Origin: an uncultured Pseudomonadota bacterium
GTDB lineage: Bacteria; Babelota; Babeliae; Babelales; JAUPTZ01
Assembly (NCBI GenBank): GCA_964429275.1
Contig: CAYSBJ010000002.1
Span: forward strand, 1 to 64,000
Reading direction: 5' to 3'
DNA length: 64,000 nucleotides
Shown: positions 1-64,000 of the stretch, piece after piece
How the letters are laid out: each line of letters opens with the position of its first letter
Position numbering within the stretch: the stretch's first letter is position 1
The notes under the pieces: model-generated
What the model was told of the DNA's origin: nothing
What the model saw: the letters and a program-made list of their open reading frames with translations, nothing else
Database searches by the model: none
Made by a program: the position numbers and the translations under genes

Positions 1-7
1 CGCGCAG

Positions 8-59
8 TCCGCCGAAGTCCGCCTTTGCACCGTTGGTGCGATGGTGTGACGAAGGGGGA
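8..59. repeat. Nested palindromic module: hairpin module A (TCCGCC..GTGAC) inside module B (TCCGCCGAAG..GAAGG)
   Basis: tccgccgaag[tccgcctttgcaccgttggtgcgatggtgtgac]gaaggggga; module A recurs at 16430, ~38519-38553 (minus) and 59815. Confidence 0.6.
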
Positions 60-336
60 GGGGGTTGACAGGGGATGAGGAAAGAGGTTGAATGGAGACT
101 GTCCGCGTTAGCGGTATAGAAGTTGTGTGCCAAAAATTCCGGCATCTGTTACAAGGCGATCCTGGCCGTGAACAGGATCATGTTCCATGTGTAGCAGGTG
201 CCGGTTTTGTATTAAATACCTTGGGGGAATAGGTCATCGATGGTTGGGGTAAAATAATCAGTATATAAAAGTTGCAGAGCACCGAATTTTGCGGTAGCGT
301 GGCCGTACCTTGTATTCTTTTGGGAAAGGCTTGTCT

Positions 337-3300
337 ATGGTTACCTCTACAAAACTAGTAAAGCATATCAAAACAATTCTATTGGTTTCTCCCATTGCGG
401 CTGCTCTCAGCGTGCCGTGGCTTTGCACCTCTGAGGCGCTTCCCTTAGCAGAATCAACGGCTGTAGCCGTTTCAAAACCATCTCAATTTTCGGCTTTATT
501 TTCTCTGCCGCCTGGCAGCCGGTTGGCCAGCTTTCACGTTATGGACGAACTTCCCCGTGGAGATGGGCATGTGCGGTGCCCTGGCATGTATCCAGTATTT
601 TTTTGTGACGCTAGTGACGGTGGTGTTATGGAAAAAGCTCTTGCTCATGTGAGTTTGCTTTCTGAGTGGTCAAGTTCCTCAGAAAAATCAAAAAAGCAAT
701 ATCAATTTCGAGCCTTATTGAATAAACCGAAGAGTGTAAATCCGAGTCCATATAATCCGGCTCTTTCGGTAGTCAAGGCTGCTTTTGGTGTTCGTTATAG
801 AGACGTCCGATCTGTCGGCGGGAATCTTCTCATTGTGCGCTCACGCGTGGGTGACGATTTGCTACGTCCTCAGTTTCAGCATTTATATCTTCCTTTTTCT
901 GTTGGGTCTCGCTATTTGCGTCGGGTGAGCGAAGGAGTTTGTACTTTGCCGACGGGGCTCTCGCTTGAACTGATTTGGGCTCTTGTGACAACTCTTGATG
1001 CGGCTTCTACTGTGCAGGAACGCGAGGCAAAGCTTGTAGCGTTATATAGAAGCTTTGACGGTGCGGTTAGCTTTGGTGATGTACAGCGACTTCTTCAGTT
1101 GATGGCAAAGAATACGCAGCTGTTTAGTGAGGAACTATGTCACTGGGCTGCATATCTTGCGCTTTTTTTGCATAAGGGCTCAGATGTTACAACGCTGAAA
1201 AAAGAGTTCTCTTGGATTTATAGCCAAGCTATTTTAGTTTCTTGGCTTGCGAGTGCTGCTGAGCTCTATAACAATGATTCGACGCGGTCGAGCCTTAATA
1301 TTTTGAGTGTATTGAGTGCGGCTGTTGCTACTGATGGGGCTTCTGAGGTAGGTAGTGTCGCTGATGCAGCAAGCTTCTGTGGAACGCTGGCCGCGACTGA
1401 GTCTGCGCTGGAAACGCCAGCGGCACCGGCACCAAAACGAGGATGTGTGCTCACTTCATTCTACGCAAAAAATAGCGGATGCATACAACATCCGAGCGAT
1501 GTCCCAGTTTTCCGGTTTGATGCTGCTGAGGCGCCTGCAGTTCGTGCGGCGCTTGTCGAGGCCGGATATCTGGTCGAAACACATACGCTCCATGGTCATT
1601 CTAGCCGCTATTTTGATTCTGGTCCTGAGTATGGGGTTACTCTGCCGGGAGACGGGGCTTGTCGGGGGAGTGTTGAAGAAGTAGTGTCTGGGGTGCTGAG
1701 TAGTTCATATGAGGCGGTTTTTATCGTAGAATCTGGCTTCGAGCAATTGTGTTTACCCTTGAGTCAATATGCCAAGTGGTTTTCAGCGGCAGATGGCGGC
1801 GTATGTCACATAAAAAGCACAGGGTCGCTTGATGTATTATGGGTGGTAATGCAAGCCCTGGAGCATGGTCCCTCTGTAGAATTACGCGAGCAAAAACTAC
1901 GTGGCTTTTGCCGTAAGTTGCCAAGATTGTTAACAGCTGACGCAGTCAAGCTATTTCTGACTTCTATGGCCGAAACGCCAGAAGCATTTTCTCCTGATCT
2001 TGGTTCCTGGGTGGCGTACCTGGGGCTGTTGCTTCATGAAAAAGCAGCATCAAGAAAGGTACAAAAGTCGCTTGCATGGGTGTATAGCAATGCGCTCATA
2101 CATGATTGGTTTAAGCAGGCGTTAAAAATGTACAAAAGTGTGGGAAAACGAAGTTCGTTTGATACTTTCGATTCGTTTTATAGTGATGTTGTGGGTTGCC
2201 ATGGTTTTGAGACCGATGATGAGGAAAGCGGTTATGTTCCCGAAGTTTCTGAGCTGAGTGGCACATATACTGTTTCTGTAACTGAGATTGTGCAGCTCAA
2301 TAAGCACGGGGTGCGCAGAACTGAAAAGCTTAAAGTTGTGTATATGGAAGGCTGCCAGACAGAGTACATAACGCGGGTTCTACTCTCTGGCGAAGCCGCA
2401 TGGCGTGATATTGCAGGGGCGCAGGTGATCATTGCTCGTGAATGTAATTTTAGCGATGGAGCTGGCTTGAAAGCATTTGTAAGGAATTTTCCAAAATTGC
2501 GTCATTTGTATGTGAATAGCTGCGATATCCGATCAGTGCCGGCTGATTTACTCGCTGGGGTGCCGTTGCTTGAGGTATTGGACCTTTCAAGTAATGGTAT
2601 AAAGGTTATTCCGGTCGGGTTTTTTGCACAAACGCCATATTTGTATCATGTGAACCTTTCGAGCAATCAATTGACGAGCATTTTTGACCCGATGGATACG
2701 TTGGAACGGGTCAGTTGTTTTGCCGCTTCTGACAACCGGTTACTCGGTAAATTCCCGGATCAATTTTTGGCTCGTGCTGAGCGCCTACAAATTTTTAATG
2801 TGGCGCGGTGTGGTTTGTTAGCAACATTGCCAGACAGTTTTCTATCTCGCACACATTCGGCACTGGCGTACTTTTTGGCTCCTGATACGGGATTGCTTGG
2901 AGGAGAAGTGAAGGACATGCTGCATCATCGTTGTCCGTCCTTGAAGCGTGCTATATGGCCTGGCGAAACAGAAACTGCTTTAACGTCAGTTCATGATACG
3001 CATCTTATCGCAGCTTTTCATCGACTTGTGAGTGAGCGTGTGTCGGCGGTGCAGTGTCGATATCCGATTTTGTTTAAAACGGTACCCGTTGAGCCAGTAG
3101 CAGTGGCGCCAGCGCGACGGTCGATCGAAGAGGTTCTTACCGCAGATGAAGGCGGGCTTGAAGAAAGCTTTCAAAAAAAAGTGGAAGAAGTACTTCGACA
3201 TCTGCATTTAGCTGCCAGCTTATATGGGGGGCTGTCTTCGTACAGCCGGTTTGATGAAGACAAGGCGCGTGAGGTTGCCCATGGTGAGGCCGAGCGTGCT

Positions 3301-4116
3301 TTTGCTGTGGCGCGAGAAAATAGGCGGGCACAAGCGGAGGCCGTGGTTGTGCAAGAGTGTGCTGCAGCAGAGCGATTGGTCTTTGAAAATAGTGAGCGGC
3401 GAAAGATGGCCGCAGAGCAAAATTCTTTAGCGGAACAGGCGGTTGTTGAGTGTAACACTTCTGCAGGTGTCGTGATCGGGTTATTGCAGGCATTCGAACC
3501 GCTTTTTGTTGCACTTCATCGCTATTGTTTATTACTTGGTCTTATGCGAGGCGGGCTTACGGAAGCTGAATATCGGTATGCGTTTGGCTCATTTACCGGT
3601 CTTGATGAAGATGCTGTACATACTCATTATAATCCGCATGCAATTCTTGATTTTTTTGAGCAAGCGAAGAAAAGCATGCTGTCTGAGGAGAGTTATGCGG
3701 CGCTCGTGGATTGTTTTGCAGTGCCCGAGTTGAGTGAGCGCTCATTGCAGTTGGCTCTTTTAACCCGTTCGAGCTATGCAGCAATGCAAACGCTGATGCA
3801 GAGCTATAAAGAGTTGCGAGCACTTGTTGGTGTTTTGGAGTGCCGCCTACACGAGCGAGCACCTACGGAATTGAGTACACCGGCCTTTCTTTCCGCAGAT
3901 GAACGGCAGGTCTGTCACCAAGCTGGCAGCATTGCTAACACATTGTTTGGGGTGTTGGTGGAAGCGCTTATCAAATGCGAGGAACCGATGCGTGCCTTGC
4001 ATGATGCTGGGGCGTTTGGAAAGGAAGAAACTCCTGAGGGGCATGCAGTATTTACCCGGGCGCGGATTGAGCTTGGTCGATGCGTGGCGATTGCCAAGCG
4101 CCTGGCGATTTCATAA
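337..4116 (+). CDS. Large putative secreted protein with leucine-rich repeats, a duplicated helical domain and a coiled-coil C-terminal part
   Basis: ORF 310-4116, likely ATG at 337; hydrophobic N-terminus; LRR consensus LEVLDLSSNGIKVIP, LYHVNLSSNQLTSI. Confidence 0.75.
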   Translation: MVTSTKLVKHIKTILLVSPIAAALSVPWLCTSEALPLAESTAVAVSKPSQFSALFSLPPGSRLASFHVMDELPRGDGHVRCPGMYPVFFCDASDGGVMEKALAHVSLLSEWSSSSEKSKKQYQFRALLNKPKSVNPSPYNPALSVVKAAFGVRYRDVRSVGGNLLIVRSRVGDDLLRPQFQHLYLPFSVGSRYLRRVSEGVCTLPTGLSLELIWALVTTLDAASTVQEREAKLVALYRSFDGAVSFGDVQRLLQLMAKNTQLFSEELCHWAAYLALFLHKGSDVTTLKKEFSWIYSQAILVSWLASAAELYNNDSTRSSLNILSVLSAAVATDGASEVGSVADAASFCGTLAATESALETPAAPAPKRGCVLTSFYAKNSGCIQHPSDVPVFRFDAAEAPAVRAALVEAGYLVETHTLHGHSSRYFDSGPEYGVTLPGDGACRGSVEEVVSGVLSSSYEAVFIVESGFEQLCLPLSQYAKWFSAADGGVCHIKSTGSLDVLWVVMQALEHGPSVELREQKLRGFCRKLPRLLTADAVKLFLTSMAETPEAFSPDLGSWVAYLGLLLHEKAASRKVQKSLAWVYSNALIHDWFKQALKMYKSVGKRSSFDTFDSFYSDVVGCHGFETDDEESGYVPEVSELSGTYTVSVTEIVQLNKHGVRRTEKLKVVYMEGCQTEYITRVLLSGEAAWRDIAGAQVIIARECNFSDGAGLKAFVRNFPKLRHLYVNSCDIRSVPADLLAGVPLLEVLDLSSNGIKVIPVGFFAQTPYLYHVNLSSNQLTSIFDPMDTLERVSCFAASDNRLLGKFPDQFLARAERLQIFNVARCGLLATLPDSFLSRTHSALAYFLAPDTGLLGGEVKDMLHHRCPSLKRAIWPGETETALTSVHDTHLIAAFHRLVSERVSAVQCRYPILFKTVPVEPVAVAPARRSIEEVLTADEGGLEESFQKKVEEVLRHLHLAASLYGGLSSYSRFDEDKAREVAHGEAERAFAVARENRRAQAEAVVVQECAAAERLVFENSERRKMAAEQNSLAEQAVVECNTSAGVVIGLLQAFEPLFVALHRYCLLLGLMRGGLTEAEYRYAFGSFTGLDEDAVHTHYNPHAILDFFEQAKKSMLSEESYAALVDCFAVPELSERSLQLALLTRSSYAAMQTLMQSYKELRALVGVLECRLHERAPTELSTPAFLSADERQVCHQAGSIANTLFGVLVEALIKCEEPMRALHDAGAFGKEETPEGHAVFTRARIELGRCVAIAKRLAIS

Positions 4117-4146
4117 CGGGCGTCTCTTAAAAAGAATCTTATCTTA

Positions 4147-4174
4147 AAAAACCGCCGGGGATCGGCGGTTTTTT
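4147..4174 (+). terminator. Rho-independent terminator (possibly bidirectional)
   Basis: aaaaaccgccgg-gga-tcggcggttttttt just after the LRR gene stop. Confidence 0.8.
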
Positions 4175-4298
4175 TATTATTTACATAAAACTGCTTTGTT
4201 TTTCGCTACTTATGATACACTAGCGACTGGGTAAAAAAACGACGGTGGTCTTGTGCGTGCACAAGGCCGTTTTTTAATAAGGTTAAATAGGGCACAAT

Positions 4299-5009
4299 AT
4301 GTATCTTTCAGTATTTTTGGCACGCAGTGGGGTTTGCTCGCGACGCAAAGCGGCCGAGTTGATTAAATCAGGTGATATTTCAGTGAACGGGGCTCCCGTT
4401 ATTGATCCTGCGTATGTTGTGCAGCCACAAGACAAAGTACTCTACATGGACCGTCGGGTCCAGTTGGAAAAACCAGTGTACGTTATGCTTAATAAGCCAC
4501 GCGGGGTTGTATCGACTTGCGCTGATGAAAAACGACGAAAAACAGTGGTTGATATGATTGAACTAAAGATTAACCGCCGCCAGGTGCGTTTGTATCCTGT
4601 TGGTCGATTGGACAAAGAAACGACTGGTTTGTTGGTGCTGACCAACGATGGGGTAACAGCCCAAAAGATGGCACATCCAAAGTATGAAATCAAAAAAACC
4701 TACATCGCCAAGCTGGATCATGAGTTTACGCATGAAGCGTATGAGCAGCTTAAAAAGGGGATGTTCCTTTACGACGGCCGGTTTGTGCCAGACAAGGTCT
4801 ACTATCCTCGTAAAAACAATAAATTTGTTGTTGGCCTCGTTGTTCATAGCGGTAAATACCGCGTTATTCGTCGTGCGTTTTATAAATTAGGGTATGAAGT
4901 CGATACTCTTGATCGTGTTGGGTATGGTTCGTTGAGTTTACACGGACTGGCGCGCGGTGCATGGCGATTGCTAAGCGCCGATGAAATTAAAGACTTTACG
5001 GGGGAATAG
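4299..5009 (+). CDS. rRNA pseudouridine synthase, RsuA/RluB family with S4 domain
   Basis: SRRKAAELI S4 motif, LNKPRG, catalytic GRLDKETTGLLVLTNDG. Confidence 0.92.
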   Translation: MYLSVFLARSGVCSRRKAAELIKSGDISVNGAPVIDPAYVVQPQDKVLYMDRRVQLEKPVYVMLNKPRGVVSTCADEKRRKTVVDMIELKINRRQVRLYPVGRLDKETTGLLVLTNDGVTAQKMAHPKYEIKKTYIAKLDHEFTHEAYEQLKKGMFLYDGRFVPDKVYYPRKNNKFVVGLVVHSGKYRVIRRAFYKLGYEVDTLDRVGYGSLSLHGLARGAWRLLSADEIKDFTGE

Positions 5010-5017
5010 TAACCTAT

Positions 5018-6799
5018 ATGTTTGGACCACTTAAACCTTATCTTAGGCCATACAAATGGCGTATTGTTTGGGCAAGTTTTTGCTCCATATGTAACCAAGT
5101 ATTTGATATTTCACAAGACGTCCTTATGGGTTTGATGGTTGACGTGGCCTTACAGTCGCAAAATTCTTTTGTGGCGCGCCTCGGCTTTGATACCATTCCA
5201 GCGCAGTTGCTTTTTTTTGTGGGGATTACCGTTCTTAACGGAAGTTTTGAGGCTCTATTTGAGTATCTCTATACCGACGCTTGGGGAAAAATTGCCCAAG
5301 ATGTTCAGCATGACATTCGGGTGCAACTGTATCGGCATCTGCAGAAATTGCCGCTTTCCTACTTTGAGTCGAACTCTATTGGGTCCTTAACTACGGTTGT
5401 GAACGATGACGTGAGCCGCCTTGAGCAGTTTTTGGATGGTGGTAATTACCAAAGTGTAAGCGCAATCCTTCAGATGATTTCTAGCACCATAACGGTGGGG
5501 ATAGTGTTGTTTGCCGTATCGCCCCTTATTATGTGTATTGCCTTTGTGCCAGTCCTTATTGTTGTCGCCTTAAGCTTTTACTTTAAGTATCGCTTGGGGA
5601 AATTATACAAACGGGTCCGCCGTGAAGCAGGAAGAATTGGGGGCATTGTGGCTCACAATATTCGCGGAATTGGAACAATTAAAAGTTTTGTAACGCATCT
5701 CTATGAGCAACGACGAGTGGAAAGTGCGAGCAGTGGTTATCGAGATGCTGGTAAGCAAGCAGTGCATACTTCGGCATTGTTTGTTTCAGCAGTGCGTCTT
5801 TCAGTAGCTTCTGGTTATGTTGCTTCGGTGGCGACCGGGGCTTTTTTACTTATGAATGGGGTGTTTACGACTGGTGCTTTTACGACTATGATCTTTGAAG
5901 CACAGAGGCTTATTTGGCCATTTATTGGGCTCCGTGACATTATCGATAGTTATGAGCGCGTCATGGCGGCAGCTTCTCGTATTGCGGGAGTGCTTAAGAC
6001 TCCGATCGAGACATTATATCGTTCAATTATCGTACCGTCTGAAGAAGTTCCAGATCCGCTTGATATCGGTGCCATTTCTTTCTCTCATGTTTCTTTTTCT
6101 TATAAGAGTGGGCGCCCCGTTCTGCGGGATGTATCGTTAACGATACCAGAAAATAAGACGGTTGCTTTTGTGGGTACTACCGGGTGCGGTAAAAGTACCA
6201 TTGTGAAGCTTTTGTTGCGTCTCTATAACCCGCAAGAAGGGAAGATTTTTGTAGATAATCGACTTTTACATGAAGTCGATGCGTATGCGCTTCGTCGTAG
6301 CATTGGCCTGGTGAGCCAGGAACTCTTTATGATTGCCGGTACTATTCGTGAAAACATTTGTTATGGCCTGCAAAAAGTAAGTGATGAGTTGGTGGTAGAA
6401 GCAGCAAAAGCAGCTGAAATACATGATTTTATCACGCAACTACCAGATGGATATGATACTAAGATGGAAGAGCGAGGGCAAATATTTTCTGGTGGTCAGT
6501 GTCAGCGGATCGCAATTGCTCGGGCGCTAGTCCGTCAGCCACAACTGTTGATTATGGATGAGGCGACTTCTGCTGTGGATAATGAAACAGAAGAAGCAAT
6601 TAACAAATCTATTGCTAAAATGCGCCATGAGCGGACTATTGTTCTTATTGCCCATCGACTTTCGGCAGTGCGCAATGCTGACATAATTTATGTGTTGGAT
6701 AAAGGCATGGTGCTGGAGCAAGGAGACCATGCTTCGCTTATTGCACTTGGTGGTCTGTACCATCGGTTATGGAAGATTCAGACTGGCGGTATTGTGTAG
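5018..6799 (+). CDS. ABC exporter, fused TMD-NBD (MsbA-like)
   Basis: N-terminal TM helices, GTTGCGKST, FSGGQ, IMDEATSAVD, AHRLS. Confidence 0.92.
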   Translation: MFGPLKPYLRPYKWRIVWASFCSICNQVFDISQDVLMGLMVDVALQSQNSFVARLGFDTIPAQLLFFVGITVLNGSFEALFEYLYTDAWGKIAQDVQHDIRVQLYRHLQKLPLSYFESNSIGSLTTVVNDDVSRLEQFLDGGNYQSVSAILQMISSTITVGIVLFAVSPLIMCIAFVPVLIVVALSFYFKYRLGKLYKRVRREAGRIGGIVAHNIRGIGTIKSFVTHLYEQRRVESASSGYRDAGKQAVHTSALFVSAVRLSVASGYVASVATGAFLLMNGVFTTGAFTTMIFEAQRLIWPFIGLRDIIDSYERVMAAASRIAGVLKTPIETLYRSIIVPSEEVPDPLDIGAISFSHVSFSYKSGRPVLRDVSLTIPENKTVAFVGTTGCGKSTIVKLLLRLYNPQEGKIFVDNRLLHEVDAYALRRSIGLVSQELFMIAGTIRENICYGLQKVSDELVVEAAKAAEIHDFITQLPDGYDTKMEERGQIFSGGQCQRIAIARALVRQPQLLIMDEATSAVDNETEEAINKSIAKMRHERTIVLIAHRLSAVRNADIIYVLDKGMVLEQGDHASLIALGGLYHRLWKIQTGGIV

Positions 6800-6824
6800 G
6801 AATTACTGAATGAGGGGTTGAAAG

Positions 6825-8159
6825 ATGGTTATGAAGAAATTACTGGCGTTCCTGCTTCTGTGTCATGTGGCATCAGCATTGATTGGCTTTGGTGATGATG
6901 CGGCCCGATCTTTTACAGATGCTTCGGTTCCTGTGACACAAAATGAAGTCATTAGTAAGCACCTTGAAAATAATCCTGTTGTCTCAGTGAAGTACCATGG
7001 AGAGGAGCTTAAGTGCTACCTTGTGAATGGTCGATCCGGAAAAGATTATCGAACTTTTTTGCTTCCCTGCAACCATATGGATGAGTACGCCTTTGAGGTT
7101 TATTATAGCTATTTTGATACCCCACAATTTGAAAAAATTATCCGAAAGCGCGCTGAAAGTGCTGTAACTATTCCAGAGACTATTGAAAAACCTAAGCCAC
7201 TTCAAGAGGCGCTTACGGTGCCTGAGGGTACTTTTCAAGGGGTCGATACTCTTGTGTTGCCAGCCGGTTCGCCGGTCCTGGGTTATGCATGGGCATTGCT
7301 GGCAGAAGAACGGTTTGACAACATGAAGCCTGAAACGCGTCAAGCGTTTCAGAGGCAAGAATTTAGTGATAGTGATATGAAGATATTGCTCAGTGGTCAG
7401 GGCCTTGAATTCAGTGCTCTGCTTGACAATTCTCGCGGTCTCGTGAATGGGTATATTACTCGTGATAATTCCGAAAAACAATCTTTCTTTTTGTGTGTTA
7501 CGTTAGAAAAGACTTATGAATCGATTACGCCGCAAATGGCGGGGCATGCCAAAAATGTATTGAAAGGATTAGGGCCTGCTGTTTACAGAGTCAATACCAG
7601 GACTAAACAGCTTACTCCGGTAACCCGTAACGAGATTTTTGGTCTTGAACCATGGTCAGACTACTCTACATCCCCTAAAACATTTCCAATGTGTGAGGGG
7701 TTGACGCTGAATGGGGTACCGATACCATTTACTTGGCCTGCGGAAGTGGTCAAAGATCCCATGACGGGAAAAAAAGCATATAAATTTGCTGGCACCGATT
7801 TGTTGCAGGATGCATCAGAAGAAGATCGCCCCTCAGGGAATATTGATAAAGATAAAGCAGCGTCTACTCAGCGCGCTCTTTTATCATCTCGCAATAAATG
7901 GGGATTGGCAGGGAGTGGTGGCGTTACGTTGATAATTTATCTGTTGCTACGACATAAAGCGGCACGGCTTGCAGAAGTTGAGGCGGAATTACTTGATCTG
8001 GCAAATCAAGGGGAAGAGGCTCCTTTAGAGTTGCTGGATGAAGCGGCTTCGCTACGGCGCTGGCGCAAAGGTCTTCAAGTTGCTGGGATTGGTGGGTTGG
8101 CTGCGGCAGCGTTCTTCGCGGCCCAGTTAGTGACGGCTGGCGGAGCTGATAATTCCTAG
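6825..8159 (+). CDS. Hypothetical exported protein with C-terminal TM-coil-TM hairpin
   Basis: Signal peptide MKKLLAFLLL..ASA; two Gly-rich hydrophobic segments at the C-terminus. Confidence 0.75.
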   Translation: MVMKKLLAFLLLCHVASALIGFGDDAARSFTDASVPVTQNEVISKHLENNPVVSVKYHGEELKCYLVNGRSGKDYRTFLLPCNHMDEYAFEVYYSYFDTPQFEKIIRKRAESAVTIPETIEKPKPLQEALTVPEGTFQGVDTLVLPAGSPVLGYAWALLAEERFDNMKPETRQAFQRQEFSDSDMKILLSGQGLEFSALLDNSRGLVNGYITRDNSEKQSFFLCVTLEKTYESITPQMAGHAKNVLKGLGPAVYRVNTRTKQLTPVTRNEIFGLEPWSDYSTSPKTFPMCEGLTLNGVPIPFTWPAEVVKDPMTGKKAYKFAGTDLLQDASEEDRPSGNIDKDKAASTQRALLSSRNKWGLAGSGGVTLIIYLLLRHKAARLAEVEAELLDLANQGEEAPLELLDEAASLRRWRKGLQVAGIGGLAAAAFFAAQLVTAGGADNS

Positions 8160-8261
8160 AAACAAGATCTATAGAGCTCGCAGGTGGTAATTTTGTATCG
8201 TTTCGAGCTTGTTAGTGAGGAAGGTAGTTATGAGAGCAGACTTAATGAAAGAAAAAAGTAT

Positions 8262-8693
8262 ATGAAAAAAATGAGTTTATTATGCCTAGTGTTGTTTACT
8301 TCTTTCGATCTTTCAGCGATAGCAAATCCTTATGGGCTGGGTTATAAGTCTGTTGGTCGTTGGTACCAGATCCTTATGCAAGAGAAGGATTGCCGGGCAT
8401 CTGAGATGCGCTCTGAAGCGGAAATAGAGCAACAAATAAAACAATGGAGAGGGGCCATAGATCCTACATTATTTCCCTTTCTTGAGCATGAGCGTGCAGT
8501 TGCAAAGCGCTTTGAAGCATTGAAGAATGAAGCAACTCCTCAAGGTGAGGGGCTTTCTCGGTATTCTTCCCATCACTGGCAAGGTCGGTTGTTGCAGACA
8601 GATCAAGAGCTTCTGGTATGTGCACTACGATCGGTTCCGATTCCGCGAGCTTTGAGAAAATTTAAGTCAAATCCATTTCCGGAATATGTATGA
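8262..8693 (+). CDS. Hypothetical secreted protein
   Basis: Likely start MKKMSLLCLVLFTSFDLSA (signal peptide) within ORF 8184-8693. Confidence 0.65.
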   Translation: MKKMSLLCLVLFTSFDLSAIANPYGLGYKSVGRWYQILMQEKDCRASEMRSEAEIEQQIKQWRGAIDPTLFPFLEHERAVAKRFEALKNEATPQGEGLSRYSSHHWQGRLLQTDQELLVCALRSVPIPRALRKFKSNPFPEYV

Positions 8694-8766
8694 TGGCAGT
8701 ATGCTTTATTTGCCGAGACAGGGGTCGGCAGTGTGTCGTTTTTAAATAGACTGTGGGGGTTAAATT

Positions 8767-9354
8767 ATGAAAAATATTGTTCGTGCGTTCTTACTTTTTT
8801 TGTTATTTCAGAGTACATCAGCAGCTCCCTTGGGTAATTCTTGGATGCCCGATTTGAGTACGCCAGATGGTAAAGTGCTTGTGGGCGCCCAGGCCGCAGT
8901 TATTCTTGGTGCTGCTGCTCTGTGGCGGAATAAGTATTACAGTAAAAAAGATAATGCCCTTATTGCGCGCCTTCTCGAACAACTAGACGCAATGAATTCA
9001 GATGAGGCTATTGAGGAAATTTTGGACACGGAGGGGGTCAGGCCTACTCCAGAAATGATCGATGCGTGGAAGGTTCTTGCGCAAACATCGAACAAAAAAA
9101 ATATTGTGATTACTAAGGTGTACAATGGATTATTTGTAGAAAATAACTTAGTAGAGACTAAGGTTGAGGGCCGTACGCCTATGACTCAATCAGCGCTCAA
9201 GTCTATTCAAAGCCAACTTCGTACTCGATGGGCCTTGCCTATGGGTAAAATCCTTGCGGGAACTGCTGGAGCAGGGCTTCTTGCGTTGTTTATTGCTAAA
9301 TACCGCGCATCAAAAAGGGCGTTTTCTGTTTCTGAAAGGTCTCTCTATGACTAG
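8767..9354 (+). CDS. Hypothetical exported membrane protein
   Basis: Signal peptide plus two hydrophobic segments. Confidence 0.7.
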   Translation: MKNIVRAFLLFLLFQSTSAAPLGNSWMPDLSTPDGKVLVGAQAAVILGAAALWRNKYYSKKDNALIARLLEQLDAMNSDEAIEEILDTEGVRPTPEMIDAWKVLAQTSNKKNIVITKVYNGLFVENNLVETKVEGRTPMTQSALKSIQSQLRTRWALPMGKILAGTAGAGLLALFIAKYRASKRAFSVSERSLYD

Positions 9355-9381
9355 GAGGCTAGGAGCTTGCTTTTTCACCTC

Positions 9382-9411
9382 TTGACAGTGAGGGTAGTAT
9401 TCGGGTAGCCT
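9382..9411 (+). promoter_or_regulatory. Putative sigma70 promoter of the Trp-leader/ABC operon
   Basis: TTGACA-N18-TAGCCT upstream of the leader ORF. Confidence 0.5.
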
Positions 9412-9454
9412 TATTACATATAAATTTACTTAACAGTATTACTAAGGTACATCT

Positions 9455-9511
9455 ATGGTTTCTTCTATGGTCGTGAGCATTGCTCGAAATTGGCGTGGTT
9501 GGCGCAAGTAA
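9455..9511 (+). CDS. Putative tryptophan attenuator leader peptide MVSSMVVSIARNWRGWRK
   Basis: 18-codon ORF with TAAGG SD and two TGG codons near the stop; followed by hairpins and a pyrimidine-rich tract, upstream of a PF04392 SBP operon. Confidence 0.7.
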   Translation: MVSSMVVSIARNWRGWRK

Positions 9512-9771
9512 CGTTCTTGTGTCCGTCGACTCTCACATTTCAACCGTAAAGAACCATAGTGTGTATCATTTTTTTTCTCTGCGTCTAGGCGTACTTCCTC
9601 ATTTCATTTCTTTTTTCTGTTGGTGGCCTCACGGCCAATCATAATTATAAGCCACGGCTGGGCGTTTTGCGTCCCTGCAGCCCGTGGATCTCACCATTTG
9701 CGTGTTGTTTGCCGTTCGCCCCATAGAGGCGACGCGGCGGTAATGAAAAAACCAACTTGAAAAGAAACATT

Positions 9772-10755
9772 ATGAAAACAAAGAAGTTCTTTTTTATCAG
9801 CAGCTTTATTGCTGTCGTTGTGGCTCTTATTGGCCTGCAACTTTCTACATCTAATACTCATTTACCACTTATCGCTATCGCTAACTACGGCCCGCATTCC
9901 TCTTTGGAGGCAACAATTACGGGCGTCAAGGAAGAATTGGCGCGGGGCGGTTTTATTGAAGGGAAAACGGTACGGTATGCGGTGGCCGATGTCGGTTTTG
10001 ATATCGCCTTGATTCCACAAATGCTGGTACAACTTAAGCGCCAACAGCCTAAACTTATGGTCGTATTGGCTACACCTCTGGCACAGTGTGCCAAAGGCAT
10101 GATAACCGATATCCCGCTCGTTTTTGCCGCCGTTACCGATCCGGTAGCAGCAGGGCTGTTAACGAGCCCGGTTGCCTCCTGCGGGAATGTAACCGGGAGT
10201 GCAGAAAAGCAAGATATGGCTGCCGTGCTGGATTTTGCGCGTGCGTTGTTGCCTGGTACGCAACGGGTTGGGGTGTTGTATGGTACCGGTGAGAGCAATG
10301 ACTGTGCCCTGGTGGAAATGATGCAAGAAGCGGCACAAGCGGCCGGGATGAAGGTACTGGCGGTGCCGGTTGATCAGGCACGTGATGTGCCGGTGCGTAT
10401 GCAGCAGCTCAAAAACAAAATTGATGTGCTTTATGTTGGCAGTAGCGGCCCTATTCAGCCGGCATTACCGATTATTGCCGGCATCGCCGATGAACTTGGT
10501 ATTCCAGTTATAAATGTTGATGAAGCAGCAGTGCGTGATGGTCTTGTGCTTGCCAGTTTTGGGGTTGATTTCAATCGAGTTGGCGCAAATGCCGGAAAGC
10601 TTGCGGCACAGATTCTCGAGGGGACCTCAGTAGTAGCCCTACCGCCGTTATACCCAACACTCCATGATCATAGAGGGCTCATTAATCGCCGACGAGCTGC
10701 TATGTTGGGGCTGACTGTTCCGCATGAGTTTAACGCTGTTACGTTGGTGGGATAG
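9772..10755 (+). CDS. ABC transporter substrate-binding protein (PF04392, TrpX-like aromatic amino-acid binding)
   Basis: N-terminal TM; HSSLE, IPLVFAAVTDPVAAGL..GNVTG motifs; likely ATG at 9772 within ORF 9757-10755. Confidence 0.88.
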   Translation: MKTKKFFFISSFIAVVVALIGLQLSTSNTHLPLIAIANYGPHSSLEATITGVKEELARGGFIEGKTVRYAVADVGFDIALIPQMLVQLKRQQPKLMVVLATPLAQCAKGMITDIPLVFAAVTDPVAAGLLTSPVASCGNVTGSAEKQDMAAVLDFARALLPGTQRVGVLYGTGESNDCALVEMMQEAAQAAGMKVLAVPVDQARDVPVRMQQLKNKIDVLYVGSSGPIQPALPIIAGIADELGIPVINVDEAAVRDGLVLASFGVDFNRVGANAGKLAAQILEGTSVVALPPLYPTLHDHRGLINRRRAAMLGLTVPHEFNAVTLVG

Positions 10756-10757
10756 TT

Positions 10758-11489
10758 ATGATTAAAATTACACAATTAACGAAGTCTTTTTCTGGGCAGG
10801 CAGTGCCGACGCTCAATGAGCTCAATTTGCAGGTCGCTTCCGGAGAATTTTGTGTGTTGCTCGGCACCAACGGCTCCGGTAAATCAACGCTAATGCGAGT
10901 GCTTTCTGGTGAATATATTGTTGACGCTGGCAGTCTACAGGTTGCGGGAGTTGACATGACACAGCAGGATCGTAGTTCTGTTATTGCTTCGGTGGTGCAA
11001 GATGTGAATGCGGGGACTATTGCCTCGCTGACGGTGCTTGAAAATATGGTGCTGAGTTTACGCCGAGGGAGTAAGGGGAGTTTCTCCTCGTATCAAAACG
11101 ATGCCGCGCGCATTGCCGCATTGATCGAAGGGCTTGGCGTTGGGCTTGAGCGCTTTTTACATCAGCCCATGTCTACTCTATCTGGTGGCCAACGACAAAT
11201 GATTGCCACGCTTATGGCGGTGCATTCTCAGCCGAAGGTATTGCTATTGGATGAACACACTGCTGCGCTGGACCCCAAAATGCAACAGATACTTATGGCG
11301 TATACGGCCCATGCCGTAGAGACCTATGAAATTACCACACTGATGGTGACCCATAAACTGGAGGATGCCGTGAAATATGGAGACCGCTTATTGATGCTTA
11401 AAAATGGTCGGATAGCCCTGGATGCTGCGGGGGCAGAAAAGAGGCGCCTAACGGTTCCTGAATTGCTACAACTGTTTAATGGCGGCTAA
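10758..11489 (+). CDS. ABC transporter ATP-binding protein (TrpZ-like)
   Basis: GTNGSGKST, LSGGQRQ, LLLDEHTAALDPK. Confidence 0.92.
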   Translation: MIKITQLTKSFSGQAVPTLNELNLQVASGEFCVLLGTNGSGKSTLMRVLSGEYIVDAGSLQVAGVDMTQQDRSSVIASVVQDVNAGTIASLTVLENMVLSLRRGSKGSFSSYQNDAARIAALIEGLGVGLERFLHQPMSTLSGGQRQMIATLMAVHSQPKVLLLDEHTAALDPKMQQILMAYTAHAVETYEITTLMVTHKLEDAVKYGDRLLMLKNGRIALDAAGAEKRRLTVPELLQLFNGG

Positions 11490-11497
11490 GCCGTAGG

Positions 11498-11599
11498 CGT
11501 CATTGCGAGGAACGTAGTGACGTGGCAATCCAGAGAAAAAAAGAATATTGTGTTTACCTGGATTGCCACGTCGCCTCTACGAGGCTTCTCGCAATGACG
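11498..11599. repeat. CGTC-ended composite palindromic element (REP/RPE-like), complete copy
   Basis: CGTCATTGCGAG...GACGTGGCAATCCAG--CTGGATTGCCACGTC...CTCGCAATGACG, with nested inverted repeats. Confidence 0.85.
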
Positions 11600-11647
11600 T
11601 GCTTTTAGCACGTCAAAAGATTCAACAAAAATTTAAAGGTACATCAT

Positions 11648-12484
11648 ATGATCATTGATTTATTAACGACGAGTCTCGTGCAAGGCCTTCTTCTTTCTTG
11701 TGTCGCGTGTGCCGTGATGATTTCGTTTCGCCTCTTGCATCTACAAGATATTACTGTGGAGGGGGCTTACCCTTTGGGCGGAGCTATTGCTGCGCAGTTA
11801 TTACTATGCGGTTACGCGCCGGGGATCGCCGTTTTAGGCGCCATGTTGGGCGGTGGCATGTTGGGGGTGCTGACTAGCCTGGTGCATTTGCGTTTAAAAA
11901 TACATGCATTATTAGCTGGTATTATCGTGAATACGATGGCGTATAGCGTTAGCTTGCGCATTATGGGAAAACCAAATCTTGCCTTGTTTAGTACGCGATC
12001 ACTTTTTGTGGGGAGTCAGACAGGTTCTATTTTTCTGTTGGCCCTTCTTATTGTCAGTATTACGATAGCACTATACGTTTTTTTGCAGACTGAGTATGGA
12101 CTGCGCCTGCGCGCTGTTGGGCTGCATCCAAGTTTTGCACGTCGTCAGGGGATTCCGGTTGCACAGTATATCTGCTTGGGCATGGGAATAGCCGGCATAC
12201 TTTCTGGTCTTGGCGGAAGTTTGATGGTGCAAATGCAGCGGTACATGGATATTGGTATGGGGGTTGGCGTGGTTATTCACGCTCTCGCAGCGCTTATGCT
12301 GGGCGAGGCGGTGATAGGGAGTAAACCAGTGCGGCAGATGTTACTCGCGCCGGTGATAGGAAGTTTGATTTATCAACAACTGCAGGGCCTTGCCTTTATG
12401 GCAGGGTTGATGCCATCTGATATTAAATTCTTTACCGGATTGCTCGTTTTGGCGGCAATTGCGGTTCGTCAACGAGAAGCGTAA
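11648..12484 (+). CDS. ABC transporter permease (TrpY-like)
   Basis: Polytopic; DITVEGAYPLGG, GLRLRAVG, DIGMGVG motifs. Confidence 0.88.
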   Translation: MIIDLLTTSLVQGLLLSCVACAVMISFRLLHLQDITVEGAYPLGGAIAAQLLLCGYAPGIAVLGAMLGGGMLGVLTSLVHLRLKIHALLAGIIVNTMAYSVSLRIMGKPNLALFSTRSLFVGSQTGSIFLLALLIVSITIALYVFLQTEYGLRLRAVGLHPSFARRQGIPVAQYICLGMGIAGILSGLGGSLMVQMQRYMDIGMGVGVVIHALAALMLGEAVIGSKPVRQMLLAPVIGSLIYQQLQGLAFMAGLMPSDIKFFTGLLVLAAIAVRQREA

Positions 12485-12560
12485 GGTGAGCGGGGTAGTA
12501 ATTACCGCTTTTTTCTGCTACTTTTTTGGCATCTTTTAAGCCGACGTAAGCCAGAAAGGG

Positions 12561-13496
12561 ATGTCGATGTTCGATTTGCGTGTACCAGTAGAAGTGCCGG
12601 GGGGGTCGTTGTATGGTCGTATTATTGGCCTCCAAGGCAAGCCGTTTGTAATACTTCATGGGGGGCCCGGCATGACACATGATTACTTTCTGCCTGATAT
12701 GCAAGCTCTGTGCCAGAGCGGCTACCAAATCTTCTTGTATGATCAGCGAGGTTGTGGTTATTCCAAAGAAAGTCTGACCAACCCTGATGCTATTAATATC
12801 GATACCTATATCAAAGACTTTGAAGCGTTCTGCGCTCGATTTGAGCTTAAAGACATTACGTTAATGGGACATTCTTGGGGTGGCCTTCTGGCCGTCCGCT
12901 GTGCTGCCGCCTATCCAAATCTGGTAACCAACTTAATTTTAGTAAATCCTATGCCTCTTTCTTCAGAAGGATATGCCGACTTTGTTGCAGAATGCACAAA
13001 GCGTCTTGAGCCGTATCAAGAAGAGCTGGGAATCGTACGGCGGTCGGATCAGTATCGCGAAGGTGAGGTTGAAGCGGCCAATCTTTATTATAGCCTTATT
13101 TTCCGAGCCTACTTTGCAAATCATAGAAAGATTGAAGGTTTGCGGTCGGTGCCGGAGTACAATAAGTTAATGGCGCCTAATTGGCAGAGGGTGGAAGAGA
13201 TTTTTAGGAACAATCTCATTTCAAAGCCATTTGATTTTCATGATGATCTCACTAAAATAACGGCGAACACGCTTTTTATTCATGGTGATTCTGATCCAAT
13301 TCCGCGCAAATGGATTGATAAAATGCGGGCGATGATGCCTGAATCGAAATTTCGCGAAATTGAAAAAGCTGGTCACTTTCCTTGGATTGAACAACCTTCT
13401 AAATTTTTTCTTTATGTACAAGTGTTCTTGGTCCAGGTGTCGATGGCGCAACAAGTTGCCCATTCAGAATTGGATGTTTCGGATCTTTCAGAGTAG
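12561..13496 (+). CDS. Alpha/beta hydrolase, proline iminopeptidase-like
   Basis: LHGGPG, YDQRGCG, GHSWGG nucleophile, GHFPW. Confidence 0.88.
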   Translation: MSMFDLRVPVEVPGGSLYGRIIGLQGKPFVILHGGPGMTHDYFLPDMQALCQSGYQIFLYDQRGCGYSKESLTNPDAINIDTYIKDFEAFCARFELKDITLMGHSWGGLLAVRCAAAYPNLVTNLILVNPMPLSSEGYADFVAECTKRLEPYQEELGIVRRSDQYREGEVEAANLYYSLIFRAYFANHRKIEGLRSVPEYNKLMAPNWQRVEEIFRNNLISKPFDFHDDLTKITANTLFIHGDSDPIPRKWIDKMRAMMPESKFREIEKAGHFPWIEQPSKFFLYVQVFLVQVSMAQQVAHSELDVSDLSE

Positions 13497-13505
13497 GAGT
13501 CTGCT

Positions 13506-14927
13506 ATGGTTTTTGTAAGAATGGTGCGAATAGTAGTGTTGGCAAGTATGGCAATGGCGCTTTCAGTGGGGGCACAGTCCCCGCGTGTAGTGGTCGTGGG
13601 AGCCGGCATTGCCGGACTAACCACTGCATACCGATTGCAGCAAAAAGGAATTGATGTACAAGTATATGAAGCGCGTGGCCGTGTGGGCGGTCGCGTTCTT
13701 TCGGCAACAATTGGTGGCATGCCAATTGAACTTGGTGGCCATAATCTTGCAGATGGCGGTGATGCAGATAATTTGTATCAACTTATTAGTGAAATGGGCC
13801 TTGATTTAGTGACGCGCAGTATGCCGTTAAATGAGGCCTATTTTGATGGGCAGAACCTTGTTTCTTTATTGCAGTTATTGGATGCAAAGAAATTTGATCC
13901 CCTCTCGTTGCAAATTCAATTAACCGATCTTGCGATGAATGCCTTAAATATGCGTGAAGTACTTGATGGTGTGATACCAAAAGATGATCTGTTGAACAGT
14001 ATTTTGGCGACCCGTTTGGCTGCGTATGAGGGGGCGCCAGTTGAGCAACTTTCACCATGGTATACCGAGACGTTATATCACATACTGCTGGGTGGTCTTG
14101 CTGCAGCGCGCCCTGCAAACGAGAATGTGACGCAACAAGTAACGGTGAGTGGTGGTAACAGCTTATTGTTACAAAAAATGGCACAAGCACTGGGCGATCG
14201 CGTGCATTTGAACAGTGCGTTAACAGCGGTGTTAACCAATCCTGACAAAACAATGACGTTAACGTTTAACAGTGCATCACAGGTGTCGGCTGATATTGTG
14301 GTGCTTGCGCTTCCCTGTTCACTGTACGGCGGTATTACGTTTGATGCGGCAACATTGCCGGCTGATCGGGTGCAGGCTATTTCTCAAGTGAGCTATACGA
14401 CGAACGCCAAAGTATTAGTTCCCTTTTCCCCATCGCTTGTCAGTAGTAGTGGCGATGTCGTGGGCGATGGCATTGTAAGCGTTATCGACGCGCAACATGG
14501 CCTGGTAACGACCTATGTAACCGGAATGCATGGCTTGTTTACGCCAGAAACGATATATGATGTGTATACGAATATTCGGCCGCTTATGAGTGCCGCGCTT
14601 GTTGATGTGTGTCCACCAGCAGTCGTGCCGGTATATGCGCAGGATATGCAAAACATGGCGTATACAGGGCCGGTTGGGTACAGCTGGGTAAACGATCCTT
14701 GGGTGCGCGGTTCGTATTCCTATGTTGCGGCTGGCCATGAGACGATGTTTGCAATGATTACTGAAGTCGCCGGCGAGCCGGTGAAAGCGCTCTTTACACC
14801 GGTGCATAACAAAGTTTATTTTGCGGGTGAACATGCCTCGGTGCTTATGGATGCGACCGGGACAATGGAGGCTGCATGTGAGTCTGGGGAGCGAACCGCG
14901 AGAATGATTTTGAAGGCTATTTTGTGA
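13506..14927 (+). CDS. Flavin monoamine/L-amino-acid oxidase family protein
   Basis: VVVVGAGIAGL, EARGRVGGR, W..DPWVRGSY, FAGEH, GTMEAACESG; N-terminal signal-like segment. Confidence 0.88.
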   Translation: MVFVRMVRIVVLASMAMALSVGAQSPRVVVVGAGIAGLTTAYRLQQKGIDVQVYEARGRVGGRVLSATIGGMPIELGGHNLADGGDADNLYQLISEMGLDLVTRSMPLNEAYFDGQNLVSLLQLLDAKKFDPLSLQIQLTDLAMNALNMREVLDGVIPKDDLLNSILATRLAAYEGAPVEQLSPWYTETLYHILLGGLAAARPANENVTQQVTVSGGNSLLLQKMAQALGDRVHLNSALTAVLTNPDKTMTLTFNSASQVSADIVVLALPCSLYGGITFDAATLPADRVQAISQVSYTTNAKVLVPFSPSLVSSSGDVVGDGIVSVIDAQHGLVTTYVTGMHGLFTPETIYDVYTNIRPLMSAALVDVCPPAVVPVYAQDMQNMAYTGPVGYSWVNDPWVRGSYSYVAAGHETMFAMITEVAGEPVKALFTPVHNKVYFAGEHASVLMDATGTMEAACESGERTARMILKAIL

Positions 14928-14940
14928 TTGTGAGTGTTAA

Positions 14941-15480
14941 ATGAAAGTATTAGAAACAGAACGCCTTATTTTGCGTACATGGCGTGAGGCGGACATCGAG
15001 CCGTACCTTGCCATCAACCAAGATCCCAGCGTTTTTGAATGGGGGGCAGGCGTCCCAATGACGCGTGAGCGTGTTGAAACATTTATTGCTGATATGAACA
15101 AAGGATTTGCTGTTGATCGCTTTTCTGCATTTGCAGTGGAAGAGAAATCGTCTGGCAAACTTATTGGATTTGTTGGTATTTCCAGGGTCCCATGGGAATC
15201 GCATTTTACTCCCGCTATTGAAATTGGCTGGCGGCTTGCCTCATCTTCATGGGGCAAGGGCTATGCAACTGAGGCGGCACGCGCGGTGTTGAAGTATGCA
15301 TTTGAAGTGTTGCAGCTGGATGAAGTTGTGTCATTCACGTCACCGCTGAATGTACGTTCACTAAGGGTGATGGAAAAAATTGGTTTGACGCGTGATATGA
15401 AGGGTGATTTTAATCATCCGCGGTTAGGAGCGGATCATCCTCTCTTGCAGCATGTTCTGTATCGTGTACGACGGCCGTAG
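14941..15480 (+). CDS. GNAT acetyltransferase (RimJ/RimL family)
   Basis: ETERLILR, EIGWRL, WGKGYATEAA, N.RSLRVMEKIG. Confidence 0.9.
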   Translation: MKVLETERLILRTWREADIEPYLAINQDPSVFEWGAGVPMTRERVETFIADMNKGFAVDRFSAFAVEEKSSGKLIGFVGISRVPWESHFTPAIEIGWRLASSSWGKGYATEAARAVLKYAFEVLQLDEVVSFTSPLNVRSLRVMEKIGLTRDMKGDFNHPRLGADHPLLQHVLYRVRRP

Positions 15481-16312
15481 CCATTGGGACTGATTTTGCA
15501 GTTGCTGACTCAAAGGCTTGGCGCAGTGCTATCTCTGCGGGAGACGCTTCTCCAAATTTTGCTTCTATTGACTCGTGTATGACATCAAGAGGCTTTCTTC
15601 CTCTACTATCAAGCGCATGTAAATTGGCGCCCCTCTTTACTAAGACATGCAGCGTTCCTATTGGATCATTGTTCATGTCGTGTTGTGACGGACGGTCTTT
15701 GTCCTGATGATTGTATGTTGTCGCAAGCATGTGCAGAGGCGTAGCGTTTTCTATATAAGCCCTTGCATGTACATTTGCTCCTCCTTTGATCAAACAGTTT
15801 GCGGTTATTGCCATGCCATGAAGCGCTGCGATGTGGAGTGCAGTCAGCCCATGTTCGTTTGCTAGATTAGCTCGGGCGCCGGCTTCGAGATAGAGTTGTG
15901 TGTCGAATTCAGTAATAGTTGTTATGTTCTTTATGAGAAAACAAGGATCGAGCGAAATACGGTTCTTAAATATCGGGTTGCCAAAATGTCGCAGTGCATA
16001 CCGTAAGAACACAAAAATTTGGGGATACACTATGCTCGTTGCGCGTTGCTGAAAACTGAGTATTTCTCCCATCTTCTCTTCAAGAAAGTCTGTCAGATCT
16101 GAACCAACTACGTGGTTAAGGAGCGGAGTCTTTTTTTTGAGCATGTAACAGGCTTTTATGGCAGCCTCTCGTGTAGTTATTGGGAGTTTGGTTGCAGCAT
16201 CTATAATGAGTATGTCTTCATTAGCTCTACTCATGTCTGCCGCAAAACTTGAGCGGGTGGGAAGAAGGATACTGCCGCAGAGGAGGAGCAACAATGAGAT
16301 TTTTTTATTCAT
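15410..16312 (-). CDS. Secreted ankyrin-repeat protein
   Basis: Signal peptide; GLTALHIAA, ATPLHMLA, GANVHA. Confidence 0.85.
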   Translation of the reverse strand: MNKKISLLLLLCGSILLPTRSSFAADMSRANEDILIIDAATKLPITTREAAIKACYMLKKKTPLLNHVVGSDLTDFLEEKMGEILSFQQRATSIVYPQIFVFLRYALRHFGNPIFKNRISLDPCFLIKNITTITEFDTQLYLEAGARANLANEHGLTALHIAALHGMAITANCLIKGGANVHARAYIENATPLHMLATTYNHQDKDRPSQHDMNNDPIGTLHVLVKRGANLHALDSRGRKPLDVIHESIEAKFGEASPAEIALRQAFESATAKSVPMATAVVHDTEHAAREDDPLLTADD

Positions 16313-16424
16313 GAAAGCCCCTGTTCATTTGTGATTTATGGGGTGATCGTACCGCCCATTTTTCATTCTGTGAGCTAAAGTTAAAATGCTTCGAAATGTT
16401 GATTCTAGAGACGTGCTGTTGGCA

Positions 16425-16573
16425 CGTCATCCGCCGCTGCACCTCTGGTGCTATGGCGTGACACGCCGTAGTATCGAAGGCGGTTGCGAGCCGCTTTGGG
16501 CGTGGCAATCCATAGACTTGTCTGGTATATGCATAACATGGATTGCTTCGTCACTAGGTTTCTCGCAATGACG
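16425..16573. repeat. CGTC palindromic element interrupted by nested hairpin modules A+B
   Basis: CGTCA[tccgcc..gtgaca cgccgtagtatcgaaggcgg]TTGCGAG...GCAATCCAT--ATGGATTGC...CTCGCAATGACG. Confidence 0.8.
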
Positions 16574-16610
16574 ACTGCGTCGTCCATTAAATTGAATTGC
16601 GTTGACTATA

Positions 16611-16681
16611 AATGTTACATACGGTGTAACCTTTGGCTCATATCATACCGGTTTTGGAGGGATTAAGCCAATACATAGGGG
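16611..16681 (-). promoter_or_regulatory. Orphan copy of the AbiE operon promoter/operator region
   Basis: Similar to 22274-22345, including GTTACA-N5-TGTAAC and the TATGAT -10 on the minus strand. Confidence 0.6.
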
Positions 16682-16708
16682 TGGACTGGTGTGGACTCCC
16701 ATACAGCC

Positions 16709-19267
16709 TTATGCTTCGGCGCCCGCTGTTTTGAGCAGCGCAAAAAGTTCGCTTGCATCAGTCTGGCCTTCTTTTTGAGCGGCTTCATCAAGAAGCGCCT
16801 TATTTTTCATGGCAAGCCTGTATGGTGTATCGCCTTTTTTGTTCAAAGCATCTTTCTTAGCGCCAGCAGCGAGAAGCTTTTGGGCAATGGCGAGAATCTG
16901 TGAATAGGAACCACTGATAAAATCATAGTCGTCGTGTGTTTTTGGCTTTACCGTACGATGCAATGGGGTGTCTTGTACTGACCATGAATGCTGATTGACA
17001 TCGGCGCCGTATTTAAGAAGCATCGTTACTGCTTCTACATTTCCGTCATGAGCAGCAATGGACAATGGCGTTTTTATAACCTTCTTTGGCGTGATGTTTG
17101 GGTCTGCGCTATACGTATCCAAGAGGAGAGAGAGCATGCTTGTGTCATACGTTCTTTCATAGTCTGACAGGCTAATCGAGAGCGCAGCAGTGAGAGCGGT
17201 GTCATAGTTTCCTTGCATATTTACGTCAGCGTTCTTTTCCATAATAGCTTGTACCAACGAGGTAGCCCGTGCTAAATTGCTGTTGCCACTTTTTACCGCT
17301 GTAACAAGCAGTAGGTTCCCCTCACCGTCGGTTTTGTTGACGTCATCAATATAGTCAAGAAGTGTTGTTGCTAAATCAAAGTCTTGCTTTTGGCTAAGCG
17401 CGTATACAAAGAGATCGGCTGCGATTGGGTTAATGTCGCTGGGTAGCCGGACACCGGATTTTAATAAATCATATACAACAGATTCTCCTTTTTTTTCTTT
17501 GATTTTCAGCAATTCTTTTGGATTTATATTATAAAGATCTATTGATATGCCACGATGTGCAAAGGCCCTCGTTAAATCTTTGCCCCATGATTGAAATTTC
17601 CCATATCCAGCAATTATAACTTGCGAAACAAGATCGTGCGTTTTTGTATCGACGTGAGCGTTTCTAACGAGTAAAGTTACAATAATCTCCTTGGTTTCTT
17701 CGTTCATATTTGTGATTGCGTTTTGCATGGCAAGCGCAAGTGCGGTGTTGCCATCATTATCTTGTGTATCTATATCTATACCATTTAATTGAATGACCTT
17801 ATCAGCTCCGTGGGCGCTGCTATTTTTCACAAGATCCATTAGCGCTGTTCGTCCGTTTTGATCCCTAGCATTTACGTTGATGCCCAATTTATTTACTAGG
17901 TCTTGTAGGAAGTCGACTGATTGCCTGAGGTTTTGCTTAACGAGATTGACCACATGCGATTGCTGACGTGCTTCACTTACGCGTGCGCCTAGTGATTGTA
18001 ATCCCTTCGCCATGACGTACCGACTCAACTCTAAGGCGGCATCAAGTTTATTATTCAGTTCTTCTTGCTCTTTTGTTGTTAATGGCGATCGGTTAAGAGC
18101 AAGGATTGCTTCGGCTTCGGTGCGGTCGAATCTTTCCCAGTTGGTAGCCTCCATAAATTTTTTGTGGAGAATCTCTTGCAGTTCCTCTTCGTTGCCGCCG
18201 AGTGCTCGGTACTTAGCCACATCAGCGCTGTTGATTTGATCTGCATAACGCATGTTGCGCAGCAAATCGGTTGCCTCTTCTTCTGCTTTTGTAGCCTCTT
18301 TCTTCTGCTGTTCTGCTTGGAAAGGAGCGCGTATTTGTGCCATGAGTTCTCTTCGTGCATTACGTTGGTCAGTTCCATAAGCGCGTTCGTGGGCAAAGGG
18401 GTCTACATGCGTCATGAGTTGGTCGACGCGGCCGGGGTTAATAGAGGCGTCGGTATTTAGAGCTCTTTCCAAAATTCTTATGGTTGCTTCACTGTCGTTA
18501 AAGCCGCGGGTTCGGTTATTCTCTTTTTCTCGCTGTATTTTCTCACGTATGGTGCGCAGCAAATCGGTTGCCTCTTCTTCTGCTTTTGTAGCCTCTTTCT
18601 TCTGCTGTTCTGCTTGGAAAGGAGCGCGTATTTGTGCCATGAGTTCTCTTCGTGCATTACGTTGGTCAGTTCCATAAGCGCGTTCGTGGGCAAAGGGGTC
18701 TACATGCGTCATGAGTTGGTCGACGCGGCCGGGGTTAATAGAGGCGTCGGTATTTAGAGCTCTTTCCAAAATTCTTATGGTTGCTTCACTGTCGTTAAAG
18801 CCGCGGGTTCGGTTATTCTCTTTTTCTCGCTGTATTTCCTCCTGTAGAGTCAGCTGAGTGCTTGCCGGCTCGTGAGCTTCTTTGCCGATGCTCGACGATC
18901 CGAATTTTCCACGAACAGATGTTGAGTTATTAGTGTCGTAAAATTCTTTTGCCAGAAGGGTTGCGCTTGCGAGTGTGCCGAGAGCGTGGAGGATGAGACG
19001 GAGCCGTGTTTTGCCCAGCTGTGCCTTGACTTCCATGAACTCTTCCCGTGCTTCTTCATAGGCTGCTTTGTTTCTAGGGCTTGGAAACTCTTCAAGTTGT
19101 TGCTCTAATTCCTGCATCTCCCGCCAGGCACTGAGGAATTTATACCCAAAACCACCAACGCCGAGGACGCCCAGCGCCGTCATGGGGTTGCTTCGTGCGG
19201 GGAGAGAATGGGGAGTGGAAACGGTACTAGTGGCGATAGCGGCTAGTATTAGGTAGATTTTTTTCAT
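16709..19267 (-). CDS. Ankyrin-repeat protein, paralogue 1 (signal peptide, TM-coil-TM, 99-aa tandem repeat)
   Basis: GRTALM, GNTALALA, TPLSIAA, DTPLH ankyrin motifs. Confidence 0.9.
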   Translation of the reverse strand: MKKIYLILAAIATSTVSTPHSLPARSNPMTALGVLGVGGFGYKFLSAWREMQELEQQLEEFPSPRNKAAYEEAREEFMEVKAQLGKTRLRLILHALGTLASATLLAKEFYDTNNSTSVRGKFGSSSIGKEAHEPASTQLTLQEEIQREKENNRTRGFNDSEATIRILERALNTDASINPGRVDQLMTHVDPFAHERAYGTDQRNARRELMAQIRAPFQAEQQKKEATKAEEEATDLLRTIREKIQREKENNRTRGFNDSEATIRILERALNTDASINPGRVDQLMTHVDPFAHERAYGTDQRNARRELMAQIRAPFQAEQQKKEATKAEEEATDLLRNMRYADQINSADVAKYRALGGNEEELQEILHKKFMEATNWERFDRTEAEAILALNRSPLTTKEQEELNNKLDAALELSRYVMAKGLQSLGARVSEARQQSHVVNLVKQNLRQSVDFLQDLVNKLGINVNARDQNGRTALMDLVKNSSAHGADKVIQLNGIDIDTQDNDGNTALALAMQNAITNMNEETKEIIVTLLVRNAHVDTKTHDLVSQVIIAGYGKFQSWGKDLTRAFAHRGISIDLYNINPKELLKIKEKKGESVVYDLLKSGVRLPSDINPIAADLFVYALSQKQDFDLATTLLDYIDDVNKTDGEGNLLLVTAVKSGNSNLARATSLVQAIMEKNADVNMQGNYDTALTAALSISLSDYERTYDTSMLSLLLDTYSADPNITPKKVIKTPLSIAAHDGNVEAVTMLLKYGADVNQHSWSVQDTPLHRTVKPKTHDDYDFISGSYSQILAIAQKLLAAGAKKDALNKKGDTPYRLAMKNKALLDEAAQKEGQTDASELFALLKTAGAEA
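18256..18837. repeat. In-frame tandem duplication, 297-bp period (285 bp identical)
   Basis: 18256-18540 matches 18553-18837; protein repeat IQREKENNRT...DLLR. Confidence 0.92.
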
Positions 19268-19471
19268 GAATACTCCGGGAATCTAGATATATTTTATGTT
19301 TCTAATTGTATCAGCCGGGGGAGAGGTGGGCAAGAGATTGGTGGTTTCGCTCAGGAAATTTCAGGATCCCACTATGCGTGTATATGCGGAGCGGTGAGCC
19401 AGGTGAGAAGGAGCGGGAAGTGTGATAGAAGTATGTAGTTAAAAAATGTTGGAGGAGAAGGTTTTTTCGTG

Positions 19472-19514
19472 AATCGTGTCGATTTAGTAGCGCCAGTACT
19501 AAATCGACACGATT
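19472..19514. repeat. 18-bp perfect inverted repeat, copy of the Fic-upstream palindrome
   Basis: AATCGTGTCGATTTAGTA-N7-TACTAAATCGACACGATT; also at 25841-25881. Confidence 0.85.
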
Positions 19515-19542
19515 TTCTTCAAGCAGTTAACTTTCGTTGGCC

Positions 19543-19719
19543 TTTTTGAAGGGGGGGGGCAGGCGTGCCAATCATGCGTGAGCGTGTTGAAACATTTATC
19601 GCTGATATGAACAAAGGATTTTCTTCTGATCGCTTTTCTGCGTTTGCGGTGGAAGAAAATTGGCGCTCGACCATCGGCTCTTAAAACATGTACTGTATCG
19701 TATACGACGGTCGCGATAG
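19543..19719 (+). pseudogene. Internally deleted remnant of the GNAT gene at 14941-15480
   Basis: gcgtgagcgtgttgaaacatttat.gctgatatgaacaaaggattt matches ~15063-15108; the tail matches ~15433-15480. Confidence 0.85.
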
Positions 19720-20940
19720 TTACGGAGTCGTACGAGGTTTGATTGCAGCGAGAGCTGTTAGCCATTTTTGTTCCTGCTTCTTCTTGCGTGCTTTGAGTTC
19801 CTGAAGTTTTGGTTGAAACGGGTGGTCTGCATCGAGGTCCAACTGAGAGATGCCTGGCTGCTCTCGGTTTCTGCCTATGAGGTTGCTGAGGCTCCAGAGC
19901 TTTCTACGCTCTCGCGCCTCTGTCAATAGTGCTTCGCTTTTCTGAGTAAGGCCTTCTTCCTCTCCCCCTTGGAGCACATCTTCAGTGTCATATATCATCA
20001 AGCCCTTATCGTTGGGGAGGAGGGCGATGTTGCCAAAATGGCTGTCAGCAAAATCAATCTTTTCAACCACGCGGGTGAGGGCATCAAGGAGGCTTGGATT
20101 TCTTGTTACGTATTCTTTCACCTGAGCGATGAATTTCTCTCTTTCTGCTCTATTTCCACGTTGCAGGGAGGGCGGCGCTATGGTTGAGCCGGTCGGAATG
20201 TCTGGTGAGAGCACTACAGATTCGGTGTCGGTCCAGCTTGCCTCATTTGCGCTTGCGTGCTTGAGTGGCAGGAGCATCTTTTCGGGGGCTTGAATGCCCT
20301 CAATCCTAAGGCCTTTTATTTTTTGTCCCATGTCATAGCGGCTGCGGTTTTGTTTCTGACCAAAGATGTAGCGGTAGTGAGTATTGGGGAAGGTATTTAT
20401 GTGCCCTGGTCTGCGGGCGACCTTAAGAAACCAGGTAGATCCGTCTTTCAATACAAGCTTTTCGACATACGACGTGTTGGCTTGGGTCGTTAGCTTCGCA
20501 GAGTTGTTGCTCTTACTCAATGCGGTTGTGAGCTCGTCATATGTTGTCTCATGTAATATTTGCTTGAGTTCAGCAACGTTGTGTGCATTTTTAAAGCAGC
20601 TAATGAGCGAGACGTTGGGTTTCGGAGTGCCTGTCTGGGTTGGCGATTGGGTATCGTTGGCAATGAATAAGGCTGTAGTTCCGGTTGCTGCGATTGCGGT
20701 GATGAGAGAGAGTATTCGAAAATTTCGTTTTGCTCGGGCGTATGCTTCTTTTTTTTCTAGATTTGCCTTGTCGCTTTCATAGTTAGTGGCAGCCTTTTTG
20801 AATGTTTTATACGCAGCTCCTGAGCCGATTAACGATACGGCAGTGGCGATCGCCCCGTGGGTTGGGGTGAGGGTACGTGGGGCGGCAGGAGTTATGGTGG
20901 CGCTGCAGAGGAGGAGTAATAGGCTACGAGCGGTTGTCAT
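19720..20940 (-). CDS. Putative exported atypical kinase-fold protein
   Basis: Signal peptide plus two hydrophobic segments; WFLK, DSHFGN and IYDTE resemble kinase VAIK, catalytic-loop and DFG motifs. Confidence 0.6.
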   Translation of the reverse strand: MTTARSLLLLLCSATITPAAPRTLTPTHGAIATAVSLIGSGAAYKTFKKAATNYESDKANLEKKEAYARAKRNFRILSLITAIAATGTTALFIANDTQSPTQTGTPKPNVSLISCFKNAHNVAELKQILHETTYDELTTALSKSNNSAKLTTQANTSYVEKLVLKDGSTWFLKVARRPGHINTFPNTHYRYIFGQKQNRSRYDMGQKIKGLRIEGIQAPEKMLLPLKHASANEASWTDTESVVLSPDIPTGSTIAPPSLQRGNRAEREKFIAQVKEYVTRNPSLLDALTRVVEKIDFADSHFGNIALLPNDKGLMIYDTEDVLQGGEEEGLTQKSEALLTEARERRKLWSLSNLIGRNREQPGISQLDLDADHPFQPKLQELKARKKKQEQKWLTALAAIKPRTTP

Positions 20941-21668
20941 GGTTTGGCTTCTTTTGCGTCATGGGTTTGTGCATTGTCAAGCTTAATCTTTAGTAAAAAT
21001 ACCGTGTTCTCTCGTAAGTGCGCCTTGACCCAGGCCTTTTGCTTGGCGTCAAGAAGTTCACCCAGCCCAGCAAGTATGTGGGTATCGTTCATTGCCGTTA
21101 AGGTATCGATACATTTTTGAAGAAATGGAGCGATCTTCATCCCCGTCCGCTGCTCAATGATTGTTTCATTGAGAGGCCAGCTATTCTTGAGGAAAAAGTG
21201 TGTGTCAAAAATATCTCGATTGGCGTTTCCTGCTCGTTCAAGCATAGCGACCATCTTATGAGCAGCCATATCGGCGGGAATCATGACGTTCATTGGGATG
21301 CCAAAATATGGCTTTACTTCATACTTCGATCCAAAATTTCGCAGGTTAACTTCAACTTTGATATTGTACGCCCCTGGCGCTTTATTTGCGTAGGAAAGTA
21401 GGAAGAAAAGGCAAAAGCGTTTCTTGTCCGCTTCTTTTACGGTGCCATATGTAGCAAGAACGGCTTTTATTTTTTCAAAGACGACCGACTCTTTTACAGG
21501 ATTGAGCAGGTCAAAATCTAGGTCCACTGAGAATCGCGGTAGATCGCAAAACAGCATGGCAGCTGTTCCTCCTTTGAAGCCAAGATCAAAGCTTATGGTT
21601 GGGTCCGTGTAGAGTTCTTTTAATATTTGAATGAGTAGGTTTTTATGCGTAAAAATATTGAGTGTCAT
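20937..21668 (-). CDS. AbiEii/AbiGii nucleotidyltransferase toxin (type IV TA)
   Basis: FKGGTAA, RFSVDLDF, K..A, RDIFD. Confidence 0.9.
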   Translation of the reverse strand: MTLNIFTHKNLLIQILKELYTDPTISFDLGFKGGTAAMLFCDLPRFSVDLDFDLLNPVKESVVFEKIKAVLATYGTVKEADKKRFCLFFLLSYANKAPGAYNIKVEVNLRNFGSKYEVKPYFGIPMNVMIPADMAAHKMVAMLERAGNANRDIFDTHFFLKNSWPLNETIIEQRTGMKIAPFLQKCIDTLTAMNDTHILAGLGELLDAKQKAWVKAHLRENTVFLLKIKLDNAQTHDAKEAKP

Positions 21669-21676
21669 AACTCCTC

Positions 21677-22255
21677 CTATTGAGCGTCAAAGGCTGCAAA
21701 GTATTCATTAACTTTGCGTGTCATACGCTTGTTATTATAGAGCGGCAGGATCTCGTATACCTTTTCCCTGCTAAGGGGGCCAAGGTTGTCAAAATGATAA
21801 CTCTTATTTAGATACAGGATATCCAAAAAGGCTCGCTCAGGGGTAGCAGCATGAAAATTTCCTCTGTTTTCTACGCCAATACCGCTGGTAAGAAGGGGGC
21901 CTTTGAGCTTGTGAAAAGAGTACTTGTTGCCATCACATTCGATGGAGCGCGTTTGATACGTTGCCACAAAGATGGTTTCGTAATACTGAAATATAACCCC
22001 AGCTTCCGCCAGAATAGTCTCAAAGCTTACGTAAGCCGGGGTGAAAATCTTGGTACCCAGTTCGCGGCGGTCATAATTTTGGTCCTTTGCATACAGGCCG
22101 CGGCGGATGGGGTAGAGTTCCCCCTTTGTAACGTAGTAATGCAAGCGGCGACGGAGCCATTGAGAGCTTATGCCTTTTGAGAGCAAAAGGATCTCTGTAA
22201 AAGAGAAAACAGTCGATTTTGACCGAAGTATGTCGAGGATATTGCTTTGTTCCAT
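21677..22255 (-). CDS. AbiEi-like antitoxin / transcriptional regulator
   Basis: IRRGLY, YVSFET.L, ATPERAFLD.LY; directly upstream of AbiEii. Confidence 0.85.
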   Translation of the reverse strand: MEQSNILDILRSKSTVFSFTEILLLSKGISSQWLRRRLHYYVTKGELYPIRRGLYAKDQNYDRRELGTKIFTPAYVSFETILAEAGVIFQYYETIFVATYQTRSIECDGNKYSFHKLKGPLLTSGIGVENRGNFHAATPERAFLDILYLNKSYHFDNLGPLSREKVYEILPLYNNKRMTRKVNEYFAAFDAQ

Positions 22256-22273
22256 TTTTCATCCTGTGAGCTG

Positions 22274-22345
22274 AATGTTACATGTGGTGTAACCTTTAGC
22301 TCATATCATACCGGTTTTAGAGGAGCTAAGGCAATAAACAGGGGG
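22274..22345 (-). promoter_or_regulatory. Putative promoter and palindromic operator of the AbiE operon
   Basis: TTGCCT-N18-TATGAT on the minus strand; GTTACA-N5-TGTAAC at 22277-22293. Confidence 0.6.
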
Positions 22346-22358
22346 CAGTTGCAGGTGT

Positions 22359-25300
22359 TTATGCTGCTCCAATGAGGCTTGTAGCCCGAATGAGCATTTG
22401 TACGGTGTCATCCTTCATATTTTCCCGCGTGTAGCGCGCTTGTATCTTTGCTGCAATTTCTTTAATTACTCTACGATCTTCTGTCGTGAGTGTGTCGCTC
22501 TTTTCGTTTATCACGCGCATTAGAGAAGAGAGGTCCATCCAGTTTGAGCCCCTATTGTTGATGCTTCTGAGTTCGTAGTCGAGGTAATCAGTTTCGGTAG
22601 TAAGTCGCCTTCTTGTCTCTTTATCGAAATAGTCATCAACAACATCATTGATGGACGGATCATTTGTGCGGTACCAGTTTTTGTTATCATTAAGTACGTG
22701 CTGAATAAATTTTTCGTAGAACGTTATTTCTAGCTCCTCATTTTCTTTTGCTTTTAATGATTTGAGTAACACTTTCGCGGCAGGTAGAGCCTTCTTGAGG
22801 GCTTTAGGAGTAGGGGTTGCTGGAAGTGCTTCTATTTCAGCGACAGCGACTCTCAATTTTTCTGCCTCAGCTGCTTTTTCTTCGCCGGCCGCTGTTTTGA
22901 GCAGCGCAAAAAGTTCGCTTGCATCAGTCTGGCCTTCTTTTTGAGCGGCTTCATCAAGAAGCGCCTTATTTTTCATGGCAAGCCTGTATGGTGTATCGCC
23001 TTTTTTGTTCAAAGCATCTTTCTTAGCGCCAGCAGCGAGAAGCTTTTGGGCAATGGCGAGAATCTGTGAATAGGAACCACTGATAAAATCATAGTCGTCG
23101 TGTGTTTTTGGCTTTACCGTACGATGCAATGGGGTGTCTTGTACTGACCATGAATGCTGATTGACATCGGCGCCGTATTCAAGGAGCATCTTTACTGCTT
23201 CTACATTCCCATTATGAGCAGCGGTGGCTAATGGTGTTTGTTTGCCCACTGTTGTCGCGATGTTTGGGTTCGCTTTATATGTATCTAGAAGGAGCGATAG
23301 CATGCTCGTATCATAGTCTAACCTTGCATCATCACTCTCGTTCGGTTTGGTAATCGAGAGCGCAGCGATTAGAGCGGTGTCGACTCTCCCAGACATATTT
23401 ACGTTGGCGTTCTTTTTCATGATAGCTTTTACCAACGAGGTAGCTTTTGCTAAATCGCTGTGGCCGCTTTTTACTGCCGCAATGAGTGGCTCAATTACTT
23501 CGTGGACGTCACCAATGTGATCAAGAAGTGTTGTTGCCAAATCAAAATCTTGCTTGTCCCTAAGTGCGTACACAAAGAGATCGGCTGCGATTGGGTCAAG
23601 AGTTTGAGTTAAGGGGGCGCCAGCTTTTAATAAGTTGTACACCGCACGAAACTCTTTTTTTTCTCCGATTGCCCGCAGTTCTTGTGGGCTCATTTTGGAA
23701 ATATCAATATTCATGCCATGCATGGCATGAAGTGTGGAGAGCTCTTTACCACAATCTAGGTTAAATGCATATGCGTTTACTACTACCTCATGCGCAAGTG
23801 CACGCGCTTTCTCATCCACCTGTGCACTCGCGTTTAAGAGTGTTGTTATAATATACTCTCTTGATATATCAGCCCATTTAATAAATTCTTTCATCGCAAG
23901 GACAAGTGCGGTATTGCCATCATTGTCTTGTATATTTATATCTATGCCTTGTAACTGAATGGCATTACGCAGTTCATAAATTTGCGTTTGTTCTACCATT
24001 TCTATAAGCGCGGTCTTACCATGCTCGTTTTTGGCATTTACGTTAATGCCAAGGTTACTTACTACGCGTTGTACATCAGCAACTGACGTGATAGCATTCA
24101 TAGAGTGAATACTTTTAATGAGATGTAATAGACGGTACTGCTGACGAGCCTCGCTTAAGTGGGCACCAAGTGAGTGTAGCTGCTGTGCTATGTCGTACTT
24201 ACTTGTATCTAGTGCAAACTCAAGGCTGGTGCTAAGTTTTTCTTCCTCCTCCTTAGTGAGTGGTGACATCTCTAACGCGAGTATAGTGCGAGCCTTGGCA
24301 TAATTGAATGTGAAGTAATCGGCAGCCGCCATAAATTTTTTGTGGAGAATCTCTTGCAGTTGCTCTTCATTACCACCGAGTGCGCGATATCTCGCAGCAT
24401 CAGCGCTGCTGATTTGATCTGCATAACGCATGGTGCGCAGCAAATTGGTTGCCTCTTTCTGTGTTTTTTTCTCTTTTTCTTCCTGCTGCTCTGCCTCGAA
24501 AGGAGCGCGCATTTGTGCCATGAGTGGTGATGATGGATCAATCCATGGTCGCAGAGTTGAAGCGGATTTTTCTGCTTTTTGGTAAATGAAGTCTCCAAAA
24601 TCTTTGTGAGTGAGAAGTGAGGGATATTTATTCAGGATTTTCTGAATAATGCGGGTACGCGTGGCAATGCTACCAGATTTCTCATAATCTGCTGCAAGTT
24701 TAAATAAAAGGGTTGCACGGTATTGATCTACCAGTTTGTCATAGGCGACATTATGGTCCAGGAGCGTATCAACCGCTTGCTCATCTTCAAGGATAGCCGC
24801 TTTATACAGTGGCGTGTTTTCCCAGAAATAGTGGTTACGTGTTGATTGTGTTTCAACAAAATCCTTGTGAGCTTGCGGGGTAAGCTTTGCCAAAAGTTGT
24901 CTGAATGCTTGCGGGTGTCTTTTTACGTGTTCTGGCGTAATGCTGCCGAGCGCTGTTCGTGCATTACGTTGGTCAGTTCCATAAGCGTGTTCGTGGGCAA
25001 AAGGGTCTACATGCGTCATGAGTTGGTCAACGCGACCGGGGTTAATAGAGGCATCAGTATTTAGAGCACTTTGCAAAAGGCTTATGGTTGCTTCACTGTC
25101 GTTAAAGCCGCGGGTTCGGTTATTCTCTTTTTCTCGTTGTATTTCCTCTTGTAGAGTGAGTTGAGTGCTTGGTTGCCCATGAAATTTTTTTCTCGTGCTC
25201 GACGATCCGAATTTTCCACGAACAGATGTTGAGTTATTAGTGCCGTAAAATCCTTTTGCCAGAATGGTTGCGCTTGCGAGTGTGCCGAGAGCGTGGAGGA

Positions 25301-25574
25301 TGAGACGGAGCCGTGTTTTGCCCAGCTGTGCCTTGACTTCCATGAACTCTTCGCGTGCTTCTTCATAGGCTGCTTTGTTTCTGGGGCTTGGAAACTCTTC
25401 AAGTTGTTGCTTTAATTCCTGCATCTCCCGCCAGGCTCCCAGGAATTTATACCCAAAACCACCAACGCCGAGTACGCCCAGCGCCATCATGGGGTTGCTT
25501 CGTGCGGGGAGAGAATGGGGAGTGGAAACGGTAATAGTGGCGATAGCGGCTAGTATTAGGTAGAGCTTTTGCAT
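22359..25574 (-). CDS. Ankyrin-repeat protein, paralogue 2
   Basis: Same N-terminus as 16709-19267; many ankyrin motifs; extra internal and C-terminal segments. Confidence 0.9.
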   Translation of the reverse strand: MQKLYLILAAIATITVSTPHSLPARSNPMMALGVLGVGGFGYKFLGAWREMQELKQQLEEFPSPRNKAAYEEAREEFMEVKAQLGKTRLRLILHALGTLASATILAKGFYGTNNSTSVRGKFGSSSTRKKFHGQPSTQLTLQEEIQREKENNRTRGFNDSEATISLLQSALNTDASINPGRVDQLMTHVDPFAHEHAYGTDQRNARTALGSITPEHVKRHPQAFRQLLAKLTPQAHKDFVETQSTRNHYFWENTPLYKAAILEDEQAVDTLLDHNVAYDKLVDQYRATLLFKLAADYEKSGSIATRTRIIQKILNKYPSLLTHKDFGDFIYQKAEKSASTLRPWIDPSSPLMAQMRAPFEAEQQEEKEKKTQKEATNLLRTMRYADQISSADAARYRALGGNEEQLQEILHKKFMAAADYFTFNYAKARTILALEMSPLTKEEEEKLSTSLEFALDTSKYDIAQQLHSLGAHLSEARQQYRLLHLIKSIHSMNAITSVADVQRVVSNLGINVNAKNEHGKTALIEMVEQTQIYELRNAIQLQGIDINIQDNDGNTALVLAMKEFIKWADISREYIITTLLNASAQVDEKARALAHEVVVNAYAFNLDCGKELSTLHAMHGMNIDISKMSPQELRAIGEKKEFRAVYNLLKAGAPLTQTLDPIAADLFVYALRDKQDFDLATTLLDHIGDVHEVIEPLIAAVKSGHSDLAKATSLVKAIMKKNANVNMSGRVDTALIAALSITKPNESDDARLDYDTSMLSLLLDTYKANPNIATTVGKQTPLATAAHNGNVEAVKMLLEYGADVNQHSWSVQDTPLHRTVKPKTHDDYDFISGSYSQILAIAQKLLAAGAKKDALNKKGDTPYRLAMKNKALLDEAAQKEGQTDASELFALLKTAAGEEKAAEAEKLRVAVAEIEALPATPTPKALKKALPAAKVLLKSLKAKENEELEITFYEKFIQHVLNDNKNWYRTNDPSINDVVDDYFDKETRRRLTTETDYLDYELRSINNRGSNWMDLSSLMRVINEKSDTLTTEDRRVIKEIAAKIQARYTRENMKDDTVQMLIRATSLIGAA

Positions 25575-25840
25575 GGATACCCCGGGAAATTAGATAGATT
25601 TTACGTTGCTAATTGTATCAGCTGGGGGAGGGGTGGGCAAGAGATTGGTGGTTTCGCTCAGGAAATTTCAGGATCCCACCATGCGTGTATGTGCGGAGCG
25701 GTGAGCCAGGTGAGAAGGAGCGGGAAGTGTGAGTGAGAGAGAGGGGCGAAGTCTATTTTTTCATAGCTAGTAGGCACAATGTTCATCATAATAATAGAAG
25801 TATGTAGTTAAAAATGTTGCATTAGAAGGTTTTTTCATCG

Positions 25841-26012
25841 ATCGTGTCGATTTAGTAGTGACGGTACTAAATCGACACGATTTTCTTCGAGCGGTTAATG
25901 CTTGGGGTTTTTCTGTTGTGCGAATCCAGGGTCTAAAGTGCTTTAGTGATCAGTCACTAAACGGAAATATGTTGCTAAGTTGGTTTAGTGGTGGCATACT
26001 AAATCAACTTAG
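25841..26012. promoter_or_regulatory. Three palindromes sharing a TTTAGT..ACTAAA core upstream of the Fic gene
   Basis: 25841-25881, 25942-25961, 25975-26012. Confidence 0.65.
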
Positions 26013-26021
26013 TGAGGTTTT

Positions 26022-27173
26022 ATGCAAAAAAATGAACGCCTTGGCCGCTCCAGAGAGCATGTGGTGGGCGGCGAACGCTATGCGACTTATATACCGGCAT
26101 CATTGCCGCCGTCACCACCAATTGATTTGTCGAAAATTCAAAGGAATCTGGATCGTGCCTTAACTGCTTTGGCCGAGCTGAAGGTAACGGCAGCGGTGAT
26201 CCCTAATGTATCTTTATTCATATATATGTATGTGCGTAAAGAGGCCCTTCTTTCTTCTCAGATTGAGGGGACGCAAAGCTCTTTTGCCGACTTGATGCTT
26301 TTTGAGAATGACCAAAAGCCGCAGGTGGCGCTGGATGATGTGGAAGAGGTGTATAATTATGTATGTGCTATTCAGTATGGTCTCAAGCGGATGCAAGACG
26401 GGATGCCACTTTCGCTGCGCCTTATAAAGGAGATGCACGGTATTTTACTGCAAGGAACGCGGGGGGTGCACAAACTTCCGGGAGAATTCCGCCGGTCGCA
26501 AAATTGGATTGGTGGCTCTCGGCCGGGAAATGCCTTGTTTGTGCCACCAGCGCCAGAAGATTTAATGGACTGCCTGGGCGCCTTTGAGAACTTCTTACAT
26601 GATGACACTACTGGGTTGCCAGTATTGGTCAAGATTGGTCTTGCCCACGTGCAATTTGAGACTATCCATCCATTCCTTGACGGTAATGGCCGCCTTGGGC
26701 GCTTGTTGATTACCTTGTTGCTCTGTCATCACAGCCTCTTAACCGAGCCGGTGCTGTATTTGAGTCTGTATCTGAAGCAGCACCGCATGCTCTATTACGA
26801 AATGCTTCAGCGGGTACGCCTGCAGGGTGATTGGGAAGTATGGTTGGAGTTCTTTCTTGACGGAGTTTACACCACCGCGACTCGTGCAATGGTAACAGCC
26901 CGTAAGATTAATGAACTGTTTGCTGTCGATATGGTGACAATTGAACGAATGGGTCGGGTGCGGTTTTCTGCCGTGCGCGTGTTTGAAATACTCAAAAAGC
27001 TGCCACAAATATCAGTGCCAGCTTTGGTGCACTCTTTTGATTTTCATCCGTCGACCGCTCGTGATGCTTTGGAGGCACTGACGGATGCTGGCATCCTGAA
27101 GGAAATTACTGGCAAAAAGCGGGATCGGGTGTATGTGTACCAGCAGTATTTGGCTCTTCTTGAGGAAGAGTAG
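26022..27173 (+). CDS. Fic family protein with C-terminal HTH
   Basis: HPFLDGNGRLGR catalytic motif; SSQIEG inhibitory-helix motif; EITGKKRDRVY tail. Confidence 0.93.
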   Translation: MQKNERLGRSREHVVGGERYATYIPASLPPSPPIDLSKIQRNLDRALTALAELKVTAAVIPNVSLFIYMYVRKEALLSSQIEGTQSSFADLMLFENDQKPQVALDDVEEVYNYVCAIQYGLKRMQDGMPLSLRLIKEMHGILLQGTRGVHKLPGEFRRSQNWIGGSRPGNALFVPPAPEDLMDCLGAFENFLHDDTTGLPVLVKIGLAHVQFETIHPFLDGNGRLGRLLITLLLCHHSLLTEPVLYLSLYLKQHRMLYYEMLQRVRLQGDWEVWLEFFLDGVYTTATRAMVTARKINELFAVDMVTIERMGRVRFSAVRVFEILKKLPQISVPALVHSFDFHPSTARDALEALTDAGILKEITGKKRDRVYVYQQYLALLEEE

Positions 27174-28095
27174 CGTCCGCTTCTGCATCCCCCAGCCACA
27201 CACCGGTGCGTATGAGGTGGTCAAGCTGGCGAAAGGTGCGGGTAGCGCAAAAAGTCTGTGACAACAGTTCCACGCGCCGGTAGAGAAAGAGTTTGCATGG
27301 GATGCCGCGCGCGGCGCAGACATCGCCGACTTCCTGCAGCACTGGTCCCATGTCATCAAAAAATACGATCATTGATGGTTTTATCTTTGCATAATCAAGA
27401 AATGCCCCAAGGACCGTGCCTTTATCTGTTTGATTGGTGCACAAAAGACCTTTGTGCAGCGTCGGGTAGTTGCCGCGAGACTGGGGCATGCAGCGGACGT
27501 TAGGATCTGGTTGTGAGTGTGACTTAGGTATGTGTGTATACTCCCTCACGGTTTTAAACGTGGTGTCTGGGTATGTGGTGTTAAATGTTACTCCCAGTTC
27601 CTTGAGTACTGAGTAGCGCCATTCTTCCGCGTGGGGGATGATGCCAAGCTTGCCGGTTAGCATGTTGGTAAGGCCCAGGACGGTTATATGTCGTTGTCTG
27701 AGTGAGTTAATAAGTTCTGAAATACCATCTTCAATGAGTACCCGCGGGGCCTGTAGGAATACGTGGCTTGCTAAATCTTCTTGCGCTGCTTTTTTGTATA
27801 AATGGGGAAATTTGATGAGTAATTGAATCCAAAACCACCAACTCAGGTCTGACTTTCTGACGTTTGCAAAAGAATCTGGCGCATAGGTGAGGGTGTCGTC
27901 TACATCAAACAATACCAAACTATTTTGATCAAGCGCGGTAAGCGTTTCGATGCACTGGGGGTCGGTGTATGAATAAATGCGGTGCACTGGATGGAGAGAG
28001 GTGAGGTCGATTATGTAGGAGATTAAACCGCATAAAAGAAGGAAGCCCGCAGCGCATTGCCAAAATCGCCACAGCATTTGTTTGCGTGTTTTCAT
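27106..28095 (-). CDS. HAD-like DUF2608-type protein
   Basis: LVLFDVDDTL, GLT, KG..L..FL, IVFFDD; N-terminal TM. Confidence 0.7.
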   Translation of the reverse strand: MKTRKQMLWRFWQCAAGFLLLCGLISYIIDLTSLHPVHRIYSYTDPQCIETLTALDQNSLVLFDVDDTLTYAPDSFANVRKSDLSWWFWIQLLIKFPHLYKKAAQEDLASHVFLQAPRVLIEDGISELINSLRQRHITVLGLTNMLTGKLGIIPHAEEWRYSVLKELGVTFNTTYPDTTFKTVREYTHIPKSHSQPDPNVRCMPQSRGNYPTLHKGLLCTNQTDKGTVLGAFLDYAKIKPSMIVFFDDMGPVLQEVGDVCAARGIPCKLFLYRRVELLSQTFCATRTFRQLDHLIRTGVWLGDAEADATLPQEEPNTAGTHTPDPAFCQ

Positions 28096-28159
28096 GTTAT
28101 TTTTTTCTTAGTAGAGATCTCTTTGTGCTGATACATGGCTTACTCTTCAAATATACTTG

Positions 28160-28377
28160 TTTGAGAGCAATCTTACCGGTCGTTGCCCAGAAAAACAAGG
28201 AACTCCTCCTTGATTCCCGAAAAAAGCAGCCTCGCAGGATATGTTTCCCTGTGTCATTCGCCCAGTAGGAGCGGTTCTTGGAAGAATCGGGGGGCTTGAA
28301 CAAGTAGAAATGCTGGTTACATAGTGCTTTTTGCCGGATTTGGGGGGTTGCAAAACATGGTTTTTGGTATAGGCTAT
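28160..28377 (+). repeat. 218-bp identical direct repeat, copy 1; candidate structured ncRNA or leader
   Basis: Identical by eye to 32706-32923; both precede paralogous SBP cassettes. Confidence 0.9.
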
Positions 28378-28447
28378 TCCATGCCGTTTGGCACGGTAGC
28401 TGAGATTTCAGCTGTAGTGTTTAATCAACTATTGAGGAGTAATCATT

Positions 28448-29536
28448 ATGAAAGTGACTCAATCGGGATCCCCCCGTTTTAATGCTAAAGCACCAGGCAA
28501 AAAGCTGGTGTCAATTAACTGCAACAACCGTCAATGGGATGTTGAAGTACAAAATCTTAAAGAACTTGCTGAAGGCCCAGTCCTTTTTGTCCTTAATCAG
28601 GATGGAAATGGTTGGGCCTATGATTTTATTAACGCTTTTAAGTCTGCCTATACTGAATGGTCTGCTGATGGAAGTTTTCCTGAACATGACCATATTTTAA
28701 TGAATGAATCCCGTGGCGATCTTCAGAGTAAGCTGTATGAGCATCCGTTTATTCAAGGATTTTCTCGAAAGCCTGCGCGTATTATAACTGTTGGTGACGC
28801 TGCGAGCGCAGAAGTTGCTCGCTACCGTGTTGCATGGGGCTTAACCAGCTGTATTCAACAGCTCTTTTGTGTGATTGGTGACCCTGAAGCACTTGATTTG
28901 GTTGACATGAATGGTCAACTTTTGGCGAATACGAATGGTGTATATGCGGTTGAGGCACGTAGCCTTACTAAGCAAATTCGTTCACTGAGGAGTTTGAGCC
29001 GGGTTGTTAAAACAGTAGCTATTATTTCTGGGTATAGTGGTCGCTTTGATTCAATTGCTCTGCAAAAAGACAAAGCCGCTCAGAAGATTATTCAAGAGTG
29101 TGAGAAGTTTGGCATGCGAGCGTTGCGTGTTTATATGGTGGGGGATGAAAATATTGCTGGTTATCTTGAAGGTTTTGGCTCTGTGTGCGAAGCCGTCATC
29201 ACATTGCGTGATGACGCTGTCTATGGGCATCTGGACGAAATCGCAAGTTTCTGCACTAAAAATAGAATTATTCACTTTGCGTCCGAACTTTCCTCTGTAG
29301 CTCGCGGAGCAGCTATGGGATTTGGGAATGCGCCAGCGGCGTATGTGCCTTCACTTATGAATTTGATGTGGCAGCATAAGGAAACGCATCTGCCATTGAA
29401 TTCCTTTGAACTTGAAATTGTTGAAGAACCAATTGAGGTTCGACACAATATGAGCAGTATTCGTGCGCAAGTACGGGATCTGACTGAGGAAAAAGAAGAT
29501 TTGCTTGAAATGACGTCAATTCACGCAGTGTATTAA
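28448..29536 (+). CDS. Divergent PF04392-like binding-fold protein A1 (no signal peptide)
   Basis: QLFCVIGDP..L, SSVARGAAMGFG; paralogue of 32989. Confidence 0.7.
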   Translation: MKVTQSGSPRFNAKAPGKKLVSINCNNRQWDVEVQNLKELAEGPVLFVLNQDGNGWAYDFINAFKSAYTEWSADGSFPEHDHILMNESRGDLQSKLYEHPFIQGFSRKPARIITVGDAASAEVARYRVAWGLTSCIQQLFCVIGDPEALDLVDMNGQLLANTNGVYAVEARSLTKQIRSLRSLSRVVKTVAIISGYSGRFDSIALQKDKAAQKIIQECEKFGMRALRVYMVGDENIAGYLEGFGSVCEAVITLRDDAVYGHLDEIASFCTKNRIIHFASELSSVARGAAMGFGNAPAAYVPSLMNLMWQHKETHLPLNSFELEIVEEPIEVRHNMSSIRAQVRDLTEEKEDLLEMTSIHAVY

Positions 29537-29602
29537 AAAGAATGTGAGGGGTGTGCCGTGAAGAGGGCGCGCCCCTCGATTGTTTGGTAACGAGAAAAAT
29601 AT

Positions 29603-30631
29603 ATGAAACAATCGTCTCTCTTTCAGGATAAGTATCTTTACTTGGTGTGTAGTTTATTAGTGTTGTTGATTGCTGGATACTTGGCTATTCATGGTCGCTG
29701 GATCTTGCGCGAACCCTACGTCATAGTTATAACGAAAGATTCCCCATTTTTTAATGGAGTCTGTGAAGGGGTCAAGTCGATGCAAGCCCAGCAACGTGGG
29801 TGTAAGGTTACATTTAAATATGTTCCTGGTTGCGCAGACAGCGCTACTATTCAGCAAATTATTGAAGAAGTTATTAATGAACATCCTGACCTCATTATGC
29901 CGGTGGGAGTAACGCTATCTCAATTGTGTGTCAATCTAGTGAGTAAACGCCAATTGAACATACCGATAGTTTTCGCTGGTCCGGGAGACCCACTTAATCA
30001 AGGACTAGTTTCTGCGCTTGATGGTCGAGCTGAAGCTGTAACCGGAGTTTCTTTAGTTCCGCTTGATTATAATAAGCCTCCTGAGATGTTGTTAAGGTGT
30101 CGTCCTTTAGCAAAAAATGTATTACTTCCTTATTTTCCAAACGCAGCGGGGGGGTTGGTTGAACGATCTGCGGAGCTTGTTACACAATACTTAATAGGCC
30201 GGGGGTGCAAGGTCATGGCTTTACCTCTGTATTCATTATCTGATGCGCAAGAAAAGCTTAAGGGGTGCTTCGGCGAAGCTGATGTAGTAATGTATCTTGA
30301 GGGGTGCTTTTTATCTGACTCTTACACACTTTTAACAAAGCAATGTGATCAGTACAAAATTCCTTTGTTTGCAGGTGACATTCAGGCCGTTATTGGTGGT
30401 GCTGCTTTTGGATATGGCGTTTTTGCGCAGTCGATAGGAGAAGTTGCAATGCGAATGTCATATGACATTTTGGTGCATCGAAAAAAAACTGGAGATATAC
30501 CAGTGAAATTTATGCATGAATCGCGGAAAGTCGCATTAAATCTTGATGCAGCAGAAAAGCAGGGCCTTGCAATAACACCGGAGCTGCTAGCGTGGGTGGC
30601 AAAAGAAGGAGTGGTGTATCGTGGAAACTAA
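29603..30631 (+). CDS. PF04392-like substrate-binding protein B1 (N-terminal TM)
   Basis: IPIVFAGPGDP...GLV, VTGVS, GAAFGYG, NLDAAEKQGL. Confidence 0.8.
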   Translation: MKQSSLFQDKYLYLVCSLLVLLIAGYLAIHGRWILREPYVIVITKDSPFFNGVCEGVKSMQAQQRGCKVTFKYVPGCADSATIQQIIEEVINEHPDLIMPVGVTLSQLCVNLVSKRQLNIPIVFAGPGDPLNQGLVSALDGRAEAVTGVSLVPLDYNKPPEMLLRCRPLAKNVLLPYFPNAAGGLVERSAELVTQYLIGRGCKVMALPLYSLSDAQEKLKGCFGEADVVMYLEGCFLSDSYTLLTKQCDQYKIPLFAGDIQAVIGGAAFGYGVFAQSIGEVAMRMSYDILVHRKKTGDIPVKFMHESRKVALNLDAAEKQGLAITPELLAWVAKEGVVYRGN

Positions 30632-31592
30632 TGTAATGATTCCAAAGAAGCGAGCTGCTGTTTTGACCAAAAGGTTGGATTACCACACGCAGGTTTTGCA
30701 GGGATTTCTTGAAGAGCAAAAGGTACTGCAAAAAGAAGATGTGGTTGAGATCAATGTTATTTTTGTAGAACAGTTTGATTTTGAAAAAATTGCGGTAAAA
30801 GTTAATGAAATTATCGCATATAAGCCTGACATAGTGGTGCCGATTGGTGTTTTGTGTACACAGGCTATTGTGCATGCTTTTCGGGAGCGAAATATTGATA
30901 TTCCGGTGCATTTTTGCGGAGTTACCAATTATCAGGATATTGGTCTTCATGAATTATCTTCTGAGGGCAATCTTATTACTGGTGTTAGTCTTGGGTATGC
31001 TCCGTATCTTACTGCTGTTCGCGCATTGCTATGGGCCAAGCCGACAGCAAAATCAGTCTTAGTGCCATACAATCCTCTCAGCGAAGGTGGTTTGTTAACG
31101 ACGGCAGCTTATTCGATTCAAACGTTTTTGCGGTCGCGCGGTGTGTCAGCGGTATTATTAGCGCTCAAGCAGGGCGAGAATGTTGTTTCTGTGGTGCGCT
31201 CGAAGATAGGGTCAGTCGATGTTCTTATGGGCCTGGAGGGCTCTGAATTGGATTCTTATTCTGAAGAACTGATTTCTTTGTGTGAAGATCATACGGTTAC
31301 TTATTTTTCGTGCTCTCTAAAAGCGGTCCAAAAAGGTGCTGCTCTTGGTATGGTGAGTTTGCCACGACTTGTCGGTGTGGTTTCCTTTCGGCGAGTGTTG
31401 CAGATGTTAACTGGTGGTATTCGACCAGAGCATAAACGCATTATTTTGCTTAAGAATGAAGGTCGTCGTATGGCGTATAACCTTAAGGCTTTTGCGCGAC
31501 AAGGGCTTACTATGCCTGCAGCAAAGTTATATATGCTTGAGAATAGCGAGGTTGATGGTAACTTTTATCGCTTGATAGACAGTGAGGAATGA
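30621..31592 (+). CDS. PF04392-like protein C1 (no signal peptide)
   Basis: PDIVVPIG, IPVHFCGV, ITGVS, GAALG. Confidence 0.75.
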   Translation: METNVMIPKKRAAVLTKRLDYHTQVLQGFLEEQKVLQKEDVVEINVIFVEQFDFEKIAVKVNEIIAYKPDIVVPIGVLCTQAIVHAFRERNIDIPVHFCGVTNYQDIGLHELSSEGNLITGVSLGYAPYLTAVRALLWAKPTAKSVLVPYNPLSEGGLLTTAAYSIQTFLRSRGVSAVLLALKQGENVVSVVRSKIGSVDVLMGLEGSELDSYSEELISLCEDHTVTYFSCSLKAVQKGAALGMVSLPRLVGVVSFRRVLQMLTGGIRPEHKRIILLKNEGRRMAYNLKAFARQGLTMPAAKLYMLENSEVDGNFYRLIDSEE

Positions 31593-32557
31593 TGATGGAA
31601 AAACCGGTTATTAAAGAGTTTATGCTTCCTGAAGGGAAGCCGCGAGCTCCTCGCATTGCGCTTCTCTCTCGCGCTATGTTCCCGTATCACAGTCGTGTTA
31701 TGTCTGGATTTCTTCGTAAGGTAGAGGCATGCCCTGATTTGAATTGGCGTCCCATTGTCTTTTTTTGCAAAGAGCCTCGGGTGGATGTTATGCATGAACA
31801 AATGCAAGAAATCCGAAATGATGAGTATGACTTGGTTATCTCGATAGGCGCTTTGTATTCTTCGGTTGTTGCTGAGCATGTACGTGAAAAAAAGCTTACG
31901 ACGCCTTTTGTCTTTAGTGGTGTTACCGACCCTTTTCGTATTGGTATTTTACCAAAAGATGGATCCCAGGAAGGAATAACTGGTGTTGTGCGTGAGCAAG
32001 TTCCTTATACGTGGTTGGCAGACTTTTTGGTGATAATAAGGCGAAATATAAAGCGGGTTCTTATTCCTTATTACCAAAACTCTGAGCTGGGACATTTAGA
32101 AGAGCGGCTTCGTATGCTTGCCGATACGTTTGCAACGTATGACGTTCAAGTAGTATTGATGCCGGTCGGCACCGTTGATGACGTAGTGCCGAGTGTTTTG
32201 CGCCATATGGGTGTTATAGATACAGTTATCATACCCGAAGGTAGTTTCGTTGCTGATTTAACAGTGGCGATATCTAAACTATGTAAACAATACCATGTTA
32301 TGCTGGTTGTCCACACTATGGAGCAGAGTGCCGCAAGTATAGCCGTTACTTTTACGCAAGATATTGCGCAACTTGGTGAAGCATTATTTGATATTGCGGG
32401 GAAAATTTTAACTGATGGCAAAAAACCTTCAGAAATACCGATTTTAACGTTGCCAAACGACCGGAAAATTATTGTTGATGTGGAGGCGTGCGTTGAACAG
32501 GGGGTCGATCTTGACCCAATAGCGCTGTTTTGCCTCAATGAGAGCATTGTTATATAA
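31589..32557 (+). CDS. PF04392-like protein D1 (no signal peptide)
   Basis: DLVISIG, PFVFSGVTDP, GKKPSEIPI. Confidence 0.78.
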   Translation: MMMEKPVIKEFMLPEGKPRAPRIALLSRAMFPYHSRVMSGFLRKVEACPDLNWRPIVFFCKEPRVDVMHEQMQEIRNDEYDLVISIGALYSSVVAEHVREKKLTTPFVFSGVTDPFRIGILPKDGSQEGITGVVREQVPYTWLADFLVIIRRNIKRVLIPYYQNSELGHLEERLRMLADTFATYDVQVVLMPVGTVDDVVPSVLRHMGVIDTVIIPEGSFVADLTVAISKLCKQYHVMLVVHTMEQSAASIAVTFTQDIAQLGEALFDIAGKILTDGKKPSEIPILTLPNDRKIIVDVEACVEQGVDLDPIALFCLNESIVI

Positions 32558-32705
32558 GGGCTGTCCGAGAATTCAATGACTACACACTACTCGCGTAAAA
32601 AAAAATAGGTAAACGTTCGATGCTCAAAAAAAAAGCTGTTAGCACAGCAAAATCAAAAGTTTACCTATGTTTGAAAGAATACCAGATCTTATTATGATGT
32701 CCTTT

Positions 32706-32923
32706 TTTGAGAGCAATCTTACCGGTCGTTGCCCAGAAAAACAAGGAACTCCTCCTTGATTCCCGAAAAAAGCAGCCTCGCAGGATATGTTTCCCTGTGT
32801 CATTCGCCCAGTAGGAGCGGTTCTTGGAAGAATCGGGGGGCTTGAACAAGTAGAAATGCTGGTTACATAGTGCTTTTTGCCGGATTTGGGGGGTTGCAAA
32901 ACATGGTTTTTGGTATAGGCTAT
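32706..32923 (+). repeat. 218-bp identical direct repeat, copy 2
   Basis: Identical by eye to 28160-28377. Confidence 0.9.
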
Positions 32924-32988
32924 GTCGTACAACCATGGTTGTATTTGTAATCTTTTAGTTCAACACCAAACGAGTAAAAGGATGTATT

Positions 32989-34071
32989 ATGAAGTTAGTA
33001 CGAAGCGGATCCCTCCACTTCAATACAAAAGGCAAAGCGAAACACCTCGTTTCTTTCGAGGTTGCCGGATTTCGCGTGGAATTCGACGCTGAGAAACTTA
33101 AAGAGAATATTCAGGGCCCAATTGCATTCGTGTTTAATCAACACAATAATGCGTGGGCCCATGATTTTATGTGCGCATTTAAAAATGCAGTAGGCGATTG
33201 GATGGAAGATGGCAAAGCGCCGGACTTTGATCATATCTTAACTACTGAATCTGATAGTGAATTAGCGGCAAAGATAGTGAAACACCCGTTTTTTGCGAGA
33301 AATGCAAAGAAACGAGCGCTTCTTTTGACCGTTGGCAATGTGGCCAGTGCTGAGGTTTGCCGAATGCGGTACGCCTACAGCCGAAGCGATATTCCTCAAT
33401 TATTTTGTGTGACCGGTGACCCTGAAAAGCTCGAATTGACTTACGAAGGGCGTTTGTTGCCAAATACCAACGGCATCTACATGACCGGTGCTCGCACCGT
33501 TAAATCTCAGATCCGTTCTCTAAAGAGTGTAAGTAAAGTAGTAAAAACGGTAGCTATTGTATCTGGTGTACGCCATGGTTCCGACCTTGCATATGCAGAA
33601 ACAGAGGCCGAAGCGGAGAAATTGGCGATAGAATGTGCTAACAATGGCATGCGCAGTATTCGGCTACATCTTTCTGATGGCATGGATGTTCTAGGTGGCT
33701 TAACACCATTAGCGTCTCTTTTTGATGCAATTATTACGTTGCGTGATGATACAGTGTATTCGCTGGCAGGAGAAATATCTGCTTTCTGTGATAAAAACAA
33801 GATCGTTCACTTTGCATGCGACCTTTCCTCGGTTGCTCGTGGTGCGGCAATTGGTTTTGGTACATCAGCGGTTGCTCATGTGCCTGTTCTCATTGACTTT
33901 ATCCGCCGCAGTGCGTCGCTGCATAAGCCACTTCATCAGTTGGGGCTGGTCGTTGCGGAAGAGCAGGTGGTCATGCACAAGAACGTAAGCAGCATTCTTA
34001 AGCAAGTGCGCGATCTGACGGAAGAAAAGATTGACTTGCTGAGCATGCGAGATATTCAGGCAATTTATTAG
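32989..34071 (+). CDS. Divergent PF04392-like protein A2 (no signal peptide)
   Basis: Collinear with A1; shared QVRDLTEEK.DLL tail. Confidence 0.7.
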   Translation: MKLVRSGSLHFNTKGKAKHLVSFEVAGFRVEFDAEKLKENIQGPIAFVFNQHNNAWAHDFMCAFKNAVGDWMEDGKAPDFDHILTTESDSELAAKIVKHPFFARNAKKRALLLTVGNVASAEVCRMRYAYSRSDIPQLFCVTGDPEKLELTYEGRLLPNTNGIYMTGARTVKSQIRSLKSVSKVVKTVAIVSGVRHGSDLAYAETEAEAEKLAIECANNGMRSIRLHLSDGMDVLGGLTPLASLFDAIITLRDDTVYSLAGEISAFCDKNKIVHFACDLSSVARGAAIGFGTSAVAHVPVLIDFIRRSASLHKPLHQLGLVVAEEQVVMHKNVSSILKQVRDLTEEKIDLLSMRDIQAIY

Positions 34072-34137
34072 GGGCAAAAGAGGAGCGTTATTCTGTGGGG
34101 GCGCTCCTCTTTTCGCATAGTATGGGATGGGCGTGCT

Positions 34138-35151
34138 GTGAAGATACGAGTGAGTATTAATCGTGCCGTGTGGGTTGTTTTTTCCTTAGGAGCCTTGGCA
34201 GGTAGTTTTGGTTATTATATGTGGGTTCGTAAGTTTACCCACTCAAAGCCGCGTATTGCAGTTTTGACGAAAGACTCGCCATTTTTTAACCAGGTGTGCA
34301 ACGGCATTGAAGCAAGTGCTGCGGATTATTTTAAAAATGGTTGTGAGATTCGCTATTTCTATGGCAAGGGGACCGATAAAGTTATTTACCAGACCATGGT
34401 TGAAGAAGCTTTTATGAGTAAGCCAGATCTTATCGTGCCGGTTGGGGTAAGTTTTGCCCAGCTGTGTGTTGCCGCCGCTTGCAAGAGATGTACAGCAATA
34501 CCGGTTGTTTTTGCGGGGCCTGGTGAGCCGGTTGAGCAAGGGCTTGTTTCGTCGCTAGGAGCGCGGCAAGAGGCAATAACTGGAATTTCATTAACACCCG
34601 TTGATTACTTTGAGCCGGCTCGGTTATTGCTAGCGGCTAAGCCAACGGTGAAAAATATTTTGATCCCATATTTCCATGCAGCTTCGGCAGGAATATTGGA
34701 AGGAGTATCCATTAAACTGAAAGACTTTTTTAGTCAGCAGGGTGTCTTTGCAATTCCGTTGCCACTCAGGGATATTAATGAGGCGAAGGAGCTTATTGCG
34801 CCATTTATGAGCAGGGTGGACACAATTATGTGTCTTACGGGTGATACTATTGCGGAAGCAAATGACGTCCTTGTGAAGCTGTGTAATCAGCATAGTGTTA
34901 CTTTATTTGCCAAAGATATTGAGTGTGTTCGCGATGGAGCAGCCCTTGGGTATGGAGTTGAAGCTTCTTTGATCGGGAGAAAAGTTATGCAGCTTGCCGA
35001 TAGCGTGCTGAATAAGAAAATATACCCTGGCAGCATACCAATTCAGTTTGTGGATGGTGATCGCATGCTGGTGCTAAATCGAGAAGCAGCTGCGCTACAG
35101 AGAATAACTATTACGCCAGAATTGTTAGCACTGGCTCGGGAGGTGTTCTGA
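34138..35151 (+). CDS. PF04392-like substrate-binding protein B2 (N-terminal TM)
   Basis: TKDSPFFN shared with B1; IPVVFAGPGEP. Confidence 0.8.
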   Translation: MKIRVSINRAVWVVFSLGALAGSFGYYMWVRKFTHSKPRIAVLTKDSPFFNQVCNGIEASAADYFKNGCEIRYFYGKGTDKVIYQTMVEEAFMSKPDLIVPVGVSFAQLCVAAACKRCTAIPVVFAGPGEPVEQGLVSSLGARQEAITGISLTPVDYFEPARLLLAAKPTVKNILIPYFHAASAGILEGVSIKLKDFFSQQGVFAIPLPLRDINEAKELIAPFMSRVDTIMCLTGDTIAEANDVLVKLCNQHSVTLFAKDIECVRDGAALGYGVEASLIGRKVMQLADSVLNKKIYPGSIPIQFVDGDRMLVLNREAAALQRITITPELLALAREVF

Positions 35152-36194
35152 TGACACGAGAATTTTACGCTGCGGGCGCTAAGCAAATGCGTCAAGCAGA
35201 ATTGCGGCAAAAAAGCTTTGATATTGTGGTGTTTGCTCAAGAATCACCGGTTGAAAGTAGCTACTTGGATGGCTTTCTGAGTGAGTTGGCAACTAAAACA
35301 TCAGCGAAGCCAAGAATCGACCTTATTGCGCATAATATTAGCTGGATGAAGGCATACGCCGCTGCGACGGCAATTGTGGATACGTCTCCGCAGGCAATAA
35401 CAACAATTGGGCTGCTGTGCAGCCAGATGATGCGCCAGGTTCTGGATGAACGCAAGCTTGATATCCCGTTATTTTTCTTGGATGTGGAGCGCCCGGATCT
35501 TTTTGGTTTGCAGGCATCGGTGCAGCATGTACACGGATCCACTGGGGTGAGTAATGGACAGCCAATGGCTTTGGCTAGTGCACGGATGCTTTTGTTTGTG
35601 CGTCCTGACGTTAGGCATGTGGTATTACCGTTTAGCCTTACGGCGCATGGGGGGAACCTGGTGAATGCGGCGGCGTTAATCAAGCGTTTTTTTGAAGATA
35701 AAGGAGTCAAAGTCTCATTGGTGCCATTCCGCGCCACCGAGAGTCCTGTGCCGCGGACAATGCTATTTTTGGAGGCTGCGAGCGTTGTTATGTGCTTTGA
35801 AGGGTGCGATATCTTGGATTATAAAGAGATGCTCCTGGGTGAATGTAAAAGTCGCAATGTAATGGTTTTTGGTGGTGATATTGAAATGATTAAAGCGGGC
35901 GCTGCAGCTGGATTTGTTTTGGATCATAGAATAGCCGGAAAAGCTCTTGCAATACGTCTTTTTAAGCACTTGTGGCACGGTGTGCCAATGTTTTTGCTGC
36001 CGAATTCTATGCTTGGATCTAATGCACGGTGTTTAGCCATTAATCAAACGGTTGCTACTCAGTACGGTATAAGATTTGATGGTCCTCTTTATAAAATCCT
36101 TAAAAATGGCGTCATTTTTGGTACTGCGTCATTTGATGAAACAGGTATTGTAGAAGGTTTTGATATTCCAGAACGCGAGGAGATTGATCTATGA
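35151..36194 (+). CDS. PF04392-like protein C2 (no signal peptide)
   Basis: IPLFFLDV, TGVS, GAAAGF, LAINQ. Confidence 0.7.
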   Translation: MTREFYAAGAKQMRQAELRQKSFDIVVFAQESPVESSYLDGFLSELATKTSAKPRIDLIAHNISWMKAYAAATAIVDTSPQAITTIGLLCSQMMRQVLDERKLDIPLFFLDVERPDLFGLQASVQHVHGSTGVSNGQPMALASARMLLFVRPDVRHVVLPFSLTAHGGNLVNAAALIKRFFEDKGVKVSLVPFRATESPVPRTMLFLEAASVVMCFEGCDILDYKEMLLGECKSRNVMVFGGDIEMIKAGAAAGFVLDHRIAGKALAIRLFKHLWHGVPMFLLPNSMLGSNARCLAINQTVATQYGIRFDGPLYKILKNGVIFGTASFDETGIVEGFDIPEREEIDL

Positions 36195-37126
36195 CTACTC
36201 CCAAAAGAATTGCAGTGCTTACTCGGGCCCGGTTTTCGTATCATTTGCAGCTAGGATGGGGATTTTTGGAGGCCATGAATCAGTGTCTTGATGATGTTGA
36301 CTCATGGATGCCTATCATGTTTATGTGCCGTGAAGTGCTCCCTGAAGTTATGCATGAACAAATGAAAGAAGCTACCTCTGGCAAATACGACCTTATTGTT
36401 TCTTTTGGGGCTTTATGGACCGATGTTGCTGCGAAATTTATTCGTGAAAATAGCATTAAAACGCCACTCGTTTTTGGAGGGGTTACTGATCCCGTTGCAC
36501 TGGGTGTATTGCCTGAATTAAGGTCTACGAATCAGATCACCGGCATATATAGAACGCCAGCCTCATGGACGGAGGTTGCAGAAATGTTGCATTATATTAA
36601 GCCTTCGATGAAGCGCATCCTTATCCCCTTTCGTGAGCATGCTGAAAATGGCCTCATTAAAAAAGCTCTTGAAGAGGTGCGAGATCGCTATGCTGAAGCT
36701 GGAGTGGAATGCATTTTGTTTCCGGTGACAAAGTTTCGTATTTGCCCGGAAGAGATTTATACGCTTCTTTTATCGGTAGATACATTATGGTCGTTTGAGG
36801 GGGGCTTCCTGGATATCTTTAGCAGCTCGATGATTGAGATATGTAATATGCGCCATATTACTTTCTTTTCGAATAATGCGGCTCATATTGCGCAAGGCGC
36901 TGCACTGGTGTATGCCGCTCCTGACTTTAGCGTCATGGGAGAGGCGCTGCTGAAACAGATGTACCAAATTCTTGAGGAGGGCAAAAAGCCTGAAGAGGTC
37001 GATATCATCAAATTACCGGATGACCGGCGCATGATGGTGAACCTTGAAGCTGCAAAACTACAGGGACTTGACCTTGATAAAGTGCTCTTAATGGCCATGC
37101 GTAATGGGTTAATGATTATTAAATAG
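36191..37126 (+). CDS. PF04392-like protein D2 (no signal peptide)
   Basis: VMHEQM shared with D1; PLVFGGVTDP. Confidence 0.78.
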   Translation: MTTPKRIAVLTRARFSYHLQLGWGFLEAMNQCLDDVDSWMPIMFMCREVLPEVMHEQMKEATSGKYDLIVSFGALWTDVAAKFIRENSIKTPLVFGGVTDPVALGVLPELRSTNQITGIYRTPASWTEVAEMLHYIKPSMKRILIPFREHAENGLIKKALEEVRDRYAEAGVECILFPVTKFRICPEEIYTLLLSVDTLWSFEGGFLDIFSSSMIEICNMRHITFFSNNAAHIAQGAALVYAAPDFSVMGEALLKQMYQILEEGKKPEEVDIIKLPDDRRMMVNLEAAKLQGLDLDKVLLMAMRNGLMIIK

Positions 37127-37149
37127 CCTCTGTTGGTTGTGGGAATGCA

Positions 37150-38199
37150 ATGACTGAAAAGAAGAGTCTTTTTATAGGTTTTTTAATAACGTCTGTTGTG
37201 GGGCTGTTTGTCGGGCGTTATGTAGTGCCATACAAGGATCTAGTAATGACGCGTAAGCTCCGAAAGAATGTAGCAATTCTTACAAAGCCTTTTGAATACC
37301 ATCAGCAAGTTCTGCATGGTGCGTTAACTACGTTAGGCCTTGAGCAACGAGTGGATCTATTCCCTGATGTTTACACCGCGACTGGTGATCAAATCAGTGA
37401 GAAAAATATTGTTGAAGAGGCGCTGGCCGCAAAACCAGACCTTGTTCTTGCCATTGGTGCTGGCCTTGCTCAAGTGGCCAAAAACACCATTCAAAAGAGG
37501 CGTTTGCCAATTCCTCTGGTGTTTGCGGGAGCAACAGACCCGGTGGCCCTTGGATTGGTTGATTCAGTGGAAGTGCCGGGGTGCAATGTAACCGGCTCAA
37601 ACATGCTTCCGTATGATCGGGTGCTGATGGTGAAGTACCTTTTACTTCTGCTGCCGCACATAAGACGCATAGGGTTGCCATACACTGCTCAAACATCAAG
37701 TGTGGACATAGAGATCCATGCGCAGGAAATTAAGGAATACTGCGCCGCGCGTGGCGTTGAGGTTATATTGTTGCCTATTGATGTTCCAGAGGCCAATGGA
37801 CTTCAGTTGGTACAAGGGATTATTAATCAAATAGATGCGTTAATTTACCTTCCGGTATGTTACGTGTGCAAAATTGCCAGTGGTCTGGTGAAGTTGTGTG
37901 CTGAGCATCATGTTGTTTTGTGTGCGGGTGACGAGTCGGCTTTTGCCAACGATGAAGATGGTGCACCGTTTTCGTATGGGCCGCGCGCAGGGTTAACTGG
38001 AAAGTATGCCGCAGAGCAAGTCAAAAAAATTCTTGTTGAGGGACAGTCTGCTGCCAGGATGCCGGTTCAATATGTTGAACGTGGCTGTCGATTTGCGATC
38101 AATCTGAATGCGCTAAAAAAGCAAGATATTGCTATAAATCCAGATTTATTGCTACTTATTTCCCATGGTGAAGTTCTTAAGGACGGCGTTGAATGGTAA
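37150..38199 (+). CDS. PF04392-like substrate-binding protein E (N-terminal TM)
   Basis: IPLVFAGATDPVALGLVDS..PGCNVTG. Confidence 0.82.
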   Translation: MTEKKSLFIGFLITSVVGLFVGRYVVPYKDLVMTRKLRKNVAILTKPFEYHQQVLHGALTTLGLEQRVDLFPDVYTATGDQISEKNIVEEALAAKPDLVLAIGAGLAQVAKNTIQKRRLPIPLVFAGATDPVALGLVDSVEVPGCNVTGSNMLPYDRVLMVKYLLLLLPHIRRIGLPYTAQTSSVDIEIHAQEIKEYCAARGVEVILLPIDVPEANGLQLVQGIINQIDALIYLPVCYVCKIASGLVKLCAEHHVVLCAGDESAFANDEDGAPFSYGPRAGLTGKYAAEQVKKILVEGQSAARMPVQYVERGCRFAINLNALKKQDIAINPDLLLLISHGEVLKDGVEW

Positions 38200-38265
38200 A
38201 AGGCACTGTTGCATCCTATCCTTGAGGGGCCATTTCTTTGTATGAAAAACGGCTTATCAACCGTA

Positions 38266-38485
38266 TTATTCTAGCATCACGTGCGATTGATGCAACCTGC
38301 CGTCGCTAGCCTCATGGCTGGTTGTTATGCCAATTGCAGCCAAAAAGTCATAATCGTGTGAAATGACGAGCAACGCTCCCGGGTATTCTTTGAGCACTTC
38401 AATAATGTGTTGCCGCGTCTCCAGATCAAGATTATTGGTGACTTCATCCAGAATGAGGAGTTTGGGGGCGCGGGCGCCAATCAGT
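38266..38485 (-). pseudogene. C-terminal remnant of an ABC-F-type ATPase
   Basis: PKLLILDEVTNNLD...YPGALLVISHD without Walker A; truncated at a palindromic element. Confidence 0.75.
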
Positions 38486-38557
38486 GCTACGCTCGCAACC
38501 GCCTTCGATACTACGGTGTGTCTCGCCTTGGCCCCCAAAGGGGCGACGGCGGATGAC
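38486..38557 (-). repeat. Truncated CGTC element with nested modules A+B
   Basis: Reverse complement GTCA[tccgccgtcgcccctttgggggccaaggcgagaca caccgtagtatcgaaggcgg]TTGCGAGCGTAGC. Confidence 0.8.
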
Positions 38558-38879
38558 CCGCAAAGTGCGTCTTGAAAATTAACATTGACCCGTTATAACG
38601 CGTCTGCATAATAATGTTTTGTTGCTCAAAAGAACCTTTCGGGCGTTTTTTCATGCTTAAATATGAAATGTATCTGCGATAGCCTCGGGCCAGGGTACCC
38701 CAAGGAGCGAGTTCGGCTTTTTGCACAGCAAAAAACGCATGTTTGAGCGGGAGGGGCACCCCTGGTCGGGCGCAGCAGCCTTTATGGGTTCAATGCCACG
38801 GGGGGTCCTTTTGCTATTTTCCCCCTTCTATGCTACCTTTTCCCCCCGTTACCAGGAGTTTTAAAAAGGAGTCTGATCT

Positions 38880-41432
38880 ATGAACGTTGAAAAGATAGTA
38901 GTGCGAGGTGCACGCGAGCATAACCTTCGTTCGGTGAATGTCGAGATTCCTAAAAACAAGCTGGTTATCATTACAGGGCCGTCCGGTTCCGGCAAGAGTT
39001 CTTTGGCCTTAGATACGCTTTATGCGGAGGGTCGCCGTCGCTATGTTGAATCACTCTCTTCCTATGCTCGCCAGTTCTTGGGAGTGTCGAAAAAACCTGA
39101 AGTCGACAAGATTGAAGGTCTTTGCCCTGCGATCGCTATTGATCAAAAAACAGTTGGCTACAATCCACGTTCTACTGTAGGGACTATTACTGAAATTTAC
39201 GATTATCTTCGAGTGCTTTTTGCTCGTGCTGGCACGCCGCATTGTTACAAATGTGGCCAAGAAATTCGAGCCGAATCGCCGCAGACGGTAGCTCGCCTGA
39301 TTTTGGAAGCAATGCCCGGCATTGAAGTGACCATTACCGCCCCGGTTGCCATTGAGCGCAAAGGGGAATTTGTTCATGATCTTCAGTCGTATTTTGATAA
39401 AGGATATAACAGGTTTGTAGTTGACGGGAAGATGCATCGTTTTACCGATCGTGATGAAATTTTAAAACTTAAACTTGCCAAAACACAGCGTCATACCATT
39501 GAGATCTGTATCGATCGCCTGACGCTGGATAAAGCCGAAGCGGTGCGAGTCCAAGAAGGGATCGAAAAAGCATTTCCTCTTGCGGGCGGTTTTTGCCGTG
39601 TTATTCCCGCCGATGGGCAGCGTGATCCGCAATTGTTCTCGGCAGAGCATATGTGTGTTCGCTGTGGCCTCTCTTTTCCGGAGATGGAGCCACGTCTATT
39701 CTCCTTTAACTCGCCATTAGGGGCATGTAAGTCCTGTAATGGTTTGGGTACGGTTTATAGTATTTTCTCAAATGAAACGACGGATCAAGAGGAAAGTTAT
39801 TGGCTTGCCCGGCATACACGGGAAGTTTCCTGTGGTGGTTGTGCTGGCACACGGCTGCGGCCGGAAGCACGAGCAGTCCTGGTCGACGGCTTATCTATCG
39901 ATAGAATGAGCGCAATGGCAGTGAGTGAACTGCAGGAGCGAATTACTACGTTAAACCTTTCTCCAGAGCGCCATCAGATTGCCGACGGCTTGGTGCGTGA
40001 AATTGTGAGCCGATTGACCTTTCTTTGTGATGTTGGCCTTTCGTACTTGACGCTTGCGCGGTCTGCGCGGACTTTGTCTGGTGGTGAAGGGCAGCGGATC
40101 CGCTTGGCCACACAAATTGGCTCTGCGTTGAGCGGGGTGCTGTATGTGCTTGATGAACCAAGCATTGGACTTCATCAGCGTGATAATGATCGCTTGATTG
40201 AGACACTGAAAAAACTTCGTGACCATGGTAATACCGTGCTGGTAGTTGAGCATGATATGGATACTATTGCCGCTTCTGACTATGTCATTGATATGGGTCC
40301 CGGGGCAGGGCTGCTTGGTGGAGAAGTGGTGGCTGCTGGTACGCCGGCCGAGGTGAGTGCTAATCCTGATTCGTTGACCGGTCGCTATATGTCCGGGGTG
40401 GATCAGATTGCAGTGCCAAAGCGCCGCCGTGTTTCAAATCAGCACCTGACTATTACCGGTGTTACGACTAACAATTTAAAAAACGTTACCTGCCAAATCC
40501 CTCTGGGTGTTCTCGTGGGGGTTTCTGGCGTTTCCGGTTCTGGTAAGAGTAGTCTTATTATGCAGACCCTTTCGCCAGCGTTGAGCGAAGCGTTCCGTAT
40601 TGGTTTTTGTCGTGATAGCAACAATTTTGAAGAACTGAATGGTGTTGATCTTATTGAGAATTGTGTATTGGTTGATCAGAGCCCTATTGGTCGTACCCCG
40701 CGTTCAAACCCAGCAACCTATTTGGGCATTTTTAACGAAATTCGTAATCTTTTTGCCGCAACAACGGAAAGTAGGGCGCGGGGCTATTTGCCCGGGCAAT
40801 TCAGCTTTAACGTTAAGCAGGGGCGGTGTGAGAACTGTTCAGGCGACGGTACATTGACTATCCAAATGCACTTTTTGGAAGACGTTGAGGTGGAATGTAA
40901 AGTTTGTCGTGGCTTACGTTATAGTGACCAAACCCTTCAAATTCTCTTTAACGGCAAGAATATTGCTGAAGTATTGGCTATGTCGGCTCTCGAGGCGACG
41001 GAGTTTTTTGCCGACTTTACCGCGGTTAATAAGCGGTTAAAGCTTATGTGCGACGTTGGCTTGGGATACTTGACTCTTGGCCAGTCTTCCACGACGCTGT
41101 CGGGGGGAGAGGCGCAACGGATTAAGTTGGTTAATGAGCTGGCAAAGCGGGGTCATAACACTTTCTATATCCTTGATGAACCAACGACCGGTCTTCATAC
41201 CAACGATGTGGCAAAGCTTTTGGAGGTGTTGCAGCGCCTAGTGAACCAGGGGAATACGGTCTTGGTCATTGAGCATAACCTGGACGTTCTCAAGGTAGTG
41301 GACCATTTAATTGACGTGGGGCCTGATGGCGGTGCGGCTGGCGGGCGCATTGTGGCGGCCGGAACGCCGGAAGAAGTGGCACAAGCGCCGGCAAGTATTA
41401 CCGGGCGCTATCTACGCAAGCTCTTGTTGTAA
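38880..41432 (+). CDS. uvrA: Excinuclease ABC subunit A
   Basis: GAREHNL, two Walker A motifs, RRYVESLS, LSGGEAQRIKL, zinc fingers. Confidence 0.97.
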   Translation: MNVEKIVVRGAREHNLRSVNVEIPKNKLVIITGPSGSGKSSLALDTLYAEGRRRYVESLSSYARQFLGVSKKPEVDKIEGLCPAIAIDQKTVGYNPRSTVGTITEIYDYLRVLFARAGTPHCYKCGQEIRAESPQTVARLILEAMPGIEVTITAPVAIERKGEFVHDLQSYFDKGYNRFVVDGKMHRFTDRDEILKLKLAKTQRHTIEICIDRLTLDKAEAVRVQEGIEKAFPLAGGFCRVIPADGQRDPQLFSAEHMCVRCGLSFPEMEPRLFSFNSPLGACKSCNGLGTVYSIFSNETTDQEESYWLARHTREVSCGGCAGTRLRPEARAVLVDGLSIDRMSAMAVSELQERITTLNLSPERHQIADGLVREIVSRLTFLCDVGLSYLTLARSARTLSGGEGQRIRLATQIGSALSGVLYVLDEPSIGLHQRDNDRLIETLKKLRDHGNTVLVVEHDMDTIAASDYVIDMGPGAGLLGGEVVAAGTPAEVSANPDSLTGRYMSGVDQIAVPKRRRVSNQHLTITGVTTNNLKNVTCQIPLGVLVGVSGVSGSGKSSLIMQTLSPALSEAFRIGFCRDSNNFEELNGVDLIENCVLVDQSPIGRTPRSNPATYLGIFNEIRNLFAATTESRARGYLPGQFSFNVKQGRCENCSGDGTLTIQMHFLEDVEVECKVCRGLRYSDQTLQILFNGKNIAEVLAMSALEATEFFADFTAVNKRLKLMCDVGLGYLTLGQSSTTLSGGEAQRIKLVNELAKRGHNTFYILDEPTTGLHTNDVAKLLEVLQRLVNQGNTVLVIEHNLDVLKVVDHLIDVGPDGGAAGGRIVAAGTPEEVAQAPASITGRYLRKLLL

Positions 41433-41511
41433 TTTTCATTTCTGTTAGTATTGTTTGTGAGGCTTTCATTAAAATAAGAGCCGGGGAATCTCTTTGTAGG
41501 GGCGAAATTAT

Positions 41512-42900
41512 ATGAAAATACAAAAAATAATGGCGGTTTTTGCTGCAGTAGGACTGGTTGTGGGTGTTTGCAGCGCTGGTAAAGATGACGGTGACCGTGA
41601 ACTTGATCGAATTATGATGTACCGGATGCTTAATAGCTCAAATCAGCAAACGGTTACGACGGTTGACCGTAAGGCTCAGATGGAGCAAATAGTGACCGAA
41701 CAACGAGCTTTGCAGCGAATTGTGAGTGAGTTGCACGGGAAAAGGATTAATTCTGTGAATGATTTAGAAGTGTTGTTTAAAGGACGACCGGCTGTAAAGG
41801 AACTAATCGGCGGTAAGTCCGATGAGATTGGCGCTAAATGGGCGGAAACTCCAGGTACTACCGATGCATTTACCGAGCTTGGGCTCCTTACAGAGTACAA
41901 ATTTCATGCCGGCACTGGTGACTTTAAGCAGGACGACCTTGAAAAATGGCTGATGGATCGTTATGAAGCAAACGCTTCATTACTTAAAGAGTATCGCAGT
42001 GAAACAGCAGATGGACATGGTCCGATTGGCCAAGCAGCGGTAAAAGGGTTTTTGGGTAGAAATGCCGCATACTTTACCGATATTAAGGTGAATTCGCTTG
42101 CGCAAGGTGTTGCTGCTGGTATGGTATACCGCACCATGTTTGTCGTGGGGGATGAGTTTGAAAAAGCTATTCGTAATGAAGGTGGCCAGGTTTGCGACGC
42201 GGTCTTTGGTGGGTCGCTTCGCACACTTCGAGGAATGTTTTTTAGATTAAAGCACTGGTTGTTTAATGGTGGCGCGTATCCGTATACCCTTGAGCAGGTA
42301 GGTTTTTGGCGTGAAGAAGTTGTAGAGGTCATTCTAAAAGGACTTGATAAGGCTGCGACAAAAGCGCAAGGGGGCGTTGCCGATGGTTTTGGTACGCGAG
42401 CCCGAGGGCAGAACAAGTTCGATGTTTTTGCCGGTGTTCCAATGGAAGAATGCGAAGTAGAAAATGCAAATGTTGTGGATGCAACTTGGGTGGAGATGGT
42501 TGGTGGCTTTGCTCGCGACCTTGACCGTTTGACCATGCGTATAGAATTTCCTAAGTTGTACTACAGCCCTGGCGACGATCATGATGAACAAGTGATGATG
42601 ATTGACGGCCGTGCTGACATTCTGGACATGGCGACCCGCATTCAGGAAATGCTGCAGCTTATTAAGCAGCACATTCTGTTGCCGTCTCGTACCCTTAAAG
42701 ATTTGGCGATTGGCGACCTAAAAGTTATACTGCCGCGCTTGATTGATGAGGTAAATGCACGATTTAAGCTTTTTGAAGGTATGGTTAAGAATTACCATGG
42801 TATCTATGTAAAAGCAAACTCCTCAGGCGGTGATAGCAGTGCTTCTAAGCCTGCAGCGGCGCGATCAGGCGGCTCGCTTTTCCCTGGGCTTGACTCGTAA
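41512..42900 (+). CDS. Hypothetical exported protein
   Basis: Signal peptide; 462-aa ORF. Confidence 0.75.
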   Translation: MKIQKIMAVFAAVGLVVGVCSAGKDDGDRELDRIMMYRMLNSSNQQTVTTVDRKAQMEQIVTEQRALQRIVSELHGKRINSVNDLEVLFKGRPAVKELIGGKSDEIGAKWAETPGTTDAFTELGLLTEYKFHAGTGDFKQDDLEKWLMDRYEANASLLKEYRSETADGHGPIGQAAVKGFLGRNAAYFTDIKVNSLAQGVAAGMVYRTMFVVGDEFEKAIRNEGGQVCDAVFGGSLRTLRGMFFRLKHWLFNGGAYPYTLEQVGFWREEVVEVILKGLDKAATKAQGGVADGFGTRARGQNKFDVFAGVPMEECEVENANVVDATWVEMVGGFARDLDRLTMRIEFPKLYYSPGDDHDEQVMMIDGRADILDMATRIQEMLQLIKQHILLPSRTLKDLAIGDLKVILPRLIDEVNARFKLFEGMVKNYHGIYVKANSSGGDSSASKPAAARSGGSLFPGLDS

Positions 42901-42923
42901 TATTACGTAAAGGAATACCGTAT

Positions 42924-43976
42924 ATGAAATTTGTCTCCTTAGTATTGAGTCTTTTTTGTGCGACGTCAGCTGTTTCGGCAGCACTGATTGATCAGCCAAC
43001 TATTATTTCGCTGAGTCGCTTTAGCCCAGATCGCGTGGCGGCCGCGCGAAGTCATTTTGAGCGCCGTATGTATCAAATAAAGCGTACGACATTGGGTGTT
43101 ATTGGAGTTCTTGGGTTGGGTGTTGTAGTCAAATATGGTCCAAGCTGGTGGCGTGCCTATAAAGGCCCGTCTGATGCTGAAAAGGAAAAGACAGAAGAAA
43201 TGAGAGTGTTGGATGAGCGCTTGCAGAACGCACTTCGCCGTCTAGACGCGGTGAAAGATGATGCAGCGCGTACTGTTGCTTCTAGTGAGCTAGCTGCGGT
43301 AAATGGTGCAATTGAAGCAAAATTAAACTTATACAGACAAAAAGATGGTATTAAACGAGTTGAGGCTCCAACGCAGCAACAAGGTATTGTGGGCAGCACA
43401 CTCCGCAACGCTGCATTGCTTGGTATTGCCGGCTTGGTGTTAACTTCTGGCCAGCAAATATTCCGTGTCTGTTCTGGCACTATTGAAGAAGTATTGTATC
43501 TGTGGTTTAAGGGGTATGAATATTGGTATTCGCCACTAGTAGAACAGCTTCGTGCTTTAATGAACGAATTACGTGAAAGTTTCTATCAAGCGCGTAAATT
43601 GGCGCAACAAAGTAATAATGATCCGCAACTGCTTCTCGCTCGCCAGCAGCGTCGTGGTGCCGTTTCATACGAAATTAGCACGCACTATCGTCTTGATATT
43701 GTAACTATGTATCAGCGTATGGTTTCGACGGTTGAGCGTCTAGTTGCACTGATGTTTATCATGGCGCCTATGGACCATCATCCGGTAATGCAGCAGCACA
43801 TTGTGGCTATTGCCGGCAAATTAAATCGTGTTTCTGAATTGCTTGAGTGCGACTTGAATGAAAATACGCATGGTATGTTGACGCTGTATAGCAATGCGAC
43901 TCTTGATGCGTATTATGAATGCGTTGAGGCGATTACAATATTCCAGAGCACGTACAGTACGTATCTACGTCGATAA
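42924..43976 (+). CDS. Hypothetical exported protein with TM-coil-TM segment
   Basis: Signal peptide; AAGGA SD; Gly-rich hydrophobic segments. Confidence 0.75.
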   Translation: MKFVSLVLSLFCATSAVSAALIDQPTIISLSRFSPDRVAAARSHFERRMYQIKRTTLGVIGVLGLGVVVKYGPSWWRAYKGPSDAEKEKTEEMRVLDERLQNALRRLDAVKDDAARTVASSELAAVNGAIEAKLNLYRQKDGIKRVEAPTQQQGIVGSTLRNAALLGIAGLVLTSGQQIFRVCSGTIEEVLYLWFKGYEYWYSPLVEQLRALMNELRESFYQARKLAQQSNNDPQLLLARQQRRGAVSYEISTHYRLDIVTMYQRMVSTVERLVALMFIMAPMDHHPVMQQHIVAIAGKLNRVSELLECDLNENTHGMLTLYSNATLDAYYECVEAITIFQSTYSTYLRR

Positions 43977-43994
43977 TTTGTAGCAAAACTAACT

Positions 43995-44141
43995 TGGATT
44001 GCTTCGTCACTGCTTTTCTCGCAATGACCAGTCTGCCGAAGCAGTTTGCGTAGCCACTTTGAGTGTGGTTCGCCTTTATAAATTAGTGTTAGATTCACTT
44101 GCTTCAAGCGAGTCATTGCGAGCGATAGCGAAGCAATCCAG
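43995..44141. repeat. Right half and left half of the CGTC element in tail-to-head order
   Basis: TGGATTGC..CTCGCAATGAC (43995-44028) and GTCATTGCGAG..GCAATCCAG (44112-44141). Confidence 0.8.
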
Positions 44142-47100
44142 ATGAAGGCTAAAAAACTTTTTCTTATTATTTTTCTTTTCTACACCGCGCCTACTATGGC
44201 CTGTGTATGGTGCGATCCAGAGGCTCCCATTGCGGTGCTTCAAGAGCTTCATGAAGATGCACGCTACGAGCTTAATCGTTCAGCCCTCTTGAGTGGGCTC
44301 AACGTTGCGTTGTCGCCTGAGGCGTTGCCAGCCTGCTTGAATCAGGCGCTGACAAGCCAGGAACCACCACTTGAAGATCGTTTTTATACGGAATATCTTT
44401 CCAGTTATTTCCCCAAAGCAGATGTTATTACCAAAATCATCTTTCCAACGATGTGTACGGTCGCCGTTAACCGCGCATTAAACAGTATCATTTTTGTCCT
44501 GACCAATGTGCCATGGCGATATTTTGTAAACAACGCAGAGGATCTTTCCTTTGAGTCTGTGCACGTTATGATTATCGAAGAGCAGCTGGGTCGTATCATT
44601 GCCGCAGTTAAAAAGCTTTCTATCGATGCGAGAACACATTTGGTTTGCCTTCCTGCTGCGGCGTCAGAAGAGGGTTGGAATCTTGGTACAGCAGCAAGAA
44701 AACGAGAAATGCTTGTGCTACAGCTGTGGAAAAAAGAACAGCGAATGCAGTATTTCTTTACTATGGTTGCGCTCTGTATTGATACGATGATTCACCGTCT
44801 CTATGGGTTTATTCGTCGTGAAAATTATAGTGAGGCCTATTCATTGCATCGCAAAGTAGAAAAAATGGTTGAGGGGCTCAAGGGAAGTCGATACGAAGAA
44901 CAGTATGTGCTGACTTCGCGTCTTTTCTTCGATCTCCTAAAGATGCTTGAGCAGCGCTTGTGGTACCAGCATGACCAAGATGCAGCAAAAAGACGCGATG
45001 ATGATGGCGATGTAGCTTCTCTTGTGGGTGTTTCAGTTGCTGGTATGTCGCTGGCAGCACCGCTTGAAGGAAATACCTCCGCACATCGCTTTCTTGATAG
45101 TTTTGTTGGGCATTATGAAGCCAATATTACTGGCAAATTTACGCATGAATATCACCCGGCAGTGCTCGAAGAGACCGCCAAGAGCTTTGCGACGCTTGAG
45201 CAGGAGCTGGACGGCCAGGGCTTGCCTATTGTTGGCCGGCTCACCCTTATGGGGTATGAAGAGCAGGGGATAACCCGCTATAAAACAAAGTACACTGATG
45301 CATATTTTTCCGATGAGATGGGTCGTCTTACGAATGCTGGTTGGTCCCTTAAGATGTTTAATCGCTTTGGTCTTTTGACTGGTTTTCTTTGTAAAGATGT
45401 CGCTCGGCTGGCAGCAAAATATCCAAATGCGTTGCCGGTGACCCATATTAATCCGGATCAGGTAGAGATTTTTGATGGCATAGGTACATTGTTCCAAGAG
45501 CATGCTTTTGGCGAAGCCTATAAGCCAGCACTTCAGGCGTACCAGCGCGTACGAAAAACATTGATGAAGGGAGACTTCTCTGCTTTTTTTGGTGAGTTTA
45601 TGCGCTTTTGGCATACGTTGTACTCTCATGAATTGAAGGTGGTTGGTAAGCAGCACGTGGTGGGTACACAGGATATTCTTTTTTCGATTGCCTATATGCG
45701 CTATTTACGTCAGTCCGCGGTGCCAGTGCTTCATTTTTACTTGGGGCCAGATATTACCTATCCAATTGAAACGTCACTATTGCATCACAAAGAGGCTACG
45801 CGCCATGCGCAAACGTTTGTAAAAACCTTTGTGCCCCAGCTCAAGCCGTTAAACAATAAAAAAACGGCTTATGTCTTTTGTAGTTTTGTGGATGGTGTAG
45901 GAAAAAGTACTATGCTTGGGAATGTGCAAAATATGATGAAACATGGTGACGCGATTGATGAGTATGAGCATGTTGACAACTCTTCATCCCAGCTGGCTAC
46001 CGTGTTTGATTACTCCAATGATGTGGTGATTGCAGATTTGCCGGCGCAGGTCTCTCACTTTACGTATAAGCCAGATGGCTATGTATATGTTGATTGTGGC
46101 GCGCTGTTGAATGCGTCTGCACTACAAGAAATGGTGGAATATGTACACAAGAACCAGGTGAAGCTTGAAGTGGCATTCATGGCAGTGCTTGAGGAAGCGG
46201 GGAAAATGCCTGAGTACGATTTGGTGCTGGCGGAACAGAAGAATCCAGAATTGTGTTATGCCCTGAATCTCCATTTATTACGTAAAAATAGTTCATATCG
46301 CTGGGTAAGCTTTACGCATGAAAATAACTATTACCTGTTTGATCGAGATGAGCCAACAAGTATTCGTATGCGGGTACCACTGGCAACGACGCCATCGCAT
46401 GGCTTGAAAAACAATTGTCCTGAACAAATGATTTTTTCTATTGGAGTTCGCTTTCCTATGGCTTACGACTACTTCCTCAATGATCTTATTGATCAGCTGA
46501 AGGATCATGGAGCAGAGCAGGTGGTGATGGTGGATTTTGTGAGTATGTATTCCCGCTCAAGTCGTGAAAATATACGGGTGAATTACGTTATTCAGCAGCT
46601 TGCCTTGTTACATAAAGATTTTTCTCTGGGGGCCAGTTTCTACCAAGATTTTGTGCATAATGCCCAACTTTTGGCAACGCTTGATGGTACCGACATGATG
46701 TATAAATTTAGTACGGCGTTGCTGCAAGAGTCGCTTGTGCGGCTTGCGCTTTTTGACATGCTGCGTGACCATGCAGCGACGAATATTGACGGCATTGATT
46801 TGCGCACGCTGACGGCGCAGATTCGCACGCGTGTTGCAGCGTATGACGCAAGCGTGGAGGAGTATGCACGGAGTGTGGTGAAAAATAAAATGAAGCAGGA
46901 GTACGATCGGCTTTTTATGGCGTACGGCAATACCCGTGAGTACGTAACGTTGCAGCAGTTTCACGCAACAGACTTGCTTGTCTGGAGTCGGTCACTGGTA
47001 AATATATTTAGTGACCACGCATTGTGTCTTTCTAGTAATTTATGGCGGCAGTTTCAGAAAGCCTCTATCGTAAAGGCAAAGACAATGTTGCGCGATGATC

Positions 47101-48044
47101 ATTTGGGTGTCACTATTGCACGTCTAGATAATGGTATGGAAGTTGAAGTTCTTGAGCGGATTGCGCCTGATTGCCGTGATAAAGCGAAATTGCAGTCTAT
47201 TGTACGGATGGCGCGAGCGCGCTGGTATGCCACGTGTGCTAATCTCCTGTATGGACGCAGCACGCCAGAAGGCATCGTGATTGAAGAAAAGTTTCCGGTT
47301 ATTCCGCTCATTGTGTTACTAGATACTGAAGGGAGCCTCTGCTTTGTGCAGCCACTTCTTGAAAAGCCAACGGACGAGCCTGATCCAAAAAAAGTACCAG
47401 ATTATTCCATTTTTGAAGTAACTTATTCACCAAAAAAACAGGTCCAATGGCGGACTTTTGAAGATCAGTTGTATCTTTATGATTGGTCAGAGATAAAGAG
47501 TTCGCATGGTGGGGTATATGCTTATGGGCATGAATTGAGTAATGATCCGATTGAGCATCAGGGGATGCGATCAGCGATTGTTTCAAATCTGTATACCAAA
47601 TTTGCGCAGGCACATGGGGCTGATAAGGTCTTGGTACCAGTGCAGCTTCGTGCAATGATGAAAGACAAAATGCCGGCGTTGCAGGCAAATTATGATCGGT
47701 GGGAAAGCAAAGCGAAAAAGAATGGGGCGATGCCAGAAAAAGCAGACGTGCCGTCGCTATTAAAGCCAGCTACTGGGCATGAACCGGATAAGATGCCAGT
47801 CTATCTGATTGCCGATGATCAGCGGCCAGCTGTTTGCCTCTACCTGCGTATGATTGCTACTCTGGACATGCTGGTAAAAGATTTGGCTTCCGATTTTGCC
47901 CTGCGGCGGAACAGTAAAGAGGACTTTGTGGAGCATATCAGGCTCATGGAGTGCATAACCTTACCGTGGATTTTTGGGCTCTTCTCTCCGGATGGATTGT
48001 TTGATTCATATGAGGAGATTACGCCGGTGGCCGTCGTTTCTTAA
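44142..48044 (+). CDS. Large hypothetical protein with deviant P-loop NTPase domain
   Basis: Signal-like N-terminus; FVDGVGKST; VVIADLPA. Confidence 0.75.
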   Translation: MKAKKLFLIIFLFYTAPTMACVWCDPEAPIAVLQELHEDARYELNRSALLSGLNVALSPEALPACLNQALTSQEPPLEDRFYTEYLSSYFPKADVITKIIFPTMCTVAVNRALNSIIFVLTNVPWRYFVNNAEDLSFESVHVMIIEEQLGRIIAAVKKLSIDARTHLVCLPAAASEEGWNLGTAARKREMLVLQLWKKEQRMQYFFTMVALCIDTMIHRLYGFIRRENYSEAYSLHRKVEKMVEGLKGSRYEEQYVLTSRLFFDLLKMLEQRLWYQHDQDAAKRRDDDGDVASLVGVSVAGMSLAAPLEGNTSAHRFLDSFVGHYEANITGKFTHEYHPAVLEETAKSFATLEQELDGQGLPIVGRLTLMGYEEQGITRYKTKYTDAYFSDEMGRLTNAGWSLKMFNRFGLLTGFLCKDVARLAAKYPNALPVTHINPDQVEIFDGIGTLFQEHAFGEAYKPALQAYQRVRKTLMKGDFSAFFGEFMRFWHTLYSHELKVVGKQHVVGTQDILFSIAYMRYLRQSAVPVLHFYLGPDITYPIETSLLHHKEATRHAQTFVKTFVPQLKPLNNKKTAYVFCSFVDGVGKSTMLGNVQNMMKHGDAIDEYEHVDNSSSQLATVFDYSNDVVIADLPAQVSHFTYKPDGYVYVDCGALLNASALQEMVEYVHKNQVKLEVAFMAVLEEAGKMPEYDLVLAEQKNPELCYALNLHLLRKNSSYRWVSFTHENNYYLFDRDEPTSIRMRVPLATTPSHGLKNNCPEQMIFSIGVRFPMAYDYFLNDLIDQLKDHGAEQVVMVDFVSMYSRSSRENIRVNYVIQQLALLHKDFSLGASFYQDFVHNAQLLATLDGTDMMYKFSTALLQESLVRLALFDMLRDHAATNIDGIDLRTLTAQIRTRVAAYDASVEEYARSVVKNKMKQEYDRLFMAYGNTREYVTLQQFHATDLLVWSRSLVNIFSDHALCLSSNLWRQFQKASIVKAKTMLRDDHLGVTIARLDNGMEVEVLERIAPDCRDKAKLQSIVRMARARWYATCANLLYGRSTPEGIVIEEKFPVIPLIVLLDTEGSLCFVQPLLEKPTDEPDPKKVPDYSIFEVTYSPKKQVQWRTFEDQLYLYDWSEIKSSHGGVYAYGHELSNDPIEHQGMRSAIVSNLYTKFAQAHGADKVLVPVQLRAMMKDKMPALQANYDRWESKAKKNGAMPEKADVPSLLKPATGHEPDKMPVYLIADDQRPAVCLYLRMIATLDMLVKDLASDFALRRNSKEDFVEHIRLMECITLPWIFGLFSPDGLFDSYEEITPVAVVS

Positions 48045-48178
48045 CTTTACCAGTTATTCCTGCCGGGGGGTGGTTTTTTGACGTTCCCCATGCGGGATAT
48101 ATATTGAAGTTGCGCCTCTGCCCGTTTCCTGTCACACTACTGTTTTCCAATTTTTAGTAGGTTTCTAACAGGTATTTC

Positions 48179-50641
48179 ATGAGCGTAGCGCACACTCCTT
48201 TGATGGCCCAGTACCACCAGATCAAAGAAAATTATCCGGATGCCCTTCTCTTTTTTCAGGTAGGGGACTTTTATGAACTCTTTTTTGATGATGCGGTTCA
48301 AGCTGCTCGTTTTTTGGCTATAACGCTCACTAAGCGTGGCAAGAGCAATGGGATAGATATTCCGCTGTGCGGAGTGCCAGTGCATGCGCTTCACTTTTAT
48401 CTTACCAAGCTCGTTAAAGGTGGTTTTTCTGTGGCGCTCTGTGATCAACGATCCAAACCGCAGCCTGGTACCGTGGTAGAGCGTGCCGTGACCAAAGTAT
48501 ACACTCCTGGCACATTGACTGATGAGACCATGCTGAACGAAAAAACAGCATCGTATTTGTGTAGCGTTATGCTCGTGGCCGGTCATTATGAAATTGTAGC
48601 AGTGGAATTGTTGACGGCTCATTTAATGCAAACTTCAGTGCCGGTAAGCGATATACGCAGTCTTGAAGCAGAATTGTGTCGCTACATGCCGGATGAAGTG
48701 TTAGTGCTTGCCTCTGAAAGTGGGCTTGTTACCCTATGCAAAAAATGGGGCTATGTTGTAACACCAGTTCCTGGTTTTGCTGCTGATGCGCATGGCCTGC
48801 TTCGTGGTTATTTGGAGCGAGTGCAGCCAGCGATTATTGAACAGTTAACGGCACCGGTTTTCTATGAACCAACCAATTATGTTCTTCTCGATGCGGCGAC
48901 ACAGCGTAACATTGCCTTGATTCATAATTATGATGAAGGAAGTGATACGCATACGCTGTGTCATGCTGTTGATAACACAACGACGCCGATGGGAGCTCGT
49001 CTCTTAAAAAAATGGTTAGTGCGTCCATTACGTGATCAGAACTTGATAGAACAACGGCTTGAGGTTGTTTCATTGTTTGTGCAAAGCGTGACACTGACTG
49101 CACAGCTTACGCAGTTGTTGGCTCAAATCTCTGATATCGAACGTATTATTGGTCGCGTTGTATTAGTGCGCGCGACACTTGCTGATTATCGCGCATTACG
49201 TGATTCTCTTGTTTCAGTCGCGCAGGTACAAACGCTTCTTGCACCGTATGCAGGTAGCATCTCATTGCTTGGCTATCTCCTTGATCGTTGCGGCCAGTAT
49301 CAAGAGCTCTATGCACTGCTTGAGCGCAGTATTTATGATGGTGAAGAAGAGTGGAAGATTAAGGCCGGGTATAGTGAACAACTTGATATGGCTCGGGCTC
49401 TTTCCCGCGACGGACATGCACATATTCAGCGTTATGCTGCAGAGCAGGCGACCGTGCACGATATTCCTTCACTCAAAATTTTATATACTTCCGTTTCCGG
49501 GTATTTCATCGAAGTTACTAAGACTCACATTCATAAAGTGCCGGAAACGTATCGCCATATTCAAACACTTGCGGGGCGCGAGCGTTATGTAACGGCTGAA
49601 CTTTCAGCGTTAGAGCGGGCTCTGCATAGCGCTCATGATGACGTGCTTGCAATGGAAAAAGAATTGTATGCAACAGTGGAATCCTTTGTTCGTAGTTTTT
49701 CTGGTTCTCTGCGACGCACCGCGGCTGCACTGGCAACGCTTGATGTGCTTTGTGGTTTTGCGCAAACAGCTTCTATGCATCGCTATGTGCGCCCAAATTT
49801 CACGCATGATCAAATAATTTCTGTTACCGCAGGGCGACATCCGGTAGTGGAGTTAGCGTTAGAGGTAGGTCATTTTGTAGCCAATGACATTGCTTTAACA
49901 CCCATGCAGCGTTTGTGGATGGTGACCGGGCCGAACATGGGAGGTAAATCTACCTATTTACGCCAAGTCGCTCTAATCTCTTTGCTCGCGCAGTGTGGCA
50001 GTTTTGTGCCGGCAACGAGTGCAACCTTGATGTTGGTTGATCGTATTTTTACCCGTATTGGCGCTGGCGACAACGTTGCGCAAGGAAAGAGTACTTTCTT
50101 AATCGAAATGGAAGAGGCAGCAACTATTTGTACTCAGGCAACGGCACAAAGTTTAGTTATCCTTGATGAAGTTGGCCGAGGGACCAGTACGGAAGATGGT
50201 CGTGCGCTTGCGCAGGCAATTATTGAGTATGTTGCCCATACCGTTGGCTGCTTAACCTTATTTGCAACTCACTATCATGAATTGACCGATCTTGCCGCGC
50301 AGCAACCGGGAATCGCCAACTATCACATGGTTTGCTTTAAGCGGGGTGACACGCTTCATTTTCTCCATCGCATTGAACCGGGGGTTGCCACGGCAAGCTT
50401 TGGGGTTGATGTGGCGCATCTTGCCCAGTTGCCAGCCCCCATCATTGCCCGTGCGCGCCAACTGCTTGCACAGCCATTTATCTATGCACCGGCAAAGGCA
50501 TTACCTGAATTTTCTCAAAAAGATGTACGAGAAGCAGAAATTTGTAGAGAATTGCGATCGCTTGATGTTGACGCACTTTCTCCCCGCGCTGCATTTGAGC
50601 TTGTATACCGACTGAAAGCCCAGTTGAACGAAGAAAAATAA
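48179..50641 (+). CDS. mutS: DNA mismatch repair protein MutS
   Basis: TPLMAQY, GDFYELF, TGPNMGGKST, STF..EM, DEVGRGT, FATHYHEL. Confidence 0.97.
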   Translation: MSVAHTPLMAQYHQIKENYPDALLFFQVGDFYELFFDDAVQAARFLAITLTKRGKSNGIDIPLCGVPVHALHFYLTKLVKGGFSVALCDQRSKPQPGTVVERAVTKVYTPGTLTDETMLNEKTASYLCSVMLVAGHYEIVAVELLTAHLMQTSVPVSDIRSLEAELCRYMPDEVLVLASESGLVTLCKKWGYVVTPVPGFAADAHGLLRGYLERVQPAIIEQLTAPVFYEPTNYVLLDAATQRNIALIHNYDEGSDTHTLCHAVDNTTTPMGARLLKKWLVRPLRDQNLIEQRLEVVSLFVQSVTLTAQLTQLLAQISDIERIIGRVVLVRATLADYRALRDSLVSVAQVQTLLAPYAGSISLLGYLLDRCGQYQELYALLERSIYDGEEEWKIKAGYSEQLDMARALSRDGHAHIQRYAAEQATVHDIPSLKILYTSVSGYFIEVTKTHIHKVPETYRHIQTLAGRERYVTAELSALERALHSAHDDVLAMEKELYATVESFVRSFSGSLRRTAAALATLDVLCGFAQTASMHRYVRPNFTHDQIISVTAGRHPVVELALEVGHFVANDIALTPMQRLWMVTGPNMGGKSTYLRQVALISLLAQCGSFVPATSATLMLVDRIFTRIGAGDNVAQGKSTFLIEMEEAATICTQATAQSLVILDEVGRGTSTEDGRALAQAIIEYVAHTVGCLTLFATHYHELTDLAAQQPGIANYHMVCFKRGDTLHFLHRIEPGVATASFGVDVAHLAQLPAPIIARARQLLAQPFIYAPAKALPEFSQKDVREAEICRELRSLDVDALSPRAAFELVYRLKAQLNEEK

Positions 50642-50660
50642 TGAGATAAAAGGGTTTGTA

Positions 50661-51764
50661 ATGGGTGTTTTAATGATGGCGTTGCTGTCCAGCGTTATGT
50701 GCGGTTATCTTAATGGAACAGATGCTCCTGTTGTATCGTTATCTGTAGTATCGCCAGCGTCGCCGCTCGACTCATTAGCGAGAACTCGGCGTCTTACTGC
50801 TACATCGTTTAGCTCTGAAGACTGTGATGGGGAAATTGATTCTTTATATGGCGACTCACCACTGCCGGATTCTCCTGATGAGCGCCGCGAAGCAGCATCA
50901 AAACTGAGTGAAATTTCAGGAATTGATAGTCCGGCGTTGCGCGAGGCTGAGTCCGATTGGTATGCAAAATTACCAGCAGATTTGTGGGATCGAACTAAAC
51001 CGGCATGCCCTTCAGCATTTCTTCGCATTATTGCTTTACGTCTAGAGTTAACGATGACGCAAAGCGAGATCGATGATTTTTCGGGGTTGTTTTACTGTCT
51101 TGATGGAGTTACGCTTCAGGCTGTTGGATTTGTTTGGGCAAATAAAGAAGGGGATGTTGATTGTGTATCCCGTAAAAAAGTCTTGATAGGGATGCTTCTT
51201 CACTACAAAAGGCACTTTTATCCAGGTACGCCGTACATGCTTTTTGCGTACGATAAGGAACTTATAATGAAGCTGCTGCGGTTAAGTACGACTTCATGGC
51301 TTGGTCGTGCAACGGCAGCATGCCATGCATGTATGCTCGCGGAAAGTAAGCTGAATTCCTCTGTTTATGGTATTTTGAAGTTTATGCCTACTGGTCCCCT
51401 TTTATTTTCGGAGAGTCGAGATTTTTTTTATAAAGCAACTCGGATTCAGCAGCACTATTTTATTAAAAGCCCTAGCTCTGTATATACCACTTGGAGTGAT
51501 TTTATTGCTGATCTTGATAAGTTTTTTGATGATGAAAACCGTCCGCGAGTACATGCAGCCTTTGAGCTTCTAGCAAGCCGCTTGCAGCAGTTGTTGAAAG
51601 CGGCATTCTTTGCAGATATGGCAACCGCTTTTTCTGTGGTTCTTGATGAATTAACTCAGAGCGAATATCACGATATATTTGCTCGTGAAGAGATCGTGAC
51701 GTGTATTGCGAAGTGGCGTGCTGCTTTGTATAAGGGGTGGTATGGAGCGTCGGTAAAAGCCTAA
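50661..51764 (+). CDS. Hypothetical protein
   Basis: 367-aa ORF; signal-like N-terminus followed by a Ser/Pro-rich region. Confidence 0.7.
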   Translation: MGVLMMALLSSVMCGYLNGTDAPVVSLSVVSPASPLDSLARTRRLTATSFSSEDCDGEIDSLYGDSPLPDSPDERREAASKLSEISGIDSPALREAESDWYAKLPADLWDRTKPACPSAFLRIIALRLELTMTQSEIDDFSGLFYCLDGVTLQAVGFVWANKEGDVDCVSRKKVLIGMLLHYKRHFYPGTPYMLFAYDKELIMKLLRLSTTSWLGRATAACHACMLAESKLNSSVYGILKFMPTGPLLFSESRDFFYKATRIQQHYFIKSPSSVYTTWSDFIADLDKFFDDENRPRVHAAFELLASRLQQLLKAAFFADMATAFSVVLDELTQSEYHDIFAREEIVTCIAKWRAALYKGWYGASVKA

Positions 51765-53197
51765 GCTTCTTCTCCCGGCGCTTTGCCGAGTACTGTTTTT
51801 ACAAACAGATCCCACTTGATTTTGACCCCTTTGCCTCTGAGGAGTGGTAGCTCTGCACGCTCATTACAGCTGCTGCGGAGTGCCAAAGTTCCTTGGTAGC
51901 AGCGCAACGCATCTGCAGTGTGGAGCGTGACGAAGTCGGCCACGGCCTGGGCATCTTCTCCGTCCATGATGTAAGCATGGTACGCAACGCGAACGAGCTG
52001 CATCATCAATTCCTCGTTATCAAGTACATGGTCGACCGGCTTTTCAAACGAATAGCGGATGATTGACTGGTGGTAGTGGCAGATCAGTCCAATAAAGGAA
52101 CGTAATCTTCCTGGGTGTTTGCCATCGCTGCTTGGCGTAATGGCCATGCGTGCGCACAAAGTACCCAGTTCTTCGGTGAACTGATGGCGCGGCAATGGTT
52201 GGCGGCGATGATGCAAAATCAGCATTATGGCACGAACAAAGCAGGCCTGTTCCCCATCAAGAGTAAGGGTCCACTCGGTAGCCTGTGGCACTTGTTGCGT
52301 TGCTGGTATGTTAAGCGTAATTGCCATTGGCGCAAACGGTTCTTCTGGGTCTCCCGAGCCGGCATACCAAAACGGGATGTAGACTGATCCGCCATGCGGC
52401 AGTTGGATAGTGGTCGGCTTTGTTTGGTAGTAGTCAATTTGTGCAAGGAGCGCATTAAGGTATTCGGTACGCTGTGCATCAGTGGTGTTGGTGATGAGCG
52501 AGGCGAGAGCGCCACCTTTTTGGCTCAAGATAATAAATTGAGCGGCGCATTGGTCTGGCGCTTGTGTTAGATAGGTTTCAAGGCCAATACGTTCTGGTGT
52601 GCTTAGCACAGGCATGCTGTAGAGTGAGCATTGGTCACCACCCTGGGTGAGTTTCAGACGTGCTATTAATGTTTCAAGCGCCTCGCGTACGGTGGCAAGG
52701 TCAGCAGTTTTTTGTTGGCTCACAGTCCAGGCAAGCTGGGCGAGCTTAAAATAAAATTCTTGGCATGGGGTTACGGTTACTGCTGGCGCGATAAAGTGGC
52801 GGATGGTGCGGCGTAATGAGCGTGACTTGCACAGTTGAAAGCTGAGGCCGTCGTAGTTAAATTGTACATTGACGGTGCCACGGATGCCTTCAAATGGCTG
52901 ATTTTTGTTTCCTGCTCCTTTGTATCCCCATCGAAGCTGATAAGTCAGTTCAATAGGGGCTGCTTCTTCATATCCATTTTTTGAAATATTTTTCTTGCGC
53001 TTTGGTAATTGGATAGAAAAAGCTATTTCGCGGGCGTGATCGAAGTTAAGACCGTCGTTGATTGCTTCAGTGAGCTCGGCATTACCGGTCAGAAGAGGGA
53101 TAAGAATGGGGGCGCTCAGGGCTAGTGGCCACTGAGTAGCATCGCTCGTGAGCGGCGTACAGAGTGCCGTCGCGATAAGGAGGAGGTATTTTTTCAT
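51761..53197 (-). CDS. Hypothetical secreted protein
   Basis: MKKYLLLIATALC signal peptide. Confidence 0.75.
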   Translation of the reverse strand: MKKYLLLIATALCTPLTSDATQWPLALSAPILIPLLTGNAELTEAINDGLNFDHAREIAFSIQLPKRKKNISKNGYEEAAPIELTYQLRWGYKGAGNKNQPFEGIRGTVNVQFNYDGLSFQLCKSRSLRRTIRHFIAPAVTVTPCQEFYFKLAQLAWTVSQQKTADLATVREALETLIARLKLTQGGDQCSLYSMPVLSTPERIGLETYLTQAPDQCAAQFIILSQKGGALASLITNTTDAQRTEYLNALLAQIDYYQTKPTTIQLPHGGSVYIPFWYAGSGDPEEPFAPMAITLNIPATQQVPQATEWTLTLDGEQACFVRAIMLILHHRRQPLPRHQFTEELGTLCARMAITPSSDGKHPGRLRSFIGLICHYHQSIIRYSFEKPVDHVLDNEELMMQLVRVAYHAYIMDGEDAQAVADFVTLHTADALRCYQGTLALRSSCNERAELPLLRGKGVKIKWDLFVKTVLGKAPGEEA

Positions 53198-53259
53198 AAG
53201 AATGCCTTTGTATTAAGGTTTTACGTATGTGTCTAACCTAGGGGTAAATGGCAGAAATG

Positions 53260-55053
53260 TCAATTGCTAGGCGCCTGGGGTAGTCTTTGTCGCTCCCCCA
53301 AAGTTGCAATAATGCCTCGTAAGATCGCTCCGTGTTTCATAATGACATGGCGCATGTAGCGGACCAAGCGTTCTGCCCGTTCGGGGGGGTATATAAGCCG
53401 TGGGGTAGCGTAATTCGGGTCTGTGGCTGGATTGAAGAGTGGGTCGTATTCTGCATCTCCCTCGATGGTACAGTAAACAATAACAGGCCCGGTGGCGGGA
53501 TTGCCGTGAACCGAAAGGGGATTTATCGTTATGGCTTCTTCATCAATTTTGGGTAGCCACGGGGCTTCTTCATGCGCTGCTTCCCAGCCGTTTCGTAGGG
53601 ATTTAAGGCGACCGAGGCGTTCTTGTTTACAGTCTACGACAAACAATAGATCGAATGGTTTACTGCTTACCTTAATCGCTGGTTCGAGCGGAAGATTGTT
53701 GAGATATCCCCCGTCGACAAGCGTGATGTTTTTAACATGTGCATGAGGAGAATCGATTGCTTGAAAGCGGGGGTTTGCAATTTTTGCGGCGGTTATTTTG
53801 GTATTGCTCCAGTTTCTGGTTTGCCAGCTTTGGGGAAGAATTTTGTCTACGAACGGCTGAAGCTTTTCTGGCACCCGTTCGAGGGCATCCCGAATACTTA
53901 TGGAGAACGATGAGCCAAAAATGCCGAGCAAGTAGCAAAGACGGGGGGGTGGGGGAGATGAAAGCTGCTGATAGGTATGGAATTGTGCTCCAAGAAGGTG
54001 AATAGGAACGGTAAGATGATCGTTCAGGAGTTCGAGGGCAAAAGGAGAGACTATCCCCCACTCATAGGTATCGGTTGGTTGTGGTCGTGTTACGGCGGTT
54101 CCGAGAATTAAGGGGTACTTTTCTGGGGTCATGGCGCGTGCAGCGTCCTCCATACTCAACTCAAGAGCGTTTGTGTGGAGCGGCTTGAGTAAGGTATAGG
54201 CCAAGCTGATGCCGTACAAATCAATGCCACTTATGGAGAGGCGATGCGCTTTTTTTGTCGCGATGACGGTAGCAAAGTCATGGTATTGTTCTGCGAGGTG
54301 ATGAATAAGGCCCTGCGATAACCAAGTGATTAATTTGCTGGTATATGCGGTTGGTGTTTCACCGCTGAGTAGCCACGGGAACAAGAACCAGGTGGTGCCA
54401 GAAAGACCAAGGCACGTCTGGATGAGAGGAAGGACGCCGAGTTCTTCGAGCCCACTCATCACACCGGCGATAGTGAGCATGGCGCGAAAGCCGCCGCCAC
54501 TCGCACAGAGGCCGATAGTGAGGGGGCGGGCAAGCGCATGACCACAGTATGCCTCTTGAGTTATATGTGTTTGTATAAAGCGTTTTTGGAGGAATTCTTT
54601 TTCTGCTACGAGCGCGGCACGGGTTAGTGCGGTCGGCGTATAATGGTGCGGCGGTGCATATGTGTTCCAGGTCTGCGTATCAAAAAGTTGAGGAGTGCCT
54701 TCTATTTGATTAATGCAGGCGGTATAGTCAGTGGCCTTAAATAGGCCGAGCATTGCCTTTGCGGCGACACGCATGTCTTTGGTTGGAGAAAGTTCTTCCG
54801 AGCTGAGTGCGACACACAAATGACGAACGGAAAGAAATTGAGGGGAAGGAAGCTCCAGGTGAAGTGCATTGTTGTTAGGGAGATAGTAGGGGCCATTAAT
54901 GCGGGTGCCGACAGTCCCTTTGGTATAGTAAAGGGCTGCGTAAAGTGGAATAGGCGATTGATTTGCTACCCGCAGCATACTGGGGTCAAGAAACCAGGCA
55001 TTTACGTTGTTGGTAATGAGGAAAACACAGATTATTAGAGAGGATTTATTCAT
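53260..55053 (-). CDS. cPLA2/lysophospholipase-like (patatin superfamily) phospholipase
   Basis: SGGGFRAM, GLSGTTW, LVDGG..NLP; likely start MNKSS at 55053. Confidence 0.85.
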   Translation of the reverse strand: MNKSSLIICVFLITNNVNAWFLDPSMLRVANQSPIPLYAALYYTKGTVGTRINGPYYLPNNNALHLELPSPQFLSVRHLCVALSSEELSPTKDMRVAAKAMLGLFKATDYTACINQIEGTPQLFDTQTWNTYAPPHHYTPTALTRAALVAEKEFLQKRFIQTHITQEAYCGHALARPLTIGLCASGGGFRAMLTIAGVMSGLEELGVLPLIQTCLGLSGTTWFLFPWLLSGETPTAYTSKLITWLSQGLIHHLAEQYHDFATVIATKKAHRLSISGIDLYGISLAYTLLKPLHTNALELSMEDAARAMTPEKYPLILGTAVTRPQPTDTYEWGIVSPFALELLNDHLTVPIHLLGAQFHTYQQLSSPPPPRLCYLLGIFGSSFSISIRDALERVPEKLQPFVDKILPQSWQTRNWSNTKITAAKIANPRFQAIDSPHAHVKNITLVDGGYLNNLPLEPAIKVSSKPFDLLFVVDCKQERLGRLKSLRNGWEAAHEEAPWLPKIDEEAITINPLSVHGNPATGPVIVYCTIEGDAEYDPLFNPATDPNYATPRLIYPPERAERLVRYMRHVIMKHGAILRGIIATLGERQRLPQAPSN

Positions 55054-55173
55054 GGTCGGATGGTAGCACAAAACCTTTTGCAGCTCAATGAAACGGGGAA
55101 AAATTGACTTTGATAGGGGGTGGTTGTTACAACTGTGCCGCACGTACAATCGAACAATTTAAGGAGATAGAAC

Positions 55174-55971
55174 ATGAAAAGAATACTGATGGCCCTGCTT
55201 GCGGTCACAAGCGTTATGGCCTGTCAGGCAGTATCGCGCGAAGTGAACGCTATTCGGGTGGATGCGGTGGAGACCTTGTGTCGGGTGCTGCCGGACACCT
55301 TTGTTTCTCGCAATTTGCTTGCTGATGCTATGCAATTCATTGAAAAAGAGTTGGACCCCGCCGTTCACCAAAAACTACTTGAGTTGCAAGATGAAGCGGA
55401 CAAGTTGAATGCGATAAAAACGCAGATGTTGGCAATTCCAAATGTTACGGCTGATAGTCCTGCGGTTCAAAGCATTGATGTTATGCTCAATGATATAGCG
55501 AAAAAATTTAATGATTTGCTCTATAACGGCGGATTCTTTAATTGGCGTACCTTGTTGTCAGTCGGGATTGGCCTTAATACTGGGCTGTATTGTGGATTAA
55601 ACTACAAGAAAAACGGCGTAACAGCCGTGGGTAAAGCATGGCATGGCGTAGTGGTTGGCTTTGTTGCGGCAATGTTGCTGGAATTTTCACTTCGCGGTCG
55701 CAAAGCGTTGATTGCCGGCAGCGTTTTTAATGTTATGGCCATGGTTGCTGAAGTTATGTACAAGTTTTTTAGCGCCCTTTTTGGTAAATCTGGCACGGGA
55801 GATCGTTGGCTTTCAACGTTGGAAATACAAATGCGTAGCTGGGGTTCACAGCTTGATAAAATCTTTAATAATAAGTGGGGAGCCCTTGGTATTACTGGTG
55901 TTGCGATGCTGGGCGCAGGGCTTATTATAATTAAGCGACAGCGTGATCTGAATCTGCTAAAAACAGCATAA
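55174..55971 (+). CDS. Hypothetical exported membrane protein
   Basis: AAGGAG SD, signal peptide, several hydrophobic segments. Confidence 0.8.
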   Translation: MKRILMALLAVTSVMACQAVSREVNAIRVDAVETLCRVLPDTFVSRNLLADAMQFIEKELDPAVHQKLLELQDEADKLNAIKTQMLAIPNVTADSPAVQSIDVMLNDIAKKFNDLLYNGGFFNWRTLLSVGIGLNTGLYCGLNYKKNGVTAVGKAWHGVVVGFVAAMLLEFSLRGRKALIAGSVFNVMAMVAEVMYKFFSALFGKSGTGDRWLSTLEIQMRSWGSQLDKIFNNKWGALGITGVAMLGAGLIIIKRQRDLNLLKTA

Positions 55972-55987
55972 ATTTTTCTATAAAAGT

Positions 55988-56031
55988 AAAAAGGGGCGAC
56001 ATGTCTGTGAGGCATGTCGCCCCTTTTTTTT
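55988..56031 (+). terminator. Rho-independent terminator
   Basis: aaaaaggggcgacatgtc-tgtga-ggcatgtcgcccctttttttt. Confidence 0.9.
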
Positions 56032-56220
56032 AGTGAAACCCTTGTTTTTCGTTACTCATTGTCATTAATCTAGTGATGTATTGATTCAAGACCATCTTGA
56101 TACAAAACAATTTTAAAAGGCTTCGAGAAACCCTGAAGGCGCTTTTAAAATAAGGTTTTTGCGCATAGCAAGAAGACTCAGGGTCATACATATAGTAACT
56201 ATTTAAAAGGAGATACGTAT

Positions 56221-56763
56221 ATGAAACGTATTATGATGTTAGTACTCAGCCTTGCTACAATAAGTGGCGTACATGCTGCTACGACTGCACCTGCAACAGG
56301 AACCACTGCACCAGCTACTGAAAAAGGCTACATGGGTAGAGCGTGGGATGGAACGAAGGGTTTCTTCAAAGAACACGTTCAAGACTATCACATGGCTACT
56401 GATATAGATGAAAAGGATAATGCTCGTCGCAATGCTCGCATCCGTCGTGGTGTAGGTTCAGCGTTGGGCGCTGGTGGGCTTGGTCTTGCTGCAGCTGAAA
56501 TTGCGATGAACAGAAACTTTTTCTTGGAGTTCTTGTCTAAGTATATCAAGAATGAAGGTGCGCAGAATATTATGAATAAGCGTACTACTAAACTTCTTGC
56601 TTCATTGCTTCAAGCAGTCGCACTTGACGAACTTGGCGGATTAGTTAATGGTCAAGGCGGACGTCGTGGTCTTGTTTCAGGTGGTATTCGTGATGGCTAC
56701 GCCTGGGGTAAGAAGAAATGGGGTAAGAAGTCTTCTGAATCTACGGAGCCTGTGAAATCTTAA
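56221..56763 (+). CDS. Hypothetical secreted protein, probably highly expressed
   Basis: AAGGAG SD, signal peptide, Ala/Thr linker, biased codons (cgt, ggt, gct). Confidence 0.8.
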   Translation: MKRIMMLVLSLATISGVHAATTAPATGTTAPATEKGYMGRAWDGTKGFFKEHVQDYHMATDIDEKDNARRNARIRRGVGSALGAGGLGLAAAEIAMNRNFFLEFLSKYIKNEGAQNIMNKRTTKLLASLLQAVALDELGGLVNGQGGRRGLVSGGIRDGYAWGKKKWGKKSSESTEPVKS

Positions 56764-56787
56764 GCTCTACTTAGATACTCTTTACAG

Positions 56788-56815
56788 AAAAGCCCTGGTG
56801 AAAACCGGGGCTTTT
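56788..56815 (+). terminator. Rho-independent terminator
   Basis: aaaagccctggt-gaaa-accggggctttt. Confidence 0.85.
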
Positions 56816-57002
56816 CCCTTTTTAGCCCAAAACTCTTCTCTTTTCCCTTCTCCTTCTTCCACTCTATAGTCAAATGTGTCCAAAATAAGCAGACAATGGT
56901 AGCTGTCATTTTGAACTGCATTGACTCTAGTGTGATCGGCCGGTGGCGATCGCGTACCTATAACCGTTGCAGTATGCAACGTATCATTGCGGGGAGGAAT
57001 AC

Positions 57003-57872
57003 ATGAAAAAAATGCTGCTACTTGGTTTCTTATTGGTGGTGTCGGTTGATGCTGGAGCAAAGACTGGAAAAGAATGGTCGGAAAAGAAAATTAAAGGAAC
57101 GCATTTAAGGCAAACCTCTTTCTATGTAAATGAACAAGGTCATTTGCGTTCAACGGTGCGGCATAAGGAATATACTTCAGGCGCTCTTTTTGACATTGCA
57201 CTGAAAGTCACCAATGACTCCCTGGCGCATGCTCAAGATTGGAATGCAGAAGTATATACGGTCAAAATGATCGACGTTGGCACAAAAAAATATAAAAAAG
57301 AGAAGTTCTCTCGTGCGCAGCTCTATACGGCTATTATTGCAACGTTGAAAGAGCAAGAGAGTCGAGAACAGACTTATCCCGTAACCGCGATGATTCAAGG
57401 CTTGGAAAGCTTTCAGGATTTTATTACTCAATATCCACATAGAGTGTCTGAATTAGCCGAAAAACTGAGTATTAAAAAAGGCTCTCCACGCCAAGGGTGT
57501 CTTGAAGTTCTTTCTGGTTTAGCATCACCAGCGTCGCCTACAGAACCCCAACCAGCATTGACTAATGCTTCAGTAGTAGTTGCCGCAGCGACAAAGGCCC
57601 CAGCAGAAGTAGTAAATCCAATACCAGCTTCTCAGGCCGCGTTGGAAAATGGTGCTGCAGCCGCTCAAGGTACTTCAGTCGCCGCGACGCAAAGCTCAAG
57701 TTTTATTACTCTGAAGCAAGCAGCACTTATTCTGTCTGGTACGTTGGTCGTTATTATTGGCGCAGACTATGCAAAACGTGGCCCTGACTCGGTACTTGCA
57801 CGTGCTTGGGCAAAAGGAAAGAAGTGTGCGCGTAATGTAATGCACTGTTTGTTTGGTTCTACGAAAAGCTAA
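57003..57872 (+). CDS. Hypothetical exported protein with C-terminal anchor; paralogue of 57893
   Basis: GGAGGA SD; signal peptide; C-terminal TM plus DYAKRG. Confidence 0.8.
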   Translation: MKKMLLLGFLLVVSVDAGAKTGKEWSEKKIKGTHLRQTSFYVNEQGHLRSTVRHKEYTSGALFDIALKVTNDSLAHAQDWNAEVYTVKMIDVGTKKYKKEKFSRAQLYTAIIATLKEQESREQTYPVTAMIQGLESFQDFITQYPHRVSELAEKLSIKKGSPRQGCLEVLSGLASPASPTEPQPALTNASVVVAAATKAPAEVVNPIPASQAALENGAAAAQGTSVAATQSSSFITLKQAALILSGTLVVIIGADYAKRGPDSVLARAWAKGKKCARNVMHCLFGSTKS

Positions 57873-57892
57873 TACGCAGAGGGTGGGGGGAT

Positions 57893-59470
57893 ATGCATAA
57901 AAAAATCTTATGGGGCGTCCTTGTGTGGGGCGCCCTTGCCTCTTTCGGTGTGCAAGCAGGGAATTTTGCAGGCCGCCCGTATAAAGAGCGCTGGTTAGAT
58001 GAAGTGCCAATTGATGATAGAACGGGTGAAGTAACCAAGACGAAGTGGTTGCAAAGACCGCAGCCGACTGGCCGCTTGGTTGATTTTGTTGTACAGCTTG
58101 TTGCTGATGCGGCAGAAGACAATAGCCGGTGGCACCAGATTGTGCAAGGGAGATCATTTACGCGGCAGCAGGCCTACGTGGCCTTAGTACATGAGCTTGT
58201 TCGGCGACCAGATGCGCAGACGGAGCCGTTAGCGAGCACTCTTCCTTATTTGCAGGAGATTTGTAGTTGGGTGCCAGGTGATTTTGTATGTCTGCGTGGT
58301 TTCAGATTGGTCTCTGATCGAGCAGTTTGCCTTACGAGTATTGCCAAGATATTGACGCCGCCTGCAACACCGCACCAGGTTTTTTCTGTGGAATCAACCG
58401 CGTTTCAGTCACCTGGGGAGAGTGATGTTGAAAGTTTTAGCGATGATGAGGACTCTGGTTTAGAGAATTGGCTGGACGATGAGGAGATGAAAGAGGACTA
58501 TCAAGAAGAGAAATTTCTTGAAGATGAACCGGAAAGTGCCGTTGTTCCTGCACAAAGGCCGGAACCAATAAAAATGAAGAGAAAATTTAATTGGAGGCGG
58601 CTTTTGCCAGGGAACTGGGGTAACTTCAGTATGCCGATTTTTATACGGCTTGATCGGGTGCCGAATGGCGTTGTAGTGACGCCACTGCAGGCGCCGCAGT
58701 CTTTTAGCGGGCCGTTAAAGCGGCGTAGAGTTGTTGATTGCCTCGCCGAGCGGCAGCATAATGCGGCAGGGTCTTTAATCGTTCGCCCGTTCACGGGGGT
58801 TGAAGATGAGCCTGCATGTGACCTTCGTAGTCCTTGGCTGATGCCGCTTAGTGGGCGGGCCGAGTCGGCTGAGAGCTCTGCGGAATCTTGGAGTGTGTCG
58901 GGGTCACATCCTGACGCTGAATCGAAGGAAGATCTGTCGAGCGAAGATGGAGATGTGTTGCCGGCTAAAAGTACTGACATCTCTCGCATGCAGCCAATGT
59001 GCCTGCTTTCGCCGCCTTGCTCACGAGTGAGTAGTTGTAGCGCTCCAGTGTCGCCTCGCCGATCTCTTCGTCAGCGCAAAAAACATGTGGTAGACTTCCG
59101 TTTGTCGGAGGTTATTCCAGCACCGAGGGCAAAGACTCCGACAGCACCCTCAGCGGCAGTGCCGGTGCCAGAAGCACAACCAACCGTTGTCCCTGTTGAC
59201 AATAGCATCCGTATAGTTTCAACTGATGTGGTATCGACAGAGCCAAATACGACGGACGTTGTTTTGGTGGTCGAGGATGCTGCAAAACCAGGGGTACATG
59301 AGGCAGTGGTCGTTCAGCAAAGACAGGGCATTACATTTTTACAAGCAGCGGCCGTTACGGGGACTGTGGCTGTTGCGGGATTGGCGATTGATTATGTGAA
59401 ACGAGGCGAGAGGTCGCTGGTGGGGCGGCTGTTGTTGCAACTTCGTGGTACCAAGCCTGAGGCGTGTTAA
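57893..59470 (+). CDS. Hypothetical exported protein with disordered middle and C-terminal anchor
   Basis: Signal peptide; FTRQQAY domain shared with the upstream gene; TM plus DYVKRG. Confidence 0.78.
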   Translation: MHKKILWGVLVWGALASFGVQAGNFAGRPYKERWLDEVPIDDRTGEVTKTKWLQRPQPTGRLVDFVVQLVADAAEDNSRWHQIVQGRSFTRQQAYVALVHELVRRPDAQTEPLASTLPYLQEICSWVPGDFVCLRGFRLVSDRAVCLTSIAKILTPPATPHQVFSVESTAFQSPGESDVESFSDDEDSGLENWLDDEEMKEDYQEEKFLEDEPESAVVPAQRPEPIKMKRKFNWRRLLPGNWGNFSMPIFIRLDRVPNGVVVTPLQAPQSFSGPLKRRRVVDCLAERQHNAAGSLIVRPFTGVEDEPACDLRSPWLMPLSGRAESAESSAESWSVSGSHPDAESKEDLSSEDGDVLPAKSTDISRMQPMCLLSPPCSRVSSCSAPVSPRRSLRQRKKHVVDFRLSEVIPAPRAKTPTAPSAAVPVPEAQPTVVPVDNSIRIVSTDVVSTEPNTTDVVLVVEDAAKPGVHEAVVVQQRQGITFLQAAAVTGTVAVAGLAIDYVKRGERSLVGRLLLQLRGTKPEAC

Positions 59471-59716
59471 TTAGAAATGGCGTATACAGAACATTCGGCC
59501 TGAACCGCTTTTTAGATATTGCTCTAATCGAATGGCTTTTTCTTCATTATTAAAAGCTATATAGACTTCCAGAACCCATGGCTTGTACTTGTCTGTATGA
59601 GATGAATTTTTAGCGTTGTGCTGACGCATGCGCCGATGTAAATTTTGTGTGACTCCAACATAGTAATGTTCTGGGGCCGATTGACTTCTAATGATATATA
59701 CAAAGTAGGTAAACAT
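59471..59716 (-). CDS. Small stand-alone GIY-YIG nuclease
   Basis: YFVYII, YYVG.T, RR..QHN, EQYLKSGSGR. Confidence 0.88.
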   Translation of the reverse strand: MFTYFVYIIRSQSAPEHYYVGVTQNLHRRMRQHNAKNSSHTDKYKPWVLEVYIAFNNEEKAIRLEQYLKSGSGRMFCIRHF

Positions 59717-59814
59717 ATAAAAGCTCCTGGTAAATCTTGAGGCTTACCATTCGTTGTATGCTTGCGTAAAAATTGTATGAAAAGAGGCGCTTGAGAGGCA
59801 AGAGATCAGAAGAG

Positions 59815-59988
59815 TCCGCCGTCGCCCCTGGCGGGGACTATGGCGTGACACCCGCTTCGCACTTGCCCTACGGGCTGCATTACACGCCGACGGTGATGCT
59901 ACGGCTATGTGTCGTGCCTCTGAGAGCCCAGCTACGCCGTAGACACACCTCGTGCGCTTTATGCGCACGCAGCGTGTGCGAAGGCGAG
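59815..59988. repeat. Cluster of GC-rich hairpins including module A, between tRNA-Arg and GIY-YIG
   Basis: tccgccgtcgcccctggcggggactatggcgtgaca; outer stem cttcgcac/gtgcgaag; gccctacgggc; gtgcgctttatgcgcac. Confidence 0.65.
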
Positions 59989-60065
<77 letters not shown>

Positions 60066-60173
60066 CTACATTTTTGGTGTATCGACACCACACAGCGGGT
60101 GTGGTTTTTTAGAAATGATATACTTGTTTTTTCGATGAAACATCTCTTGCATGAAGAGATGTGTAAAAAATAA

Positions 60174-60249
60174 TGGTCGGGGTGGTCAGACTCGAACCGA
60201 CGACCCCTCGCTCCCAAAGCGAGTGCGCTACCAACTGCGCCACACCCCG
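60174..60249 (-). tRNA. tRNA-Pro(TGG)
   Basis: CGGGGTG..; CTCGC-TT-TGG-GA-GCGAG; CCA. Confidence 0.95.
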
Positions 60250-60282
60250 ACTAAATTTTTTACTGAATATGAAGAAGAACAA

Positions 60283-60359
60283 TGGGGTGAATGACGGGGC
60301 TCGAACCCGCGACACCCAGAACCACAATCTGGTGCTCTACCAGCTGAGCTACATCCACC
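60283..60359 (-). tRNA. tRNA-His(GTG)
   Basis: GGTGGATG.. with G-1; CCAGA-TT-GTG-GT-TCTGG; CCA. Confidence 0.95.
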
Positions 60360-60414
60360 GCGATCTTTTTAAAGAACTTTTCCCAAAGGAGAGGAGTATT
60401 ATACGGGAAAATTT

Positions 60415-61146
60415 TTAAAAAGAAAGAGCTGATCGCAAAAAATGATCAATTTTTGGTGAATCGCTCATCTGCTGGTGTGCGCTGTCAAATGTGTCAATGA
60501 TCGTGCCATGCTCCATAAGATATATTCTATCGCGTGTTGCTGCAATAAATTGCATATCATGACTCGCATATGCCACCGTAATGCCATGATTCAAAAGATT
60601 TTTTAGGACGGTTGCCAGCATAGTGGTGCTTTCTGGATCAAGTGCTGAGGTTGGCTCGTCAAAAAGGAGTACTGATGGACGGAGCATCAAAGCACGGGCG
60701 ATTGCTACTCGTTGTTGTTGGCCACCAGAGAGCTGATGTGGGTAGCGTGATAGGTATGGGGACATGCCAACCAGGGCGAGAAGTTCCTGTGCTCGGTCCT
60801 CGATGGCCGATTCTGAGAGGAGACCTTCATATTTTAATGCGGCGGTACAATTTTCCATGATATTCATGTGTGGGAATAAATTGAACTGCTGAAACACAAA
60901 GCCAACCGTATGCACTCGCTCTTGGTCCTTGTAGCTGGATAGTGAGCGATTTTGGAGCGTCAGAGTGCCGGTGTACGAAGTTGTAAGGTGTGCACAGCAG
61001 CGAAGAATCGAGGTTTTACCTGCGCCACTACGACCGATAAAAGCGGTAATTCTGCCTTTTGGGATTTCAAAAGAAATAGTGTTTAGAACGGTTCGTTGCG
61101 TACCTTGGTGTGGATAGGTCAGCGAAATATTAGTTCCCTTTATCAT
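60415..61146 (-). CDS. Polar amino-acid ABC transporter ATPase (GlnQ-like)
   Basis: [44 protein letters not shown]; likely start at 61146. Confidence 0.92.
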
Positions 61147-61777
61147 AATCAAACTTTCGTTCAAGTGCGTGTGCCACCAGGCCCAGGAGACCTGTGATCG
61201 CTAAGTAAATGCCGGCGGCAATTAAAAACCAGTGTGGTTCCAGAGTACGGCTTACCGCATCTTTGGCTACTTTTGTCAGTTCTATGACGCCGACAGCCCC
61301 CATAATACTGCTTTCTTTCACCAGTGAAATTGTTTCATTTACCAGTGAAGGTAAGACGGTACGAATAACTTGTGGCAGAATGATGTACCAGAGCGTTGCT
61401 CGCTGTGAGTAGCCAAGTACATAGGCCGCCTCCCATTGGCCAGCCGGAATGCTGTTAATGCCACCACGTACGATTTGTGCAACGTAGGCCACTGAGTTGA
61501 GGCCAATGGTAATGCAGCCGGCGGTCAATGGACTAATCTGCATACGAAGTAATTGCGGCAAGGCAAAGCAGGCCAGAAGAAGCTGAACATAAAGGGGAGT
61601 GCCTTGCATGACAAATACATAGACCTGTATGCATCGTGCCATGATTGGTGAGGCGAGCCGCTTTGAGCCCATAATGCCAGCAGCACAGCCGACTGTCATA
61701 CCAATGCTCAGTCCAACAAGTGCTACCCAGAGTGTGGTTAAAGTACCGGAGATAAAGAGGGAAATAACGGGGTTCAT
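61130..61777 (-). CDS. Polar amino-acid ABC transporter permease
   Basis: GTPLYVQL, RGGINSIP.GQWEAA, LVKESS. Confidence 0.92.
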   Translation of the reverse strand: MNPVISLFISGTLTTLWVALVGLSIGMTVGCAAGIMGSKRLASPIMARCIQVYVFVMQGTPLYVQLLLACFALPQLLRMQISPLTAGCITIGLNSVAYVAQIVRGGINSIPAGQWEAAYVLGYSQRATLWYIILPQVIRTVLPSLVNETISLVKESSIMGAVGVIELTKVAKDAVSRTLEPHWFLIAAGIYLAITGLLGLVAHALERKFDYDKGN

Positions 61778-61792
61778 ACTATCTTTCTGCGT

Positions 61793-62590
61793 TTAACGAA
61801 ACCACTTCGCGGCCAGAGCTGCCATTGTACCATCCGCTTTAAGCGTTGCAATTGCGTTTTCAATCTCTATTCGCAGTGCGGGGTTTTTCGGTGAAATGCC
61901 AATGCCAAAGCCATCAATAGTTTCTTCTTCTGAAAGCGCTACGGTATGCGCCGCCAATTCTTTTTGAGTACGAATCATTGCGCGCACTGAATCAACATCA
62001 AGAATGCCCATATCCGACTCACCATGTAATACTTCAAAGCAAAGGTCGCTAATGTCTGGTAAGGTTTTGACGGTGATGCCCGGATAGTTGCCAAGAATGT
62101 CTTCAAATACTGAGCCCGCTTGCGTGCAGACCAGCAGTCGTTGTGCTGCAATATCAGCCAGTGTGAGGTCGCGGTGGAATGCTTTGCCTGCTGGATAGAA
62201 GCAGCTTAGTGTATTTACTTGCTCGCCGTAGTGTGGAACCAATAGGCCGGTTTTCTTGCGGCTATTGGTTATGGAAAGTCCACCAATGATCATATCAAGG
62301 GATCCATTAGCAAGTGCCAGCAAAAGTGCATCAAAGGCCATATCTTTTATGATGAGGGGGCGATGCAATTTCTGTGCAATTGCTGCTGCGACGTCGGCAT
62401 CAAACCCAATGACGTTGCCGGTTTCGTCTGCAACTACAAAAGGAGGGTACCCGACGTTCGTGCCAACGAAAAGAGGGGAAACTGCTTTTGGTACGCTGTT
62501 TTCTTGCGCGCAGCGTGTTGCAGTAGCAAGCCAATAGCCAGCAGCAAGAAGCAGGATTGTGCCAAGGACGATGGTAATTTTTTTATTCAT
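61793..62590 (-). CDS. Amino-acid ABC substrate-binding protein (family 3)
   Basis: GYPPF, GFDADVA, SIT..RK, DGT...LAAKWF. Confidence 0.9.
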   Translation of the reverse strand: MNKKITIVLGTILLLAAGYWLATATRCAQENSVPKAVSPLFVGTNVGYPPFVVADETGNVIGFDADVAAAIAQKLHRPLIIKDMAFDALLLALANGSLDMIIGGLSITNSRKKTGLLVPHYGEQVNTLSCFYPAGKAFHRDLTLADIAAQRLLVCTQAGSVFEDILGNYPGITVKTLPDISDLCFEVLHGESDMGILDVDSVRAMIRTQKELAAHTVALSEEETIDGFGIGISPKNPALRIEIENAIATLKADGTMAALAAKWFR

Positions 62591-62630
62591 GAAAATTCCT
62601 TACAGATAACGCGAGAGGCGCATTCTAGCA

Positions 62631-64000
62631 TTATAACTTTGTTGTTTCAAACGGCTCAGTAACTACCGTTTTCTTCAAAAAGGCGAGCGCTGCCTCATGG
62701 GTCGCGACTTTTTTAGGAGTGCCCTTTCGCGCAAGCTGCCACACATTGGTCATGGTGAGTGCTGTTTGCACAACATAGTCATTGGCCAGCGTGCGCAGAA
62801 ATTCCTCTTCAAGAGAGACCGGTTTTTTTTCTGGGGCCGGTTGCACCGTGGGTTGAGCCTGCTTTGCATGTGGTGGTGTGGAAGAAGCTGCCTCTTCGCG
62901 AGTGATATGATTGGTGAGAGCTATTTCTTTTCCATACATTTCTTCTACCCATTTTAGTTCGTGGCTTGGGACCGACTTTGGTTTTACCACGATATCAGGG
63001 GTTACCCCGAGGGCCTGAATGCATTGATCGTTGGGGAGGTAGTACAAGAGAACGGTGAGTTTAATGGCGCATCCGTTATGAAGTGGCAGCACCTCTTGAA
63101 CTGATCCTTTTCCATATGTTGGTGTGCCCAGCACAAAAATAGGCAAGTTGGTTAAGCGAGCGTGGTGTTGCAAACAGCCGGTGATAAGCTCTGCCGCTGA
63201 GGCAGAAAAATTATCGGTGAGGACAAAAAGTGGCATTTTACCACTGTAAATTGGTACTCCACTGGTTGCATAGCTATTAACCAATTCCTTTCTGTTGTTT
63301 TTGGTGCTAGCGACCGCTGACTTATCCGGCAGCAGAAGGCTTGCCGTTCTTACGGCTGATTCTACAACACCGCCAGGATTTTTGCGCATATCAAGGATAA
63401 TGCCTTTGCTTTTTTTTTCTTGTGCGGTGGTGAGGAATGATTCTATATGCTTTGGCGTTTTGTCGGAGAATGATTTTATAGCAATGTACGTTACCTTGTG
63501 CTCCGGGAGATAGTACGCATATGCGCTGCGATCAGGGATAAGCTTCCGGCTGAGCTTAAATTTGAGTGGCTTTTTATCTCGCACAACGGTTAGGCGTACT
63601 TCGGTATCAATAGGCCCACGTAGCTTATTCACTACTTCATCGGATGCAAGGCCGCGGAGGCGTTGTCCGTCAATTTTTACGATACTATCGCCACTTTTTA
63701 TGCCGCCCAGATCGGCTGGGCCACCGCGGATCGTATCGACAACAAGAAGTGAATCAGCATCAGTTTCCTTGCTGATGATGCTGACCCCAATGCCAGGAAA
63801 TTGTCCGGAGGCAAGCTCAAGTGTAGCTTGATAACTGCGGGGACTGAAAAAAGAAGAATGGGCATCAACTTTGCTCACCATCGCACGGAGGCCTTCTTCG
63901 ATGATGGTGGCGAGCGGAATGGTGCGGTATGCCTTTGTTTCAATCTTATGAATAGTTTCTGCCATTCCCCAGAAATGACTAAAAAGGTCGCCATGGGGCG
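62631..64000 (-). CDS. Carboxyl-terminal processing protease, S41 family (5' partial)
   Basis: PDZ GIGV, LDMRKNPGG, SASAAE, YGKGSVQ; the frame stays open to the window edge. Confidence 0.9.
   Translation of the reverse strand, partial: PHGDLFSHFWGMAETIHKIETKAYRTIPLATIIEEGLRAMVSKVDAHSSFFSPRSYQATLELASGQFPGIGVSIISKETDADSLLVVDTIRGGPADLGGIKSGDSIVKIDGQRLRGLASDEVVNKLRGPIDTEVRLTVVRDKKPLKFKLSRKLIPDRSAYAYYLPEHKVTYIAIKSFSDKTPKHIESFLTTAQEKKSKGIILDMRKNPGGVVESAVRTASLLLPDKSAVASTKNNRKELVNSYATSGVPIYSGKMPLFVLTDNFSASAAELITGCLQHHARLTNLPIFVLGTPTYGKGSVQEVLPLHNGCAIKLTVLLYYLPNDQCIQALGVTPDIVVKPKSVPSHELKWVEEMYGKEIALTNHITREEAASSTPPHAKQAQPTVQPAPEKKPVSLEEEFLRTLANDYVVQTALTMTNVWQLARKGTPKKVATHEAALAFLKKTVVTEPFETTKL

Follow-up and report, generated by a model that had tools for sequence, protein, structure and literature searches.

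In the published accounts, as far as these were available to us, structurally solved members of the TrpX type of substrate-binding protein take Tyr, Phe or Trp as ligands, and each is a lone exported subunit adjoining its transporter (PMC6816091, PMC10443332). Their Pfam family, PF04392, which includes CD0873 (6hni), VC_1101 (3lkv) and SP1069 (3lft), is common to six of the nine genes of the array described here, and the predicted model of another, A1, has the same fold. The array nevertheless differs from such systems: it belongs to a set of 51 orphans, it has no adjacent translocator, six of its nine proteins lack an export signal, its pocket motifs are altered, and its genes score no more than 74 bits against the NCBIfam TrpX equivalog (cut-off, 390).

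Orphan TTT ("Bug") solute-binding proteins have undergone lineage-specific expansion in Bordetella, Cupriavidus and Rhodoplanes, where many binding-protein genes are likewise accompanied by very few translocators and where tandem arrays, including one of nine genes, show within-array identities mostly below 50% (PMC5994714). Copy density is also alike (434 in 8.2 Mb, compared with 51 in 1.17 Mb here), although the available text of that account describes neither fixed multi-subfamily cassettes nor a leaderless majority (PMC5994714). The TTT/Bug proteins are, moreover, another binding-protein family (TctC/PF03401), and their hosts are large-genome, free-living or facultative bacteria, in contrast to the 1.2-Mb obligate intracellular genome considered here. 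The TctC/PF03401 fold class differs from that of PF04392. Orphan binding-protein expansions are already known, and we rate the present feature as a variant of them.

Binding-protein folds also occur in the cytoplasm. The amide sensor AmiC, which holds AmiR, is a cytoplasmic protein of the periplasmic-binding-protein fold, and the ligand domains of LacI/GalR repressors, such as RbsR, have the type I binding-protein fold, carry no export signal and are cytoplasmic; RbsR is encoded beside a homologous exported binding protein, RbsB.

Organization of the array

The array lies in a 64,000-nucleotide stretch of DNA (the window) from a reduced, Dependentiae-like intracellular bacterium. A preliminary description of this DNA reported nine co-oriented paralogues, and nine plus-strand ORFs were confirmed at 28448-38199, in the order A1-B1-C1-D1-A2-B2-C2-D2-E. 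These ORFs and the associated intergenic elements are listed below.

28156-28377, + strand: upstream element, copy 1 (222 nt), ahead of A1
28448-29536, + strand: A1, leaderless subfamily A paralogue, 362 aa; extra N-terminal beta-hairpin and helix
29545-29578, + strand: A1-B1 spacer hairpin, GC-rich, 13-pair stem with 9 GC pairs
29603-30631, + strand: B1, membrane-anchored subfamily B paralogue, 342 aa; PF04392, 106.6 bits
30621-31592, + strand: C1, leaderless subfamily C paralogue, 323 aa; GTG start; PF04392, 53.7 bits
31589-32557, + strand: D1, leaderless subfamily D paralogue, 322 aa; PF04392, 49.2 bits
32702-32923, + strand: upstream element, copy 2, ahead of A2
32989-34071, + strand: A2, leaderless subfamily A paralogue, 360 aa; PF04392, 15.6 bits, below cut-off
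34074-34116 (bounds approximate), + strand: A2-B2 spacer hairpin, followed by TTTT
34138-35151, + strand: B2, membrane-anchored subfamily B paralogue, 337 aa; PF04392, 91.3 bits
35151-36194, + strand: C2, leaderless subfamily C paralogue, 347 aa; PF04392, 22.7 bits, below cut-off
36191-37126, + strand: D2, leaderless subfamily D paralogue, 311 aa; PF04392, 51.2 bits
37150-38199, + strand: E, membrane-anchored subfamily E paralogue, 349 aa; PF04392, 101.9 bits

The stop and start codons of B, C and D overlap, as had been claimed, by 11 nt (B1/C1) and 4 nt (C1/D1, ATGA) in the first cassette and by 1 nt (B2/C2) and 4 nt (C2/D2, ATGA) in the second. Most starts are preceded by GGAG-like sites, with AAGGAG upstream of the C1 GTG, and these sites, together with the overlapping codons, are consistent with cotranslation.

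The preliminary description took the array to be a duplicated A-B-C-D cassette. Its conserved order held up, but the repeating unit has five genes rather than four: A, a hairpin, and then B-C-D-E. In the close relative G004, an E orthologue (92% identical) lies 13 nt after D1, giving B1-C1-D1-E, and a third cassette, 70 kb off at C2:105614-110778, contains all five genes from A to E. E closes the ancestral cassette, and the array is one five-gene cassette with a second A-B-C-D set inserted ahead of E; this insertion is kin of the third cassette, with which it shares 86% nucleotide identity across 2441 nt. The E slot is not fixed, since the order is A-B-E-C-D in the congener G003 and an E-type gene occupies the B slot of one cassette. 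A second cassette type, X-Y-Z, in which only Z has a transmembrane segment, occurs three times, and a fourth related array has an additional gene; in the tree, X is sister to A and Y is sister to D.

The two copies of the upstream element are 99.55% identical over 222 nt, and 110 nt of it match the region preceding the third cassette (C2:105440-105548) at 85% (both by blastn). It has no Rfam match and may be a promoter or leader. The folding energy of the A1-B1 spacer is about -30 kcal/mol, as is that of the A-B spacers of cassettes 2, 3 and 4 (RNAfold of 34069-34140, -30.4 kcal/mol), and the A2-B2 spacer is identical to that of cassette 3. The A1-B1 hairpin may be an attenuator or an mRNA stabilizer.

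Neither a permease nor a transporter ATPase occurs among the array ORFs (ORF list and Pfam), as previously described, and the sole nearby ABC piece, encoded on the opposite strand (38266-38538), is an ABC-F-like fragment of 90 aa. No recurrent partner gene was found beside the arrays in the 35 of 69 listed flanking ORFs that were scanned. The window also contains ankyrin, LRR, Fic and DUF2608 genes.

Family membership and extent of the expansion

Matches to PF04392 exceed the Pfam cut-off of 25.9 bits in B1, C1, D1, B2, D2 and E; the scores of C2 (22.7 bits, E = 6.7e-5) and A2 (15.6 bits, E = 0.0095) are too low, and the Pfam scan gives no match for A1. We assigned A1 to this fold because its confident AlphaFold (AF2) model (pLDDT 90.5) matches PF04392 structures best: the best three PDB entries in Foldseek (top five chains) are 6hni/6hnj, 3lkv and 3lft (E = 3e-12 to 2.7e-11), with LacI-family entries among the weaker matches (E of about 1e-7). 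All nine genes have the TrpX/PF04392 binding-protein fold, in agreement with the membership first proposed from motifs, and those motifs do occur in the translations. In an Atlas search, 29 of 30 feature matches were PF04392-only clusters, and the remaining one carried PF04392 plus PF13407.

Positional counterparts had been reported to pair clearly for A, B and D and least clearly for C, and identities across the two cassettes follow that pattern (A1-A2, 47%; B1-B2, 41%; D1-D2, 36%; C1-C2, 25%). C1 matches C2 at 100 bits, less well than it matches B2 or D2 (120 bits). Despite this weak pairwise match, C1 and C2 share one clade (support, 91/95), as do the members of A (100/100), B (100/99), D (100/98) and E (97/96), and C2 forms a subclade with C3, C4 and G3_C2 (100/100). 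Anchor status is uniform within each of these five deep clades.

The array is one of 17 loci in a much larger feature. The genome has 44 PF04392 matches, and 52 of the 1018 ORFs of 150 aa or more match a profile built from the nine array genes and the canonical binding protein, a result that is stable on iteration. The 51 orphan paralogues at these loci occupy 52,743 bp, or 4.49% of the 1.17-Mb genome. Outside the array, two members of the family are truncated (203 and 264 aa). All five other genomes of the same bacterial family have 11-36 matches, compared with 0-5 in 35 genomes from 20 other families, and in a search of 230 genomes of the phylum the count never exceeded 5 outside the bacterial family. 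Among the genomes searched, the expansion was found only in this family. About 50 selected copies of a nutrient-binding protein, with anchored and leaderless forms mixed in cassettes of fixed layout, are unexplained by the textbook role of that protein.

Selection and ligand-binding positions

Comparison with G004 gave dN/dS values of 0.06 for A1, 0.19 for B1 (112 codons), 0.07 for C1, 0.05 for D1 and 0.14 for E, and comparisons within the genome gave 0.06 for A2-A3 and 0.18 for B2-B3. These copies are intact and evolve under purifying selection. A1 is 98% identical to its G004 orthologue, A2 is 96% identical to A3 (C2:105614), B2 is 82% identical to B3, and D2 is 66% identical to its G003 orthologue. 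The preliminary description had also asked whether gene order is conserved in relatives, and G003 indeed carries A-B(TM)-C-D at 50-59% identity with identical overlaps.

These data bear on whether the array consists of decaying duplicates or is an assembly artefact of a repetitive region. The 86% identity of cassettes 2 and 3, the flanking 222-nt repeat and the truncated members elsewhere would all fit such an account, yet we regard it as largely refuted and very improbable. All nine frames are open, dN/dS values of 0.05-0.19 are not those of decaying copies (for which a value near 1 had been anticipated), orthologous cassettes are present in other genomes, and an independent assembler's contigs cover 28348-32735 (A1 to D1) and 34311-38700+ (B2 to E) with no differences.

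Motifs at the mapped pocket positions are constant within subfamilies and different between them, and they are held despite 50-60% overall identity to the congener. Three positions that are near-invariant in canonical members are less conserved in the family: the D of TDP (52%, down from 92%), the S of TGVS (16%, down from 84%) and one Gly (9%, down from 88%). The canonical xTDN loop becomes (L/F)EG in most subfamilies. Cysteine reaches 1.95%, compared with 0.8-1.3% in canonical members and 1.24-1.44% in genome background classes. Since near-invariant canonical residues are degraded, some copies may no longer bind small molecules, and the leaderless copies, or all of the orphans, might have reused the two-lobed fold for structural, scaffolding or enzymatic purposes; the altered loop and the raised cysteine content would fit this as well. 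We consider such a loss of binding improbable, however, because pocket positions that are constant per subfamily are what a binding that is retained yet diversified would give and because the A1 model retains the complete two-lobe fold.

Predicted localization

By purpose-written hydrophobicity windows and charge counts, rather than a trained predictor, an N-terminal hydrophobic segment is present in only three of the nine proteins, B1 (residues 11-31), B2 (10-30) and E (6-22), which bears out the earlier count of six without an export signal; A1 has no such segment. The array ORFs begin at the first ATG, GTG or TTG after a stop and are already maximal, so that no upstream start can supply a signal to A, C or D, a possibility that the preliminary description had raised. 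Sixteen high-scoring canonical binding proteins of other families in the phylum have, as here, a short basic N-terminus, a helix and a K/R-rich linker, with more K/R after the helix than before it in 13 of the 16. B and E have anchors like those of the transporter-linked binding proteins usual in the phylum, which makes it probable that both are exported and tethered. In this 98%-complete genome we found no TatC, VirB4 or FHIPEP, and on that basis A, C and D probably remain in the cytoplasm. To our knowledge, there are few precedents for a transporter binding protein acting there.

The leaderless proteins might alternatively leave the cell by an unrecognized route to the periplasm, vesicles or host, perhaps as effectors or "sponges" for host metabolites, and with the ankyrin, LRR, Fic and DUF2608 genes of the window the organism does look like a host-manipulating intracellular bacterium. 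We judge this quite improbable. Piggy-back export and host delivery had both been suggested, but with TatC not found the usual machine for the former is missing, and with neither VirB4 nor FHIPEP found the latter is left without a known route. Type II secretion requires Sec or Tat signals, and no segment is added at the C-terminus: in alignment, A ends where the fold normally does. In the available text of the relevant studies, outer-membrane vesicles are a possible effector route in a cultured Dependentiae, although its putative effectors bear signal peptides (PMC6561590), and the parts listed for the phylum are confined to type II secretion and the type IV pilus (PMC4776705).

Anchored B (and E) and leaderless A, C and D could also, as the preliminary description suggested, be subunits of one membrane-attached complex, a candidate cytoplasmic ligand-sensing machine or surface structure. 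A fixed gene order and overlapping B-C-D codons are seen in cassettes 1-3 and in the two cassettes of G003, a tight translational coupling that also fits subunits of a single complex; anchor status is kept across deep divergence, and the X-Y-Z cassettes, with their sisters of A and D, again combine leaderless and anchored members. Type I binding-protein folds, furthermore, often dimerize in receptors and repressors. We nonetheless find this heteromer unlikely, and less likely than separate roles. Anchors that resemble those of ordinary exported binding proteins would place B and E outside and A, C and D inside, in different compartments, and the variable position of E, including its use of the B slot, tells against the heteromer as well.

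Translocators and a tentative role for the array

The explanation that we tentatively favor, at somewhat below an even chance, is that the array combines outside receptors (B and E) with cytoplasmic ligand binders (A, C and D), each with subfamily-specific ligands, within a TrpX-type radiation. B and E, retaining the phylum's ordinary signal-anchor, would be tethered to the inner membrane on its outer side and would provide extra ligand receptors for the two TrpYZ-type translocators of the genome. A, C and D, having lost the anchor and having no known way out, would stay in the cytoplasm, where, coexpressed with the outer receptors, they might serve the imported ligand as a sink, chaperone or regulator; for a sink or regulator, we infer this purely by conjecture. 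Each subfamily would have its own ligand.

Like A, C and D, AmiC and LacI/GalR have a type I binding-protein fold and lack an export signal. Unlike LacI/GalR, however, A, C and D have no detected DNA-binding domain (Pfam gives only PF04392), and unlike AmiC they have no AmiR-like partner gene; AmiC and LacI/GalR also belong to other Pfam families and are not massively expanded.

The canonical importer that had been noted near 9772 was located in the same window, with all three components (binding protein, ATPase and permease).

9757-12484, + strand: canonical TrpXYZ-like ABC importer; PF04392, 157.1 bits; ABC_tran, 96.2 bits; BPD_transp_2, 81.1 bits

Its binding protein scores 165.5 bits against NCBIfam TrpX, below the equivalog cut-off of 390, and splits from the expanded family in an 87-row tree. 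The genome has only two BPD_transp_2 genes, and the second permease, with its ATPase, lies at G000:C3:192102-193780. No family member was found within about 4-5 kb of this second permease, and the same holds in G003; one of the two TrpYZ-type translocators is thus without a neighboring binding-protein gene in this genus. A tie of B and E to either translocator would be one of family membership only. In the tree, a 0.58 branch (SH-aLRT, 98) parts the expanded family from the permease-1 type, and the expanded family radiates from the same node as the permease-2-linked binding proteins, a link that is a polytomy on a quick tree with long branches. In all nine other-family genomes with a strong permease-2 orthologue, a PF04392 match lies no more than 1.4 kb away on the same strand.

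Membership and fold of the nine array genes

An array of nine consecutive genes had been described from sequence motifs as paralogues of the PF04392 ABC substrate-binding family, and our ORF list reproduces its coordinates exactly. The array and the canonical system with which we compared it are located as follows.

28448 to 38199, + strand: nine-gene array, in the order A1-B1-C1-D1-A2-B2-C2-D2-E
9757 to 12484: canonical TrpX-like binding protein (at 9757) beside an ATPase and a permease

At the level of profile scores, the assignment to PF04392 stood for six of the nine genes (B1, C1, D1, B2, D2, and E; 49 to 107 bits against a gathering score of 25.9), while C2 (22.7 bits) and A2 (15.6 bits) fell below the threshold and A1 had no match. 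An alignment of all nine with the canonical copy at 9757 extends over the whole length of the proteins. We compared folds for A1 alone, the most divergent of the nine, using an AlphaFold model built from 41 sequences (pLDDT 90.5, pTM 0.85). The top five PDB chains came from three PF04392 entries (6hni/6hnj, 3lkv, and 3lft), with E values from 3e-12 to 2.7e-11 and target-normalised TM scores of 0.60 to 0.77, and weaker matches were to LacI-family and sugar-binding proteins (E about 1e-7). Among the Atlas feature matches, 29 of 30 were clusters carrying PF04392 only, and the remaining one combined PF04392 with PF13407. We place the genes in PF04392 on sequence, with six of the nine above the gathering score, and on fold, as modelled for A1.

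Unlike LacI/GalR regulators, none of the nine genes carries a Pfam domain for a LacI/GalR-type helix-turn-helix at its N-terminus. Subfamily A has an N-terminal extension (residues 1 to 44 in A1, 28448 to 28580) that is modelled as a beta-hairpin (19 to 33) and one helix (34 to 41) ahead of the first strand. Twelve relatives likewise open with a hydrophilic N-terminal stretch, as read from sequence, the hairpin-helix model being for A1. The array genes depart from the known role of PF04392 proteins on two features, export and linkage to a transporter, and their scores against the NCBIfam TrpX equivalog NF041285 lie far under its cut-off of 390 bits (best of the nine, 74.4 bits; canonical copy, 165.5 bits).

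The array is part of a family-restricted expansion

PF04392 itself gave 44 matches in the window's genome (1.208 Mb, 8 contigs, 98% complete), and our own profile, based on the nine genes and the canonical copy, retrieved 52 of the 1018 ORFs of at least 150 aa, a number that was stable on iteration. The 51 orphans occupy 17 loci, of which the nine-gene array is the largest, and their combined length of 52,743 bp amounts to 4.49% of the three main contigs. Contigs C4 to C7 of this assembly (4 to 13 kb each), with a GC content of 60 to 70% versus 46% elsewhere in the genome, are probably bin contamination. The preliminary description is confirmed in its observation, and the feature is larger than first reported.

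The expansion is confined to one bacterial family. Five other genomes of that family, at 64 to 98% completeness, contained 11 to 36 matches each, and 35 genomes from 20 other families of the order contained 0 to 5. A scan of 230 genomes across the phylum, with at most nine candidates scored per genome, found more than five matches in no genome outside the family; four genomes of the family had 46, 37, 21, and 12 first-look candidates in that scan. With A1 as query against 1.84 billion proteins, only 69 representatives were retrieved at E ≤1e-3, nine of them at 1e-30, and the closest named relatives of B1 were 'Candidatus Dependentiae' metagenome proteins (53% and 43% identity). Full-text searches on Dependentiae and on PF04392 turned up no account of the expansion, and the supplementary tables of the two Dependentiae genome papers could list such genes.

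Cassette architecture

The proposed pairing of genes across the two cassettes was borne out, with identities of 47% for A1-A2, 41% for B1-B2, 36% for D1-D2, and 25% for C1-C2. The stop/start overlaps between genes were likewise confirmed, and a GGAG-like site precedes most starts. A congener that is 98% complete keeps the A-B-C-D order, with a transmembrane segment in B and with the overlaps, at 50 to 59% identity to cassette 1. The idea that A-B-C-D was duplicated as a unit survives as to gene order, but the unit itself required revision. In its second cassette, the congener has the order A-B-E-C-D, with transmembrane segments in B and E, and in a closer relative (G004; 88 to 98% identical) E lies 13 nt past B1-C1-D1 and the second A-D set is absent. 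The window's own genome contains two further cassettes.

Contig C2, 105614 to 110778: third cassette, A3-B3-C3-D3-E3
Contig C1, 435409 to 439620: fourth cassette

Cassettes 2 and 3 share 86% nucleotide identity across 2441 nt, a stretch that begins ahead of A and runs as far as the start of C, and are divergent beyond. In addition, the 222 nt ahead of A1 (28156 to 28377) and of A2 (32702 to 32923) are 99.55% identical. Given the gene order in the two relatives, the third and fourth cassettes, the stretch shared by cassettes 2 and 3, and the 222-nt repeat, we conclude that the unit is A-B-C-D-E and that the window holds one such unit with an inserted, mosaic A-D set.

Since the proteins downstream of the 222-nt element are merely 47% identical, its near identity suggests recent conversion or a mobile promoter or leader module. 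Rfam gave no match between 27500 and 39000, and promoter-like matches were not enriched (16, against a shuffle mean of 18.3). Every A-B spacer contains a hairpin of about -30 kcal/mol, which could set the level of A apart from that of B-E. Contigs from an independent assembler cover 28348 to 32735 (A1 to D1) and 34311 to beyond 38700 (B2 to E and past it) with zero differences; none of them crosses 32736 to 32893, inside the 222-nt repeat. What supports the join from D1 to A2 is therefore the original assembly, together with the observation that the repeat exits solely into A1 and A2.

Two short repeats of about 60 to 117 nt per copy lie 3' of E (38486 to 38586 and 38669 to 38785), and each has 5 to 7 more copies on contigs C1, C2, and C3 at 75 to 89% identity.

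Subfamilies and selection

In a tree of 59 members, the subfamilies formed well-supported clades (A, 100/100; B, 100/99; C, 91/95; D, 100/98; E, 97/96), and anchor status was uniform inside each of them; the one clade-C row that passed the transmembrane threshold opens directly at the first beta strand. We also found a second cassette type, X-Y-Z, in which only Z has a transmembrane segment, with three occurrences and a fourth related array containing one extra gene. In the tree, X groups as the sister of A (98/91) and Y as that of D (95/81). A genome of a sister genus carries a pair of genes, one with and one without a transmembrane segment, that is orthologous to a pair in the window's genome. 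On contig C48 of that same genome (L023:432-2366, + strand), there is a 644-aa ORF with a family-type domain, which may be a fused or duplicated form. In the 59-row tree, E grouped with the canonical copy (82/93), an arrangement that dissolved after further canonical sequences were added.

Such an expansion could consist of decaying copies, and we examined this through substitution rates. Against the closer relative, Nei-Gojobori dN/dS values were 0.06 for A1, 0.19 for B1 (112 codons), 0.07 for C1, 0.05 for D1, and 0.14 for E, while comparisons with the congener were saturated at synonymous sites. Values of 0.05 to 0.19 rule out decay. Between cassettes 2 and 3, the ratios were 0.06 (A2-A3) and 0.18 (B2-B3). 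Synonymous divergence from the closer relative varies eightfold among adjacent genes at 28448 to 32557, from 0.12 (A1) to 0.91 (C1), and this spread between neighbours points to recombination or conversion among the paralogues.

Anchors, export, and location

At the N-terminus, a hydrophobic segment is present in B1, B2, and E only, so that six of the nine genes lack an export signal, as previously described; these calls were made with hydrophobicity windows written for this analysis rather than with a trained predictor. Each ORF opens at the first ATG, GTG, or TTG after a stop. The frames are therefore already maximal, and no upstream start can add a signal. Across the 51 orphans, an N-terminal hydrophobic segment was present in 24 by a lenient threshold and in 20 by a strict one, leaving 27 of 51 without one even by the lenient threshold.

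The charge distribution around the anchors initially allowed a reading in which the tethered copies face the cytoplasm (N-out/C-in). The count of K and R is higher after the helix than before it in 13/19 anchored copies versus 71/192 other proteins of the same genome with a single N-terminal helix, and the mean K/R count after the helix is 3.16 versus 1.83 in these genome controls (p 7e-5). However, a control set of 16 canonical PF04392 proteins with high scores, taken from other families of the phylum and in several cases adjoining permease genes, shares this layout of a short basic N-terminus, a helix, and a linker rich in K/R, and 13/16 show the same excess, which led us to drop this orientation. 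Because the anchors of B, E, and Z match those of canonical transporter-type binding proteins, these subfamilies bear the ordinary binding-protein anchor of the phylum and most likely lie outside.

We found no TatC, VirB4, or FHIPEP in the window's genome, and in the sections of PMC4776705 and PMC6561590 that we drew on, the export machinery of the phylum is limited to Sec, type II secretion, and pilus components. For these reasons, we take the cytoplasm as the default location of A, C, and D. A heteromeric complex of anchored and leaderless subunits, as first proposed, would in our view be less likely than paralogues that bind separately outside and inside. Two cysteine features were set aside. 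Cysteine content was uninformative as a marker of compartment (1.95% in leaderless copies vs 1.94% in anchored ones), and an invariant cysteine that had seemed specific to the family was found in 40% of canonical members too.

Translocators

As noted earlier for the array, no BPD_transp_2 permease or ABC ATPase lies within it, and the flanks of the other arrays contained no permease, ATPase, or recurrent gene among the 35 of 69 listed flanking ORFs scanned. The genome has only two BPD_transp_2 permeases, one being that of the canonical system in the window. The other lies outside the window.

Contig C3, 192102 to 193780 (L043:4102-5780), - strand: second TrpYZ-like permease with an ABC ATPase

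The two translocators share 25% identity in their permeases and 31% in their ATPases. No family member occurs among the ORFs of the 10 kb surrounding the second translocator, either here or in the congener. Where other families have a strong match to the second permease, a same-strand PF04392 match lies within 1.4 kb of it in 9/9 genomes. In a quick tree of 87 rows, from which two very long rows were excluded, a branch of 0.58 (SH-aLRT 98) set apart the permease-1 type, to which the window's canonical copy and six proteins of other phyla belong, and the expanded family and the permease-2 type radiated from one unresolved node. This pattern fits, without proving, descent of the radiation from a binding protein now missing beside translocator 2.

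The ligand pocket

According to the description in PMC6816091, the ligand of CD0873 is lined by Val-235, Pro-236, Glu-263, and Tyr-279. We placed these four residues by HMMER sequence alignment and then mapped them onto the family. The mapped residues differ from those of CD0873, VC_1101, and SP1069, which form an aromatic amino-acid pocket, and they also differ among subfamilies. Residues that are near-invariant in canonical proteins are degraded across the expanded family. Each subfamily has its own fixed pattern at the pocket, TDP, and TGVS positions that is common to the window's genome and the congener (for example, N147, Y/C150, and TLRDD in A, and R/N129 and CFEGC in C). A pattern fixed within subfamilies and different between them is what would be expected if binding were retained but diversified.

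A possible binding-protein system and its precedents

One reading of these results is an undescribed system of binding proteins, acting either from both faces of the inner membrane or as one heteromeric, membrane-attached receptor, and we consider it rather improbable that such a system exists. Tethered outer and leaderless inner paralogues would be made together and would act on the same ligand stream. If such a system does exist, a bacterium with almost no metabolism could capture, hold, or sense many host metabolites, and the fold of ABC binding proteins would gain a new functional class.

Obligate intracellular bacteria with reduced genomes normally shed paralogues. Here, 4.5% of 1.17 Mb is devoted to about fifty copies, kept by selection, of a single transporter accessory fold, and over half of them lack the export signal required by the textbook job of the fold. 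There are precedents for cytoplasmic work by this fold in AmiC and in the ligand domains of LacI/GalR. About 1% of the proteins retrieved by Pfam models for substrate-binding proteins are predicted to be cytosolic in the portion of PMC9602780 that we drew on. Should cytoplasmic binding of metabolites by the leaderless copies prove true, it would be a clear case of a large-scale move of binding proteins into that compartment and would explain how a parasite that draws on its host for energy and nutrients, and has little metabolism, retains or senses what it imports.

The expansion resembles those of orphan TTT/Bug receptors in its ratio of 51 orphans to 2 permeases and in its lineage-specific duplication within one bacterial family. 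Unlike those extracytoplasmic receptors, more than half of the orphans here have no N-terminal hydrophobic segment. TTT/Bug expansions concern another protein family and large genomes, and the parts of their accounts available to us mention neither a leaderless majority nor fixed cassettes. Were the tethered copies to supply one or two translocators in common, the expansion would be the first of this orphan-receptor kind in the phylum and in the protein family.

Other genes in the window

Several other genes of the window lie near the array or farther upstream. The 90-aa ORF just past E has the appearance of a gene fragment, and its match to ABC-F (ribosome-associated) ATPases is confined to the Walker B/signature part. 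Immediately ahead of the array, the genes for a Fic-domain protein and a DUF2608 protein converge with an overlap of 68 nt, and an AbiEii-type toxin gene lies among the ankyrin genes.

310 to 4116: LRR protein, 1268 aa
15410 to 25574, - strand: three ankyrin-repeat proteins of 300, 852, and 1071 aa
20937 to 21668: AbiEii-type nucleotidyltransferase toxin gene
26022 to 27173, + strand: Fic-domain gene
27106 to 28095, - strand: DUF2608 gene
38266 to 38538, - strand: 90-aa ORF with a partial ABC-F match
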